A stretch of 64,000 nt of DNA from Ostrea edulis (Eukaryota): assembly GCF_947568905.1 (NCBI RefSeq), contig NC_079169.1, positions 5,890,001-5,954,000 on the forward strand, read 5' to 3'. The notes below the pieces were generated by a model that was not told the origin of the DNA, did not search any database, and saw only the letters and a program-made list of their open reading frames with translations. Below, piece by piece: positions 1 through 64,000 of the stretch (positions are counted from its first letter, which is position 1; each line of letters begins with the position of its first letter). The position numbers and the translations under genes were made by a program.

Positions 1-51
1 TTTAAAACTTGTTATAATTGCATCTTATATTCTAGTAATTAAATATTACAG

Positions 52-3000
52 GCTACAGATTTTGGCATGGAGGATCCGAAAACTCATTTTCATTGGTGGC
101 AAAAGGGAAAAGAACATATGATGTAAGAACGATAACTCCTACACTTTATTCATCAATGCATCCTTTTCTGTGTTATGTAATATTTCATAATGATTTTTTG
201 TTATAATTGTTTCTCTTTTCTTTAGTTCATATGTCCAACAATAGAAGATTTTGAAAAATGGAAAGCGGCAATTTTAGCAGTTACAGAAAATGTTCGTAAG
301 TATTATTCTAACTTCTCCCTTACGGATATTACATAAGACCATTCCATGTCAACCCACAGTCATGATGTGCAGTTATGTTAATGCTTTGTTATGTTTAATA
401 TATGAATGACTGCAGTACATGTATATACATTTTCAAGTGGCTAATCCGATTGCAATATAGTTTGATAAAATAAACAGACAAATAAAAGGGCAATGGTATC
501 AACATATCATATGTAATATTTGCAATATAACTTAAAGATAATAGCAAGATAATATCAGATACTGTAGAAGTGGTTATTTACGCATGGGGGTATTTACACT
601 AATTGCGCGGTCACGTAATCAGCACGTAAATTTCCCTCACGCGTATAGCTATCAAAATATTTGATATGATATATATCATATTCAGTTGGACGTGGAAAAA
701 TGCATTTGCTTTTGTTTATATTTCTGTATAATTACAATAATTTGTAAACTATTTACTTGACAGCTTCCGGTCACGAAGTGTATATAAACAAAAATTCGTT
801 ATCTAAAAGTCATTCTACTTCTTCGCCCTCTACATCTAAAAAGATAACCCGGAAACCATCATTCACACGTGAGAGTTCAGACGACAGCACGGACACAAAT
901 GATACCATACCGTCACGCCCCCCTCCGGTAAAACGATTCCCTCAGAGACCCCCAGCTCCCCCTATGCCAATGTCAGGTAAAGTGTTATCAGTAAACCACT
1001 AGGATGTCATGCTTGTGATCAGTAAAACACTAGACTGTCATGCTTGTTATCAGTAAAACACTAGGGTGTCATACTTGTGATCTGTAAAACACTAGACTGT
1101 CATGCTTGTGATCAGTAAAACACTAGACTGTCATACTTGTGATCAGTAAAACACTAGGGTGTCATGCTTGTGATCAGTAAAACACTAGTGTGTCATGCTT
1201 GTGATCAGTAAAACACTAGACTGTCATGCTTGTGATCAGTAAAACACTAGACTGTCATGCTTGTTATCAGTAAAACACTAGGGTGTCATACTTGTGATCT
1301 GTAAAACACTAGACTGTCATGCTTGTGATCAGTAAAACACTAGACTGTCATACTTGTGATCAGTAAAACACTAGGGTGTCATGCTTGTTATCAGTAAAAT
1401 ACTAGGGTGTCATGCTTGTGATCAGTAAAACACTAGGGTATCATGCTTGTGATCAGTAAAACACTAGGATGTCATATTTGTTATCAGTAAAACATTAGGA
1501 TGTCATGCTTGTTATCAGTAAAACACTAGAGTTTCATGCTTGTTATCAGTAAAACACTAGACTGTCATGCTTGTGATCAGTAAAACACTAGAGTTTCATG
1601 CTTGTGATCAGTAAAACACTAGACTGTCATGCTTGTGATCAGTAAAACACTAGGGTGTCATGCTTGTGATCAGTAAAACACTAGGGTGTCATGCTTGTGA
1701 TCAGTAAAACACTAGGGTGTCATGCTTGTTATCAGTAAAACACTAGTGTGTCATGCTTGTGATCAGTAAAACACTAGACTGTCATGCTTGTGATCAGTAA
1801 AACACTAGACTGTCATGCTTGTTATCAGTAAAACACTAGACTGTCATGCTTGTTATCAGTAAAACACTAGAATGTCATGCTTGTGATCAGTAAAGCACTA
1901 GAGTGTCATGCTTGTTATCAGTGAAACACTAGACTGTCATGCTTGTGATCAGTAAAACACTAGACTGTCATGCTTGTGATCAGTAAAACACTAGACTGTC
2001 ATGCTTGTGATCAGTAAAACACTAGACTGTCATGCTTGTGATCAATAAAACACTAGGATGTCATGCTTGTTATCAGTAAAACACTAGACTGTCATGCTTG
2101 TGATCAGTAAAACACTAGACTGTCATGCTTGTTATCAGTAAAACACTAGGGTGTCATGCTTGTTATTAGTAAAGCACTAGACTGTCATGCTTGTTATCAG
2201 TAAAACACTAGGGTGTCATGCTTGTGATCAGTAAAACACTAGTGTGTCATGCTTGTGATCAGTAAAACACTAGACTGTCATGCTTGTTATCAGTAAAATA
2301 CTAGACTGTCATGCTTGTTATCAGTAAAACACTAGAATGTCATGCTTGTGATCAGTAAAACACTAGACTGTCATGCTTGTTATCAGTAAAACACTATGGT
2401 GTCATGCTTGTTATCAGTAAAACACTAGACTGTCATGCTTGTGATTAGTAAAACACTAGACTGTCATGCTTGTTATCAGTAAAACACTAGTGTGTCATGC
2501 TTGTTATCAGTAAAACACTAGACTGTCATGCTTGTGATTAGTAAAACACTAGACTGTCATGCTTGTTATCAGTAAAACACTAGGGTGTCATACTTGTTAT
2601 CAGTAAAACACTAGTGTGTCATGCTTGTTATCAGTAAAACACTAGACTGTCATGCTTGTGATCAGTAAAATACTAGACTATCATGCTTGTGATCAGTAAA
2701 ACACTAGTGTGTCATGCTTGTTATTAGTAAAGCACTAGACTGTCATGCTTGTTATCAGTAAAACACTAGGGTGTCATGCTTGTGATCAGTAAAACACTAG
2801 TGTGTCATGCTTGTGATCAGTAAAACACTAGACTGTCATGCTTGTTATCAGTAAAACACTAGACTGTCATGCTTGTTATTAGTAAAGCACTAGACTGTCA
2901 TGCTTGTTATCAGTAAAACACTAGGGTGTCATGCTTGTGATCAGTAAAACACTAGACTGTCATGCTTGTGATCAGTAAAACACTAGACTGTCATGCTTGT

Positions 3001-5552
3001 GATCAGTAAAACACTAGGGTGTCATGCTTGTGATCAGTAAAACACTAGGGTGTCATGCTTGTTATCAGTAAAACACTAGACTGTCATGCTTGTGATCAGT
3101 AAAGCACTAGACTGTCATGCTTGTTATCAGTAAAACACTAGGGTATCATGCTTGTGATCAGTAAAACACTAGGATGTCATGCTTGTGATCAGTAAAACAC
3201 TAGGATGTCTTGCTTGTTATCAATAAAACACTAGGGTGTCATGCTTGTTATCAGTAAAACACTAGAGTGTCATGCTTGTTATCAGTAAAACACTAGGGCG
3301 TCATACTTGTTATCAGTGAAACACTAGGCTGTCATTCTCGACATTTTGGTGTTAGGAAGCATTGTGGCTTATTCTGGTGTCATTTTTGCAGGGACTAAGC
3401 CACCAATGAAAAAGATACAGTCGGATCCATCATTACAGCAATATGCCACAGTCAACAAGTTAAACAAGTCAAACGTTTATAGAACCAACACTACAATTCC
3501 TGCATCAGAACGTTAGTCTTCACATTTCTGCAGTTACACTTACATTCATTTAGAGGCTCTTATTTTGACATGAACGTGTTGTTATTAAAAAAATCTCCTG
3601 CATGGTTAAAATTTCCTCTTATAGTGCAAAATGGGTCGAAAGGTGTTGTCCCCGAAAATCCACCATACATTTTCTTTTTCATCGAGCAATTCATATTAGA
3701 TTAAATATATAATATTCCATTTATAAGGATTTTCTTTCTATGCTCAACAAATATAGTTTAGTCACTTCATTGACACCGAGTAATAGTTGATAAAATGTCA
3801 AATGCACGTAATTTTCGTTAAACATCATTAAAATTAACGGTGAGAGGTGAACGTAGGCAACCTTGAATTGCTGGACCGTATCTGTTTGGTTAACCGTGAA
3901 CATGTGTGATAACACAAATGCAGTCTCCCTCCTCAACACGTAGATTGTCGGTTTAGTTTGTGTCTCTACTATCTCTTCTTGCAAAAGAAATGTTCAACCA
4001 TTTTCACCAAAAAACTTGTTAACATTGATTTTATTGACTTCAACAATTTGAAATCCCTTTATCATTCCATCGTTTCTTTTTACTATTATTCGTATCCCTT
4101 ACCCACAATTATGTGGGTGCGATTTCTCGTTGATAAGCATATCTCATTTGTCTATATTTTGGTATGTATAATAAAAGATTAATCTATTGATTATTATGTT
4201 TAGCTGTCAATGACCTTGACGATTACGATGTGGTCGACCATAACCACCGACACAGCGATATCAGTAAGTTACTTTACCTTAAAATTATAAATAGTAATTA
4301 GAATTTCTGTGAAGACAATTCATAAACAGACGAGCTTTTTGAAGGTTCTGCTTCGGACGATGAGATTTATGACCATGCCGGCGAACCACCAGAACCGGTA
4401 TACTCTTCTATTAGGCAACAGAGCACACAATCCGTCTCCTCGACAGGTACTCGAAAAGTAACGCATTAACGTATATATTGGTCATAAGAAGCATGGCTTG
4501 TCGACAGGTACTCGACGTATCCATAAGTAGCTGCATTGACGTATTTATCGGTCCTATTGAGCTTGTATCTGTTGCTGTAGTTGCTTTCTTATCCTACTTG
4601 TTGCTACGCTTGATACATACAGCTGTACATGTATATTGTCTGGTGCAGAACAGACTATTTCATGGCTCCATGTAACACTCGCTATTTCAAAATCAAAATG
4701 TAGAGGTTTTGGTATTTTTATCAGCCTTTGTAGTTTGATTTTAGTGCTAGTTTGCATTTGATTTTATCTAATTAGTTATCATTTCTATATGTTTACATTC
4801 ACAAAATCTTTTCTTTCATATATTTCTTTTGAAATTGGCGCATTGGTTTCATTTGCTATAATGAATACATGTTCGTTGCAAACTAGTTCGATCCGGCTTT
4901 TTATTATCACTTATATATATTCTATAAGGAATATATATTATATAAGGAAGTTCGTTCGAATTTAACAACAAGGAATTTACGGTAAATTCAGATATGACGT
5001 GCTCCACCAAAAATTTAATTTATGTTATAACATGTGCTGGCTGTGGAAAACATCATATCGGTGAAACTGGAACTACTCTGCGAACTCGTATACGAGTTCA
5101 TAAACAACACATTTCAGCACCCGAATACAGAAAAATTAAAGTTAGTGAACATATAGATGTGTGTGGCCACGGACAATTCAGTGTATTTCCGTTTTATAAA
5201 CTGTATACAGAAAATACTATTTCCCGACGAGAAAAAGAAAGACACTTTATTAAGACTTTAAAACCGGCTCTCAATAGCTTACTGTAAAATATGTTTACTG
5301 TTATTATCTATGACGTCATAATATGCTTAACGTAAAATCCTTTTCCCTTCATTCGTTTATGACGTCGTTATGTACGTGAAATGTTAGGACGCCTTTATGA
5401 CGTCAAACCATTTCAAAACTATTTTAAAATGTAACGCCTGAGGATTATAAAATGAAAGCGCTTGCGTTCAATTTTTAACTTTGTGTACTGTTTATTCTAT
5501 TTCTTTTAATATTTTATACCGGACACTGTGATTTTTTTTAAAAACACAATTT

Positions 5553-5603
<51 letters not shown>

Positions 5604-5700
5604 GAAATAGAACAAACAGTACACAAAGTTAAAATTTTAACGCAACCGCTTTCATTTTATAATCCTCAGGCGTTACATTTTAAAATAGTTTTGATTTCAA

Positions 5701-5750
<50 letters not shown>

Positions 5751-6818
5751 GATTTGTTTTCCAGATTCCGACGAAGATTATGCTCATATAAATCCCCGAA
5801 ATTCGGACGACTACGCCAGCACCAAGGAAATTCAACTGCTCCGAAAGCGAACTTCGTCTGGTTATGATCACCCTTATGCAGTTGCAAATTTGAAGAAATA
5901 TGATGATTCTCAAAGTTCTGGTAAAAAAAAGCAACCCTTTACGTATATAACAGCTATCATTATAGTGATTTAGGTATTTTACCTAATTACCGAAATCATT
6001 TATTACCACTGCAATTAGATGCTTTGTATCTTGAAGCTGAAGGCATTTCCCTGTTTGCTAATATCAATTCACATCATATTTGTTTAGATGAAGAATCTTA
6101 TCTTACAAGTGCGGATTTACATGGCCAAAACCATTCTAGTCAAACTCCCACGAGAAAGATGGATTCCAGCATTGCGTCACTGTTGGGCTTAAATATCAAA
6201 GATAAAAAGGAATTAAATTCAAGTGATTCGGACTTGGATGATTATGTTGAATTCATTGGTGAAGGTCTAGCAAAGCCCCCAAAGGCTTCTTCCTCTCCAA
6301 GAAAGGACCGACCATCAAGGAAGAAGTGCCACCAGGAGGACGCTATCTTGAACAGTGTTCCTGAAGACCCATACATGGAATTTGTTGGTGAAGAAAAGTT
6401 ATATGATGATGAGGAAGAAGATGAGGATGAGGAGGCTGTGCATTCAGAGGAGACTTCGGTGACAGAGAATGATGTTGTGCAAAACGAAAACACAAAGAAC
6501 AACACAAAACAGAAGAAAGCTTTGTCGATCCAACACTCGCTGCAGCTGGAATTAAACAGCAAACTTGTTCAACGATTAAACAATTCTGAGGAAAGCACAC
6601 CACCAGATCCAGACAAAGGCGATGATGAACCTTTGTATCAAAACTTTTTGGAAATAAACACACTAGAGACACGGAGTCTCCCACGTGACATTAAAATGCC
6701 GTCATCTTCAAGCAGTCAGTCGCACAAACGGAAGCAGTCCAGTTTTGAATCCAACAGCGACAGCTCAAGCGAAGGGGAGTGTCTTCCTCTGCCAGAAGGC
6801 GTGTCTCAGTCCCAATGA
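52..6818 (+). CDS. 3' part (8 exons, ~511 aa in window) of a PH-domain, Pro-rich, multi-tyrosine docking/adaptor protein (Gab/DOS/Dok/SKAP-like architecture); 5' exons lie upstream of the window
   Basis: Exons 52-122, 226-295, 764-976, 3392-3511, 4204-4263, 4330-4446, 5765-5920, 6088-6818 all have AG/GT borders and join in one frame to TGA at 6816-6818. Exons 1-2 read YRFWHGGSENSFSLVAKGKRTYD|FICPTIEDFEKWKAAILAV, a typical PH-domain C-terminus (R-x-Y/F-x-F strand then helix with invariant W). Downstream: PSRPPPVKRFPQRPPAPP and acidic Tyr motifs. Explains ORF-track entries 757-1002 and 6024-6818. Confidence 0.8.
985..3335. repeat. 31-bp minisatellite (~76 copies) filling intron 3 of the adaptor gene
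   Basis: Unit ATCAGTAAAACACTAGACTGTCATGCTTGTG, with variants at GACT/GGGT/GTGT and GTG/GTT. Confidence 0.97.
4946..5553 (+). mobile_element. 5'-truncated Penelope-like retroelement 3' end (C-terminal GIY-YIG endonuclease + 3' UTR), intronic
   Basis: ORF 4994-5287 (frame extends upstream to ~4946): DMTCSTKNLIYVITCAGCGKHHIGETGTTLRTRIRVHK...EHIDVC...RREKERHFIKTLKPALN. This has the GIY-YIG motifs (LIY..HIG, conserved R, E and N) and the CxxC of C-terminal PLE endonucleases. No RT in front of it; ends at a (TA)n tract. Confidence 0.85.
5433..5468 (+). ncRNA. Minimal type I hammerhead ribozyme motif in the PLE 3' region
   Basis: AACGC-CTGAGGA-TTATAAAAT-GAA-AGCGCT-T-GCGTT: helix I AACGC/GCGTT, CUGANGA and GAAA core boxes, palindromic helix III AGCGCT. 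Helix II is weak (U-U closing pair). PLEs are known carriers of minimal hammerheads. Confidence 0.6.
5555..5746. repeat. Two (TA)n microsatellites, 5555-5598 and 5704-5746
   Basis: Pure TA dinucleotide runs of ~22 units each. Confidence 0.95.
5597..5694 (-). mobile_element. Inverted ~98-bp copy of the PLE 3' region (pLTR-like), including a mutated hammerhead copy at 5639-5674
   Basis: Reverse complement matches 5413-5510 with only a few substitutions; flanked by (TA)n on both sides. Confidence 0.85.
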
Positions 6819-7723
6819 TCTTACGATCGATTTCAAAACAACTTGTGAATTTCTACCTTGTAAATCTTCCCTGAAAAGAAAAGCAATAGGGGAAAAATAG
6901 TCCATCCCAATAATTAAGAAAGATTACAGCATGTTCTTGGGTTAATAGCAATAGATAAAACAGTCATTTGTAAATTGCTAGATTGCTGTTTTCAATGACA
7001 ATACTGATGACGTATTCTGATGTGAATGGATTGTGGTAAAATGATTAAATTATTACAAATTGTTTTGAAAATGATATTTTTATTTCACTCCACGCGTCAC
7101 GTCGACGGCGTTCATCCCGCCATGTTTTGTCAAAACTGAAACTTATTTCTTAAATATTTATACATGTATATGAGTCATCAATTCATCGTTTTGAATACAA
7201 TCTTTGAGTTATGCTTAAGCTGCGCTGTCTCTGTCTCTGATATTCTGTTAGTGATCACTTATTCTTTTGCAACTCGGAGAGCGTTGAAAAAATAGACTAG
7301 AGTTATCTCTCCTGACGCAGTATCTAAGGCCACATATTACCTTAATTAAAAGGTGTGGTCATGAACCGGTATGCCATTTTATAAGATTGCAGAGAAGATA
7401 AAGTTTCCTTTGAAGCATTGTGTTATAAATGAGCCAAAGGACGACAAATTCAATGAATTAAAAAAACATGATATACACCATGCCCGTGTTATTTGTCATT
7501 CATCGATTTCTCACACCGTTAGGATCATCTTTCACAATGCATTTGTTGAACTGTGTACTATTATTTACAATAAATACAAACGACAAGTGTAATGATCATT
7601 TATCAGTTGTATAAGAAAACCAAGGCAGTAGATAGTACAGACTTGTGAATGGGATAGTACTTTTGTCAGAAAAGTTATGTGGAAACAAGGTAGGAATATA
7701 TCGTCACACTGTGATTAAGCTTA

Positions 7724-7936
7724 ATGACGAAGGTGAAAATAACGAACAGTGATATCATTAATCTTATAAACAATGCACACTTTCGAACAGATCAAACAAG
7801 GACTCCTATTTACACCACAGGTAGGTGTTCAGGAGGAGTAAAGCACCCCCTGTTGACCGGTCACACCCGCCGTGGCCCCTTTTGTCTTGATCAGATGAAT
7901 GGAGTTACAGTAATCTATCTGTAGCCAAAATCAGAA
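7724..7936 (-). mobile_element. 3' tail fragment of Naiad-type Penelope-like element
   Basis: Diverged reverse-complement match to the tails at 16440-16635 and 55600-55792 (GGAGGAGTAA..CACCCCCTGTTGACCGGTCACACCCGCCG; GAAGGTGAAAATAACGAACAGTGA). Confidence 0.75.
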
Positions 7937-8780
7937 TGACCTGACAAATCATGTGGAACTTTGTACATCATACCGAACCCGCATTCTGGACTTTATACAC
8001 TTGTTTGAATACGTGAAATGATAGAGGTGTTCCGCAAAATTGGAATACGATTTGTATTCAAAAGAAAATGACGTTTATCCTGCCCAGTCACATGACCTAA
8101 CAATATTTTATACAACTTAAAGTATGGTGTATAATCATAATTAAAGAATTCAACAGTTTAACTTCATTGAAAAAATCAGGTGGTTTTACCCAATAAGCAT
8201 GCTGTCTCGTTGTTTACTGTTCTAACATTACAAGAATCGTTTAATCCATTTATTACAATGTCTTGGCTTTCGGAATACAATGAAGTTTGAAAAATAGATT
8301 TTCAGTTAAGAACCTATTTTACATATTCTTAATTTGTTTGTTTTACAGGTAACCGAAACGCTAGACTCATTTGCAACACCGCCGATGCCTCTGTTATCAT
8401 TTACATAGATATCACATAACATTAACAGTTTGTTTCAATAACCTAAATAACATAAACATCGCGAAATCAAAACTCCGAATCCCATCTATTCATTTTGAAA
8501 CTTTTTTCTGTGGAATTTTTGAAAGATCACTATTTCTTAGTAACTCCTCGATGCTCTTGGACGTAATTAAAACTACAACTAGTTTTCTTAATACATATAG
8601 ATAATATGTGTTTAAACTTCAGTTACTGCTTTTAACGTAAACATCGAATTTTCAATTTGACTTCTGTTATGAGTATCACCTCCATTTTGCATAACTTTTA
8701 TTTAGTTTGTAGTGCATTATCAAAATATCATCAATTAAAAAAAATAACCCTTTAAATAATATTCTGACCTCTGACGAGAT

Positions 8781-11700
8781 ATATAATACTGTTACATTAA
8801 CACTAAATACATATAGATCTATTGTTACATTAATACTAAATACATATAGATCTATTGTTACATTAACACTGAATACATATAGATCTATTGTTACATTAAC
8901 ACTAAATATATATAAATCTATTGTTACATTAACACTAAATACATATAAATCTATTGTTACATTAACACTAAATACATATAAATCTACTGTTACATTAACA
9001 CTAAATACATATAGATCTATTGTTACATTAACGCTAAATACATATAAATCTACTGTTACATTAACACTAAATACATATAAATCTATTGTTACATTAATAC
9101 TAAATACATATAGATCTATTGTTACATTAACACTAAATACATATAAATCTACTGTTACATTAACACTAAATACATATAGATCTATTGTTACATTAACACT
9201 AAATACATATAAATCTATTGTTACATTAACACTAAATACATATAAATCTACTGTTACATTAACACTAAATACATATAAATCTATTGTTACATTAACACTA
9301 AATACATATGAATCTATTGTTACATTAACACTAAATACATATAAATCTATTGTTACATTAACACTAAATACATATAAATCTACTGTTACATTAACACTAA
9401 ATACATATAAATCTATTGTTACATTGACACTAAATACATATAGATCTATTGTTACATTAACACTAAATACATATAGATCTATTGTTACATTAAGATTAAA
9501 TACATATAAATATACTGTTACATTAACACTAAATACATATAAATCTACTGTTACATTAACACTAAATACATATAAATCTATTGTTACATTAATACTAAAT
9601 ACATATAAATCTATTGTTACATTAACACTAAATACATATAGATCTATTGTTACATTAACACTAAATACATATAAATCTATTGTTACATTAATACTAAATA
9701 CATATAAATCTATTGTTACATTAACACTAAATACATATAGATCTATTGTTACATTAACACTAAATACACATAAATCTATTGTTACATTAACACTAAATAC
9801 ATATAAATCTATTGTTACATTAATACTAAATACATATAAATCTATTGTTACATTAACACTAAATACATATAGATCTATTGTTACATTAACACTAAATACA
9901 CATAAATCTATTGTTACATTAACACTAAATACATATAGATCTATTGTTACATTAATACTAAATAAATATAAATCTATTGTTACATTAACACTAAATACAT
10001 ATAAATCTATTGTTACATTAACACTAAATACATATGAATCTATTGTTACATTAACACTAAATACATATAAATCTATTGTTACATTAACACTAAATACATA
10101 TAAATCTACTGTTACATTAACACTAAATACATATAAATCTATTGTTACATTAACACTAAACACATATAAATCTATTGTTACATTAACACTAAATACATAT
10201 AAATCTATTGTTACATTAACACTGAATACATATAGATCTATTGTTACATTAACACTAAATACATATAAATCTATTGTTACATTAACACTAAATACATATA
10301 AATCTACTGTTACATTAACACTAAATACATATAGATCTATTGTTACATTAATACTAAATACATATAAATCTATTGTTACATTAACACTATATATATATAA
10401 ATCTACTGTTACATTAACACTAAATACATATAAATCTACTGTTACATTAACACTAAATACATATAAATATATTGTTACATTAACACTAAATACATATAGA
10501 TCTATTGTTACATTAACACTAAATACATATAAATCTATTGTTACATTAATACTAAATACATATAAATCTATTGTTACATTAACACTAAATACATATGGAT
10601 CTATTGTTACATTAACACTAAATACATATAAATCTATTGTTACATTAACACTAAATACATATAAATCTATTGTTACATTAACACTAAACACATATAGATC
10701 TATTGTTACATTAACACTAAATACATATAGATCTATTGTTACATTAACACTAAATACATATAAATCTATTGTTACATTAATACTAAATACATATAAATCT
10801 ATTGTTACATTAACACTAAATACATATAGATCTATTGTTACATTAACACTAAATACACATAAATCTATTGTTACATTAACACTAAATACACATAAATCTA
10901 TTGTTACATTAATACTAAATACATATAAATCTATTGTTACATTAACACTAAATACATATAAATCTACTGTTACATTAACACTAAATACATATAAATCTAT
11001 TGTTACATTAATACTAAATACATATAGATCTATTGTTACATTAATACTAAATAGATATAGATCTATTGTTACATTAACACTAAATAGATATAGATCTATT
11101 GTTACATTAACACTAAATACATATAAATCTATTGTTACATTAATACTAAATACATATAAATCTATTGTTACATTAACACTAAACAGATATAAATATATTG
11201 TTACATTAACACTAAATACATATAGATCTATTGTTACATTAACACTAAATACATATAGATATATTGTTACATTAAGATTAAATACATATAAATCTACTGT
11301 TACATTAACACTAAATACATATAGATCTATTGTTACATTAACACTAAATACATATAAATCTACTGTTACATTAATACTAAATACATATAGATCTATTGTT
11401 ACATTAAGATTTAATACATATAAATGTACTGTTACATTAACACTAAATACATATAGATCTATTGTTACATTAACACTAAATACATATAGATCTATTGTTA
11501 CATTAACACTAAATATATATAGATCTATTGTTACATTAATACTAAATACATATAAATCTATTGTTACATTAACACTAAACAGATATAAATCTATTGTTAC
11601 ATTAACACTAAATACATATAGATCTATTGTTACATTAACACTAAATACATATAGATCTATTGTTACATTAAGATTAAATACATATAAATCTACTGTTACA

Positions 11701-12294
11701 TTAACACTAAATACATATAGATCTATTGTTACATTAACACTAAATACATATAAATCTACTGTTACATTAATACTAAATGCATATAGATCTATTGTTACAT
11801 TAAGATTTAATACATATAAATGTACTGTTACATTAACACTAAATACATATAGATCTATTGTTACATTAACACTAAATACATATTGATCTATTGTTACATT
11901 AACACTAAATATATATAGATCTATTGTTACATTAACACTAAATATATATAAATCTACTGTTACAATAACACTAAACACATATAAATCTATTGTTACATTA
12001 ACACTAAATAGATATAGATCTATTGTTACATTAAGATTAAATACATATAAATCTATTGTTACATTAACACTAAATACATATAAATCTACTGTTACATTAA
12101 CACTAAATAGATATAAATCTATTGTTACATTAACACTAAATACATATAAATCTACTGTTACATTAACACTAAATAGATATAAATCTATTGTTACATTAAC
12201 ACTAAATACATATAAATCTACTGTTACATTAACACTAAATACATATAAATCTACTGTTACATTAACACTAAATACATATAGATCTACTGTTACA
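8781..12294. repeat. 33-bp minisatellite (~106 copies)
   Basis: Unit TCTATTGTTACATTAACACTAAATACATATA(A/G)A; gives the 11-aa periodicity of the spurious ORFs 8676-11978 and 9424-11886. Confidence 0.97.
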
Positions 12295-12681
12295 GTTTAT
12301 GTTTATTGTTTATTCACTAATCAAGGGCTCTCGTTCGGGGTGGAGGTGGGGGGCAAGTACAGGTTAACAAGCAATTATATATGAAATACTGATTACAGAG
12401 AAGATTTGAATTAACAACATGATAAATAAAATAATCCAACTGCTTCACACATCAGTTTCTGGGACAGCAGATAACGATAGTGTTGTGTGAATACATATAC
12501 AATTGTAATCAAATCAGTATAATTATATTTTAGTAAGTACAGTATGCAAGTATAAAACACATGTACATGTAGGAACCAGTTGTTCTTAATGTTTTATGCT
12601 AATGCAGGGAGATTAGAATAGAATAATTATATATATGAAAACAATTGTACGAAGTGTTAAAGAAGGTATGAATTGTTGACT

Positions 12682-13060
12682 TGATTACAGGGGCACCAAG
12701 AGACAGTGCCTGTTAACAGACTGGTAGTAAATCTATTGTACCAGACTGTTGGTCTTGTACTCCCAGGTAACCAAGACAGCTTACAAGTGTAAAGCAAAGG
12801 AAATGTTTACAATGCAAAGACATGTACTTGCAGTATCACATTCCACTGTTCAAAATCATCTTACTGAATGTCCAAAGCAGGAAGGTTAGAATACTTATAT
12901 AAAAGAGAATAGCGTTTTATGAGAGAATAAAAACACGATATGTTGACCTGATTACAGGGAGCACCAAGGGGCAGTGCCTATTAACAGTATGATAATAAAT
13001 TATTGTACCAGACTGTTGGTCTTGTACTACTAGTAGCCAAGACAGCCTACAAGTGTAAAA
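12682..13060. repeat. ~112-bp imperfect direct duplication (12682-12792 and 12949-13060)
   Basis: Both copies read TGATTACAGGG(A)GCACCAAG...CAGTGCCT...TTGTACCAGACTGTTGGTCTTGTACT...CCAAGACAGC(T/C)TACAAGTGTAAA. Confidence 0.85.
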
Positions 13061-13293
13061 TATGATGAAGAAAGAAAATGTGCATAATGCAATGAAATGT
13101 AACATTTGTAGTATTATATTCCATTGGATGAGGATATTTTCATCTTCATTGGTTATCAGCCAGATAAGCTACATTACATTAAATAAATATAGATCTACTG
13201 TTAACACCAAATACACAATTATAGATCTACTGTTAACACAAAATACATGTAAGCCTGCTGTTAAACATGTTTATGCTATACAAAATTATGCCA

Positions 13294-14431
13294 TACAACA
13301 TAGTAGCATTGTAGCATGGTTCTATACTGCACAGCATAGTACCATTGTTTTTTACTGCACAGTATAGTACCATTGTTTTATACTGTACAACATAGTATCA
13401 TTGTTTTATACTGCACAACATAGTATCATTGTTTTATACTGCACAACATAGTATCATTGTTTTATACTGCACAACATAGTATCATTGTTTTATACTACAC
13501 AACATAGTACCATTGTTTTATACTGCACAACATAGTATCCTTGTTTTATACTGCACAACATAGTATCATTGTTCTATACTGCACAACATAGTACCATTGT
13601 TTTATACTGTACAACATAGTACCATTGTTTTATACTGTACAACATAGTACCATTGTTTTATACTGTCCAACATAGTACCATTGTTTTATACTTTACAACA
13701 TAGTATCATTGTTTTATACTGCACAACATAGTATCATTGTTTTATACTGTACAACACACATTGTTTTATACTGTACAACATTGTACCATTGTTTTATACT
13801 GTCCAACATAGTACCATTGTTTTATACTTTACAACATAGTTTCATTGTTTTATACTGCACAACATAGTATCATTGTTTTATACTGTACAACACACATTGT
13901 TTTATACTGTACAACATAGTGTCATTGTTTTATACTGTACAACATAGTACCATTGTTTTATACTGTACAACATAGTACCATTGTTTTATACTGTATAACA
14001 CACTTTCATTCTTTTATACTGTACAACACACTTTCATTGTTTTATACTGCAAAATATAGTATCGTTGTTTTATACTGTACAACATAGTACCATTGTTTTA
14101 TGCTGTATAACATAGTATCGTTGTTTTATACTGTACAACACACTTTGATTCTTTTATACTGTACAACACACTTTCATTGTTTTATACTGCAAAACATAGT
14201 ATCGTTGTTTTATACTGTACAACATAGTACCATTGTTTTATACTGTACAACATATTATCATTGTTTTATACTGTTCAACGAACTTTCATTGTTTTATACT
14301 TTACAACATAGTACCATTGTTTAGAATATACAACATAGTACCATTGTTTTTATACTGTACAACATAATATCATTGTTTTTATACTGCACAACATAATATC
14401 ATTGTTTTTATACTGAACAATATAATATCAT
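13294..14431. repeat. 28-bp minisatellite (~40 copies)
   Basis: Unit CAACATAGTA(C/T)CATTGTTTTATACTG(T/C)A, with some deleted variants. Confidence 0.95.
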
Positions 14432-14917
14432 TGAAAGGTGAAGATAACGAACAGTGATCAATCTCATAACTCCTATAAGCAATACAAAATAGATAGTTGG
14501 ACAAACACGGACCCCTGTATATACCAGAGGTGGGATCAGGTGCTTAGGAGGAGTAAGCATCCCCTGTCGACTGGTCACACCCGCCGTAAGCCCAATATCT
14601 TGATCAGGTACACGGAGTTATCCGTAGTCAAAATCAATGTGCCAAGAACGGTCTAACAATCGGTATGAAATACAGGAGCTAGATTTGACCCAATGATAGG
14701 CTGTATTGGCAAACTAGATTGTTATAATGGCCATAGAAGTTGTGAAATGCTGACTTGAAACTAGACTGTTGAAACCTCTGTACCATCAACTTGTTTGTCA
14801 ATAGCTTGCCTCGATTTAAAACCTGATCATACAAATAGCAAGCTTTTGCGTATCGAATCAGTTGAGAGATATAAACAACATATGCAGGTGATAATGGAAT
14901 ATTGCTATATAAATATG
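14432..14917 (-). mobile_element. Naiad-type Penelope-like element fragment (RT thumb end + 3' tail)
   Basis: Minus strand reads YLYSNIPLSPAYVVYISQLIRYAKAC..., followed by the shared tail ending CTTCACCTTTCA. Confidence 0.85.
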
Positions 14918-15547
14918 TTTTATGCTGTACAATATAATAGCTTTGTCTTATGCTTTAAAATATAGCATATATTTCTCAATGTGAAATCGAAGACAACAAC
15001 GACCAATATTGTGAAACGAGTATTTGAGAAGCAAATCTGTGTGTATTGTCGTTTAGAAATTGGTAAGGAAAATATTCATTCGACATCATTGTTATATCAT
15101 CGTCTTCCGTCATTGTGTTATGTCTGAAAAGATCGAAAGAAAATTGTGGGTGTTTCCAATATTATAAACAGGAACTTGTAATGCTAAAAGAAACTTTCAA
15201 TATGTAATTTTTTTCACAAAATGTGTAATTCTTCTAACTATTTAGAATATCTAGAGACAGACAAAAACACTATTTCAATATTTCCTTAAAAACGAAAGAA
15301 TAAATTACTTTGGATAATATAGATATGTTTGTGTTTTCACACAGAGCAAAACAGCACCGTAAATCAAGTTTGTTTACGTTTGAGCGCCGCCATTTTGGAA
15401 TATTTGCCTTTGAAGTAGCACACTGCTATACATGTATCTTTCGATTGATACTATTCTTAAATAATATTCAGCTGTTTAATCTCAAGCTTAAGATAAAACC
15501 TAAAATTGAAAATTTCATATAAAAATTGTTACTTTTAAACTTTTCTG

Positions 15548-16635
15548 CAGAAACATATACCGTAATCTGTTGGAATTCCCATGGAAGCGAATTGTGCTCC
15601 ATTATTACATGTAGCTGACCCGTTTATATATTCTTGCGAGGCAAAATTTATTCAAAAGTTTCTATATAAAAAGAAAAAAATCTCTTGATGTGGCTTTCAG
15701 CTCGACATTTAGATACGTCGACGACGTTTCATTTATTAACAATAATCATTTTCATCTATATGTCCATTGGATATATTACAATAAACTTGAAATAAAGGAC
15801 ACCACAGAATCGTTCACGTCTGATGATGGTGAAGATTTAAAGTACATACTGCCCAGTAGTGGCCCTGCTACACTAGGCTTGTTGCGGCGACGCGACGATG
15901 GTGGTCAATACTCTGATCCCCAGGAAACGGGGATCTTGAAGATCCGGGGATGGTTAGGTCCTTCAGAAGTGGTGGATGGGTCCATCTCTTCTTCCTCGAG
16001 TCGATCGCTCACGGATCCCCACAGTATAGTTGGGAGAATGGATTGTTATTCTTCATCTGCTTCATACTTGGATATTTTATTGAACTTAAATGTTAACGGC
16101 AAACTACATGTAACAGCTCAACTTTACAATAAACTGCATGACATCAGCTTCTCCATCGTCAACTTCCTATATTTATACAGCAATAGTCCATTATCATCTG
16201 TATATAGTGTTTATGTTTCTGAACTGATTCGATACGCAAAGGTTGTTCTGCGTATGATCAATTTTTAAATTGAGAGAAAGGCTACTGACAAATAAATTGA
16301 TATTACAGGTGTTTCAGCAGTCTCGTTTTAAAGTCATCATCTCGCAAATTCTGTTGTCGTTATAGCGATTTAATTTACCAGTACACCCTATCATTTGTTC
16401 TAATGCTGTCTGACATGTTTCATACCAATTGTTAGGCCGTTCTTTGCACACTGATTTTACTGTGGATTACTTTGTTTACCTGATCATGATAACAAGCTCA
16501 CGGAGGATGCTTACTCCTCCTAGGCCACTGATCCCACCTCTGGTGTGTCCAAGGGTCCGCGTTTTCTTTATTCTTCATTTTATATTCTTTATAGGAGCTA
16601 TGAAATTGATTGCTGTTCGTTATCTTCACCTTTTC
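15548..16635 (+). mobile_element. Decayed Penelope-like RT fragment (probably Naiad/Chlamys-type, no C-terminal endonuclease) with 3' tail; interrupted by an insert at ~15823-16049
   Basis: SVGIPMEANCAPLL (RT motif B), TFRYVDD (motif C), LEIKDTTES..SASYLDILL..GKL..TAQLYNK..FSIVNF.YL.SN.PLS.VY.VYVSELIRYA (thumb). The frame ends soon after with no GIY-YIG. Stops and frameshifts present. Naiad assignment is from the thumb signature and domain order. Confidence 0.8.
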
Positions 16636-18945
16636 GTATAGGAAACTATATAGGTCCTAATCAGTAGTACAATGCTATTTTCAAAGTACCTAGAACTAAA
16701 ACATCTTCGTTATAAATTATAGAATAAATATCAAGTTTATTGTTGATCTACTCTCAATCAATTTCTTGATACATTATAAGGTAATAACTGATTGGTAAAT
16801 ACGATATTACATGTACGCTCGCCAAGGTCTTATGTTTTCGGTTATGTTATCTGTACGGGGAAAATACATAAAAACTACAGCTGGGATTTTATTTATAGTA
16901 CACTTATAGATTTTACCATAATCATGGATATACGTGTATTCATATGTTTGAGTCTAATTTGACTACAAAATGCGAAAAATCACGTTAAATACGAATCAAG
17001 CACGTTTGTGATTTGTAACAGAAAACTATGATTCTTTTGTGAGTAAGCATTAATTTTGTAATATTTTCCATAATATGGTTTCACAAACGATTTTTAACTG
17101 TCAACACATTTTATATTTGTGAGTTTTAATTTAAAAACAAAAAGTGACTTCGTAAACATAAATAAAATATCATTTGTATCTTTGAAAGATAATGTTGCTC
17201 ATGAAATATATTACCCAAGTTTAATTATTACATCTTTAGCAGGTTATGTCATCAATCAATAACATTTTAAAAAGTACTTTCTTATTTAAGAGACACTTAT
17301 TCATTATGGAAAAAGGATCCCCCATTAATTGAAGAATTCTGACTATTTGGCGACCTCTGACGTATATGCTGTCTTTACATACGTAGAACACAACATGCCG
17401 GGTGAACGGATGGTATGAAAATCGAAGACTTACAGCCCAGGATCGTTTAGATTTTATATAGCATGAGTACACCAACGGAGACTAGAAACACATTAAAGAG
17501 GTTGGCTTTTGAGCACAACTAAGCAGGATGCTACAACTAAGTATTTACTGGTTGAATACTGATCCCATTGGTGCAAACATATTACACATCTATTACTGAA
17601 CACTATCCAGTTGAAAAAAAAAAATGTATTCATTCAAATTTTGAAAGGGTTTTGCAGGGACTATATTTTGTGACTGAAGGATTGATTAATTAAATCTAAA
17701 TCTGCGTGATATTACACTTTCTGTTTCATCCAATATATCTTCTATTTTTATACTCCTATACGTATATTTCAGTTTTATAATTTATGATACAAGTAGTTGA
17801 GACTTTGAACTAGTTAGAATGTTGTAATTTATTAATTTGGTTGATATAATTTTTCCAAACAGAACACCGATTCTTAAAAAAGTTTAAATTAATTTACTCA
17901 AAATTTTGCATAAAAATTCAGTATTTTCGCCTATAATTTAAAAATTGGTCTCTAACCTCTTTTACTTTCACTTTAAATTTTAAGACAAGACCTTGAAAAT
18001 CATGCGAAATTTTAGTAGTAGAAATTGACACTACTTCTAATGTGTCCTTTTAAACTCTTAAATTTGGTATCATGAAGTTTTTCGTATATCAAGTGCAAAA
18101 AGGTCATTTATTTCCATTACTACATGTAGTATTAAACTTTTTTTTATCTGTAGTGTTAGTAGACATGATTATGTATTTATTTTAGGTAATGATGAATTTG
18201 TGTTGCTTAATCCAGTTTAATTGAATAATGTTAAGTGCAAATAGGTCATGTTTAGAACACTGTACAGCTCAATAACAAGCGTTGCGATCCCAAATTTTAT
18301 TTTTAATTTCCTAAGTCTCCTTCAATGTAGAAATCAAAAATACACTTCCCAAAAAATTGACATTACTGCAAATCTCATGTGCGAACCTCTTTAAAAAGAG
18401 CTGAAGAATAAAACATTCACTCGAATGGTAGACGAGAGGACCGAAACAGACGATGGAGTGAAACAGAGGCTATGACCGCACATTTGTTGTCTGCTGAAGA
18501 TGCGTAAATCAAGGGATAAAAAAATCAAAAGCTGGAATCAAGCAACATAAGGATTTTATTCCTTTGATGAACGCGGCTTCTGAAATAGTTCTTGGGGGCT
18601 GTAAAAAAAAGTCTTTATAGCGTAGTGTGGGAAACAGAATATAATCCATCAACTGCCCGGTATCACGCAATACGACATGCTGATTGAACGTCATATTCCA
18701 AGGCTTTTATTTGGTTATCAAAGATTCTGTCAACCATTCAGTACACGCATCAGATCCATGTAGTCTTAGGACTTAAATACCTTGAAATGTAACGCTGTCG
18801 TGTTCATGACATGTATGAATGAAGCGTTATGATTCATGATCTTACCTTCACTAAAAATTGAAGGCAATGCAGATCTTTTTTGTCTTTCATTCAACAAGAA
18901 ATACCTTAAATGTTTTGCGTGTGTTTAGCAGGCATACTTTATTTC

Positions 18946-21900
18946 ACAGGTATACGTAGAACTCATAGGTGCATATAGAACTACAGGTGTGTGTATAGAA
19001 CTACAGGTGTATATATAAAACTACAGGTGTGTATATAGAACTACAGGTGTATATAGAACTACGGGTGTATATAGAAATACAGGTGTATATAGAACTACAG
19101 GTGTGTATATAGAACTACAGGTGTATATAGAAGTACAGGTGTGTACAGAACTACAGGTGTATGTATAGAATTACAGGTGTATATAGAACTAGATGTGTAT
19201 AGAACTACAGGTGTATATATAGAACTACAGGTGTGTATATATACAACTACAAGTGTGTATATATAAAACTACAGGTGTGTATATAGAACTACAAGTGTAT
19301 ATCGAACTACAGGTGTATATATAGAACTACGGGTGTATATAGAAATACAGGTGTATATAGAACTACAGGTGTATATATAGAACTACAGGTGTATTTATAG
19401 AACTATAAGTGTGTACACAGAACTACAGGTGTATATAGAAGTACAGGTGTATATAGAAGTACAGGTGTATATAGAAGTACAGGTGTATATAGAACTACAG
19501 GTGTATATAGAACTACAGGTGTATGTAAAACTACAAGTGTATATCGAACTACAGGTGTGTATATAGAAGTACAGGTGTATATATAGAAGTACAGGTGTAT
19601 ATAGAACTAAAGGTGTATATACATAACTAAACGTGTATTTATAGAACTACAAGTGTGTACACAGAACTACAGATCTATATATAACTACAGGTGTATATAG
19701 AAGTACAGGTGTATATAGAACTACAGGTGTATATATAGAACTACAGGTGTGTATATAGAACTACAGGTGTATATATAGAACTACAGGTGTATATATAGAA
19801 CTACAGGTGTATATATAACTACAGGTGTATATAGAAGTACATGTGTGTGTAGAACTACAGGTGAATATAGAATTACAGGTGTATGTATAGAACTACAGGT
19901 GTGTATATAGAACTACAGGTGTATATATAGAACTACAGGTGTACATATAGAACTACAGGTGTGTGTATAGAACTACAGGTGTACATATAGAACTACAGGT
20001 GTGTGTATAGAACTACAGGTGTATATAGAACTACAGGTGTGTATATAGAACTACAGGTGTGAATATAGAACTACAGGTGTGTGTATAGAACTACAAATGT
20101 GTATATAGAACTACAGGTGAATATAGAATTACAGGTGTATGTATAGAACTACAGGTGTGTGTATAGAACTACAGGTGTATATATAGAACTACAGGTGTAT
20201 ATAGAACTACAAGTGTGTATATAGAACTACAGGTGTGAATATAGAACTACAGGTGTGTGTATAGAACTACAAATGTGTATATAGAACTACAGGTGAATAT
20301 AGAATTACAGGTGTATGTATAGAATTACAGGTGTGTGTATAGAACTAGATGTGTGTATATAGAACTACAGGTGTGAATATAGAACTACAGGTGTGTATAT
20401 AGAACTACAGGTGTATATAGGTGTGTGTATAGAACTCCAGTTTTGTATATAGAACTACATGTGTATATAGAAATACAGGTGTGTGTATATAGAACTACAT
20501 GTGTGTGTATAGAACTACAGGTGTATATATAGAACTACCGATGTGTATGTAGAACTACAGGTGTGCATGTTGAACTACAGGTGTGTATATAGAACTACAG
20601 GTGTATATATAGAACTACAGGTGTACATATAGAACTACAGGTGTGTATATAGAACTACAGATGTATATATAGAACTACAGGTGTACATATAGAACTACAG
20701 AGGTATATAGAACTACAGGTGTGTATATAGAACTACAGGTGTATATATAGAACTACAGGTGTACATATAGAACTACAGGTGTGTATATAGAACTACAGGT
20801 GTATATATAGAACTACAGGTGTGTATATAGAACTACAGGTGTGTATATAGAACTACAGGTGTATGTATAGAACTACAGGTGTACATATAGAACAACAGGT
20901 GTGTGTATAGAACTACAGGTGTGCATGTAGAACTACAGATGTGTATAGAACTACAGGTGTATATATAGAACTACAGGTGTGTATATATAAAACTAAAGGT
21001 GTGTATATATAGAACTACAGAGGTATATAGAACTACAGGTGTATATAGAATTACAGTTGTGCATATATAAACTACATGTGTATATAGAACTACGAGTGTA
21101 TATAGAAATACAGGTGTATATAGAACTACAGGTGTATATATAAGTACAGGTGAATATAAAACTACAGGTGAATATAGAATGACAGGTTTATGTAAAACTA
21201 CAGGTGTATATAGAACTAAAGGTGTATATACATAACTACACGTGTATTTATAGAACTACAAGTGTGTACACAGAACTACAGATCTATATATAACTACAGG
21301 TGTATATAGAACTACAGGTGTATATAGAACTACAGGTGTATGTAAAACTACAAGTGTATATAGAACTACATGTGTGTTATATAGAAGTACAAGTGTATAT
21401 CGAACTACAGGTGTATATCGAACTACAGGTGTGTATATAGAAGTACAGATGTATATATAGAAGTACAGGTGTATATAGAACTAAAGGTGTATATACATAA
21501 CTACACGTGTATTTATAGAACTACAAGTGTGTACACAGAACTACAGATCTATATATAACTACAGGTGTATATAGAAGTACAGGTGTATATAGAACTACAG
21601 GTGTATATAGAACTACAGGTGTGTATATAGAACTACAGGTGGGTATATAGAAGTACAGGTGTATATAGAACTACAGGTGTATATATAAGTACAGGTGTAT
21701 ATAGAAGTACATGTGTGTGTAGAACTACAGGTGAATATAGAATTACAGGTGTATGTATAGAACTACAGGTGTGTATATAGAACTACAGGTGTATATATAG
21801 AACTACAGGTGTACATATAGAACTACAGGTGTGTGTATAGAACTACAGGTGTACATATAGAACTACAGGTGTGTGTATAGAACTACAGGTGTATATAGAA

Positions 21901-24900
21901 CTACAGGTGTGTATATAGAACTACAGGTGTGAATATAGAACTACAGGTGTGTGTATAGAACTACAAATGTGTATATAGAACTACAGGTGAATATAGAATT
22001 ACAGGTGTATGTATAGAACTACAGGTGTGTGTATAGAACTACAGGTGTATATAGAACTACAGGTGTATATAGAACTACAAGTGTGTATATAGAACTACAG
22101 GTGTGAATATAGAACTACAGGTGTGTGTATAGAACTACAAATGTGTATATAGAACTACAGGTGAATATAGAATTACAGGTGTATGTATAGAATTACAGGT
22201 GTGTGTATAGAACTAGATGTGTGTATATAGAACTACAGGTGTGAATATAGAACTACAGGTGTGTATATAGAACTACAGGTGTATATAGGTGTGTGTATAG
22301 AACTCCAGTTTTGTATATAGAACTACATGTGTATATAGAAATACATGTGTGTGTATAGAACTACAGGTGTGTATAGAACTACAGGTGTATATATAGAACT
22401 ACCGATGTGTATGTAGAACTACAGGTGTACATATAGAAATACAGGTGTGTATATAGAACTACAGGTGTATATATAGAACTACAGGTGTACATATAGAACT
22501 ACAGGTGTACATATAGAACTACAGGTGTGTATATAGAACTACAGGTGTATATATAGAACTACAGGTGTACATATAGAACTACAGAGGTATATAGAACTAC
22601 AGGTGTATGTATAGAACTACAGGTGTACATATAGAACAACAGGTGTGTGTATAGAACTACAGGTGTGCATGTAGAACTACAGATGTGTATAGAACTACAG
22701 GTGTATATATAGAACTACAGGTGTGTATATATAAAACTAAAGGTGTGTATATATAGAACTACAGAGGTATATAGAACTACAGGTGTATATAGAATTACAG
22801 TTGTGCATATATAAACTACATGTGTATATAGAACTACGAGTGTATATAGAAATACAGGTGTATATAGAACTACAGGTGTATATATAAGTACAGGTGAATA
22901 TAAAACTACAGGTGAATATAGAATGACAGGTTTATGTAAAACTACAGGTGTATATAGAACTAAAGGTGTATATATATAACTACACGTGTATTTATAGAAC
23001 TATAAGTGTGTACACAGAACTACAGGTGTATGTATAACTACAGGTGTATATAGAAGTACAGGTGTATATAGAACTACAGGTGTATATAGAACTACAGGTG
23101 TGTATATAGAACTACATGTGTATATAGAACTACAGGTGTGTATATAGAACTACAGGTGTGTATATAGAACTACAGGTGGGTATATAGAACTACAGGTGGG
23201 TATATAGAAGTACAGGTGTATATAGAACTAAAGGTGTATATACATAACTACACGTGTATTTATAGAACTACAAGTGTGTACACAGAACTACAGATCTATA
23301 TATAACTACAGGTGTATATAGAACTACAGGTGTGTATATCGAACTACAGGTGTGTATATAGAACTACAGGTGTCTATAGAACTACAGGTGTGTATATAGA
23401 ACTACAGGTGTGTATATAGAACTACAGGTGTGTATATAGAACTACAGGTGGGTATATAGAAGTACAGGTGTATATAGAACTACAGGTGTATATATAAGTA
23501 CAGGTGTATATAGAAGTACATGTGTGTGTAGAACTACAGGTGAATATAGAATTACAGGTGTATGTATAGAACTACAGGTGTGTATATAGAACTACAGGTG
23601 TGTATATAGAACTACAGGTGTGAATATAGAACTACAGGTGTGTGTATAGAACTACAGGTGTGTATATAGAACTACAGGTGTGAATATAGAACTACAGGTG
23701 TGTATATAGAACTACAAATGTGTATATAGAACTACAGGTGAATATAGAATTACAGGTGTATGTATAGAATTACAGGTGTGTGTATAGAACTAGATGTGTG
23801 TATATAGAACTACAGGTGTGTATGTAGAACTACAGGTTTCCATAGAACTACAGGTGTATATAGGTGTGTGTATAGAACTCCAGTTTTGTATATAGAACTA
23901 CATGTGTATATAGAAATACAGGTGTGTGTATATAGAACTACATGTGTGTGTATAGAACTACAGGTGTACATATAGAACTACAGGTGTACATATAGAACTA
24001 CAGGTGTGTATATAGAACTACAGGTGTATATATAGAACTACAGGTGTACATATAGAACTACAGAGGTATATAGAACTACAGGTGTGTATATAGAACTACA
24101 GGTGTACATATAGAACTACAGGTGTATATATAGAACAACAGGTGTGTGTATAGAACTACAGGTGTGCATGTAGAACTACAGATGTGTATAGAACTACAGG
24201 TGTATATATAGAACTACAGGTGTATATATAGAACTTCAGGTGTACATATAGAACTACAGAGGTATATAGAACTACAGGTGTGTATATAGAACTACAGGTG
24301 TATATATAGAACTACAGGTGTACATATAGAACAACAGGTGTGTGTATAGAACTACAGGTGTGCATGTAGAACTACAGATGTGTATAGAACTACAGGTGTG
24401 TATATAGAACTACAGGTGTATATATAGAACTACAGGTGTACATATAGAACAACAGGTGTGTGTATAGAACTACAGGTGTGTGTATAGAACTACAGGTGTG
24501 CATGTAGAACTACAGGTGTATATATAGAACTTCAGGTGTACATATAGAACTACAGAGGTATATAGAACTACAGGTGTGTATATAGAACTACAGGTGTATA
24601 TAGAACTACAGGTGTGTGTATAGAACTACAGGTGTATATAGAACTGCAGGTGTACATATAGAACTACAGGTGTATAAAGAACTACAGGTGTATATAGAAG
24701 TACAGGTGTGTATATAGAACTACAGGTGTATATAGAACTACAGGTGTGTATATAGAACTACAGGTGTGTATATAGAACTACAAGTGTATATATAGAACTA
24801 CAGAGGTATATAGAACAACAGGTGTATATATAGAACTACAGGTGTGTATATATAGAACTACAGGTGTATATAGAACTACAGGTGTGTGTATAGAACTACA

Positions 24901-27696
24901 GGTGTGCATGTAGAACTACAGATGTGTATAGAACTACAGGTGTATATATAGAACTACAGGTGTGTATATATAGAACTACAGGTGTGTATATATAGAACTA
25001 CAGGTGTGTATATATAGAACTACAGAGGTATATAGAACTACAGGTGTATATAAAACTAAAGGTGTATATATAGAACTACAGGTGTATATAGAACTACAGG
25101 TGTATATATAAGTACAGGTGAATATAAAACTACAGGTGAATATAGAATGACAGGTTTATGTAAAACTACAGGTGTATATAGAACTAAAGGTGTATATATA
25201 TAACTACACGTGTATTTATAGAACTATAAGTGTGTACACAGAACTACAGATCTATATATAACTACAGGTGTATATAGAACTACAGGTGTATATAGAACTA
25301 CAGAGGTATATAGAACTACAGGTGTGTATATAGAACTACAGGTGTATATATAGAACTACAGGTGTATATAGAACTACAGGTGTATATAGAACTACAGGTG
25401 TGAATATAGAACTACAGATGTGTATAGAACTACAGGTGTATATATAGAACTACAGGTGTATATATAGAACTTCAGGTGTACATATAGAACTACAGAGGTA
25501 TATAGAACTACAGGTGTGTATATAGAACTACAGGTGTATATAGAACTACAGGTGTGTGTATAGAACTACAGGTGTATATAGAACTGCAGGTGTACATATA
25601 GAACTACAGGTGTATAAAGAACTACAGGTGTATATAGAAGTACAGGTGTGTATATAGAACTACAGGTGTATATAGAACTACAGGTGTGTATATAGAACTA
25701 CAGGTGTGTGTATAGAACTACAGGTGTGCATGTAGAACTACAGATGTGTATATAGAACTACAGGTGTATATAGAACTACAGGTGTATATAGAACTACAGA
25801 GGTATATAGAACTACAGGTGTGTATATAGAACTACAGGTGTATATATAGAACTACAGGTGTATATAGAACTACAGGTGTATATAGAACTACAGGTGTGAA
25901 TATAGAACTACAGATGTGTATAGAACTACAGGTGTATATATAGAACTACAGGTGTATATATAGAACTTCAGGTGTACATATAGAACTACAGAGGTATATA
26001 GAACTACAGGTGTGTATATAGAACTACAGGTGTATATAGAACTACAGGTGTGTGTATAGAACTACAGGTGTATATAGAACTGCAGGTATACATATAGAAC
26101 TACAGGTGTATAAAGAACTACAGGTGTATATAGAAGTACAGGTGTGTATATAGAACTACAGGTGTATATAGAACTACAGGTGTGTATATAGAACTACAGG
26201 TGTGTGTATAGAACTACAGGTGTGCATGTAGAACTACAGATGTGTATAGAACTACAGGTGTATATATAGAACTACAGGTGTGTATATATAGAACTACAGG
26301 TGTATATAGAACTACAGGTGTGTGTATAGAACTACAGGTGTGCATGTAGAACTACAGATGTGTATAGAACTACAGGTGTATATATAGAACTACAGGTGTG
26401 TATATATAGAACTACAGGTGTGTATATATAGAACTACAGGTGTGTATATATAGAACTACAGAGGTATATAGAACTACAGGTGTATATAAAACTAAAGGTG
26501 TATATATAGAACTACAGGTGTATATAGAACTACAGGTGTATATATAAGTACAGGTGAATATAAAACTACAGGTGAATATAGAATGACAGGTTTATGTAAA
26601 ACTACAGGTGTATATAGAACTAAAGGTGTATATATATAACTACACGTGTATTTATAGAACTATAAGTGTGTACACAGAACTACAGATCTATATATAACTA
26701 CAGGTGTATATAGAACTACAGGTGTATATAGAACTACAGGTGTATATAGAACTACAGGTGTGAATATAGAACTACAGGTGTATATAGAACTACAGGTGTA
26801 TATAGAACTACAGGTGTATATAGAAGTACAGGTGTATATAGAACTACAGGTGTATATAGAAGTACAGGTGTATATAGAACTACAGGTGTATATAGAAGTA
26901 CAGGTGTATATAGAACTACAGGTGTATATAGAACTACAGGTGTATATAGAACTACAGGTGTATATATAGAACTACAGGTGTACATATAGAACAACAGGTG
27001 TGTATATAGAACTACAGGTGTATGTATAGAACTACAGGTGTGTATATAGAACTACAGGTGAATATAGAATTACAGGTGTATGTATAGAACTACAGGTGTG
27101 TATATAGAACTACAGGTGTGAATATAGAACTACAGGTGTGTATATAGAACTACAGGTGTATATATAGAACTACAGAGGTATATAGAAGTACAGGTGTATA
27201 TAGAACTACAGGTGTATATAGAACTACAGGTGTATGTAAAACTACAAGTGTATATAGAACTACAGGTGTGTGTATAGAACTAGATGTGTGTGTAGAACTA
27301 CAGGTTTCCATAGAACTACAGGTTTCCATAAAACTACAGGTGTATATAGGTGTGTGTATAGAACTCCAGTTTTGTATATAGAACTGCATGTGTATATAGA
27401 AATACAGGTGTGTGTATATAGAACTACATGTGTGTGTATAGAACTACAGGTGTGTATATAGAACTACAGGTGTATATATAGAACTACAGGTGTACATATA
27501 GAACAACAGGTGTGTGTATAGAACTACAGGTGTGCATGTAGAACTACAGGTGTAAATAGAACTACAGGTGTGTATATAGAACTACAGGTGTGTGCATAGA
27601 ACTACAGGTGTGTATGTAGAACTACAGGTGTGTACAGAATTACGTGTTTCCATAGAACTACAGGTGTATATAACTACAGGTGTATGTAGAACTACA
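18946..27696. repeat. ~8.7-kb satellite of 18/20-bp units with higher-order repeat structure
   Basis: Core GTGTATATAGAACTACAG (18 bp) and GTGTGTATATAGAACTACAG (20 bp); rare variant blocks recur at 1.4-2.2 kb intervals. Confidence 0.97.
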
Positions 27697-29045
27697 ACTT
27701 CGATTGATAAAACAATGCAAAAGTATCTAAAAATAGGACAAAAAAATGCACGGATTGAACGTTTGATGACCAACCAAAGTTAGTTGACAAAGCATGTCAC
27801 ATTATCCAAAATATATCAAAAGTATTACTCATGAATTGAAAAAATAAACCAACTGCGTGTCGTTGCATAAGAGTCGTGTTGTTTCATTAGAGATTTCAAA
27901 AATAGACTCCATCGGTGAGGTCTGGGTATTTTGATGATTTTGTTGAGAGGATTACCGTTAGGGGTCGCCTTTGCATGGGGTAGTATTTCTGCGGGTTCCG
28001 AGAAGTCCTCTGTATCAATTATGGCAGTTCCTGACACGCACCTAGCCGCGAATCAGGGGAGGCAACCGGCGATGAATGGATAAACATTCAAGACAAATAC
28101 CGCGTGGAATTAATAAGGGTTTTAATACCTGCTTAATATGCATGTAGTGTGGCTATTATTTTACGTTTAGAGCATGCAACATTCGCTCCAGGAGACTGTA
28201 TGGTCGCTATCAAACACGGTGGATGCGAACTAATGTAATAGCTGCCTTATTCATGTTGTACAAATATTGGCCATTGTGGTCGAAATACGAGAAGGTGTCT
28301 CATACTGCATTAACCCTTCCGACTTTCTCTTAGAATCATTTGTAGGAAACCATATTTGATCAGAAAATTGTGATTGATAATGATAGATACTCTAGTAGAA
28401 GCAAAGGAGATACAAAAAGGCCAAAAAATCAAATTACATGCATTTTGATTATTTTGATTGATTTGTGGATAATTTCAAACAATATAATGTTTCGCTGACA
28501 ATGACAAAAAAATATTTAAAGGGCCCCAGTATTCGAGACATCGCTGATTTCAAGGGTCGTGTACTAAGGCAACACTACATAATGTGTTACTCAATGAGTG
28601 TACATACACAATGCAGAGGTCCTTCTCTGTCAGTGCTGTCTGTGGTCCGAACTGTAATCGCTGATATTACACCGTTCTGATTCCTCTTGATCTAAAGCGT
28701 GTTTGAGCTCAAAACCGGAGCGTGGCGATTTATGATTGACAGGGGCTTGATCATAGAACATATCAAGCGGAACCAGAACAGTGGCACACCGAGACGGCTG
28801 CTGGCTTCCGAATGTGTATGTAGGAGACCCGGATTGACTTGCTGAAAATTACATCGCATGTGAGAATACTCATCTGCTTCAATTACTGTGCACTGGTAGT
28901 AGAGGAGAAAATTACCTCCAATGTCGATAATTGACTTAGAACAGTATGCTACGATGGTGGAAAAACGGGACTCAAAGAACTGAGATAAAGAATGTTAAAT
29001 TCCTTAGTGTTAGAATTTGACGTTTTTAATTTCTAATATCTAACC

Positions 29046-32000
29046 ATGATGTTCAGGGTGAAACTGATGACTTTCTGCTTTGTGATTCTGTCTGTGGATT
29101 ATTACGGGCATGGCTACAGTACTTACCCCCGGCGCTATAACAGGGACAGCGTGTGGGGTACCTGTCCCCAGCACTGCAGGTGTATGACCCTCAATAGCAG
29201 GGGAACCCGAGGACTTCTGGACACATGGGGAGAGGAGCAAGTGTCCGAAAAGACTTTGAAATATTTTTCCGGAGGCATCAACGATGAAGCTGCGAGAAGC
29301 GGTCGAAGCATGGTTTGCCAGGGTCTAAGAAAACTCCCAGACCCCATTCCCTCAGGTAAGACATCGACTGTAGGTACTTGTATATTTCACCCGATGTTGT
29401 ATTTCACCTGATACTCTATTTTAATATAGAATAGATTAATATCAGACAGAAAGTTAATCTGATACGAAAAGTGTGTGATACTGAGAAAATATATTGCATA
29501 TCATACTCTTCTGATTAATTACACAGGAATTATGGCAACCATTGGCACAAACTGCATCCCACAAAGCTTAAGAATATCTTGTCATAGAAATGTGTCTCTA
29601 CAATGTATACATACATGTACATCCACAGGAAAGGTTTCGCAATATTTTTGTAACGTTAGTCATAATCACCTTGTGTAGCCATTAACAGGAAATAGATAAT
29701 TAGAACAAAACATCTTTTTTTTTGTCCGCTTGGTACATAGAATTGTGAAACTCACATTTAAGATGATTCGTTAATCGATGTATATAATTAAAATTTACAT
29801 TCCGTGTAGATTTCATTGTTTTTTTTTAACTCAGTAAAAGATTCTCTCATGCCTTGTCGTGGTTCACTCCGTATTTTTATACATACATATAAAATTTGTT
29901 TAGTTAGGATTCATACTACACCTGATTAATTTTGGTAAACTAAACAGCACACTGACAATGACACTGTTGTCTGATTTATATGGCGACACTGGCGGACTGT
30001 GTTCGGTGTCGCACGTGACACGGATCAGACTCCCCAGCCCGTGGCTATATAGCTTACAGTGTAATAAATAAACACACACACACCATAACTGCGACCTATA
30101 CATTTACTATTATTCAATTAAAAGATCGTATCTATCCAGTCGTTAGAGGGACACTATTAGAGAAGATGGGAGAACTTTATACAATAACGACTGCTGATGG
30201 CAAGAGAGTATGTAAACAACGAGACAAATTATCATTGTATTCATTCACTCTAGAGTTAGAAATAAAACCACTGCTGCCTTCTTACACCCTCTATTGATAC
30301 TTGAACAATACGGTGAGGCCACTTTTTATCTATATGTAACAAATTTTTTAAAGAGTTCATAAAGTTACTTGTGTTATTCTAGACAGATAACTTGTCTTCG
30401 ATCTTCAAACAATATCTCTCTTCGATCTTCAGATACTTTAATTTTCCCCTTGAAGACCATTAAACATACGAGTTTTCGATCAGATCAGCTATTGCATGCT
30501 GTTAGTGGCACGTCAAAAGAGCAGGGTGCATGCTGGGATACCAACACTAAAACGATCATTGTACAGAAAGGGATAAAAAGAGATATCTGGAAAAAAATCT
30601 CTTAAAATGTTACTGACCAAATCCTTCATAGAAAAAATATACATGTTCCAAAAATTTTAATGAGATCCATCATTTGTTGTTTCTGAGCGGAAAACTGATG
30701 ACGGCTGTTTGTATGGTGATTGCATACCACTTATAAGGAAAGCGCTTTAGGGGGAAAAGCTTTTTACAATGCCACAATGCTGTAGGAGAGATGGTTATAT
30801 AGTATATAGGGTCATATTCAGCGTTTAGTTGGGGTTCAAGGAGGGATCTGTCAACTTAATTGGCGTGCGTATTCTTCCGGTGTGTCAAAAGACTCGTCGT
30901 CTCCTTCAACAAACTCTATTTTATTGAATTGTTTTCACTTCCATGTCAGTCAAGATGTTATCTCTGTCGTCTGAAGACATTTTCTCTTTGTGTAAGAAAA
31001 CAATAATGGTCACTTGAAACGGTACTCTGAAATCATTAAATCAAACTGATAAATTATAATCCACCAAATTTACCCCTTTCAAATAAATCTACCAGATTAC
31101 AATATGGATATGGGTATAGAATAGCTAGGTCTTATTGTTCTCAATACCTTAGAAAGCACCTTTGACTCTGTGAACTTTCACAAATGTAAGATAGAGAAAA
31201 AATATATACTACCTTCATGGTTTTGATACCTTGTTAAGAAAAGAAAACAGCGAAGTTTTATAATACCCTGCTATTGATGGTCAAGACATCTGTTTGCTTT
31301 CTCTATCGACAATTTTCTCCAAGATTAAATTATATTCAACATTTAAGTCTACAAGGGTATAAGTAATCGATCTCTTGACACAAGATCTTTCTTCAAACAA
31401 TAATAATCAGGATTGTTACTGGGAATTTTTCAAAGCAAGTCCTGGACTCGTGGTTTATGGGCAGTTTAAGTCCCATGATATAGTATATAATACGTGTAAC
31501 TGTATAAAAATATAATTCCCCTTCCAATGTGTATCCAACCAATACACTTCGTAACCATGCGAGTCCTAACTCTTGGGATGTTTGCAAAAATAAATATGTA
31601 TCAATGTAGAAAATTTGAAAGAAAATTCCTTATGAATTTGTTAATTATTCAAAATAAGCACATTTGATTAAAGAAATGGATAAAAGAGAGAAAAACTAGT
31701 GTTATTATTTCTGGTATTTGCGATTTCATACTCATTGAACATGTTGAAAGCATTAACTACAAAACAGAAGTTTGAATGGAACTAGAACCTGGTTTGAGTG
31801 AATGTTCAAATGAAAACATCGATCTTTCAAAGTTAGATTTTCACTAGAGTCAAAAGACTTCTTGATCTGTAAAATTGGTCAAAAGATAATATTCCGTGGG
31901 ACATTATTTTATTGGAACGGCACGGTAATGAAGTGGATTGGAAGTCTGTCTGAGCCGTGTGTGACGCTCTCTGGAGTTTATTAACGGTATTGGACTTGAC

Positions 32001-35000
32001 GCTTATCCCCATTACAAGAAAGAAAGACATTGATGGCAGTTTGATGCTTTATGTATGTGTAGACACACTGAAAATAAAATCTTAACTGTGGTATCCCTGT
32101 TTAGTCGTGGACGGTAAATTATCTGTAGTTACAATCATTAATACATCCAGGATACATGTAGATACTCCATACCTCATGATGTCGATATATAAATTATCTC
32201 GTATCTTGTTTCATAGCCAAGAACTGTCCGCAGAAAGTGTGCAAAAGTCTTCCACCGAAGCCTGTCAAATTTTCCTTGTGTGCTATTCACGTTTAGGCCA
32301 TTTTAAATTAATTTAGCTTCTCTTTAGACTTGGATTTATTTTATGAATGGAATAGCGGATAAAGTCGGAAGGGCTTTAAAAGTAAATCTTGATAACATTT
32401 GCGCTTATCATCACACTATTGACTTATGAATGACTTTGTCACATGCTTATTAATTTTGGCGTGAACATTTTGATGTATGTATGAAAAGCAGCGACCGCAG
32501 GAGGGCAGCACATAATACGCGCAGCGCCCCCTGTGTGGAACATCGGCCAGTGAATTAGCTTTTAAAATAGTACCAAGTTTTTCCCCGTGTGCACATCGTC
32601 TATTTGTCATTCAACAATTTAAAGTTCCGTTGTAATATAAAATATAGATAAAATTAGCCGATATACCTTTTAAACGAATACATGGCAACGCGCATATATT
32701 AATATGAAACGACACCGGACTGACTTACAATGTAGCCTTGCGCTGTGCGATTTCTTCCGGCAGATTGTATACAGATAATGTCAAAAGTGACCTAGGATTA
32801 TCCAAACCCGACCCCGGATAACCGCCCCAGCTGTCATATCGTAAGCTGCATGTCAATGGTTGGCAAACTACAGGCTTTTCAGAATATACACGCACTGTAA
32901 ATTTCTTATCTTTTTTTTATAACATTAAATATAATGTATTTGGTCCAGCTGAGCGACCTATTTTTAAAACCAGATCTTGTCGGCACTGTTCTGTAAATCA
33001 TTTCGTTTTACTTCACTAAAATCAATATTAAATCGATTTGCAAACTACCTTTTAAAAAACGTTCACACTTTCTCTCTTATCTGTTATTCGTCGAAAAAAA
33101 ATTCCTTCAACCATATTGCAAGAATATACGCAACATAGAATTAGAATAAAACGAATATAAATCTTTCCAAAAATCAGCATGATTTTTTTTCTGGTATGAT
33201 ATTGATGGAAAAAGTATTTCATCAAGATGATATAAGAGAGAGAAAAAAAATGAATGTACTTAGTTTCCCTGTATCTATTGGGGTCTTTGCACACCATGGT
33301 CGGTCTTGAGTTGCCTATCTCGTGGAATTACCAGTGGCGTATGATATATATGTTGTCAGGCTCTAGTTAAAACATACAGAGGAAATGAATGAGAGCAAGT
33401 GTATCAATGAAGGGCACACCTGCGATAGGAGAAATGACTTGTTCCCTATCACCTGCCAGCATTACACACATATATATGTATTTATAACATTCAAACATCT
33501 CGCTGAGTTACGGTATCGATAGGTATCTACAAAGTCGTTAACATAAAAGAGGTTTCGTGTCGAATCGACTTGCTCGAACTGTATACCTACTGAAACTAGA
33601 TAGGGATGTATCATTATCGATGAAAAATGTCAACTCCGCGTTTCACGCACCTGTTTACTGTCGATGGTTGCAATGCAGGGGGTCGCGTGAGCTGGGCTAG
33701 TTCAAGTACATCATAGTATTTCTATCCTCAAAATACCACAATAAAAACGTCGATAAAATACATGTATACTTCATCTACACAAATCACCGCTATAAAAGTA
33801 ATTAATCTTAATTCACGGTTTTTTATAAGCACTAATGATTTTTGAATTCAGAAATGAGAAACCCGCCATTAGTTAAGCCTAGCAGACAAGTTAAGAGACA
33901 CATTGTCAAACGTTATAATTATTTTAAAAGCTGCCATGAGATCTCTCAACAGATAAAATAACGTGAAAATCAGAGAATTTCTCCCATAAAACTACTACAA
34001 ATACTCGATCACACCTGAGTGATCGGAACAACACGGAATACGTTGATTATTTCACCTGATTAGGCACGGAATGACTAAGGTGACAGAACGAAATCCGAGT
34101 GTCCAAGCTATTCTTACAGACAGAAATTACACTAGGAGAGAAAGAAAACGTTGTCTGGTGTTTAAAATAAAGTAATCATGTGTAAACGTTTGACGTCTTG
34201 ACAACAAAACTGACAAAGAACATACAAAAGGAACGAGAAAAGGAATGCCTGACGGTTTCTCTATACTGTCATCTGCACTGTTGGGAAAACTTAAAACGGT
34301 CGCCATTTCTTCAGTCGAATCCTTGCGATTCCAAACTAGACAAAGAAGTGCAAGCGGGAATAAAATTAACAGGATCACAATTTATAAAATTACATCTAAA
34401 TGATAATCCTTTTTCTAAGATTTCATCAGAATACGAAACAATTCAGTTTTCAGAATTGTTTTTTCTTGTGTTAACGTTGAATGTTATAGATGTGTTTGCT
34501 GATAGTTTGCAGCTTTAAATATAATTTTATATTTTTAAAACTTAGCTTTAAGTACAAAAAAATTATATCAAAAATCGTCTAAAGCTCGATAGCTTGAAAA
34601 TGGGACCGCAATGTGATGTTTTATCTAACGAACACGTGGTTTTATGTGCTGTGTGTTACTGTAGATAGAAACAGATAAAGCACGGAAATCATTTCATCTC
34701 ATTCTAATAACAGCAGATTATGTTAATTAAAAATTCTCAAAGAAAATATCAAAAGATTTTCTAGTTCACTTAAATAACCTTCAATAAAATAAGCCAAATC
34801 CGTTGATTTCAAATACGATTTAAAACGATATCTTTTTTAATGACTAGAAATAATCCAAAATATAATTTTGAAATAGAAAAAAAATAGGGATCAATTTTTG
34901 ATATTTTCTGGCGAATCTCCCTTTTCGAAGAACAGAGTTTACTAGGAGATTGCAGATAGGAAATGAATTTAATGGTGAGCATGTTTTAATGTGAATCAGT

Positions 35001-38000
35001 GCAATTTACACCAGGGTCGTTGATGGTGGAGGTCTGACCCCACCCACCGCAGTGTTCAACGTTTCTTAGATACATGTCCGCCTCTTGTAAAGGTTTTCAT
35101 ACATAGTGATCTACCTCGAAATAATCAACACCAGATGCGATCTAAAATGGAGAAGATTCATTTTACGCCATTGCTTCGTTAGAATGTAGACCATCTGACA
35201 TATTAACGGCACAGTAGCGTAACTCAGCGAAATCGCAATAAACGCACTATTTAGTGTATTCACAAATTAGCGTGACCCTGCAATGACAGATAAATAGAGA
35301 ATTCCATGATTTAGATGAAATAATAAAGTAGTACTCTTCCGTCTTTGTCAAATTAAATTAAAAAACCCGCGAAATAAAGTACATATGTACCCATGTATGC
35401 AGGCAGAACCACGTGATCAAAACAATTATGACAAGATGGTTCAGATTTGTCGATTGAACAAGATACACTCTTACATACTAAGGAATACATTAACGACACC
35501 TGTGACCTTAAACTAATGGTCACGTACATTGTTAATCAATGGAAAAATCTCATAAATTGATAAGAAAATTGAAATGTACAGTGCGTTACAGTTCGTTGTA
35601 AAAGCGAGCAGGCAAGGCACATCAATTAACCTTGTAAACGAGTTAATGAATACAAACTGCAACTGTAAAATGCGATTCCATTATCTCATTAGCTGTGTGT
35701 TGGTAAGTTAGGGAGTTCACCTGCTCCGGAGCATACCGCCTTCTCGTAAACAGCGCCAGGGAGAATACAGGAAGAGGTTTTTACGAAGTTCAGAGTCTTA
35801 AAAACAAACACCAGATCAACAATGATAAAGGATCTGCATTTGGTGCATCGAACATAAAAAAAACCTCAAGACATAATAACAAAACATTAGGTCAATAAAA
35901 ACAGAAGATGACTGGTAACAAAAATACCTGCTGCCAAACTATAATAACACGTAATGAAATGGAATGAAAATATACGATGTACAGCATGGATTGTGACAGA
36001 ATACATTGAAAGCATTTCATCAAGTGTACATTGCTTAGTCCGTCAAAACCATTAACTGAAAATCACGAGAACAGCCATCTTTGACGGTACTGTCTTCAAA
36101 GAGCTCTCTTCATCACAAGAATTGCATTGGACATGTAATGGTTAAAACATATTCATTAACCTGTAGCAGATGTTTTAGGCAAAGATGTAGTCAAGGTTTT
36201 TAGAAAAACGTCTGCCAAGTCGGAATATGAAATACAATTTTTTCCACAATTTTTCATACGGAAATGAGGACAGTAACATTCTTTTACAGCATTGTTTTGT
36301 TCATCTATATTTAAAACACATACAACCGGTATCAGAGACTGCTTGCTATGCAGAATCCAGGATGACAGTATATAACTTGTTTTTTGTTTTATGGGGTTTT
36401 TGTTTTGGCTGATTTATTCCAAACAGCTGTGATAATTTACTACGGTTTTTTAATTTAATATTCATTCAATTGCATAATTCTCTTTAAACTGTAATCGTTT
36501 TCCCACAAACAATTATTTTCGCTATATTTTCAGATATTTCCAAATTGACAATATTCGGAGACAGTAGCGGGAGTGGACCAGGCGGAAGGACGGATATTAC
36601 AGTAGATACCCGGATCAAAACTTTAGAAAGACGTTCATTTCGCGGCAACATGCGTCTGAAGGAAATCTCCATGTCAGGCAATAACTTGGGTATTCTTTAT
36701 CCGTATGTCTTCTACCACCTCCGAGATCTAAAGATCCTTAATCTTCCAAACAACAATATACGCCATATGTCAGCGGCTGCGTTTCATGGGCTATTTAGCT
36801 TACATGAGTTGAATCTTTCTGACAACATGATACGATTCTTCCCGACGCCCCTGTTTAATTACCTCCGTGAATTGCGAAGCGTTAATTTGAATGGCAATAA
36901 AATCAGAGCGATACAGAGAAACATGTTTCGAGCGCTTGGAAAGCTGGAGAAACTCGATCTTTCACGAAATAATATCACCGATATGTATGACGACACGTTC
37001 TATCACAACACGGAACTGACCGAGTTGTACCTCAGTGGAAACAGACTTTGGAAGCTACGACCGGAATGGTTCCAAAAATTAAACAAATTGAAGAGTTTAT
37101 CCCTGAGGGGCAATATGATTAAAACCGTAGAGCCAAACTCGTTTAGTAATCTTTACAATCTGAAAGACTTGCTGTTATCTGCTAACATGCTTCAGACTCT
37201 GCAGGATGGAGCATTTAAAAACCTTAAACAACTGGACATTTTGGATGTGTCCACTAACGATCTGACAACCGTACCCACGTCCTGTTTTGAGGATCTTCAA
37301 TCTTTGAAGGAGCTATATCTTGGAAAAAACAAGCTGTCAATCATTCAGAATGGAACTTTTAACTTTGGCGGCAATTTGAACTTGCTCGATCTTTCAGGAA
37401 ACTTGATTGAAACAGTAGAGAGGGAAGCATTGTACCCTATCAACCAAGTCCACACCATAGATTTCTCAAGAAACAAGATTCGAATTATCACCAAGGACTT
37501 CATTAAGCGACTCAATAACCTACAAGATCTCAATTTAGCCGATAATTTTATTCAGGATATTGAGCAGGGTGCATTCAGTGGTGCTGTGAAACTAACTCAC
37601 TTAAACCTGAAGAACAACAAAATGAAAAGAATTGGTCAAAAAACATTTGAGTCATTGACCATATTAAAGTCTCTAGACTTAGGACAGAATACCATCAACA
37701 ATATTCATCCAAGTGGCTTAACAACGCTCAGAAACTTACGTTCGCTAAGTATTAGGGATAACAAAGTTTCGAAATTAGAGGCAAACTTGTTTTTGTCCTT
37801 GTATAAACTGCTAGAGTTGGACGTATCAAACAACAGACTTAAGGCACTGTCCAATCAGAGCTTTGTTGGTTTGCTGAACTTGGAGGATCTTGATTTGGAG
37901 GCCAACAATATCCACGACATCGCCCCTGAAACCTTCAGATCCTTGCCTAGGGTTGTAACTCTCGATCTTAAGGGAAATAAACTTATCAATTTCAATTTCT

Positions 38001-39598
38001 CTGTTATTTCCGAGTTACCCTACCTCTCGATGTTGGACCTAAGTGAGAATAACTTGTTTAATGTAGAGATCGGCGAAAATGTCAAGTTAAGACTCAGTGA
38101 ATTAAGCCTTTCAAAAAATAACATAAAAGAACTTTCCGAGAAAGTGAAGAGAATCATGTCCTCCTCCTCTGTGCTTTTGCTGGATGGCAACCCTTGGAAT
38201 TGTAATTGTAAGGTTAAATGGCTGAAAGACCCTATGTTGTCACGGCAGATCCGACTCCAATCAACCAATGATGTAATCTGCAAAGCACCGACAAAATTAC
38301 ACGGTAAAAAGGTACGTGATACGTCACACAAATTTCTAGTCTACCAAATGACATTCCAATGGTAGTTTGTTAACGCGAGAGGCATGTGTAAATCATACGC
38401 TACTGGTAACAGAATAATTGATGAATGTATGGGTCCATACCAAAATACTCCATATGCACAAGTCTTTAATCAGTTTCCTTGTAGCAATTTTACCAAACAA
38501 AATACACTAATAAGTGGGGTTTTTTTTCATTTAGTTGTTTGACCTATCGGACAAAGAATTAGCCTGTCAAACTACGAAGGACAGAAATTCAACAGCTATC
38601 CAGATGTGCGAAGGATCCAACTTTGTGAAAAAGCGTTGGTATTCTCCGAGGTAAGCTCGTACGCATGTGTGAACCCTCAAAACTTTGTAAATGAAAAACG
38701 AAAGAAAACATACATATATCATTATAATGCAAGTTGAACATTATACATAACGTTTTTAAAGACTCAAATACTGAAAAGGGTCATATCCCTCACGGTTACT
38801 TCCTGTGTTGTCAGTTATTCATGTCAGTCATCTAAATGCTCTCTCTTTTTACAATTCTTCAGATCCGTTCGAAAGGCCCTGCTGTCACGACACGCAACCA
38901 TTGTGGATGAAAACGAGGCTCTGGTGGTTAATGGAATTATGGTTTCTGAGGATTGGGTTCTTACATTAGGAAGTAGTACTAATGCAATCTTGCAGTCAAC
39001 GAATCCGAATAGTTTCCGAGTCAAAGTTGGGAGGACCAAAGGTTATCGATCTATAGTTCGTGTATTCAGACATCCGCTTATTCGGTATGGAACACAATAT
39101 AACGTGGCTCTCATAAGACTAAAATACAAGAAGAAGAACCCGGATCAATCATGCATCATCACAGAAAAACAGTACAAAATATTGACAAGTATATTCAAAC
39201 ACATTTCCATAACTACAAGAGTTAAAGGGAAAACAAAGTTCACAAAATTGAAGCCTCGACGAGGGCGCATCTCCAAATCTTGTTCTAAGAAGAATTTAAT
39301 ATGTGCTACAATCAAGAACCCAAAGAAAGGAATGATGTTGATGGATGGTTCCCCGATGTACTTGGGACACAATGGGGACTATAGACTAGCAGGCATTGGG
39401 ATGGACCTCCCTGCAAAGAAGGACCACAAGTACAATTTTATTCCTTTGTGGTCTGTCTCAGAGTGGATGCAAACTGTAATAGACGAATACAATACCAAGT
39501 GTCATCTGAACACTAAAGGAGTAGACGTGTGCGCAGACCTTGCTCTGCCTACGTTCAAAGACATGGCAGACAAACTTCGCAGGCCTGAGCACCACTAA
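29046..39598 (+). CDS. Secreted LRR protein (LRRNT, ~22 LRRs, LRRCT) fused to a C-terminal catalytically dead trypsin-like serine-protease-homology domain; 4 exons, 979 aa
   Basis: Exons 29046-29355, 36534-38311, 38535-38650, 38863-39598 with GT-AG borders and matching phases 1/0/2 (2940 nt). Signal peptide MMFRVKLMTFCFVILSVDYYGHG. LRRNT CPQHCRC...MVCQGLRKLPDPIP. 21 clean LxxLxLxxNxL repeats (mostly 24 aa) plus one interrupted repeat. LRRCT NPWNCNC...VICKAPTKLHGKK|LFDLSDKELAC is completed only by the exon 2/3 junction. Trypsin-fold motifs: MVSEDWVLTLGS, FRVKVG, VFRHP..YNVALIRL, SCIIT, LICA, MDGSPM..YRLAGI, VSEWMQTVI. Confidence 0.88.
30225..30330 (+). mobile_element. Possible old, highly diverged remnant of the same PLE RT family (intron 1 of the LRR gene)
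   Basis: GAGTTAGAAATAAAA-CCACTGCTGCCTTCTTA resembles the ELEIKDTT..SASFLD region of the 15.8 and 55.2 kb copies. Confidence 0.3.
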
Positions 39599-41640
39599 TT
39601 GTGGATTGTGAATATTCTTTCAGTGCTGGAATATAATGCACTATAATGTGTGACAATTTTGTATAATGATGGGTATAATGACGTCCGAACATCACCCCAC
39701 AGAGAACGATGTAATGGATGAAACACAAAAATGTTTCAAAGTAATATGCAATATTACTCATCTCATTCCATTACCAGATTGAAATCGCCGTCAATTTTAC
39801 AGACAGCCATTGCGTAACTCAATATTTAATGGAATCCAATGTAATTATTTGAACCATTGGTGAGGAGAACATGTAATTTATCATTATTAATTGCAATCAG
39901 TTTATTTTTTTGCTCCAATTGTTGTAAATATGAATGCGTGCTGGAGTAGTTTGTCGGGATCGTGCAGTTCGATTTCCCGTCACAGGTCTCTGTATATACT
40001 TATCTATTGTTTGATGTTTCACTTTATATACTTCATACAACGGGGGAGTGCTAGTGTAAAGTTCTTAACAATGCTTCCTCTGGTCGCCTCGCGCCATCAA
40101 ACCTTCTTCCACGGAGCGGATGTAATCACACACGACTTTATGAATAATTAATTATTGCCAGCTTCTTTTATGTGGTTGTACAACACACGACCTTGTGAAT
40201 AATCATTGCCTGCTTCTATGTGTTTGTACAAAATCTAAAGAGAACTGTATAAACCATATTTTGTCGTTTTTGTTAGAGAGTTTTTGTTATGTGACTATTT
40301 TCGTTATATTTTGATTTTTTAATGGATTAAAAGTTAGGAAAACAGCGTTCTGGTGTCCAAGAGACTTTATCAATTACATAATGAATGGCATGATAATGGA
40401 TAAGAATAATAAATATAGGATAGAAATGAAATTAGACAATTTTCGAAAATACATTGTATTCTAATTCTGATTTCTCTACAATCTAAATTACTGAATATGA
40501 ATCGGTTAACTCGAAATCCTAAAACTACGTAACCTACACTTGCGTTCTGAATTTTTTTTCTGATCATAATCTTCGATTATTGCATGTATGGTAGAAAGCT
40601 GATCATAATAAATAAAATTGCAAGCAGATATCTCTCACCATGAGTAACCATCAAACATCTTCCTCGCATTTCTTTTTAAACAGACATACACTTACAAGAA
40701 TATTGAAGACTTTAAATTCCTCAGTTATAAGACACACGGACAAGACAGAACGATTTGCCCTCCTTTGATAAACATATTCTAAGAATACCAGAATTAGTAT
40801 CATAATCTGTTTGAAATCCGACCAAAAAGAGATGCCTGTATCTCATTGTTTCTCTTTCGTTTTCTTTATACAACCCCTTGGGAATATTTAATCCACAGAA
40901 GAGATCTTATTTTCATGGACTGCCACGATTTGACGTTATTATTAACGTTCGAGTATCGTTTCAGAATGTGGTCTGTGCATTCAAACATTACATATACACA
41001 AAGTTTATTTTTCGTGAAAGCAATAAAGGTGCCAAGAAATCGATGATATTCTACAGTTACATGTTAAGAGAAATGAGATACTCACTTTGGGAATGTTCGA
41101 AAAGATATACCTGTTATTCAGAGAGGACTAGCCTGTGAGTGATACCCATGTACACGGTATATATCTACACATTTTTATTTGATTAAACATCTTTTAAATT
41201 AATTATACAGATCTGCCCGATTTGGGGAATAGGTAGTAAAATGGTTTGCCATGTAGGACGTTATGAACACGCGTTTCTATTGATAGCAATGTTGATATTG
41301 AACAACCGAGGGCTACATATTATGTGCATTGTATTAGGTTATAAGGATCCTCAACAATGGATTATAGATTAGATATCTCTCAGCCATTCTATATTTCTTT
41401 AAACATGATAAAGTGCATAGCTAACAGGTAACTTAAAACAACAGCAACAAAAATAATTTTTTTTTGTAGAACAGTTCATTCATTTTGGTATCAATGAAAA
41501 GAAAATTAATACAGAATACACAGACATGTGCACTTACATGTATATAATGTGCAAATACAAGTATACACTATGTCGTAGCGTGAAAGTGAAGTTGCTATTT
41601 AATGGGACATACGAAAGGAAAGAAGTAGGCGGGGGAGGGG

Positions 41641-41765
41641 TGTGTGAATTTAGGACAGTGTTTGCCTTTGGTGATGGGGGGGGGGGTGTGAATTTAGGAC
41701 AGTGCTTGCCTTTGGTGATGGGGGGGGGGAGGGTGAATTTAGGACAGTGCTTGCCTTTGGTAAAA
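41641..41765. repeat. Short tandem triplication (~46 bp) with G-runs
   Basis: GTGAATTTAGGACAGTG(T/C)TTGCCTTTGGT(GATGGGGGGGGG) three times. Confidence 0.85.
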
Positions 41766-43800
41766 AGTATAAATCTACATATATTTATCTAAATAACAAA
41801 AATCGTTATGATTTCTTTCCATTTAATCCACAATTCTTTTTTAATCAAAATTTCTTTTTTGTGGTGATTCCAAAAGTAGTCTCAACGCCAAATTCTATTT
41901 TTAAAGTTGAAATTTGTAGCTAGGATGACATTATTTGTAAAGCTGTGACTTCTGTCAAGTTTATCTGACATACTGACGGATGAAAACGAAAGTGGGCGAT
42001 AATATATTGAAGAACCAGCTTAACAAGCTCTATATGCGAAATGCATGTTCTCTTTATAAATGCTGACACCCTCCCCCTTTGCCATAACCTTGAGAAATTG
42101 AATGAATAGCATCATTACTTTAATATCTTATCTTCGGACCGTTTTCAGATATTGAATGATTTAGGGACAAATGTCCAGTGGGATGTAGTAATCCAATAAA
42201 AAGAACCGCTGTACAAGGTGTTACTTATTGCCTTATCAACGTCATAAATCCCCCATACTACTACTGATTAAGTTGTTCAATGTGAACGGTATTGGACACT
42301 ATCTTACTCTGCCCCCAGAATGTATGATGAATTAATTGGTCGTCATCTACAATATGCACTGCATTAAATTCAAGGTGTTAATTCTATTTTCTTGGTTTTG
42401 AGTTAAATTAAGAAATGCATACTATTTATAAAGAGATCACAGCAACATAATATCCTTAAAATATGTCAATTTCATATCTTTTTTAAGTTCTAAAATCATA
42501 ACATTTTTAAAGATTGGAATGGGGAAAATGCTAATCTGTTTCTTTCTTTCACCAAGCACTTTTTATTTAAGTACGTCGATCTTACTGCATACAAAGATGT
42601 TTAACGGTATATTGAAATCGCATTGTGAATTACTTTTACAGAAACCAGTAACTGAAAAACCCATGAATTGACTGAGCCTTGCAAAGTGACTGATTGTCAA
42701 TTTCTGATATATTCAGACATTGCGGTAGCCTGTTCAATGGCCGCGTATCTAGTAACCTGAAAGTCGCGATTCTTTAACTGTGATCGCAAGCAAACTGGAC
42801 TACACTTATTCATCTACACCAAGGTTCCATAAAATACCTTAAGTTCTTGTAACTCGTATTTTCTCGCATGCTGTCGATTATGCGTGTATATTAGCCAAAC
42901 GGCTTATATAATTTCCGGAAATCTCTGCCAGCTTTTGTCTGTGTAGATTTATTACCACCAGTGCAGCAACAGAATATATTTTTATTTTCATCCAAGCCAA
43001 ATTAAAGGAATTAAAAGGTGTGAAAATTTATAGTGATTTTATAGTGTAATTTTGTTAGTTGTAAAATAAAAGTTTAGTTGACATTCAGTGAGATACATAG
43101 ACCACATATAAAAAAATTGTGGAATATCAAATATTAGATACAAGAAAAGAAAAAAACAACAAAAACAAAAAACAAAAAAACAAAAAACAAAACAACGACA
43201 ACAACAACAACCAGCAAAAGCATCTATGTTAAAAATTATGGAATATCAAATATTGCATTAAAAAACATTCAGCAAAAACATCTGTATTGCTACTAGGAGT
43301 AGAGCACTAAATTAGATTATCCTGATAATGAATCATTTTGCATTGTATAATCCTGTTCTATTAGGAAAGAAGTCATTTTTGATAAATTGAACTGTCATAA
43401 TTCGAGAGTGTAAAAACAATGAGGAAATGAATAAAGTGAGCCAGCCGTTCTGCATGTGTTCAATTCTATAGAACATAATTCACGAACTGTGTAAAGCTAA
43501 ATGCTGAAAGTAAATTACGACACCCTCCACCCACGCCTAATGGTGTAATCAAGGCGGCCTCATAAAAACGAAAGTTACACACCTGGATTTCATAGATGTC
43601 AAAGGTAAATATACACTTTCCCGTTCAATAAACAGCCCTGATATTCTGGTGTTAAACTAGAGGCTGGAGGCTTGTATCAATCTCCCTGCGAATTTTATCA
43701 TTCGTTATTCATTCATTCTCCGTAAACAGGAAACGGAATCATCTAGAATCATTACAAGACAATATTTTCAAATATTCAGCTCTCCTTCGACGCCAAATAA

Positions 43801-44210
43801 ACTGACCTCTAAAATAATGTCGACGTCACACTGACCTTTAAAATAATGTCGACGTCAGACTGACCTCTAAAATAATGTCAACGTTAGACAGACTGACCTC
43901 TAAAATAATGTTGACGTCAGACAGACTGGCCTCTAAAACAATGTCAACGTCAGGCTGATCTCTAAAATAATGTTGACGTCAGACAGACTGACCTCTAAAA
44001 CAATGTCAACGTCAGACAGACTGACCTCTAAAATAATGTCGACGTCAGACAGACTGACCTCTAAAATAATGTCGACGTCAGACAGACTGACCTCTAAAAT
44101 AATGTCGACGTCAGACAGACTGACCTCTAAAATAATGTCAACGTCAGACTGACCTCTAAAATAATGTCAACGTCAGACTGACCTCTAAAATAATGTCAAC
44201 GTCAGACTGA
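43801..44210. repeat. 29/33-bp minisatellite (~13 copies)
   Basis: CTGACCTCTAAAATAATGTC(G/A)ACGTCAGA(CAGA). Confidence 0.93.
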
Positions 44211-47200
44211 CTGTTCACTAAGAATTTCAACGTTAAACAGACGGACTACTAAGATAAGTCATATTAAAGCTTTTTGTAAATTAGGATATAACCGTATTTT
44301 TGTCTGTCTATAAGTCGGCGTGTCCATCCCTATAAAGCTGTGGAGACTGTAAAGTATCCCAGGCTCAGCAATAACCCCTTAGACTACTTGTTACCAGTTT
44401 AGAAACACACATTTGGTAAGATGTCTTTGTAAAAATCCACCTGTTGTTGTTTTCTTATGATATTTGCGTCGTCCTTCTAACCGACAGAGGATACCATAAA
44501 CCGCGCTCCTCTGCTGACGTAAGAATAAAAGTGGAGATGATCAATGATAGTACTATGATGGGAAAAATAAAGAAATGGTTTCATCGAGGTAAATTTTTTT
44601 TAAATTCAGACTAAAAGAAACAGTATTTGAATTAAAATTCCAGTAAACTTGTTTGTTTATCATTTAAATCCGTTTATTGTATTCGAATTTGAAGTCTAGA
44701 CTATGTGTCTTCTGAGTTAAGATGATTAGTGAGATCAATAAAGATATGAATAATAATCAAACTGTGAAGTACATGTTGATTACCTCGAGAGAGTACAATA
44801 ACCTAGCAAGGAGCGCTAAGCATTTGATGCGTGAGTTTTCTGATCTGCTGTAGTTACTTCGCTTGTGCCGATCAAGCTATCATCGTCGCCAGGATCATCG
44901 AACAAAAAAGCGTTACTTTCACAAACTACTGCTAACAGGACAGAAATATGTAAACCTTTGTCAATTTTTGAATTGCAAGATTTATTTACTAATAATCAAT
45001 TTATACATGTAAATATAACAGGCAAATGGTCGTGTAAGATGAACGAGTCATACTTAATATACATGTACATGTCGTGTCGCAGGGTAATTAGTCGGGAGGA
45101 CAAATTCAAAATATGGGCTGTTTTTTGTTGTGTTTTTTTTTTTTTTTTTTTATCAAAATCTATATTGTTGGTGTCAGAAATAAAATATGTTTCTTGTTGA
45201 AATGAATTAAATACATTCCACAGACAGAAAAGAATTAGGTACCTCTGATGAGATAAGTTAACACAAGAGTTCAAGAGAGCCCAAGAAATTCTTGTGTTGG
45301 ACGGAGAGAACGGGATTACATTTAACCTTGTGATTCAAGTACACATTTTTGAAATGTGTAAAATAACCATATTCCTTTCTTAATAGCATGGTGGTGGGCA
45401 ATAAAGCTCACAAATTTCCGTTTGATTTCTAAATGAAAGAGTTATAAAGGTATTAAATAATACCCCCTAATCTGAATGTAGTAAAAAATATAGAGCAAAT
45501 GCATTTGATTATTTTCTCACTGGCAATTTGAATGCTACTTACAGGCCAAACAAGGAGACATAGAGACGGGGTTGATGTTGAAGTTTTTTAATCCCGTCTT
45601 AGTCTGAACTACAGTGAATTTTATTTAGTCTAATATTTCAAAATTTGAGCCTTACATATCTGTCAGGCTAATGATGGCGGTATCATAATATCTGAAACTG
45701 CCTGCTACACATGAAATCACATCTTAAAATCATTTCTTGAATAGACGGTAGCCATCATATCAGTTAACAAAAATCTGTGTATTCAATTCCTTTTTCCTGC
45801 ACAACGAAAACTGAGATAGAGATCGGTGTATTAGCTGTGCAGTTGTGAAAGATTGCGAACATAAAGCAACCTTATAAAGTTATTAAACCAATTTTTGTTT
45901 ACAATGTGCAAATGAAATGAGGATGTCTAATGTCTTAAAAATCAACTACTAATCTTAATTATAGTGTTTTATTTTGATGATATGTTATGCCATTTAATTT
46001 CATTTACAAAGTAATTGTGTTTTATTGCTGTATTCCTCTTCTTACCCTTGTAAAGCACCTTAGAGTAATTTGATTAATATAAGGTGCTATATAAATTTTA
46101 TGATTATCATTATTAATATACTTGTACGTCTCTTTTTGCAAAAAGAATATAACTACATTTTGGACTTATCCAAAGAACATCTACGTGGATAATTGATGAT
46201 TAGATAAAGTTTTGAAATGAAGAGAATTCTGTCTGTCAGAAATTACAGACACAATGGTGATCAGAACAATGTAAATATATGAAAACTGTAAATAGTGCAA
46301 AAGATATGAAGAAATTGACACTGAAATATTAAAGATATGAAGAAAATTGACATTGAAATGGTATTAAAGATATGAAGAAAATTGACATTGAAATCATTAT
46401 AAAGAAACTCTTTAATATAACCACAAACACTTGGAATATGATTGTTCTTCAATAACAATTGTTGCTTTCCATTGGTCTACCCTCCGCGACAAGCCATTTT
46501 ATGTTTTATAATTTTCAGTCCTCCTTTTTCTCTCAAAATAAAAGTTTGCTTCAATAAGAGTGATCTTGTAAAACTTTGGCAAACAATGTCCCCATAAATC
46601 ATTGCGGATTTTCTTGTCGAATAAAAAAATGGGTTACGACTTTGACAGTCTAACCTTACGCTGTTCAAACACTCAGATAACACACTTTCGTCAAGAGAAA
46701 TGACATAATTCTTTTTGCCTTTATGTTTTGCATTTAATCAAAATGGTTTTTTGTTAATATGGATGTAATTTCGATCGTTTTATTGAAGCTTAATACCACT
46801 TCTCAAGCCGTTCGAGACCTCAGGGGGTCAAGGTCACGTGAAATGAATCTGCAACGAGAGTTCACATCATACAAAATCTCCTATTAATTATAGTGCAGTA
46901 TGGTAAGGTTTGTCAACAGTTTGAGTCTTAAGACTCCCATATCAATTTTATCAATACATAAAATGTGTAATGGAGTATGATGAAGATCAAACGATTCATT
47001 AAATTGACATCAATGCTTTTTTTTGTAGATTTGTACTCAAACTGTTCAGCAGTAAGAACATGACTGCCACAATAGATTTGGTATAGACTTACGACGCTGA
47101 AGAGAGCATTGTTATATTTAAAAAAAAATGCAACAATTCAAACTTCGAGTGGGTCAAACTAATCAACGCTGTGCTTTCACATCCAATTTTAATCAATTAA

Positions 47201-48181
47201 AAGCAAATTTTATTTGTAATTGAATCCTTTATGTAGATACTCATTACCCCATTGCCCCCAGGGCACAGAATTTTAAAGTTTTACGGTAAAAATCGTAAAA
47301 TGACACGACCCTTTGATAATTTATAATTAGTCGTCAATAGAGTGCCAAATTTCTGCACTGTGGAAATATTTTGACAAATTTTCAAGATATTTTTCTTTAA
47401 TGCAGCAGTCACTTTGAAAATCAATTTGCTATTTGCTTAATGCTTTCACACGACATAATATGTAATCAAAATAAAGTGAAAAATGACGTTCGTTGCGGAT
47501 GATGATTCTAAATGGCCATATACAACATTTAAACCATTTTAGATTGAATTCCCGCGGTTTGTTATTGCGTTCCCAGGTGTCAGACAACAGCAGATTTTAC
47601 TTTCTTTCTGTTTCAGTGGGGAAAAAACCGTAGACGTATTATCGGCTGATCTAAAGCAACCTAATAATGTAGTATAGGTCATTATATGCTGAGTTTCCGG
47701 GTACAACATACCATGACGTCTGGGGGAATTAAAAAAATCACCCGCAATGCATCTGGATCAACACCTGTAGAAATTGTACGATTGACTCACACGTTGCAGG
47801 TTGTCATCACCTTGAAAATGGATATCGGTTGCAATTGCATTCATACCCTCAGCGAAATTCCACGTGGAACATGTAACACATGTCAAGTAGAGTACCCTGG
47901 CTAGACAGGTGCCCGTTAGATAGTTTTTCGGATCGGAAACAAGATAAGGGGTTTCTAAGTCTTGTTGTCACCTAAGTTCTCTAGTGTTTTCTTTCATTGT
48001 TGTGCTCCAGTTTATTTCTCAGTTTAGGAAACTGCATATCCTTATAAAATGGCTTACACCTACAAGTAATCTCTGAAGCTGTTGCATCAAAATATTCCAG
48101 GTGTGCAGTGGTACTTCAATGACTCGGAACTCAGATACATTTGATATTATTTTGAAGGCCATAAATGCATATGCAATTGCA

Positions 48182-48185
48182 TTTA

Positions 48186-48216
<31 letters not shown>

Positions 48217-49130
48217 CAGCTTTTCTGATTGCCTGTTGTCCGTCTGTCTGTCTATAAACTTTTCTTTTTACATTTTCGACACTGGGCCAATTTCAATCAA
48301 ACGTGCAAAAAAGCTTCCGTGGGTAAAGGGCTTTTAGGTTTGTTCAAATGAAGGGCCATGTCCCCTTCAAAAGGGAGATAATCACAAAAATGCAAAAATA
48401 GGGTGGTGTCATTTAAAAATCTTCGTCTCAAGAACCACTTGGCTAGACGAGCTGAAATTTACATGAAAGCTGCCTGACATAGAGAGCAGATTTTAAGTTT
48501 GTTTAAATCTTGACCTTCGGGCGGTAGTATGGGACCACAATAGGGGATCACAGTTTTAAATACAAATATATAGGGAACATCTTTGAAAAGCTTCTTCTCA
48601 AGAACCACCGTGCCAGGAATGTACAAATTTACACGAAAGCTTCCTGACACAGTGCAGATTCAAGTTTGTTAAAACCATGTTCCCAGGAATAGGGTGGGGT
48701 CACAATAAGGGATCAACGTTTTACATACATAAAGGGAACATCATTAAAACTCTTCTTCTGAAGAATCACTGGGACAGAAAAGTTACATTTACATGAAAGC
48801 TTCCTTACATAGTGCAAATTCAAGTTTGTTAAAATCATTCCACCCATGGGGAAGGGTGGGGCCACAACAGGGGATCAACGTTTTACATACAAATATGTAG
48901 AGAAAATCTTTAAATAAAAATATTCTCTAGAATCATTAGGGCGGAGAAGTTTACATTTACATGAGAGTTTTCTAAAATAGTACAGATTCAAGTTTGTGAA
49001 AATCGTGGCCCACGGAAGTGGGTTCGGGTCACAACAGGGATCAAAGTTTTACATGCGAATATATAGGAAAGATCTTTAAATATGGGCCAAGTGACTCGGG
49101 TGAGCGATGTGGCCCATGGGCGTCTTGTTT
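48182..49130 (+). mobile_element. Helentron-associated non-autonomous element (HINE-like) carrying ~5 monomers of the oyster ~166-bp HindIII/Cg170-type satellite
   Basis: 5' TTTATAGCTCACCTGAGCTGAAAGCTCAAGTGAGC hairpin plus GTCCGTCTGTCTGTC microsatellite; internal monomers (CTCAAGAACCAC...AAGCTTCCTGACA.AGTGCAGATTCAAGTTTGTT) spaced ~161-170 bp; 3' GGTGAGCGATGTGGCCCATGGGCGTCTTGTTT subterminal repeat/hairpin. Confidence 0.8.
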
Positions 49131-50861
49131 TTAAAGCAACAGGAATTACAGCTCTCTGATTCAGTTAGGTCATACCTCTTGAAGTTTCAAATCCTGGCGC
49201 TCCAATTAATTAAATTTGTCATTACATTCTGCTTCTGTTGTCAAGGTCGACACAGGTCAAGGTCAACTTGCAAAGCATTTTTCAACGTAAGAATGCTATC
49301 CCGGCCTATTTTCATGCGACTGACAATAGAATACTAGTAATGCTTCTGTACGTTAATGTACAGAGGCATGCGCAAATTCAGATATTAGTAGTTTAAAAAA
49401 TAGTTCGTGGAATATATATTTATTCATAGGCGGAGAGACGCCACTCCAAAACTGTTCTAACTAAATTGAAACAAAATGTGTCATTGGTAAACAATGGTTT
49501 CAAAAGGAATTAAGGAAAATAGACCAAGTGAATGTAAATATTAGACTATATTTACATCTTCAATGTTTTTGCCTTAGACAGTTCTACAAATTATAATGAT
49601 GGCCATTTTCTCAAGAATGCGTAGCAGTTGTAAACAATGTGCGTATGAATACAGATAAATATAGCACATCTGTTTTAACCCCTAAGAATTCTGATAGAAA
49701 TGAAAGTAGAATATCTAAATACATGTATAGACAATAAATTATATGAGTGAATGAACTGCAATGTTATATTCCAGTATATCTTTCATGAAGACTTAATGAG
49801 CTTAATGAAGTATGCCAGCGTGAAGCGTCGCCGTTCATACCCACTTATTCCAACAACAAAAAATTTAATTTATTTATTTAAATATGACGACACATTGATT
49901 TCAGGGATAGAAACAGAGTCAGATATCATATAGACACGGTGCATGTACATGATTTCTTTCGTCTTCGTTTATCACCTACAACCTTTTATCAGGACATTGC
50001 CTTGATGGAGATCACGCCTCTGGACTTATGCTACAAAAGCACAACAGCCATCTATCTAATAAAAGAAGAATTACTTTTTCTTCTCTGTGATCTCGTAAGA
50101 TGTAAATGTTTAGCACATGTGGCGCTGTATTTAGAGAGGAATTCCAGGCCAGTGATGAGTTGTAATTAACGATTCCATTGTGTGTATAATGTCTCATTTT
50201 TATGTAATAATCTAAACAGGAAGTGTATATCTTGCACCGGAGGCCTTCCAAAAAATAAACAAATATCCTCAAGAATTATCCAAAATTTCATAAATATTTA
50301 TATAAGCAAACTTTTTCGGTTTATCGGGGAACGATTTGCTGTCTTAATTGTTTTCTTTCTCAATAATTGATCTGACCCTTTAAGATCTGATGTGTCTCAC
50401 CAAGGATTAAAAATCTTCTAGCGTGGCTCGATTTAGACAGGTTAATTTGTATCTACTGCCAATAAACCTGGTATGTCATGACATCCTCAAATGCGGGAGA
50501 ACGAGATTTCAATGGTCTTGGAGCGTCTACATCTTTATACCTTGACAGTTATTGGTCGTAGAACAATGCTATAAAATTCTTTATTTGAACATTGAACTTT
50601 TGTACATAATTTGTGAAACAAGAGACATCAAAGTGAGAAAATTCGGGGCTGGTGTAATTCAAGGGTGTGACGTGTGGTTTTGTCGCCCTAAACCTGTCAC
50701 ATTTCTCTACCCGAAAAGTACAAATTCGCACAACTCACCATCTATGTTTTTTTTTATCATTCTAAAAGGCTATAGTCCCTTTGCTTGCAGGATGTCTTTG
50801 TTACGTGAAAAATATGTCATTGTATTGCTATATGCATGCTTCCGGTATTCTTCTTAACTTA

Positions 50862-51180
50862 CGCCAGTCTGTTGCTAGAGATGTTCTGTTGCCAGTCTGC
50901 TGCTAGAAATGTTCTGTCGCCAGTCTGCTGCAAGAGAAGTTCTGTCGCCAGTCTGCTGCTAGAAATGTTCTGTCGCCAGTCTGCTGCTAGAAATGTTCTG
51001 TCGCCAGTCTGCTGCTAGAGAAGTTCTGTCGCCAGTCTGCTGCTAGAGAAGTTCTGTCGCCAGTCTGTTGATAGAGAAGTTCTGTCGTCAGTATGTTGCT
51101 ATAGAAGTTCTGTCGTCAGTATGTTGCTATAGAAGTTTTGTCGCCAGTCTGTTACTAGAGAAGTTCCGTCGCCAGTCTGC
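50862..51180. repeat. 28-bp minisatellite (~11 copies)
   Basis: GTTCTGTCGCCAGTCTGCTGCTAGA(GAA/AAT). Confidence 0.93.
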
Positions 51181-51265
51181 GAAAGCTGGGAGACGGGTAT
51201 CATCTTATTTTTATCTTTAACTTAACATCACTTTCAATTATGGAAAATTATATAGAACCATATTA

Positions 51266-51771
51266 ACGGGGCTGATCCAGCAATTGAGGTTAGGGACGCA
51301 ACTTGATAAGGCAGGTGGTCTGGGGTGCTTGAAGGCCCCCAGTGGGTCCAGGCACAGACAATCATATCGCTTGGGTTCGGATTTACTATCAAAAAGTAAT
51401 TCGAACCCAAGCGAAACAATAGCCTGTGGGTCCAGGGGAAAGCCCCCGGAAGCTCCTGGATTTCACAGATTTTATAGGGCTTGAAATGTCTCCCATGTAG
51501 TCATTTTTACTATTTTCTGTTATTTTTAATGGTGTGAAATTATGAAAATGACACAAATCTTAAGTTGTTTTTTTTTACAAAATATATGTTCTCCTAATAA
51601 AAGTAACTCAACAAAGTACAAGATCTTGTCATTTATTTCTCCGAAAGTGGAAAGAATATTGCTTCTTTTATCGGTTTTTGATTTCTTAACAAGATACTAT
51701 GATTTACTTTAAATTTGAAAAGTTTAAGGGGAGGGGGAGCCGCCGGGTGCGCCCCCTTAAATCCGCCACCG
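51266..51771. mobile_element. MITE-like non-autonomous DNA element
   Basis: Degenerate inverted ends ACGGGGCTGATCCAG ... TAAATCCGCCACCG with GC-rich subterminal GGGTCCAGGG/GCCCCC motifs, in AT-rich surroundings. Confidence 0.5.
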
Positions 51772-52068
51772 TTTATGATTACAATTCGGTTAGGATTTAT
51801 TATTGATATGCAGTAAGTCTAGAGACAACTCTATGTATTTGGGGTGTTCCTAAATCGGACAACAGAACGGAACACGGAAAATATTTTATGTAATAACATA
51901 TTGGAAGGAGGTCATCATTCGGTAAAACCAAAGAGCTTATGAACAAGGAAGGCAGAAATTACAGAGAGAACGGAAAGGCATCCTCAGAATCTAACGTTTC
52001 ATATATATTTATACAAATTTATGCATATGTATTTCAAAATCATCAGGATTTATTATGACAAATATTAA

Positions 52069-52571
52069 GCAAGTGCCTGTGGGTTCCACCTCCCCCTTCC
52101 TGGCTTTGTCATTTTCTACCCCCCCCCTCCTTCCTTCTCCCACCGATTGTGACAGTATGTTGTAAAAAAAAAAAAAACAAAACCAAATATACTGCAAAAG
52201 ACTTTAATTATAATCAACTTTTAAAATTTTATTACGTTTTACAGGCTGCCATGATAAATGATGATTTTATGAACCTAACCAATGAGAGAGGTTTTCAACC
52301 CCCTCCCCCACTCTGGAAACAACAATGAAAAATATATGATAATTTTCTCCACAATTATCCTTAACATAGCGTTAATAAATCGGACTTTATGTTCTAAGAT
52401 ACAAAACAAAAACTATTTTAGTAGATTATATTTATATGTCATTTTCAGATATTGGGTTCTTTTATTCGTTGTTTTTGCTGAACTGCTGTCACAATGGGTG
52501 GAACTGAAGGGGGGGGGGTGGTAAGAAATTGACAAAGCCGGGAAAAGGGAGTGGCACCCATATGCGCTTGC
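52069..52571. mobile_element. MITE-like element with 21-bp imperfect TIRs flanked by TTAA
   Basis: Left GCAAGTGCCTGTGGGTTCCAC vs right reverse complement GCAAGCGCATATGGGTGCCAC (17/21); flanks AAATATTAA / TTAATATTT. Confidence 0.6.
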
Positions 52572-52724
52572 TTAATATTTTTCACAATAAATTATGATGA
52601 TTCGTGTTTCGTTTCTTTTTATAGGTTTCGTTTCGGTATATTTCGTTTCGCTTCGCACTTTACAGGTACCCAAATTGAAAAGGGTTATACACATGCATCA
52701 TTTAATTGATAGTGGTGCCAAACC

Positions 52725-53624
52725 AATTTAAGATATTGAGCAGACAGTATTTTCTTATGTCCAGAGTGGATTGACCATGTGACCTAAAACTCAATAGGAG
52801 TCATCTACTCCCTATGATGTACTAGTGTACCAAGTTTGGTGTCAATCAAGCAAACGATTCTTAAAATATAGAAGACAATATATTTCTATGTCTAGTTTGA
52901 CCATTTACCATGTGAACCCAAATTCTATAGGGGTCATCTACTCCCTATGATGTACCAGTTTACCAAGTTTGATGTCTGTCAAGCAAAGAGTTCTCAAAAT
53001 ACTGAATGGGCAGTATATTCCTATATCTAGTTTGATCCTTGACCATGTGACCTCAAAATCAATAGTGGCCATCTACTGATGTACCAGAGCACCAAGTTTG
53101 ATGTCTGTCAAGCAAAGAGTTCTCAAGATATTGAACAGACAGTATTTTCCTATGTCCAGTATGACTCTTGACCTCAAAATCAATAAAAGGTCATCTACTC
53201 CCTATGGCGTACGTACCAGTGTACCAAATATGATGTCTGTGAAGCAAAGGGTTTGACCTATGACCACGGGATCTCAAAATCAATAGGGTCATTTACTCAT
53301 CACAATGTACAAGTGTACCAATCAATAGGGGTGATCTACTTTTTAGGATGTACCTGGGTACCAAGTTTAATGTCTGTCAAGGAAAGAGTTCTTAAGATAT
53401 TGAGGGGACAGTATCTTCCTATATCCAGAGTGGATTAACCCATGACCTTTTGACCTCAAAATCAACAGGGATCCTCTTCTCATAACCAACACATATATGA
53501 AATATCAGTAAGATCAAGTGAATGGTTCTCAATATATTGAGCGGACACCATGTGGTCTAGGCTACTGGCCGACATACCGACCGACCGACAGGTGCAATAC
53601 CCCTCTTCTTTGAAGGGGGCATAA
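52725..53624 (+). mobile_element. Tandem-repeat-bearing Helentron-associated/Pearl-type element with ~130-137-bp monomers
   Basis: Repeated GACCATGTGACCTCAAAATCAATAGGGGTCATCTACTCCCTATGATGTACCAGTGTACCAAGTTTGATGTCTGTCAAGCAAAG (CAAG anchors at 52831, 52964, 53093, 53225, 53362); ends with (ACCG)n and the CCCCTCTTC-TTT-GAAGGGGG-CATAA hairpin. Confidence 0.75.
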
Positions 53625-53984
53625 AAATCATTGGTTTTTTTTATGCTAATTTAAGTCATTACTTACTTGAGTAGGTCTTTCGGGGGAGCATATAGTCGTT
53701 GTTGTGGTCGTAAACCTTTCATTAGAAATTGATCATAATTCATCACAAATGTTCCTTTAGGATTTTTGGACCAAGGTCTCTCAGGGTCATTTGGGAAAGG
53801 TGAAGTTTCAGAACACTAAAGTTTATTATTTCAACAATTTTTGATCAGGTATTGATCATATGTCACAAATATAAGTAATAGGTAAATGACAATGACATTA
53901 CGACAATGTGACACAAGGTCATTTTGTAAAGGTCAAAGTCACTCATACCTTACATCATCTTCGCTTGCCAAGTGTCCGACTCCC

Positions 53985-54259
53985 TTACTCTCTGATGCGG
54001 AAACTCGGGGTTCCAATCCCGGCCGCGACAGACCTAAGTCGTTAAAACAGGTAGTGACATCAGATGTGAACGTCACGGGTCCTCGTTTAAAAACGGATGT
54101 CCCGTGTCACAGTAGTGTGGCACTAAAGAACCATCACTGTTCAATGGCCGTAAGCACCGATCATAGGCCTAAATTTGAAAACCTTCACCGATCTTGGTGA
54201 AGTCTCCATATGAGTGAAAAATTCTCGAGAGGGACGTTAAAGAAGATGCAATCAATCAA
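53985..54259 (+). mobile_element. tRNA-derived SINE (Meta-SINE-like core)
   Basis: B-box-like GGGGTTCCAATCCC, core GTGTCACAGTAG-TGTGGCAC-TAAAGAACCATCACTG..AATGGCCGTAAGC..CATAGGCCTAAATTTG, (CAAT)n tail. Confidence 0.65.
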
Positions 54260-54377
54260 CATTTTAGCAGTTATTGATCATTGCTTTCACCGTCGATAAT
54301 GAATATATGTTTGCTGCAAACTAGTTCTATCCAGTTTTTAGTACCACCTTTCCCCTGTAATGGTTACCTGATATGTA

Positions 54378-54612
54378 GGTTAATCGTTTGTTTTACGTCG
54401 CCATTAGTTGTAGGTGAACTACCATAGATTACAGTGGTAGCAGTGAGGGTTCTTTAAGATGTCAACACCCCCGTTTTAAGGTCATATCCGAAAGACCTGT
54501 AGTTCTCTCTTCTCACTACCTATATGTTTACATCTTAGGATTGACACGGGCGGAGCTCCAACTCACGACCCTCAGTTTGGAAACAAACGCTCTACCACTG
54601 GGTTCACGCGAC
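54378..54612 (-). mobile_element. Second, more decayed SINE of a related family
   Basis: GCAGTGAGGGTTCTTTA is the reverse complement of the core TAAAGAACCCTCACTGC; tRNA-like head remnant CAAACGCTCTACCACTG. Confidence 0.55.
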
Positions 54613-54715
54613 AGTCCAAGGGTGTATTAGTTGTATCGTTTATAATAACGAATGGGTCAACGATATATTTTAGTACTGAAATCTTGTTTATATATTTAGA
54701 AAAATACATAAAAAT

Positions 54716-54900
54716 ATCAATAAAATGTGGTTTTTATTTGGGGTGGGGGTGGGGGTGTTGTTGTTTTAACGCGTGATGAAGGTAGCAATCATTGCAGAAA
54801 TATTACATAATCGCTCACGCGGTTTATGATTTCCTCCCTCTGCAATGCTTGCTACCTGCGTCACAAGATAAAACCACAAAGAAAGCATTTTATTGTTTAA
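54716..54900. mobile_element. Fold-back/palindromic short element
   Basis: GGTAGCAATCATTGCAGA (54781) pairs with TCTGCAATGCTTGCTACC (17/18); outer arms CAATAAAATG / CATTTTATTG. Confidence 0.55.
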
Positions 54901-54964
54901 TTGATCATATATCACACAGATGTGTACTGTGCGAATGACTTTCGGATGAAAGACTTATATTAGG

Positions 54965-56403
54965 AACAAGAAGCCCACAGGCCTTATCGGTCACCTGAGT
55001 TAATTTTAAATATCACTACTCCTTAGGGCTATAAAATCTAGAAACAATTTACTGTTCTGAACATCTAAGCTAAATTCTAATATTTTCTAATAAAGACAAA
55101 ATCTCTCGCTGTGGCCTTCAATTAGACATTTCGATATATCGATGACGTTTTGTCTATCAACAATAATAACTTTCATTCATATCTCGATTTAATATATTCC
55201 TGTGAGCTCGAAATAAAGGACACCACAGAGTGGTCCACTTCTTCGCCATACTTAGATATTTTATTTAAAGTAGACATTAACGGCAAACTGACAACTCAAC
55301 TGTATGACAAACGGGATGATTTCAGCTTCTCCATCGTCAACGTCCCATATTTATATAGCAACTGATTCGATATGCAAGAGCTTGTTCTGGGTATAGTCAG
55401 TTTTTAAACCAAGGTAAGCTACTGACAAACAAGTTGATGGTACAGGGGTTTCAACAGTCTCGATTGAAGTCAGCATTTCGCAAATGCTATGGTCGTTATA
55501 ACGATCTAGTTCGTCAATACAACCTATCATTGGGTCAAATGCTGTCTGATGTGTTTCATACCGATTGTTAAGCCGTTCTTGGCACACTGATTTTGACTGC
55601 AGATAACTCCGTTTACCTGAACAGGATATAGGGCTCACGGCGGGTGTGACCGGTCGACAGGGTATACTTACTCCTCCTAGGCACCTGATCCCACCTCTGG
55701 TGTGTCCAGGGGTCTGTGATTGCCCAACTATCTATTTTGTATTGCTTGTAGGAGTTATGAGATTGATCACTGTTCGGTATCTTCACCTTTCATTCAGCAA
55801 CAGTATAAAACAAGATCCGTTCTTAAAACTTCAATGCACTCAAAGCTGCATTCACTGATGAAAGGCTTTTCATAATACATTATAATATATGTACAGTGTA
55901 TTAACATTAAACGATATGACTACAATGTAATTAGGACCCATCCTAGAGTCAAAACCCTGGGGTTGCTATTCCAAAACACTTTGAAACCAAACCAAACCCT
56001 TTAGCATCACTATATAGGCCTATACTAAGTTTGGTTCCGCTCTGGGGTCAGAACCTCTACTCCGGGGATCCTGAAAGTTACAATTGTGGTAGAGGCCTTC
56101 CTGTTGTATATCGCTAAGCATTTAGTTTTTCTTAATGATAAGCAAGTGTACAAAAAGATTTTTGAAAATTGGTTAATTTTTGACAGTTTTTGTCCCACTC
56201 CTAAGAAGGCACCAGGGGTGCAAGAGTCCTGAGAATTACAATTTATGCCCCCTGGCTCTAAAGAAGCTTCATACCAAATTTGAAAAGGAATTGGAATAGT
56301 AGTTATCAAGAAGTTACATGTAAACATGTTCAACTATTAAAGCCCGACGGACGACTCACGGCGACAACCAATTGCAATAGGTTTACTCAGGTGACCTAAA
56401 AAG
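54965..56403 (-). mobile_element. Helentron-associated element, apparently interrupted by the PLE fragment at 55086-55792
   Basis: Left AACAAGAAGCCCACAGGCCTTATCGGTCACCTGAG (reverse complement of a HINE 3' end); right GACGGACGAC...CAATTGCAATAGG...ACTCAGGTGACCTAAAA (reverse complement of a HINE 5' end). Confidence 0.6.
55086..55792 (+). mobile_element. Naiad-type Penelope-like RT fragment with 3' tail
   Basis: TFRYIDDVLSINNNNFHSYLDLIYSCELEIKDTTE..YLDILFKVDINGKLTTQLYDKRDDFSFSIVNVPYLYSN, a small deletion, then LIRYARACS-like frame to stop, and the shared tail ending CTTCACCTTTCA. Confidence 0.85.
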
Positions 56404-57340
56404 TTCGTTATATCAGCAGTTTTGATATCGCACAAATAAGTAATCATGGATAAATGACTGTCAGAAGAAAGTCGCTCAAAGTCATTTTGTGAAGGTTAAG
56501 GTCACTCATAACATATACCTTATATATACATGTATGAAGAAAACCTCTTCATTTCAACAATATTTCAACTGGTATTGGTCGTTTGAGTCATTCGTCGTAT
56601 GAGGTAGTTCATTGGTTAGATGCGGGGCGCATCCATAAGAACTTCATAACTTTTACTGATATTCTTGTTTTATAAAATAAAAGAAGCCAATCATGACTAT
56701 ACAAAAGACAAATATCATGAAAATCCAAAGACAAAATCTGGGGATTTCAATTTGATCAGATATGTAGATCCATTTTTACTATCAGAATGCAAAAATTGTG
56801 ACCGCGGAACATGAACTGGCAAGATTAGAAACATACAGCGTTTGTGACTGTCGTCTTGACGTCACAAATGAAAAGGTATACCCGTTACGTAAGATTCAGC
56901 GCGGATGACCACGAAAATATCAAATTGAAATTGCAGTTTTTGAAGTGAATCTCAATCCATTTTGCAATATTACAAATGTAAATGTATCATATTAACATAT
57001 ACAGCAGAATGGATATTAATCAAGTGTAGCGGGGCCCCTGTCGGGCAGTCTGCACCATTAATCTAAACGTCGTCATGGATATTAATACTTTGAAAGACCA
57101 TCCTTTTATGCCTTCAATTTACGTCATGGGAATCGTAAGATTAAAATTTCAATTTGCTATAATTCGATTTTAATCCATTTTTAGCCTTCAGTGCGGTCCC
57201 AGTAAATTAAAAGCACAACCAAATGCTTTTCAACAATAACTTTGTCAAGATAAAGTAGTGCATCGATCTTATGGAGGAATGCAGCAAACTATAATCAAGG
57301 TTTACCCCCAGAATGTATTCATTTTAAGTTTAACAGTAAA

Positions 57341-57410
57341 CACAGCGCGAGAATCGAACTCGACATCCAGAGATCAAAAGCTGACTCTGTAACTGACTGA
57401 CCTAGGTATA
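57341..57410 (-). other. Decayed tRNA-Lys(TTT)-like sequence (pseudo-tRNA or SINE head)
   Basis: Minus strand CTAGGTCAGTCAGTTACAGAGTCAGCTTTTGATCTCTGGATGTCGAGTTCGATTCTCG: A-box-like start, CTTTT anticodon arm, GTTCGATTC B-box. Acceptor stem not intact. Confidence 0.35.
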
Positions 57411-57670
57411 GAGATACCCCCAACAAGTACGAGTCTCAGTTACCGCCCCTGCGCTCCTTATATACCCCGGACTCATATTTTCAACGAACAACGAGGTCGT
57501 TCCGACTGAATTTCTGCCGGAAGGATTTTCTAAGTAAAATCTACACAGATATATGTCCTTTATTGTCATTAGGTGATTATCATGTAATCGGCTGAATACT
57601 AATATCCACTGGAAATGCTAATCTCGCATGCATTTAATCCCATTGGAATCGGTACACAAGATATGTTATG

Positions 57671-57733
57671 ATCTATTTCGTATTGCTTATAGGAGTTATG
57701 AGATTGATCACTGTTCGTTATCTTCACCTTTCA
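57671..57733 (+). mobile_element. Extreme 3' tip of the Naiad-type PLE
   Basis: TATTGCTTATAGGAGTTATGAGATTGATCACTGTTCGTTATCTTCACCTTTCA, nearly identical to 55740-55792. Confidence 0.8.
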
Positions 57734-57788
57734 TGATTTGACGAATAAGAAAAAAAATTACGGATGCATTTTTTAGAACATTACTTTG

Positions 57789-58355
57789 CATAGATAAATA
57801 TACCACCTAATTACTATACACTGTACATTGATAATTACTATACATAGATAAATATACCACCTAATTACTATACACTGTACATTGATAATTACTATACATA
57901 GATAAATATACCACCTAATTACTATACACTGTACATTGATAATTACTATACATAGATAAATATACCACCTAATTACTATACATTGTACATTGATAATTAC
58001 TATACATAAATTATGTCTTTGTTTTATCACACGGAGGTACACGGTGGCATCGACGGAGGTACAGGTGACATCCACGGAGATGCGCGGTGGCATCCACGGA
58101 GATCCTCCGTGGACTTCAATGTCTAGCTCGCGCGGAAAAATAGGACTTCAAAGGTGCCGACAATTTTAAAGGTCCACCGTGTTTGGGGCAAATTTGTTCC
58201 ACCGCGTTGCGTGGAACACGCATAAAACTCGTGTCGTGTACTGTAGATAAATATACCACCTAATTACTATACATTGTACATTGATAATTACTATACATAG
58301 ATAATTATACCACCTAATTACTATACACTGTACATTGATAATTACTATACATAAA
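57789..58355. repeat. 54-bp minisatellite (4 + 2 copies) split by a 233-bp GC-rich insert at 58011-58243
   Basis: Unit CATAGATAAATATACCACCTAATTACTATACACTGTACATTGATAATTACTATA. Confidence 0.9.
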
Positions 58356-60719
58356 TGAAAGGGAGATAATAGTCTAACTTTCTTTCAAAATACATGTATA
58401 TTTGTAAAAACAACAGAAAATAATTGCTAAATGGAATTCCTGTTCGATGCAAATTATCTACGGAAAGTTGACGCAAAAAATTATTTAATAATTATCTCTT
58501 TAAAAACTTTCGGTATATTCTTGCGACATACAGTTATTCTTTACGAGGATTGTGATATTGAAATATGGCTATAATGGATTAAAATATCAATGCATTTCAG
58601 AAGATATAACATGTTTGCGCTTGATATCCATTACATTGGTTATGATACATGTAATTGCAAAGTGGATTGAAATTTACTTCAGAATCTGCACACTGTTTTC
58701 ACGGTCGTCCGCGCTGAATCTATTTCCAATCTTGCCAGTTTATCTTCCGCAGTCTTAGCATGGGCACAAGGAACAACATATGACACACGTGTTAGCAATA
58801 TACACATTTATTAAAGCCTTACTAGACCATTTCACAATTTTGTTTTGAGTACTCACTGCCTTTGAGATATGATAACCGCGATAACATTTTCCTAACTCTA
58901 ATTCATGCTGTGTTTTTGCAAAGAAACTGTCGTCGTTACTCTTATATCAAAGGATGTGTATACTATTTTCAATTAAAACGGACACTTGTCATTACGGTGC
59001 ACGGGAAACATTCCGGAGCAGACAGAGAATAAAGCAGACGACCACCCCACTTTCTGTACACAGGCAACCCTCGGCTTAACCTTTCCATTCAACTAATTCC
59101 TCCTGTAACGGGACTTGATGTGGCTGTGACAGGCTTTATCCTGCACGTGCAGACCAAACACCAGAACTGACACCTGCAATTTGAAACCAAACACTCTGAA
59201 GTTCAAAGTGATACAAGACGCCGGGTGTAACAAAGCTGTTTGAGACTGATCGTTTGTTGTAAAACTAATGTAATTGTTACGTGTTAAACATTGTGCATTC
59301 ATTAAGATTGTATTTGTTTTCCCCTATAAACATGCCTAATGTTATTAAATTGTTGATATGCAACGTATTATTCCTTGAGAAAAACCAAATTAATAAGTCC
59401 TATTTTCATCATGAGCAATCACTACTCCATGGATACATGTAGCTCTATTTCATATCTATCTTATTATAGTGAATCATTCACACGTGTTTTAAATTCCTGA
59501 GGTAGATTTTCCCATGCGCAATAAGTACTAACGAGATGATACTCTATCGAAATATTTAGAGACAGTGTCCTTGCGCAGTGCAGTTGTTTTTGATTTTGGG
59601 ACATTTTAAATAGCATTATATTGATTATGTTGAAATCTTTCCATTGTAAATGTTCAAAAATCGCTATAACTGCAACACTGCAATTTACTTTCATTTACAC
59701 GTAGTTGACATTTGGACAATGGTTGAAATCTTTATTTTACAATGAGATGGTAGTTTTCCGCTAATAGTGTAGTATATTGCCCCGGCTTCAATAAAATGAC
59801 AAGATAATATTTACATATCTGCATGGGAACTTCTGATAAGGTTCTGGGTTTTGTACATGTATTAAATGCTAGTCCAGTTTGTTAGTGACGGCATATGGAT
59901 TCATACATTCCACGCAAAAACTGTGTTCACTTGCTCAGTTGTTATCAATAACTGTAAATTATGAAATCTAAGTAATATCAATATAATTAAATAATGCATG
60001 GGCCATCTCTCTCAGTAGTTGTATTTTCCAACTTAGAACTTTAACTCCCAATTAAATTGGGAAATTATTATGTTTTCATATATCACTATTGTACATGTAT
60101 GTATATAAGGAAAATTTCGCTCTTGATTTATTTTTGTCAATTTCGCCATTATCGTGTATGCGTTTCTTTAAAACTGAGTCAATATAACTTAATTTGAGGC
60201 GTGGACACAATTTGAACTGAATTTTTTCAAATTTCATTCCACACATTTTGATGTTTACAATACTTAACTACGGTATTTCTAATGGTCAGCAAAAATTTGA
60301 AGGTCAATGGTTGGATTCAGCACTCCCAATTCTTTCTTATGTAAACAATGCTCGTGTCATGTTTAAAACAAAATGAGATGTGACAAACACTAGAAACTGT
60401 TTATGTAATTGTGTTTAGAAACATCTGCTTTAAACGAAACGTTTTTAAGTATATTTAATCTATGTAATCAAAAAAGGATTTTTGTGCGAACTCTTATTGT
60501 CACCATGACGTGGTTCAGATGTCACGCTTTGAACAAAATTGAATCTTTATATATAAGGAAGTATTCATACGAGTTGATTTGGAGGTAGATTTTTTATATA
60601 CTACAGCTTATTTCTGAATTATCTACTGTTGGAAGGGGACATGTTCCCTCATTGCATCAACTTTAAAATCGCCTTTACCAAAGGAAGCATTGTGATTAAT
60701 TTGCTTGTCGTGTTTCACG

Positions 60720-60976
60720 ATAAGATTGTTCGTTGTACATTGAGTAAAGTTCCCACTCATATAGAGACATCACCATTGCCGGTGAAGGGCTACAAAATTT
60801 AGGTCTATGCTCGGCGCTTACGTCCTTTGAGCAGGGAGGGTCTTTTATAGTGCCACATCTGCTGTGACACGGGACCTCGGCGTTTTGCTATCTCATCCGA
60901 AGGGCCGCCCCCATTTAGGAGCTTTTTACGAAGAGCAAAGGGTACCGAGGACCTATTCTAACCCGGATCCCCATGG
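60720..60976 (-). mobile_element. SINE with Meta-like core
   Basis: CACTCATATAGAGACATCACCATTGCCGGTGAAGGGC..AAATTTAGGTCTATGCTCGGCGCTTAC...GTGCCACA..TGCTGTGACACGGGAC is the reverse complement of the 54.1-54.2 kb core; different head region. Confidence 0.65.
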
Positions 60977-61223
60977 AAACACGGTAAGATGACAAGAATA
61001 TGAAAATGTTTACGCCCGACAAAATTTGATTAGTAAATTATCACTTGAACCATCGTCTCGGATAAGTTAAATATGCTTTACTATGATCACTTTTGATATT
61101 TGTCATCGCCACATTTTTGTACTCCAAGTTTTGGTAATGAGTTTGTAAAAAGTGACAAAACAATAATTCTTCTAAGAAAAACGAATGGATAGACACTAAA
61201 TGAACATATATTTACTGAACATA

Positions 61224-61917
61224 TCAATCAGCCTGTACAAGAAAACCAGAGATGTGACTGTGGCGGGCGTTGTCACTGGCTCGACTACCGGCAAGAACGT
61301 TCACTCCCCACAAACTTCCAACCTCGAACCAAACTCTATCAGCTTTCTCCAGCTGGAGTACAACAGAACCAGCATGGTTGATCCATTCCTGGTGATTGTG
61401 GTCGAAGTACACGTACATCTCATTAATACCATTTTTCTTCAGAAATATGTGAAGGCCGTGGTCTTGGGTTTCTGGTGGGGATGTACCGGAAAAGGCAAAG
61501 TTATAAGTTCCGGAAACAGGTGCGACAAAGATCCCGTGAAGCGGATCGTAAGCATTTCCTACGTTCGTTCTTATACCAGAGAAGGCTAACGTGGTTCCTG
61601 TTGTCAGATTGGTGAGGTCATTTGTCAGGTAAGCGAAAAAGGCGATGCTGACATCTTTAGCGCTTAGTAGGGCTGCATATTGAAAATAATATTATCAAAT
61701 ATCCTTCAATTTGACACTATTATCAGATTAATTTTGTAAACATGTACATGTACTTACACATCTGATTCTTTAAGTCACTGACGTCATTTTGCAGACGAAT
61801 GATATCTGTCATCAGCGTCTGTACCTGTTCAGCAAGGGCATTCTCAGAGCTGGGAGGTTCGGGATTGTTCAATAAATAACAGTCAACAGTGACGAGCAAT
61901 AGTAAATGTAGCAACAT
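61224..61917 (-). CDS. Secreted C1q-domain-containing protein (signal peptide, short coiled coil, globular C1q), 2 exons, 202 aa
   Basis: Exon 1 61917-61758 (MLLHLLLLVTVDC...LAEQVQTLMTDIIRLQNDVSDLKNQM, donor GTAAGT, phase 1). Exon 2 61672-61224: IAFFAYL...LAFSGIRTNVGNAYDPLHGIFVAPVSGTYNFAFS...LKKNG...GSVVLQLEKADRVWFEV...HISGFLV*, canonical gC1q motifs. Confidence 0.92.
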
Positions 61918-62152
61918 AACGCGCGATTTCTCAGGCGTAGAATCAATTGGATCGAATTCTTATCTCTTTCTAGTACACAAGGCCTGCCTTGGTCATATAA
62001 GTGACTTCTTTACCCTATTTTCTAAATTGGTTATCAGTGTAGGTCTTCGCATTTCGTAAAGAACAATGTACTTGTACACCTATATGTGGTGCCTTTTTAG
62101 TTTTAATGGGGATAAAAGTTTGTTGGTTTTGTCATAAAACAAAATTTATCAA

Positions 62153-62414
62153 TGAAAAGTAATAACGAACTGTGATCAATCTCAAAACTCCTATAAAGAA
62201 TACAAAATTAAGAGTAGAGCAAACACTGACCCCTGTACATACCAGAGGTGGGATCGTGTACTTAGGAGGAGTAAGTATACCCTGTCGACCAGACACACCT
62301 GCCGTGAGCCCTATAATCTGAGCAGGTAAACGGGGTAATCCGTAGTCTCAGTCAGTATGCAAAGAACGGCCTCAGTTGATTTGAAACATGTCAGACAGCA
62401 TTGACAGGTTGTAT
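62153..62414 (-). mobile_element. 3' tail fragment of Naiad-type PLE
   Basis: GAACTGTGATCAATCTC..AACTCCTAT...ACCAGAGGTGGGATC..TAGGAGGAGTAAGTATACCCTGTCGACC..ACACCTGCCGTGAGCCCTATA. Confidence 0.8.
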
Positions 62415-62519
62415 GGGTAAATATCGATTTGCTGTGTCATGATATTTGTCTCCATTCTTTCCTCTCCAATTAAAATTGTATTCCATTGATCAATTGATTT
62501 CGTAGTCTTGCTCAACCAC

Positions 62520-63031
62520 GAAAATTATTATTCAACGAATAATGATGAAATCACGGCATTGTGCAGAGAAACGCACACCCTTCTTGTACTTTGGCAGCAA
62601 TGTGGTCACGCAACATTAAGCTTTCTGGTTACTTGCCTTTGGCCAAAGGGTCATGATAGTTAGATATGTGTGATGGTTATGATATTGAGTCCAACCTGAT
62701 TATCAATAATAACCACATTAGCGTGTCTGAAGATTAAGTTGCAATGACTGTGATCTTTAACAAAGAAATCTCAGACATTATCATGTGTGAACATACAAGA
62801 TAAGCAGTCTGTCTAGCATACTCCAGGTTTGATTCTTTACAGAATATTAATGATTCCTTTCACTATAATTAGCAGATAGACAACATTCCAAGGCAGTGTT
62901 CAGAAGCAGCCCATTTTACTTAGTTAGTGAGAGCAGGTTGGTTGATCCTTAATCTGTGTGGTGTGTTCGGTTCAATTACTTAATTCAGTGAACTTTCTTT
63001 TATGTTTATAAGAGTTGCAAGACTTTATGGT

Positions 63032-63072
<41 letters not shown>

Positions 63073-63400
63073 GCTCCATATGAACTTGACGATTGGTTGA
63101 AAAGACCTTTGTATTCTTCAATCTCTAAGTTAATATACACTTTCCTCCATAACTGAACTTGACGATTCGGCAAACTTTGATGGTGTTTACCGAATTCTTA
63201 ACGTTAAGTGTGTTAGAGGGAGCAATTTAAGGATCGTAAAATAATCTTATAATGAATGTTAAATCGATTTTGCAGGTTAAACACAGAACAGGTATAGGTC
63301 CATTGGTTTTGAAATGGTCATATGGGTCTTCTTAGAGTACGCCTTGTGTGTTGACATCATTGAACTTTATTTTGATTGAGAAATACAAACATTTACCTTT
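62520..63400 (-). mobile_element. Possible very old LINE (CR1/L2-group) RT relic
   Basis: Scattered frameshifted echoes on the minus strand in the expected order: PIPVLCLTCKI (~RPISLT..CKI), a CESQL-like stretch, a GTxLG-like stretch, MFTHD (~LFADD). No intact frame. Confidence 0.3.
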
Positions 63401-63875
63401 TAATAAAAATATTTATTTCCATTATTTGTTAAAGTTTTGTAAGAAGAAAAACTGATAGTATTAAGTATGTCCTGAAGGTGAAAAAGCGAGACGTAGCATC
63501 AGTCAACGATTCTGCAAGTCGCACTCAAGTGTCTATGTACAGAAAACAAAACTCAATGCCCCATGGACTCTCTGCACGGCGCCGGTTAACGATTCCGTTA
63601 CATCGCAAGGTCTATTTGACAAATTGTCATTTCCAACTTGCACAATGAGCTAATGATACCATGTTTTGTGAGATACTGTCGTGCAATCCGGGTCTGTAGA
63701 ATACTATTTGGAATATTAGTGTAAAATTATCGTAATTCTAATTACGAAATTTAAATTTTTTTTTAAACTTTCGAAAGTTACATTTTACAGTTTCTGAATG
63801 TAGAAGATTTCTATTGTGCTTTGATCGGTGATTCTTGTAAAACAGAAGTCGATATAAAATCACTTTATTTTTCCT

Positions 63876-63911
<36 letters not shown>
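63876..63911. repeat. Poly-G run (36 nt); a poly-T run (37 nt) is at 63034-63070
   Basis: Directly visible homopolymers. Confidence 0.95.
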
Positions 63912-63914
<3 letters not shown>

Positions 63915-64000
63915 CAGCGTTTTTTGTTGCTGAAGTGAAGTTCACGTCTTTCCCGCGTCCTTGAGGTCTTATAAACAATATGTCACACAACCTTGCGTCA

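What the first reader, a model, noticed from the sequence alone, without database searches (positions are those of the whole stretch)
29046..39598. Secreted Toll-like LRR solenoid fused to a catalytically dead trypsin-fold domain
Seen in sequence: splicing four exons gives one 979-aa frame. After a signal peptide, LRRNT, ~22 typical LRRs and LRRCT, where Toll-type receptors have a TM and TIR, there is a ~240-aa soluble domain with the ordered trypsin-family motifs. All three catalytic positions are altered: WVLTAAHC became WVLTLGSS (His57 and the Cys42-58 bond lost), NDIALL became YNVALI (Asp102 to Asn), GDSGGP became MDGSP (Ser195 lost). The IVGG activation terminus is absent. Established: invertebrate Toll and prophenoloxidase pathways link pattern recognition to serine-protease cascades and use serine-protease homologues as non-catalytic cofactors. 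Inference: this could be a single-chain soluble sensor plus cascade-scaffold or decoy module. The ORF track shows it only as three unconnected pieces, so annotation could split it or call it simply an LRR/Slit-like protein. I cannot tell from here how widespread the architecture is.
Basis: partly seen in the sequence, partly recalled or inferred. Interest (0 to 1): 0.82.

Follow-up and report, generated by a model that had tools for sequence, protein, structure and literature searches.

The report
Secreted LRR protein with dead protease domain
This oyster gene really does encode one secreted protein that joins a long leucine-rich-repeat arch to an inactive, strongly positively charged chymotrypsin-like domain; the family is conserved across bivalves (with a chiton relative) but is filed in databases and one paper as an 'IGF-binding acid-labile subunit', with the protease-like domain unnoticed.

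Summary
Observation confirmed. The four exons (29046-29355, 36534-38311, 38535-38650, 38863-39598) have GT..AG borders and give a 979-aa frame. Spliced contigs, most simply transcripts, from three public runs (two studies, two close species) use exactly these junctions.

The protein has a signal peptide, a split LRRNT, 21 LRRs at a strict 24-residue period plus 1-2 irregular ones, an LRRCT and no transmembrane segment.

The last 244 aa alone miss Pfam Trypsin (14.4 bits, cut-off 20.6). A 26-sequence family profile matches chymotrypsinogen over its whole length (E 8e-11). The AlphaFold model (pLDDT 87.6) matches S1 proteases at Z 19-20.

His57 is Ser, Asp102 is Asn and Ser195 is Asp. Gly193, Asp194 and two disulfides are also lost. 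A chymotrypsinogen-like spacing, Cys then 14 residues to a basic residue, survives in the linker.

The domain has pI 10.3. Divergence is about 8% at non-synonymous against about 66% at synonymous sites.

Orthologues span oysters, pearl oysters, mussels, scallops, ark shells and Mya, with a chiton relative. There are two tandem paralogues here. RefSeq calls them IGFALS or artichoke-like; the C. gigas orthologue is 'ALS5594' in PMC8156652.

I read it as a non-catalytic extracellular bridging protein: a new architecture of a known kind.

The parts
29046..29355 (+). Exon 1 (coding part). Start codon, signal peptide (about residues 1-23), the family motif STYPRRY, and an LRRNT split by a ~40-aa conserved insert (CPQHCRC ... 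VCQGLRKLPDPIP).
   Evidence: Frame and GT donor. The 30-nt loose end of the spliced contigs equals 29322-29351. The N-terminal region is 81-88% identical among three oyster genera, the insert almost unchanged, and recognisable across bivalves.
29356..36533 (+). Intron 1 (7.2 kb), GT..AG.
   Evidence: There is no depth from the spliced contigs in the part that was laid (34600-36529). One low-depth X2 contig lies at 36069-36176.
36534..38311 (+). Exon 2. About 22-23 leucine-rich repeats (24-residue period) and the first part of the LRRCT (NPWNCNC...).
   Evidence: Pfam LRR_8 at E 1.5e-99. 21 strict repeats at residues 145-624. Covered end to end by spliced contigs.
38535..38650 (+). Exon 3. The last LRRCT cysteine (res 707) and a propeptide-like linker with Cys721 (nt 38607-38609), which lies 14 residues before the conserved basic residue R735. 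The R735 codon is split by intron 3.
   Evidence: Junctions 38311/38535 and 38650/38863 are seen in the spliced contigs of X1, X2 and X7. The Cys offset of -24 from the RH(A/V)T strand holds in all 15 full-length Pteriomorphia members printed.
38863..39478 (+). Exon 4, first part. Catalytically dead S1 (chymotrypsin-fold) domain, residues 736-940, pI 10.3. Chymotrypsin-numbered equivalents: His57 = S772 (38972-38974), Asp102 = N815 (39101-39103), Ser195 = D896 (39344-39346), Gly193 = L894, Asp194 = M895. Cys122 equivalent = C832 (39152-39154). Cys168/182 equivalents = C875/C882.
   Evidence: Profile against PDB, AF2 model, Foldseek and VIA-align, coordinates, charge and selection.
39479..39598 (+). 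Exon 4, end of the CDS. A family-specific C-terminal tail (residues 941-979) with two cysteines (C948, C958) and a conserved E-x-H carboxy-terminus. Stop codon at 39596-39598.
   Evidence: Alignment A1. The model shows a hairpin plus helix, with 10-residue block mean pLDDT 87-95 over domain residues 201-240 and 52 for the last four. Few PDB alignments reach beyond model residue 211.
39599..40500 (+). 3' UTR (at least this far). The X7 contig runs about 1.1 kb beyond the stretch that was laid.
   Evidence: table 8. The 5296-nt contig reaches 40500 at record position 4194.

Best explanation
Shown. This is a real, expressed, four-exon gene of an oyster. The genome is 895 Mb; the genus is inferred to be Ostrea because the protein is about equally distant from Crassostrea and Saccostrea. 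It encodes a 979-aa secreted protein of a family found across bivalves, with a chiton relative. I call the family LRR-SPH.

Its layout is: signal peptide; LRRNT split by a conserved insert; about 22 LRRs; LRRCT; a short linker that keeps the chymotrypsinogen propeptide spacing (Cys, then 14 residues, then Arg/Lys); a chymotrypsin-fold domain; and a small Cys-hairpin tail ending E-x-H.

The chymotrypsin-fold domain has lost the catalytic triad (H57S, D102N, S195D), the oxyanion-hole Gly193, the Asp194 salt-bridge partner and two of the classical disulfides. It therefore cannot work as a serine protease, and it cannot be 'activated' in the canonical way.

Inferred. Like other serine-protease homologues (haptoglobin, HGF/MSP beta chain, protein Z, azurocidin, arthropod SPHs), the dead domain serves as a binding module. 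With net charge about +26 it most likely binds a polyanionic or acidic partner, such as sulfated glycans, an acidic protein or a serpin- or protease-like partner. The LRR arch binds a second ligand, so the protein bridges or sequesters extracellular partners.

The invariant Cys832 (Cys122 equivalent) probably pairs with linker Cys721, as in mosaic S1 proteins. The protein may be clipped after R735 into a disulfide-held two-chain form.

Low copy number, deep conservation, strong purifying selection and feeding-dependent expression of the C. gigas orthologue point to a conserved physiological role rather than a diversifying immune receptor. That role could lie in the extracellular matrix, in nutrition or growth, or in humoral carriage.
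For: Gene model and expression:
- GT..AG borders and a 979-aa frame.
- Spliced contigs in X7, X1 and X2 with exact junctions, and the exon-1 loose end.

Domains:
- LRR_8 at 1.5e-99 and 21 strict repeats.
- No TM.

S1 fold:
- Family profile against chymotrypsinogen, 8e-11, full length.
- 18 of 26 members hit Pfam Trypsin at E<=1, best 3.3e-12.
- Distant member P0136 scores 42 bits for Trypsin, above the cut-off, alongside LRR_8.
- AF2 pLDDT 87.6.
- Foldseek E about 1e-11 and VIA Z 19.8 to protein Z, itself a pseudoprotease and tied with active proteases.
- ESM features give Trypsin clusters at 0.96.

Dead site: residue mapping. Distant members keep Cys42/Cys58, and some keep Asp102.

Propeptide remnant: the Cys offset is fixed in 15 full-length Pteriomorphia members.

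Selection: pN 0.08 against pS 0.66 in both the LRR and SPH parts. Of the 40 listed differences to the 2%-diverged relative, 26 are synonymous and 14 are not.

Family range and names.

Copy number and history: two tandem copies in the genome with the same layout. The duplication predates the split of oysters and pearl oysters.

Expression of the orthologue ALS5594 falls on fasting and rises on re-feeding (PMC8156652).
Against: - No ligand, tissue or localisation data for this gene were obtained, so the binding and bridging mechanism rests on analogy with other pseudoproteases.
- AlphaFold leaves the linker at block means of 39, 58 and 73 over its first 30 residues. Neither the Cys721-Cys832 bond nor cleavage at R735 is shown.
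- The runs that hold the spliced form are not on record as RNA. The inference of transcription rests on exact intron removal.
- Contigs cannot exclude other isoforms, for example LRR-only forms.
- Nutritional regulation was measured on a pool of eight tissues in another species.
- An immune role is not excluded.
Confidence: 0.75

Rival explanations
1. It is a soluble pattern-recognition sensor in which the LRR binds microbial ligands. The dead protease domain then recruits, scaffolds or decoys a serine-protease cascade (proPO- or Toll-type), or acts as a cationic antimicrobial or opsonic module like azurocidin.
For: - LRR arch plus an SPH domain in one secreted chain.
- The SPH domain is strongly cationic, pI 10.3, net about +26. 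This resembles azurocidin and the arthropod SPHs that bind microbes or act as proPO cofactors (established knowledge).
- TLR ectodomains are among the LRR hits.
Against: - Only two copies in the genome.
- Paralogue groups are shared between oysters and pearl oysters.
- About 8% non-synonymous against about 66% synonymous divergence. This is unlike bivalve immune receptor families, which are expanded and fast-evolving.
- No clip domain.
- The LRR similarity to TLRs is no better than to artichoke, chaoptin or ALS.
- No challenge-induced expression was found in the searched literature.
Confidence: 0.15
2. It is a true functional counterpart of the vertebrate IGF-binding-protein acid-labile subunit, as annotated. 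It would be a circulating LRR carrier that stabilises insulin-like peptide / IGFBP-related-protein complexes.
For: - The RefSeq name.
- About 20 LRRs with capping motifs, as in ALS.
- The C. gigas orthologue ALS5594 and paralogue ALS7489 fall on fasting and rise on re-feeding, together with ILP, ILPR and IGFBPRP (PMC8156652).
- Drosophila has an ALS (convoluted) in a Dilp2 / Imp-L2 complex (established knowledge).
Against: - The name comes from generic LRR similarity: 25-31% identity, equal to unrelated LRR proteins.
- Vertebrate ALS is about 600 aa (from memory) and has no S1 domain. This family has a conserved propeptide-like linker, SPH domain and tail, about 260 aa in all, and a special split LRRNT.
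- The paper gives no binding data, and it names seven unrelated-length 'ALS' genes.
Confidence: 0.1
3. Gene-model artefact. The LRR exons and the trypsin-like exon would belong to two neighbouring genes, or the C-terminal exon would be a decaying pseudogene fragment.
For: - Prokaryote-style gene callers split the locus into a 564-aa and a 330-aa ORF.
- The window's S1 domain alone is below the Pfam threshold.
Against: - Single contigs span exons 1-2-3-4 with exact intron removal in three runs of two species.
- Full-length 976-1001-aa orthologues exist in many bivalves.
- The domain shows strong purifying selection.
Confidence: 0.01

Closest known systems
Vertebrate serine-protease homologues fused to binding domains: haptoglobin (CCP + dead S1), HGF/MSP (kringles + dead S1), protein Z (Gla-EGF + dead S1)
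   Same: - A mosaic secreted protein whose C-terminal chymotrypsin-fold domain has lost catalytic residues and serves as a binding module.
- It keeps the Cys122-type cysteine, and a basic residue at the former activation site preceded by a linker Cys.
- Protein Z is the (tied) top structural match, Z 19.8. Haptoglobin is among the profile hits at 3e-9.
   Different: - The N-terminal partner is a ~22-repeat LRR arch, not CCP, kringle or EGF domains.
- Sequence relationship to any of them is only at S1-superfamily level (13-19% identity).
- Gly193, Asp194 and the Cys42-58 and Cys191-220 bonds are also lost.
- There is an extra Cys-hairpin tail.
- Cleavage into two chains is not shown here.
Arthropod serine-protease homologues (clip-domain SPHs, masquerade, mosquito CLIPA/SPCLIP1) and the LRR proteins LRIM1/APL1C that work beside them
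   Same: Non-catalytic S1 domains and LRR proteins are both used as extracellular, non-enzymatic adaptors in invertebrate humoral systems.
   Different: - There, the LRR and the SPH are separate polypeptides, and the SPHs carry clip domains.
- Here the two are one chain with no clip domain.
- No immune evidence was found for this family, and its evolution is slow.
Azurocidin (CAP37 / heparin-binding protein)
   Same: A catalytically dead, strongly cationic S1-fold protein. His57 is replaced by Ser, as here (from memory). Its charge-based binding to polyanions is a model for what a pI-10.3 dead S1 domain can do.
   Different: Azurocidin is a single-domain granule protein of vertebrate neutrophils. 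There is no LRR part and no specific sequence relationship. This comparison was not tested here.
IGFALS / Drosophila convoluted (dALS), artichoke, chaoptin: secreted LRR-only proteins whose names RefSeq gives this family
   Same: Signal peptide, LRRNT, about 20 typical 24-residue LRRs, LRRCT, and no membrane anchor in ALS or artichoke. Identity is 25-31% over the LRR part.
   Different: None of them has the S1-fold domain, the propeptide-like linker, the split LRRNT or the tail. The similarity is generic to extracellular LRR proteins, so the name does not establish orthology or function.
C. gigas 'ALS5594' (XP_011415594, gene 105319673) and 'ALS7489' of PMC8156652
   Same: - ALS5594 is the direct orthologue: 978 aa, 86% identity in the LRR part and 74% in the C-terminal domain. 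The paper's ALS5594 primer encodes PLMLME, which lies inside the SPH domain (translated by hand).
- ALS7489 (1000 aa) most likely corresponds to the tandem paralogue, judged by its length and the paper's tree; this was not checked by sequence.
   Different: The paper treats them as insulin-pathway ALS genes from name and expression alone, and does not mention the C-terminal domain.

Membership tests
Peptidase S1 (chymotrypsin) fold | Two-beta-barrel chymotrypsin fold with homology detectable over both barrels | tested here: met
   - Profile A1 against chymotrypsinogen, E 8e-11, residues 29-243.
- AF2 pLDDT 87.6.
- Foldseek prob 1.00, TM 0.60-0.64.
- VIA Z 19-20 over about 200 residues.
Active S1 serine protease | Catalytic triad His57 / Asp102 / Ser195 | tested here: not met
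   The positions hold S772, N815 and D896 by the HMMER profile alignment. No family member in A1 keeps His57.
Active S1 serine protease | Oxyanion hole Gly193, and the Ile16 N-terminus / Asp194 salt bridge after activation cleavage | tested here: not met
   Gly193 is L894 and Asp194 is M895. There is no IVGG; the segment after R735 is SVRK and is 5 residues shorter than in chymotrypsin.
Serine-protease homologue (pseudoprotease) | S1 fold, loss of catalytic residues, and maintenance by purifying selection (not a decaying pseudogene) | tested here: met
   - pN 0.084 against pS 0.657 for residues 736-940, window against Saccostrea.
- Full-length members in at least 8 bivalve genera, plus a chiton relative.
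Mosaic S1 protein with interchain disulfide (chymotrypsinogen Cys1-Cys122 type) | A Cys about 14 residues before a basic activation site, with a Cys122 partner in the S1 domain | tested here: inconclusive
   The sequence features are present and invariant: Cys721, R735 and Cys832. Pairing and cleavage are not shown, and the linker has low pLDDT.
Clip-domain SPH (arthropod) | N-terminal clip (disulfide-knot) domain | tested here: not met
   No CLIP hit in Pfam scans of the exon translations or of four other family members.
Toll / Toll-like receptor | Transmembrane helix and cytoplasmic TIR domain after the LRR ectodomain | tested here: not met
   No hydrophobic segment beyond the signal peptide. 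No TIR in Pfam. The protein ends at 39598 with a stop, and the contigs that hold it continue into the 3' UTR.
IGFALS (acid-labile subunit) | LRR-only secreted glycoprotein of about 600 aa that binds IGF-IGFBP3/5 binary complexes | tested here: not met
   Architecture: an extra ~260-aa linker, S1 domain and tail. LRR similarity is generic. Binding is not testable with these tools.
Mollusc LRR-SPH family (ALS5594 / ALS7489 group; defined here) | STYPRRY motif, split LRRNT, about 22 LRRs, LRRCT, linker Cys at -24, dead S1 domain, and a Cys-hairpin tail ending E-x-H | tested here: met
   All features are present in the window protein and shared with Pteriomorphia members. The tree places it with the Saccostrea / C. 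gigas orthologues at 100/99 support.

The most novel reading that the evidence does not exclude
LRR-SPH proteins are a mollusc-specific single-chain solution to what arthropods do with separate LRR proteins and serine-protease homologues. The LRR arch would capture a ligand, microbial or endogenous. The cationic dead-protease module, released or re-oriented by cleavage at the vestigial activation site (R735) while held by a Cys721-Cys832 bond, would then nucleate or trap a serine-protease/serpin cascade. In that case the 'ALS' genes used as insulin-pathway markers in oyster growth studies would be mis-assigned.
Probability: 0.12. Interest if true: 0.8.

Novelty: new variant of a known kind. 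Interest (0 to 1): 0.55.

Why it matters
1. It corrects an annotation that has already entered the literature. Oyster 'IGFALS' genes (ALS5594, ALS7489) are used as insulin/IGF-pathway components in growth and aquaculture studies, yet they carry a conserved dead-protease domain that vertebrate ALS lacks. Their assumed role needs testing.

2. It adds an LRR-plus-pseudoprotease architecture to the known set of mosaic serine-protease homologues (CCP, kringle, EGF and clip partners). It is conserved across bivalves, with a chiton relative, and is under strong constraint.

3. It is a clean example of a domain that Pfam misses in the oyster orthologues. It becomes unambiguous with a family profile or a predicted structure.

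4. The retained chymotrypsinogen-like Cys-14-Arg linker shows how an active mosaic protease ancestor was converted into a binding protein. It also gives a directly testable prediction of two-chain processing.

Tried and rejected
- Single-sequence searches of the C-terminal domain. Pfam gave E 0.034 and PDB phmmer gave E 0.94. Both were too weak, and only the family profile worked.
- Word-index search with the 244-aa domain. It found only ORF-style fragments of close orthologues, because of the length window.
- Exhaustive phmmer. It gave 22 hits, of which P0141 at least looks spurious (five short stretches in a repetitive 568-aa protein), and no high-scoring canonical trypsin.
- Region search with the distant member P0136. 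It found only itself, so the taxa of P0136, P0138, P0132, P0135 and P0137 remain unknown.
- The look-up of encoding contigs for P0002. Not on record.
- ESM Atlas, unnamed clusters, for the linker plus SPH of P0005. Only weak, uninformative hits.
- AlphaFold of linker plus SPH, to test propeptide packing. The linker stayed at low confidence, so there is no verdict on the Cys721-Cys832 bond.
- Literature searches for LRR plus serine-protease-homologue fusions in molluscs or bivalves, and for immune, haemocyte or shell-matrix data on these 'ALS' proteins. Nothing specific was found. Only PMC8156652 and its preprint mention the orthologue.
- Rejected: an active protease (triad and oxyanion hole absent).
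- Rejected: a TLR (no TM or TIR).
- Rejected: two separate genes (spliced contigs).
It is supported instead by the loose-end sequence.
- Not used: complex prediction, since no specific partner is claimed.

Full report

Joining 29046-29355, 36534-38311, 38535-38650 and 38863-39598 gives 2940 nt. That is one open frame of 979 codons plus a stop, and every intron begins GT and ends AG.

Public reads confirm the splicing.

- One 5,296-nt contig of run X7 has no differences from the window. Contigs of X1 and X2, from a relative about 2% diverged, behave the same way.
- All of them skip exactly 38312-38534 and 38651-38862.
- All begin on the stretch at the exon-2 acceptor.
- All carry an upstream loose end of GGTCTAAGAAAACTCCCAGACCCCATTCCC.
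- That 30-mer occurs once in the window, at 29322-29351, directly before TCAG|GTAAGA.

The transcript continues past 40500 as 3' UTR.

Two caveats apply. The runs are not on record as RNA, so the evidence for transcription is the precise removal of three introns. Contigs also cannot exclude minor isoforms.

No N stretches occur in the window.

**2. What the protein is: the N-terminal two thirds**

Exon 2 scores LRR_8 at E 1.5e-99. It contains 21 strict LxxLxLxxNxL motifs at an exact 24-residue period from residue 145 to 624, preceded by 1-2 irregular repeats.

Exon 1 supplies a hydrophobic signal peptide. It also supplies an LRRNT whose CxC and VxC halves are separated by a ~40-residue insert.

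- The N-terminal region is 81-88% identical among three oyster genera, with the insert itself almost unchanged.
- The insert is recognisable in mussels, scallops, ark shells, pearl oysters and Mya. So are an N-terminal STYPRRY motif and a YGDSS motif.

The LRRCT (NPWNCNC...C...C) spans exons 2-3.

There is no second hydrophobic segment. The maximum 19-residue hydropathy is 1.4, at the signal peptide. There is no TIR.

Outside its own family, the LRR part is 25-31% identical to many proteins: artichoke, chaoptin, IGFALS, TLRs, LGR4 and chondroadherin-like proteins. It is a generic extracellular LRR arch, not specifically Toll-like.

**3. What the protein is: the C-terminal domain**

On its own, the 244-aa exon-4 product is below the Pfam Trypsin threshold. 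It scores 14.4 bits against a cut-off of 20.6, at E 0.034, and only over the first barrel. It barely touches a PDB trypsin (E 0.94).

An exhaustive phmmer against 1.84 billion representative proteins found only 22 proteins at E<=1e-3. The high-scoring ones are members of this family, and none looks like a canonical trypsin. So the domain is very divergent.

A profile of 26 family members (A1) settles the matter.

- It matches chymotrypsinogen at E 8e-11 across residues 29-243.
- It matches 536 distinct PDB sequences at E<=1. All 60 listed are S1-type chains.
- 18 of the 26 members hit Pfam Trypsin individually at E<=1, with a best E of 3.3e-12.
- One distant 977-aa member, P0136, passes the curated cut-off (42 bits, profile positions 12-219 of 220) while also carrying LRR_8.

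Structure prediction agrees.

- AlphaFold2 with A1 gives pLDDT 87.6 and pTM 0.88.
- Foldseek returns at least 500 matches. The 50 listed are all S1 proteases, at E about 1e-11 and TM 0.60-0.64.
- VIA-align gives Z 19-20 over about 200 residues at about 3 A rmsd. The pseudoprotease protein Z is the tied top hit.

The trypsin fold is therefore established.

**4. The active site is dead, and a zymogen remnant survives**

I mapped positions through the HMMER alignment to chymotrypsinogen.

| Chymotrypsin position | Residue here |
|---|---|
| Cys42 | Val757 |
| His57 | Ser772 |
| Cys58 | Ser773 |
| Asp102 | Asn815 |
| Cys191 | Met |
| Gly193 | Leu894 |
| Asp194 | Met895 |
| Ser195 | Asp896 |

Cys168-Cys182 is kept, as C875 and C882. 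The Cys122 equivalent, C832, is invariant in the whole family.

More distant members still have the Cys42/Cys58 pair (CNGVLI..W..T.ASC), and some keep Asp102. None keeps His57.

There is no IVGG. However, the residue before the domain is Arg or Lys in nearly all members; here it is R735, and its codon is split by intron 3.

In all 15 full-length Pteriomorphia members printed, a linker cysteine (C721 here) lies exactly 14 residues before that basic residue. In Mya and in three more distant members, including the chiton protein P0156, the offset differs by 1-3 residues. Pinctada P0128 was not scored because the motif search picked the wrong site.

That spacing equals Cys1 to Arg15 of chymotrypsinogen. 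There, Cys1 bonds Cys122 (established knowledge). I infer that exon 3 encodes a vestigial activation peptide tethered to C832.

AlphaFold leaves this linker at low confidence (block means 39, 58 and 73 over its first 30 residues). The disulfide and any cleavage therefore remain predictions.

After the S1 C-terminal helix comes a family-specific ~39-residue tail. It has two cysteines and an E-x-H carboxy-terminus. It has no structural match and no explanation.

**5. Constraint and charge**

I compared the window with the Saccostrea transcript (L009). In both the LRR part and the S1 domain, non-synonymous divergence is 0.08 and synonymous divergence is 0.66-0.67, which is near saturation. The nominal dN/dS is about 0.05.

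Of the 40 differences listed against the 2%-diverged relative, 26 are synonymous.

The S1 domain has 38 Lys+Arg against 12 Asp+Glu, giving pI 10.3.

**6. Distribution, copies and names**

Full-length relatives of 951-1008 aa occur in several groups.

- Crassostrea/Magallana gigas and a second Crassostrea/Magallana species (name truncated in the record), and Saccostrea
- Pinctada
- Mytilus
- Tegillarca
- Scallops: Argopecten, Pecten and Ylistrum
- The heterodont Mya arenaria (1001 aa)

A chiton protein (Liolophura, 1619 aa) combines LRRs with the same S1-type domain.

The window's genome has two copies on the same strand, 41.8 kb apart. The second has an LRR exon directly upstream of its own dead S1 exon. 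This agrees with the earlier scan note s1-292134.

A maximum-likelihood tree puts the window with the C. gigas and Saccostrea 978/979-aa proteins and Pinctada 951. The 1000-aa oyster paralogue groups with Pinctada 964. The duplication therefore predates the split of oysters and pearl oysters. Mussels and ark shells duplicated independently.

[quoted passage not shown] The collection's precomputed Pfam hits list LRR families only.

So the gene is not split in curated annotations of relatives. Its C-terminal domain goes unrecognised there.

**7. Literature**

The C. gigas orthologue XP_011415594 (gene 105319673, 978 aa) is 'ALS5594' in Li et al. 2021 (PMC8156652). Its forward primer translates to PLMLME, which lies inside the S1-like domain (translated by hand).

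The paper treats seven 'ALS' genes as members of the insulin/IGF pathway on the strength of their names. For ALS5594 it reports three things:

- higher expression in wild than in fast-growing oysters;
- a fall during fasting and recovery on re-feeding, measured on pooled cDNA from eight tissues;
- no response to low temperature.

The paper does not mention LRRs at all, and its single use of the word 'domain' is in a reference title.

Full-text searches for LRR plus serine-protease-homologue or trypsin-like fusions in molluscs found nothing relevant. The library is open-access only, so absence there is not proof of novelty.

**8. How it most likely works**

Shown: a secreted, non-membrane, non-catalytic two-module protein under strong constraint.

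Inferred by analogy with characterised pseudoproteases: the dead S1 domain is a binding module. The analogues are haptoglobin-haemoglobin, HGF-Met, protein Z-ZPI, azurocidin-polyanions and arthropod SPH cofactors. Its +26 charge suggests an acidic or polyanionic partner.

The LRR arch offers a second, independent binding surface. The protein would then bridge, present or sequester extracellular partners.

Several features resemble a conserved physiological component more than a diversifying immune receptor: low copy number, paralogue groups shared between oysters and pearl oysters, slow evolution and feeding-linked expression of the orthologue. The literal ALS reading remains possible too (about 0.1). 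A gene-model artefact is excluded.

**9. Verdict**

It is a new architectural variant of the known class of mosaic serine-protease homologues. It belongs to a family found across bivalves, with a chiton relative, that is already in databases under a misleading name.

Interest is moderate (0.55). It corrects an annotation in use in oyster growth research, and it gives concrete, testable predictions: no peptidase activity, possible two-chain processing at R735 with a C721-C832 bond, and polyanion or protein binding by the cationic domain.

Noticed in passing
window 983-3335, 8790-12294, 13307-14433, 18969-27696: Four long minisatellite arrays lie upstream of the gene. Their units and copy numbers are 31 bp x76, 33 bp x106 (GC about 0.2), 28 bp x40 and 20 bp x455 (GC skew about +0.35). 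The last array ends 1.35 kb before the start codon.
   Followed up: no
G000:C6:5970715-5971458 (L012), about 16.7 kb beyond the window's end: A tandem paralogue on the same strand. An LRR exon sits directly upstream of a dead S1 exon that is 42% identical, with Thr at His57, Asn at Asp102 and Asp at Ser195.
   Followed up: partly
window 39479-39595 (residues 941-979): A conserved C-terminal tail follows the S1 helix. It has two cysteines, an L-x-L-P motif and an E-x-H carboxy-terminus, shared by the full-length Pteriomorphia members in A1. Few PDB alignments reach it, and its function is unknown.
   Followed up: partly
window 29181-29330 (LRRNT insert, residues ~46-90): A ~40-residue insert splits the LRRNT between CRC and VCQG. 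It is almost unchanged in three oyster genera and recognisable across bivalves, together with the STYPRRY and YGDSS motifs. No known counterpart.
   Followed up: partly
window 36069-36288 (inside intron 1): A low-depth (2.6) contig of run X2 lies at 36069-36176, with a non-canonical AG..AC joint to 36288. It may be noise, a repeat or an unrelated transcript.
   Followed up: no
window 6024-6818 (+) and 15690-16268 (+): Open frames of 264 and 192 aa lie between the satellite arrays. The 1100-aa and 820-aa 'ORFs' at 8676-11978 lie within the 33-bp array and are repeat artefacts.
   Followed up: no
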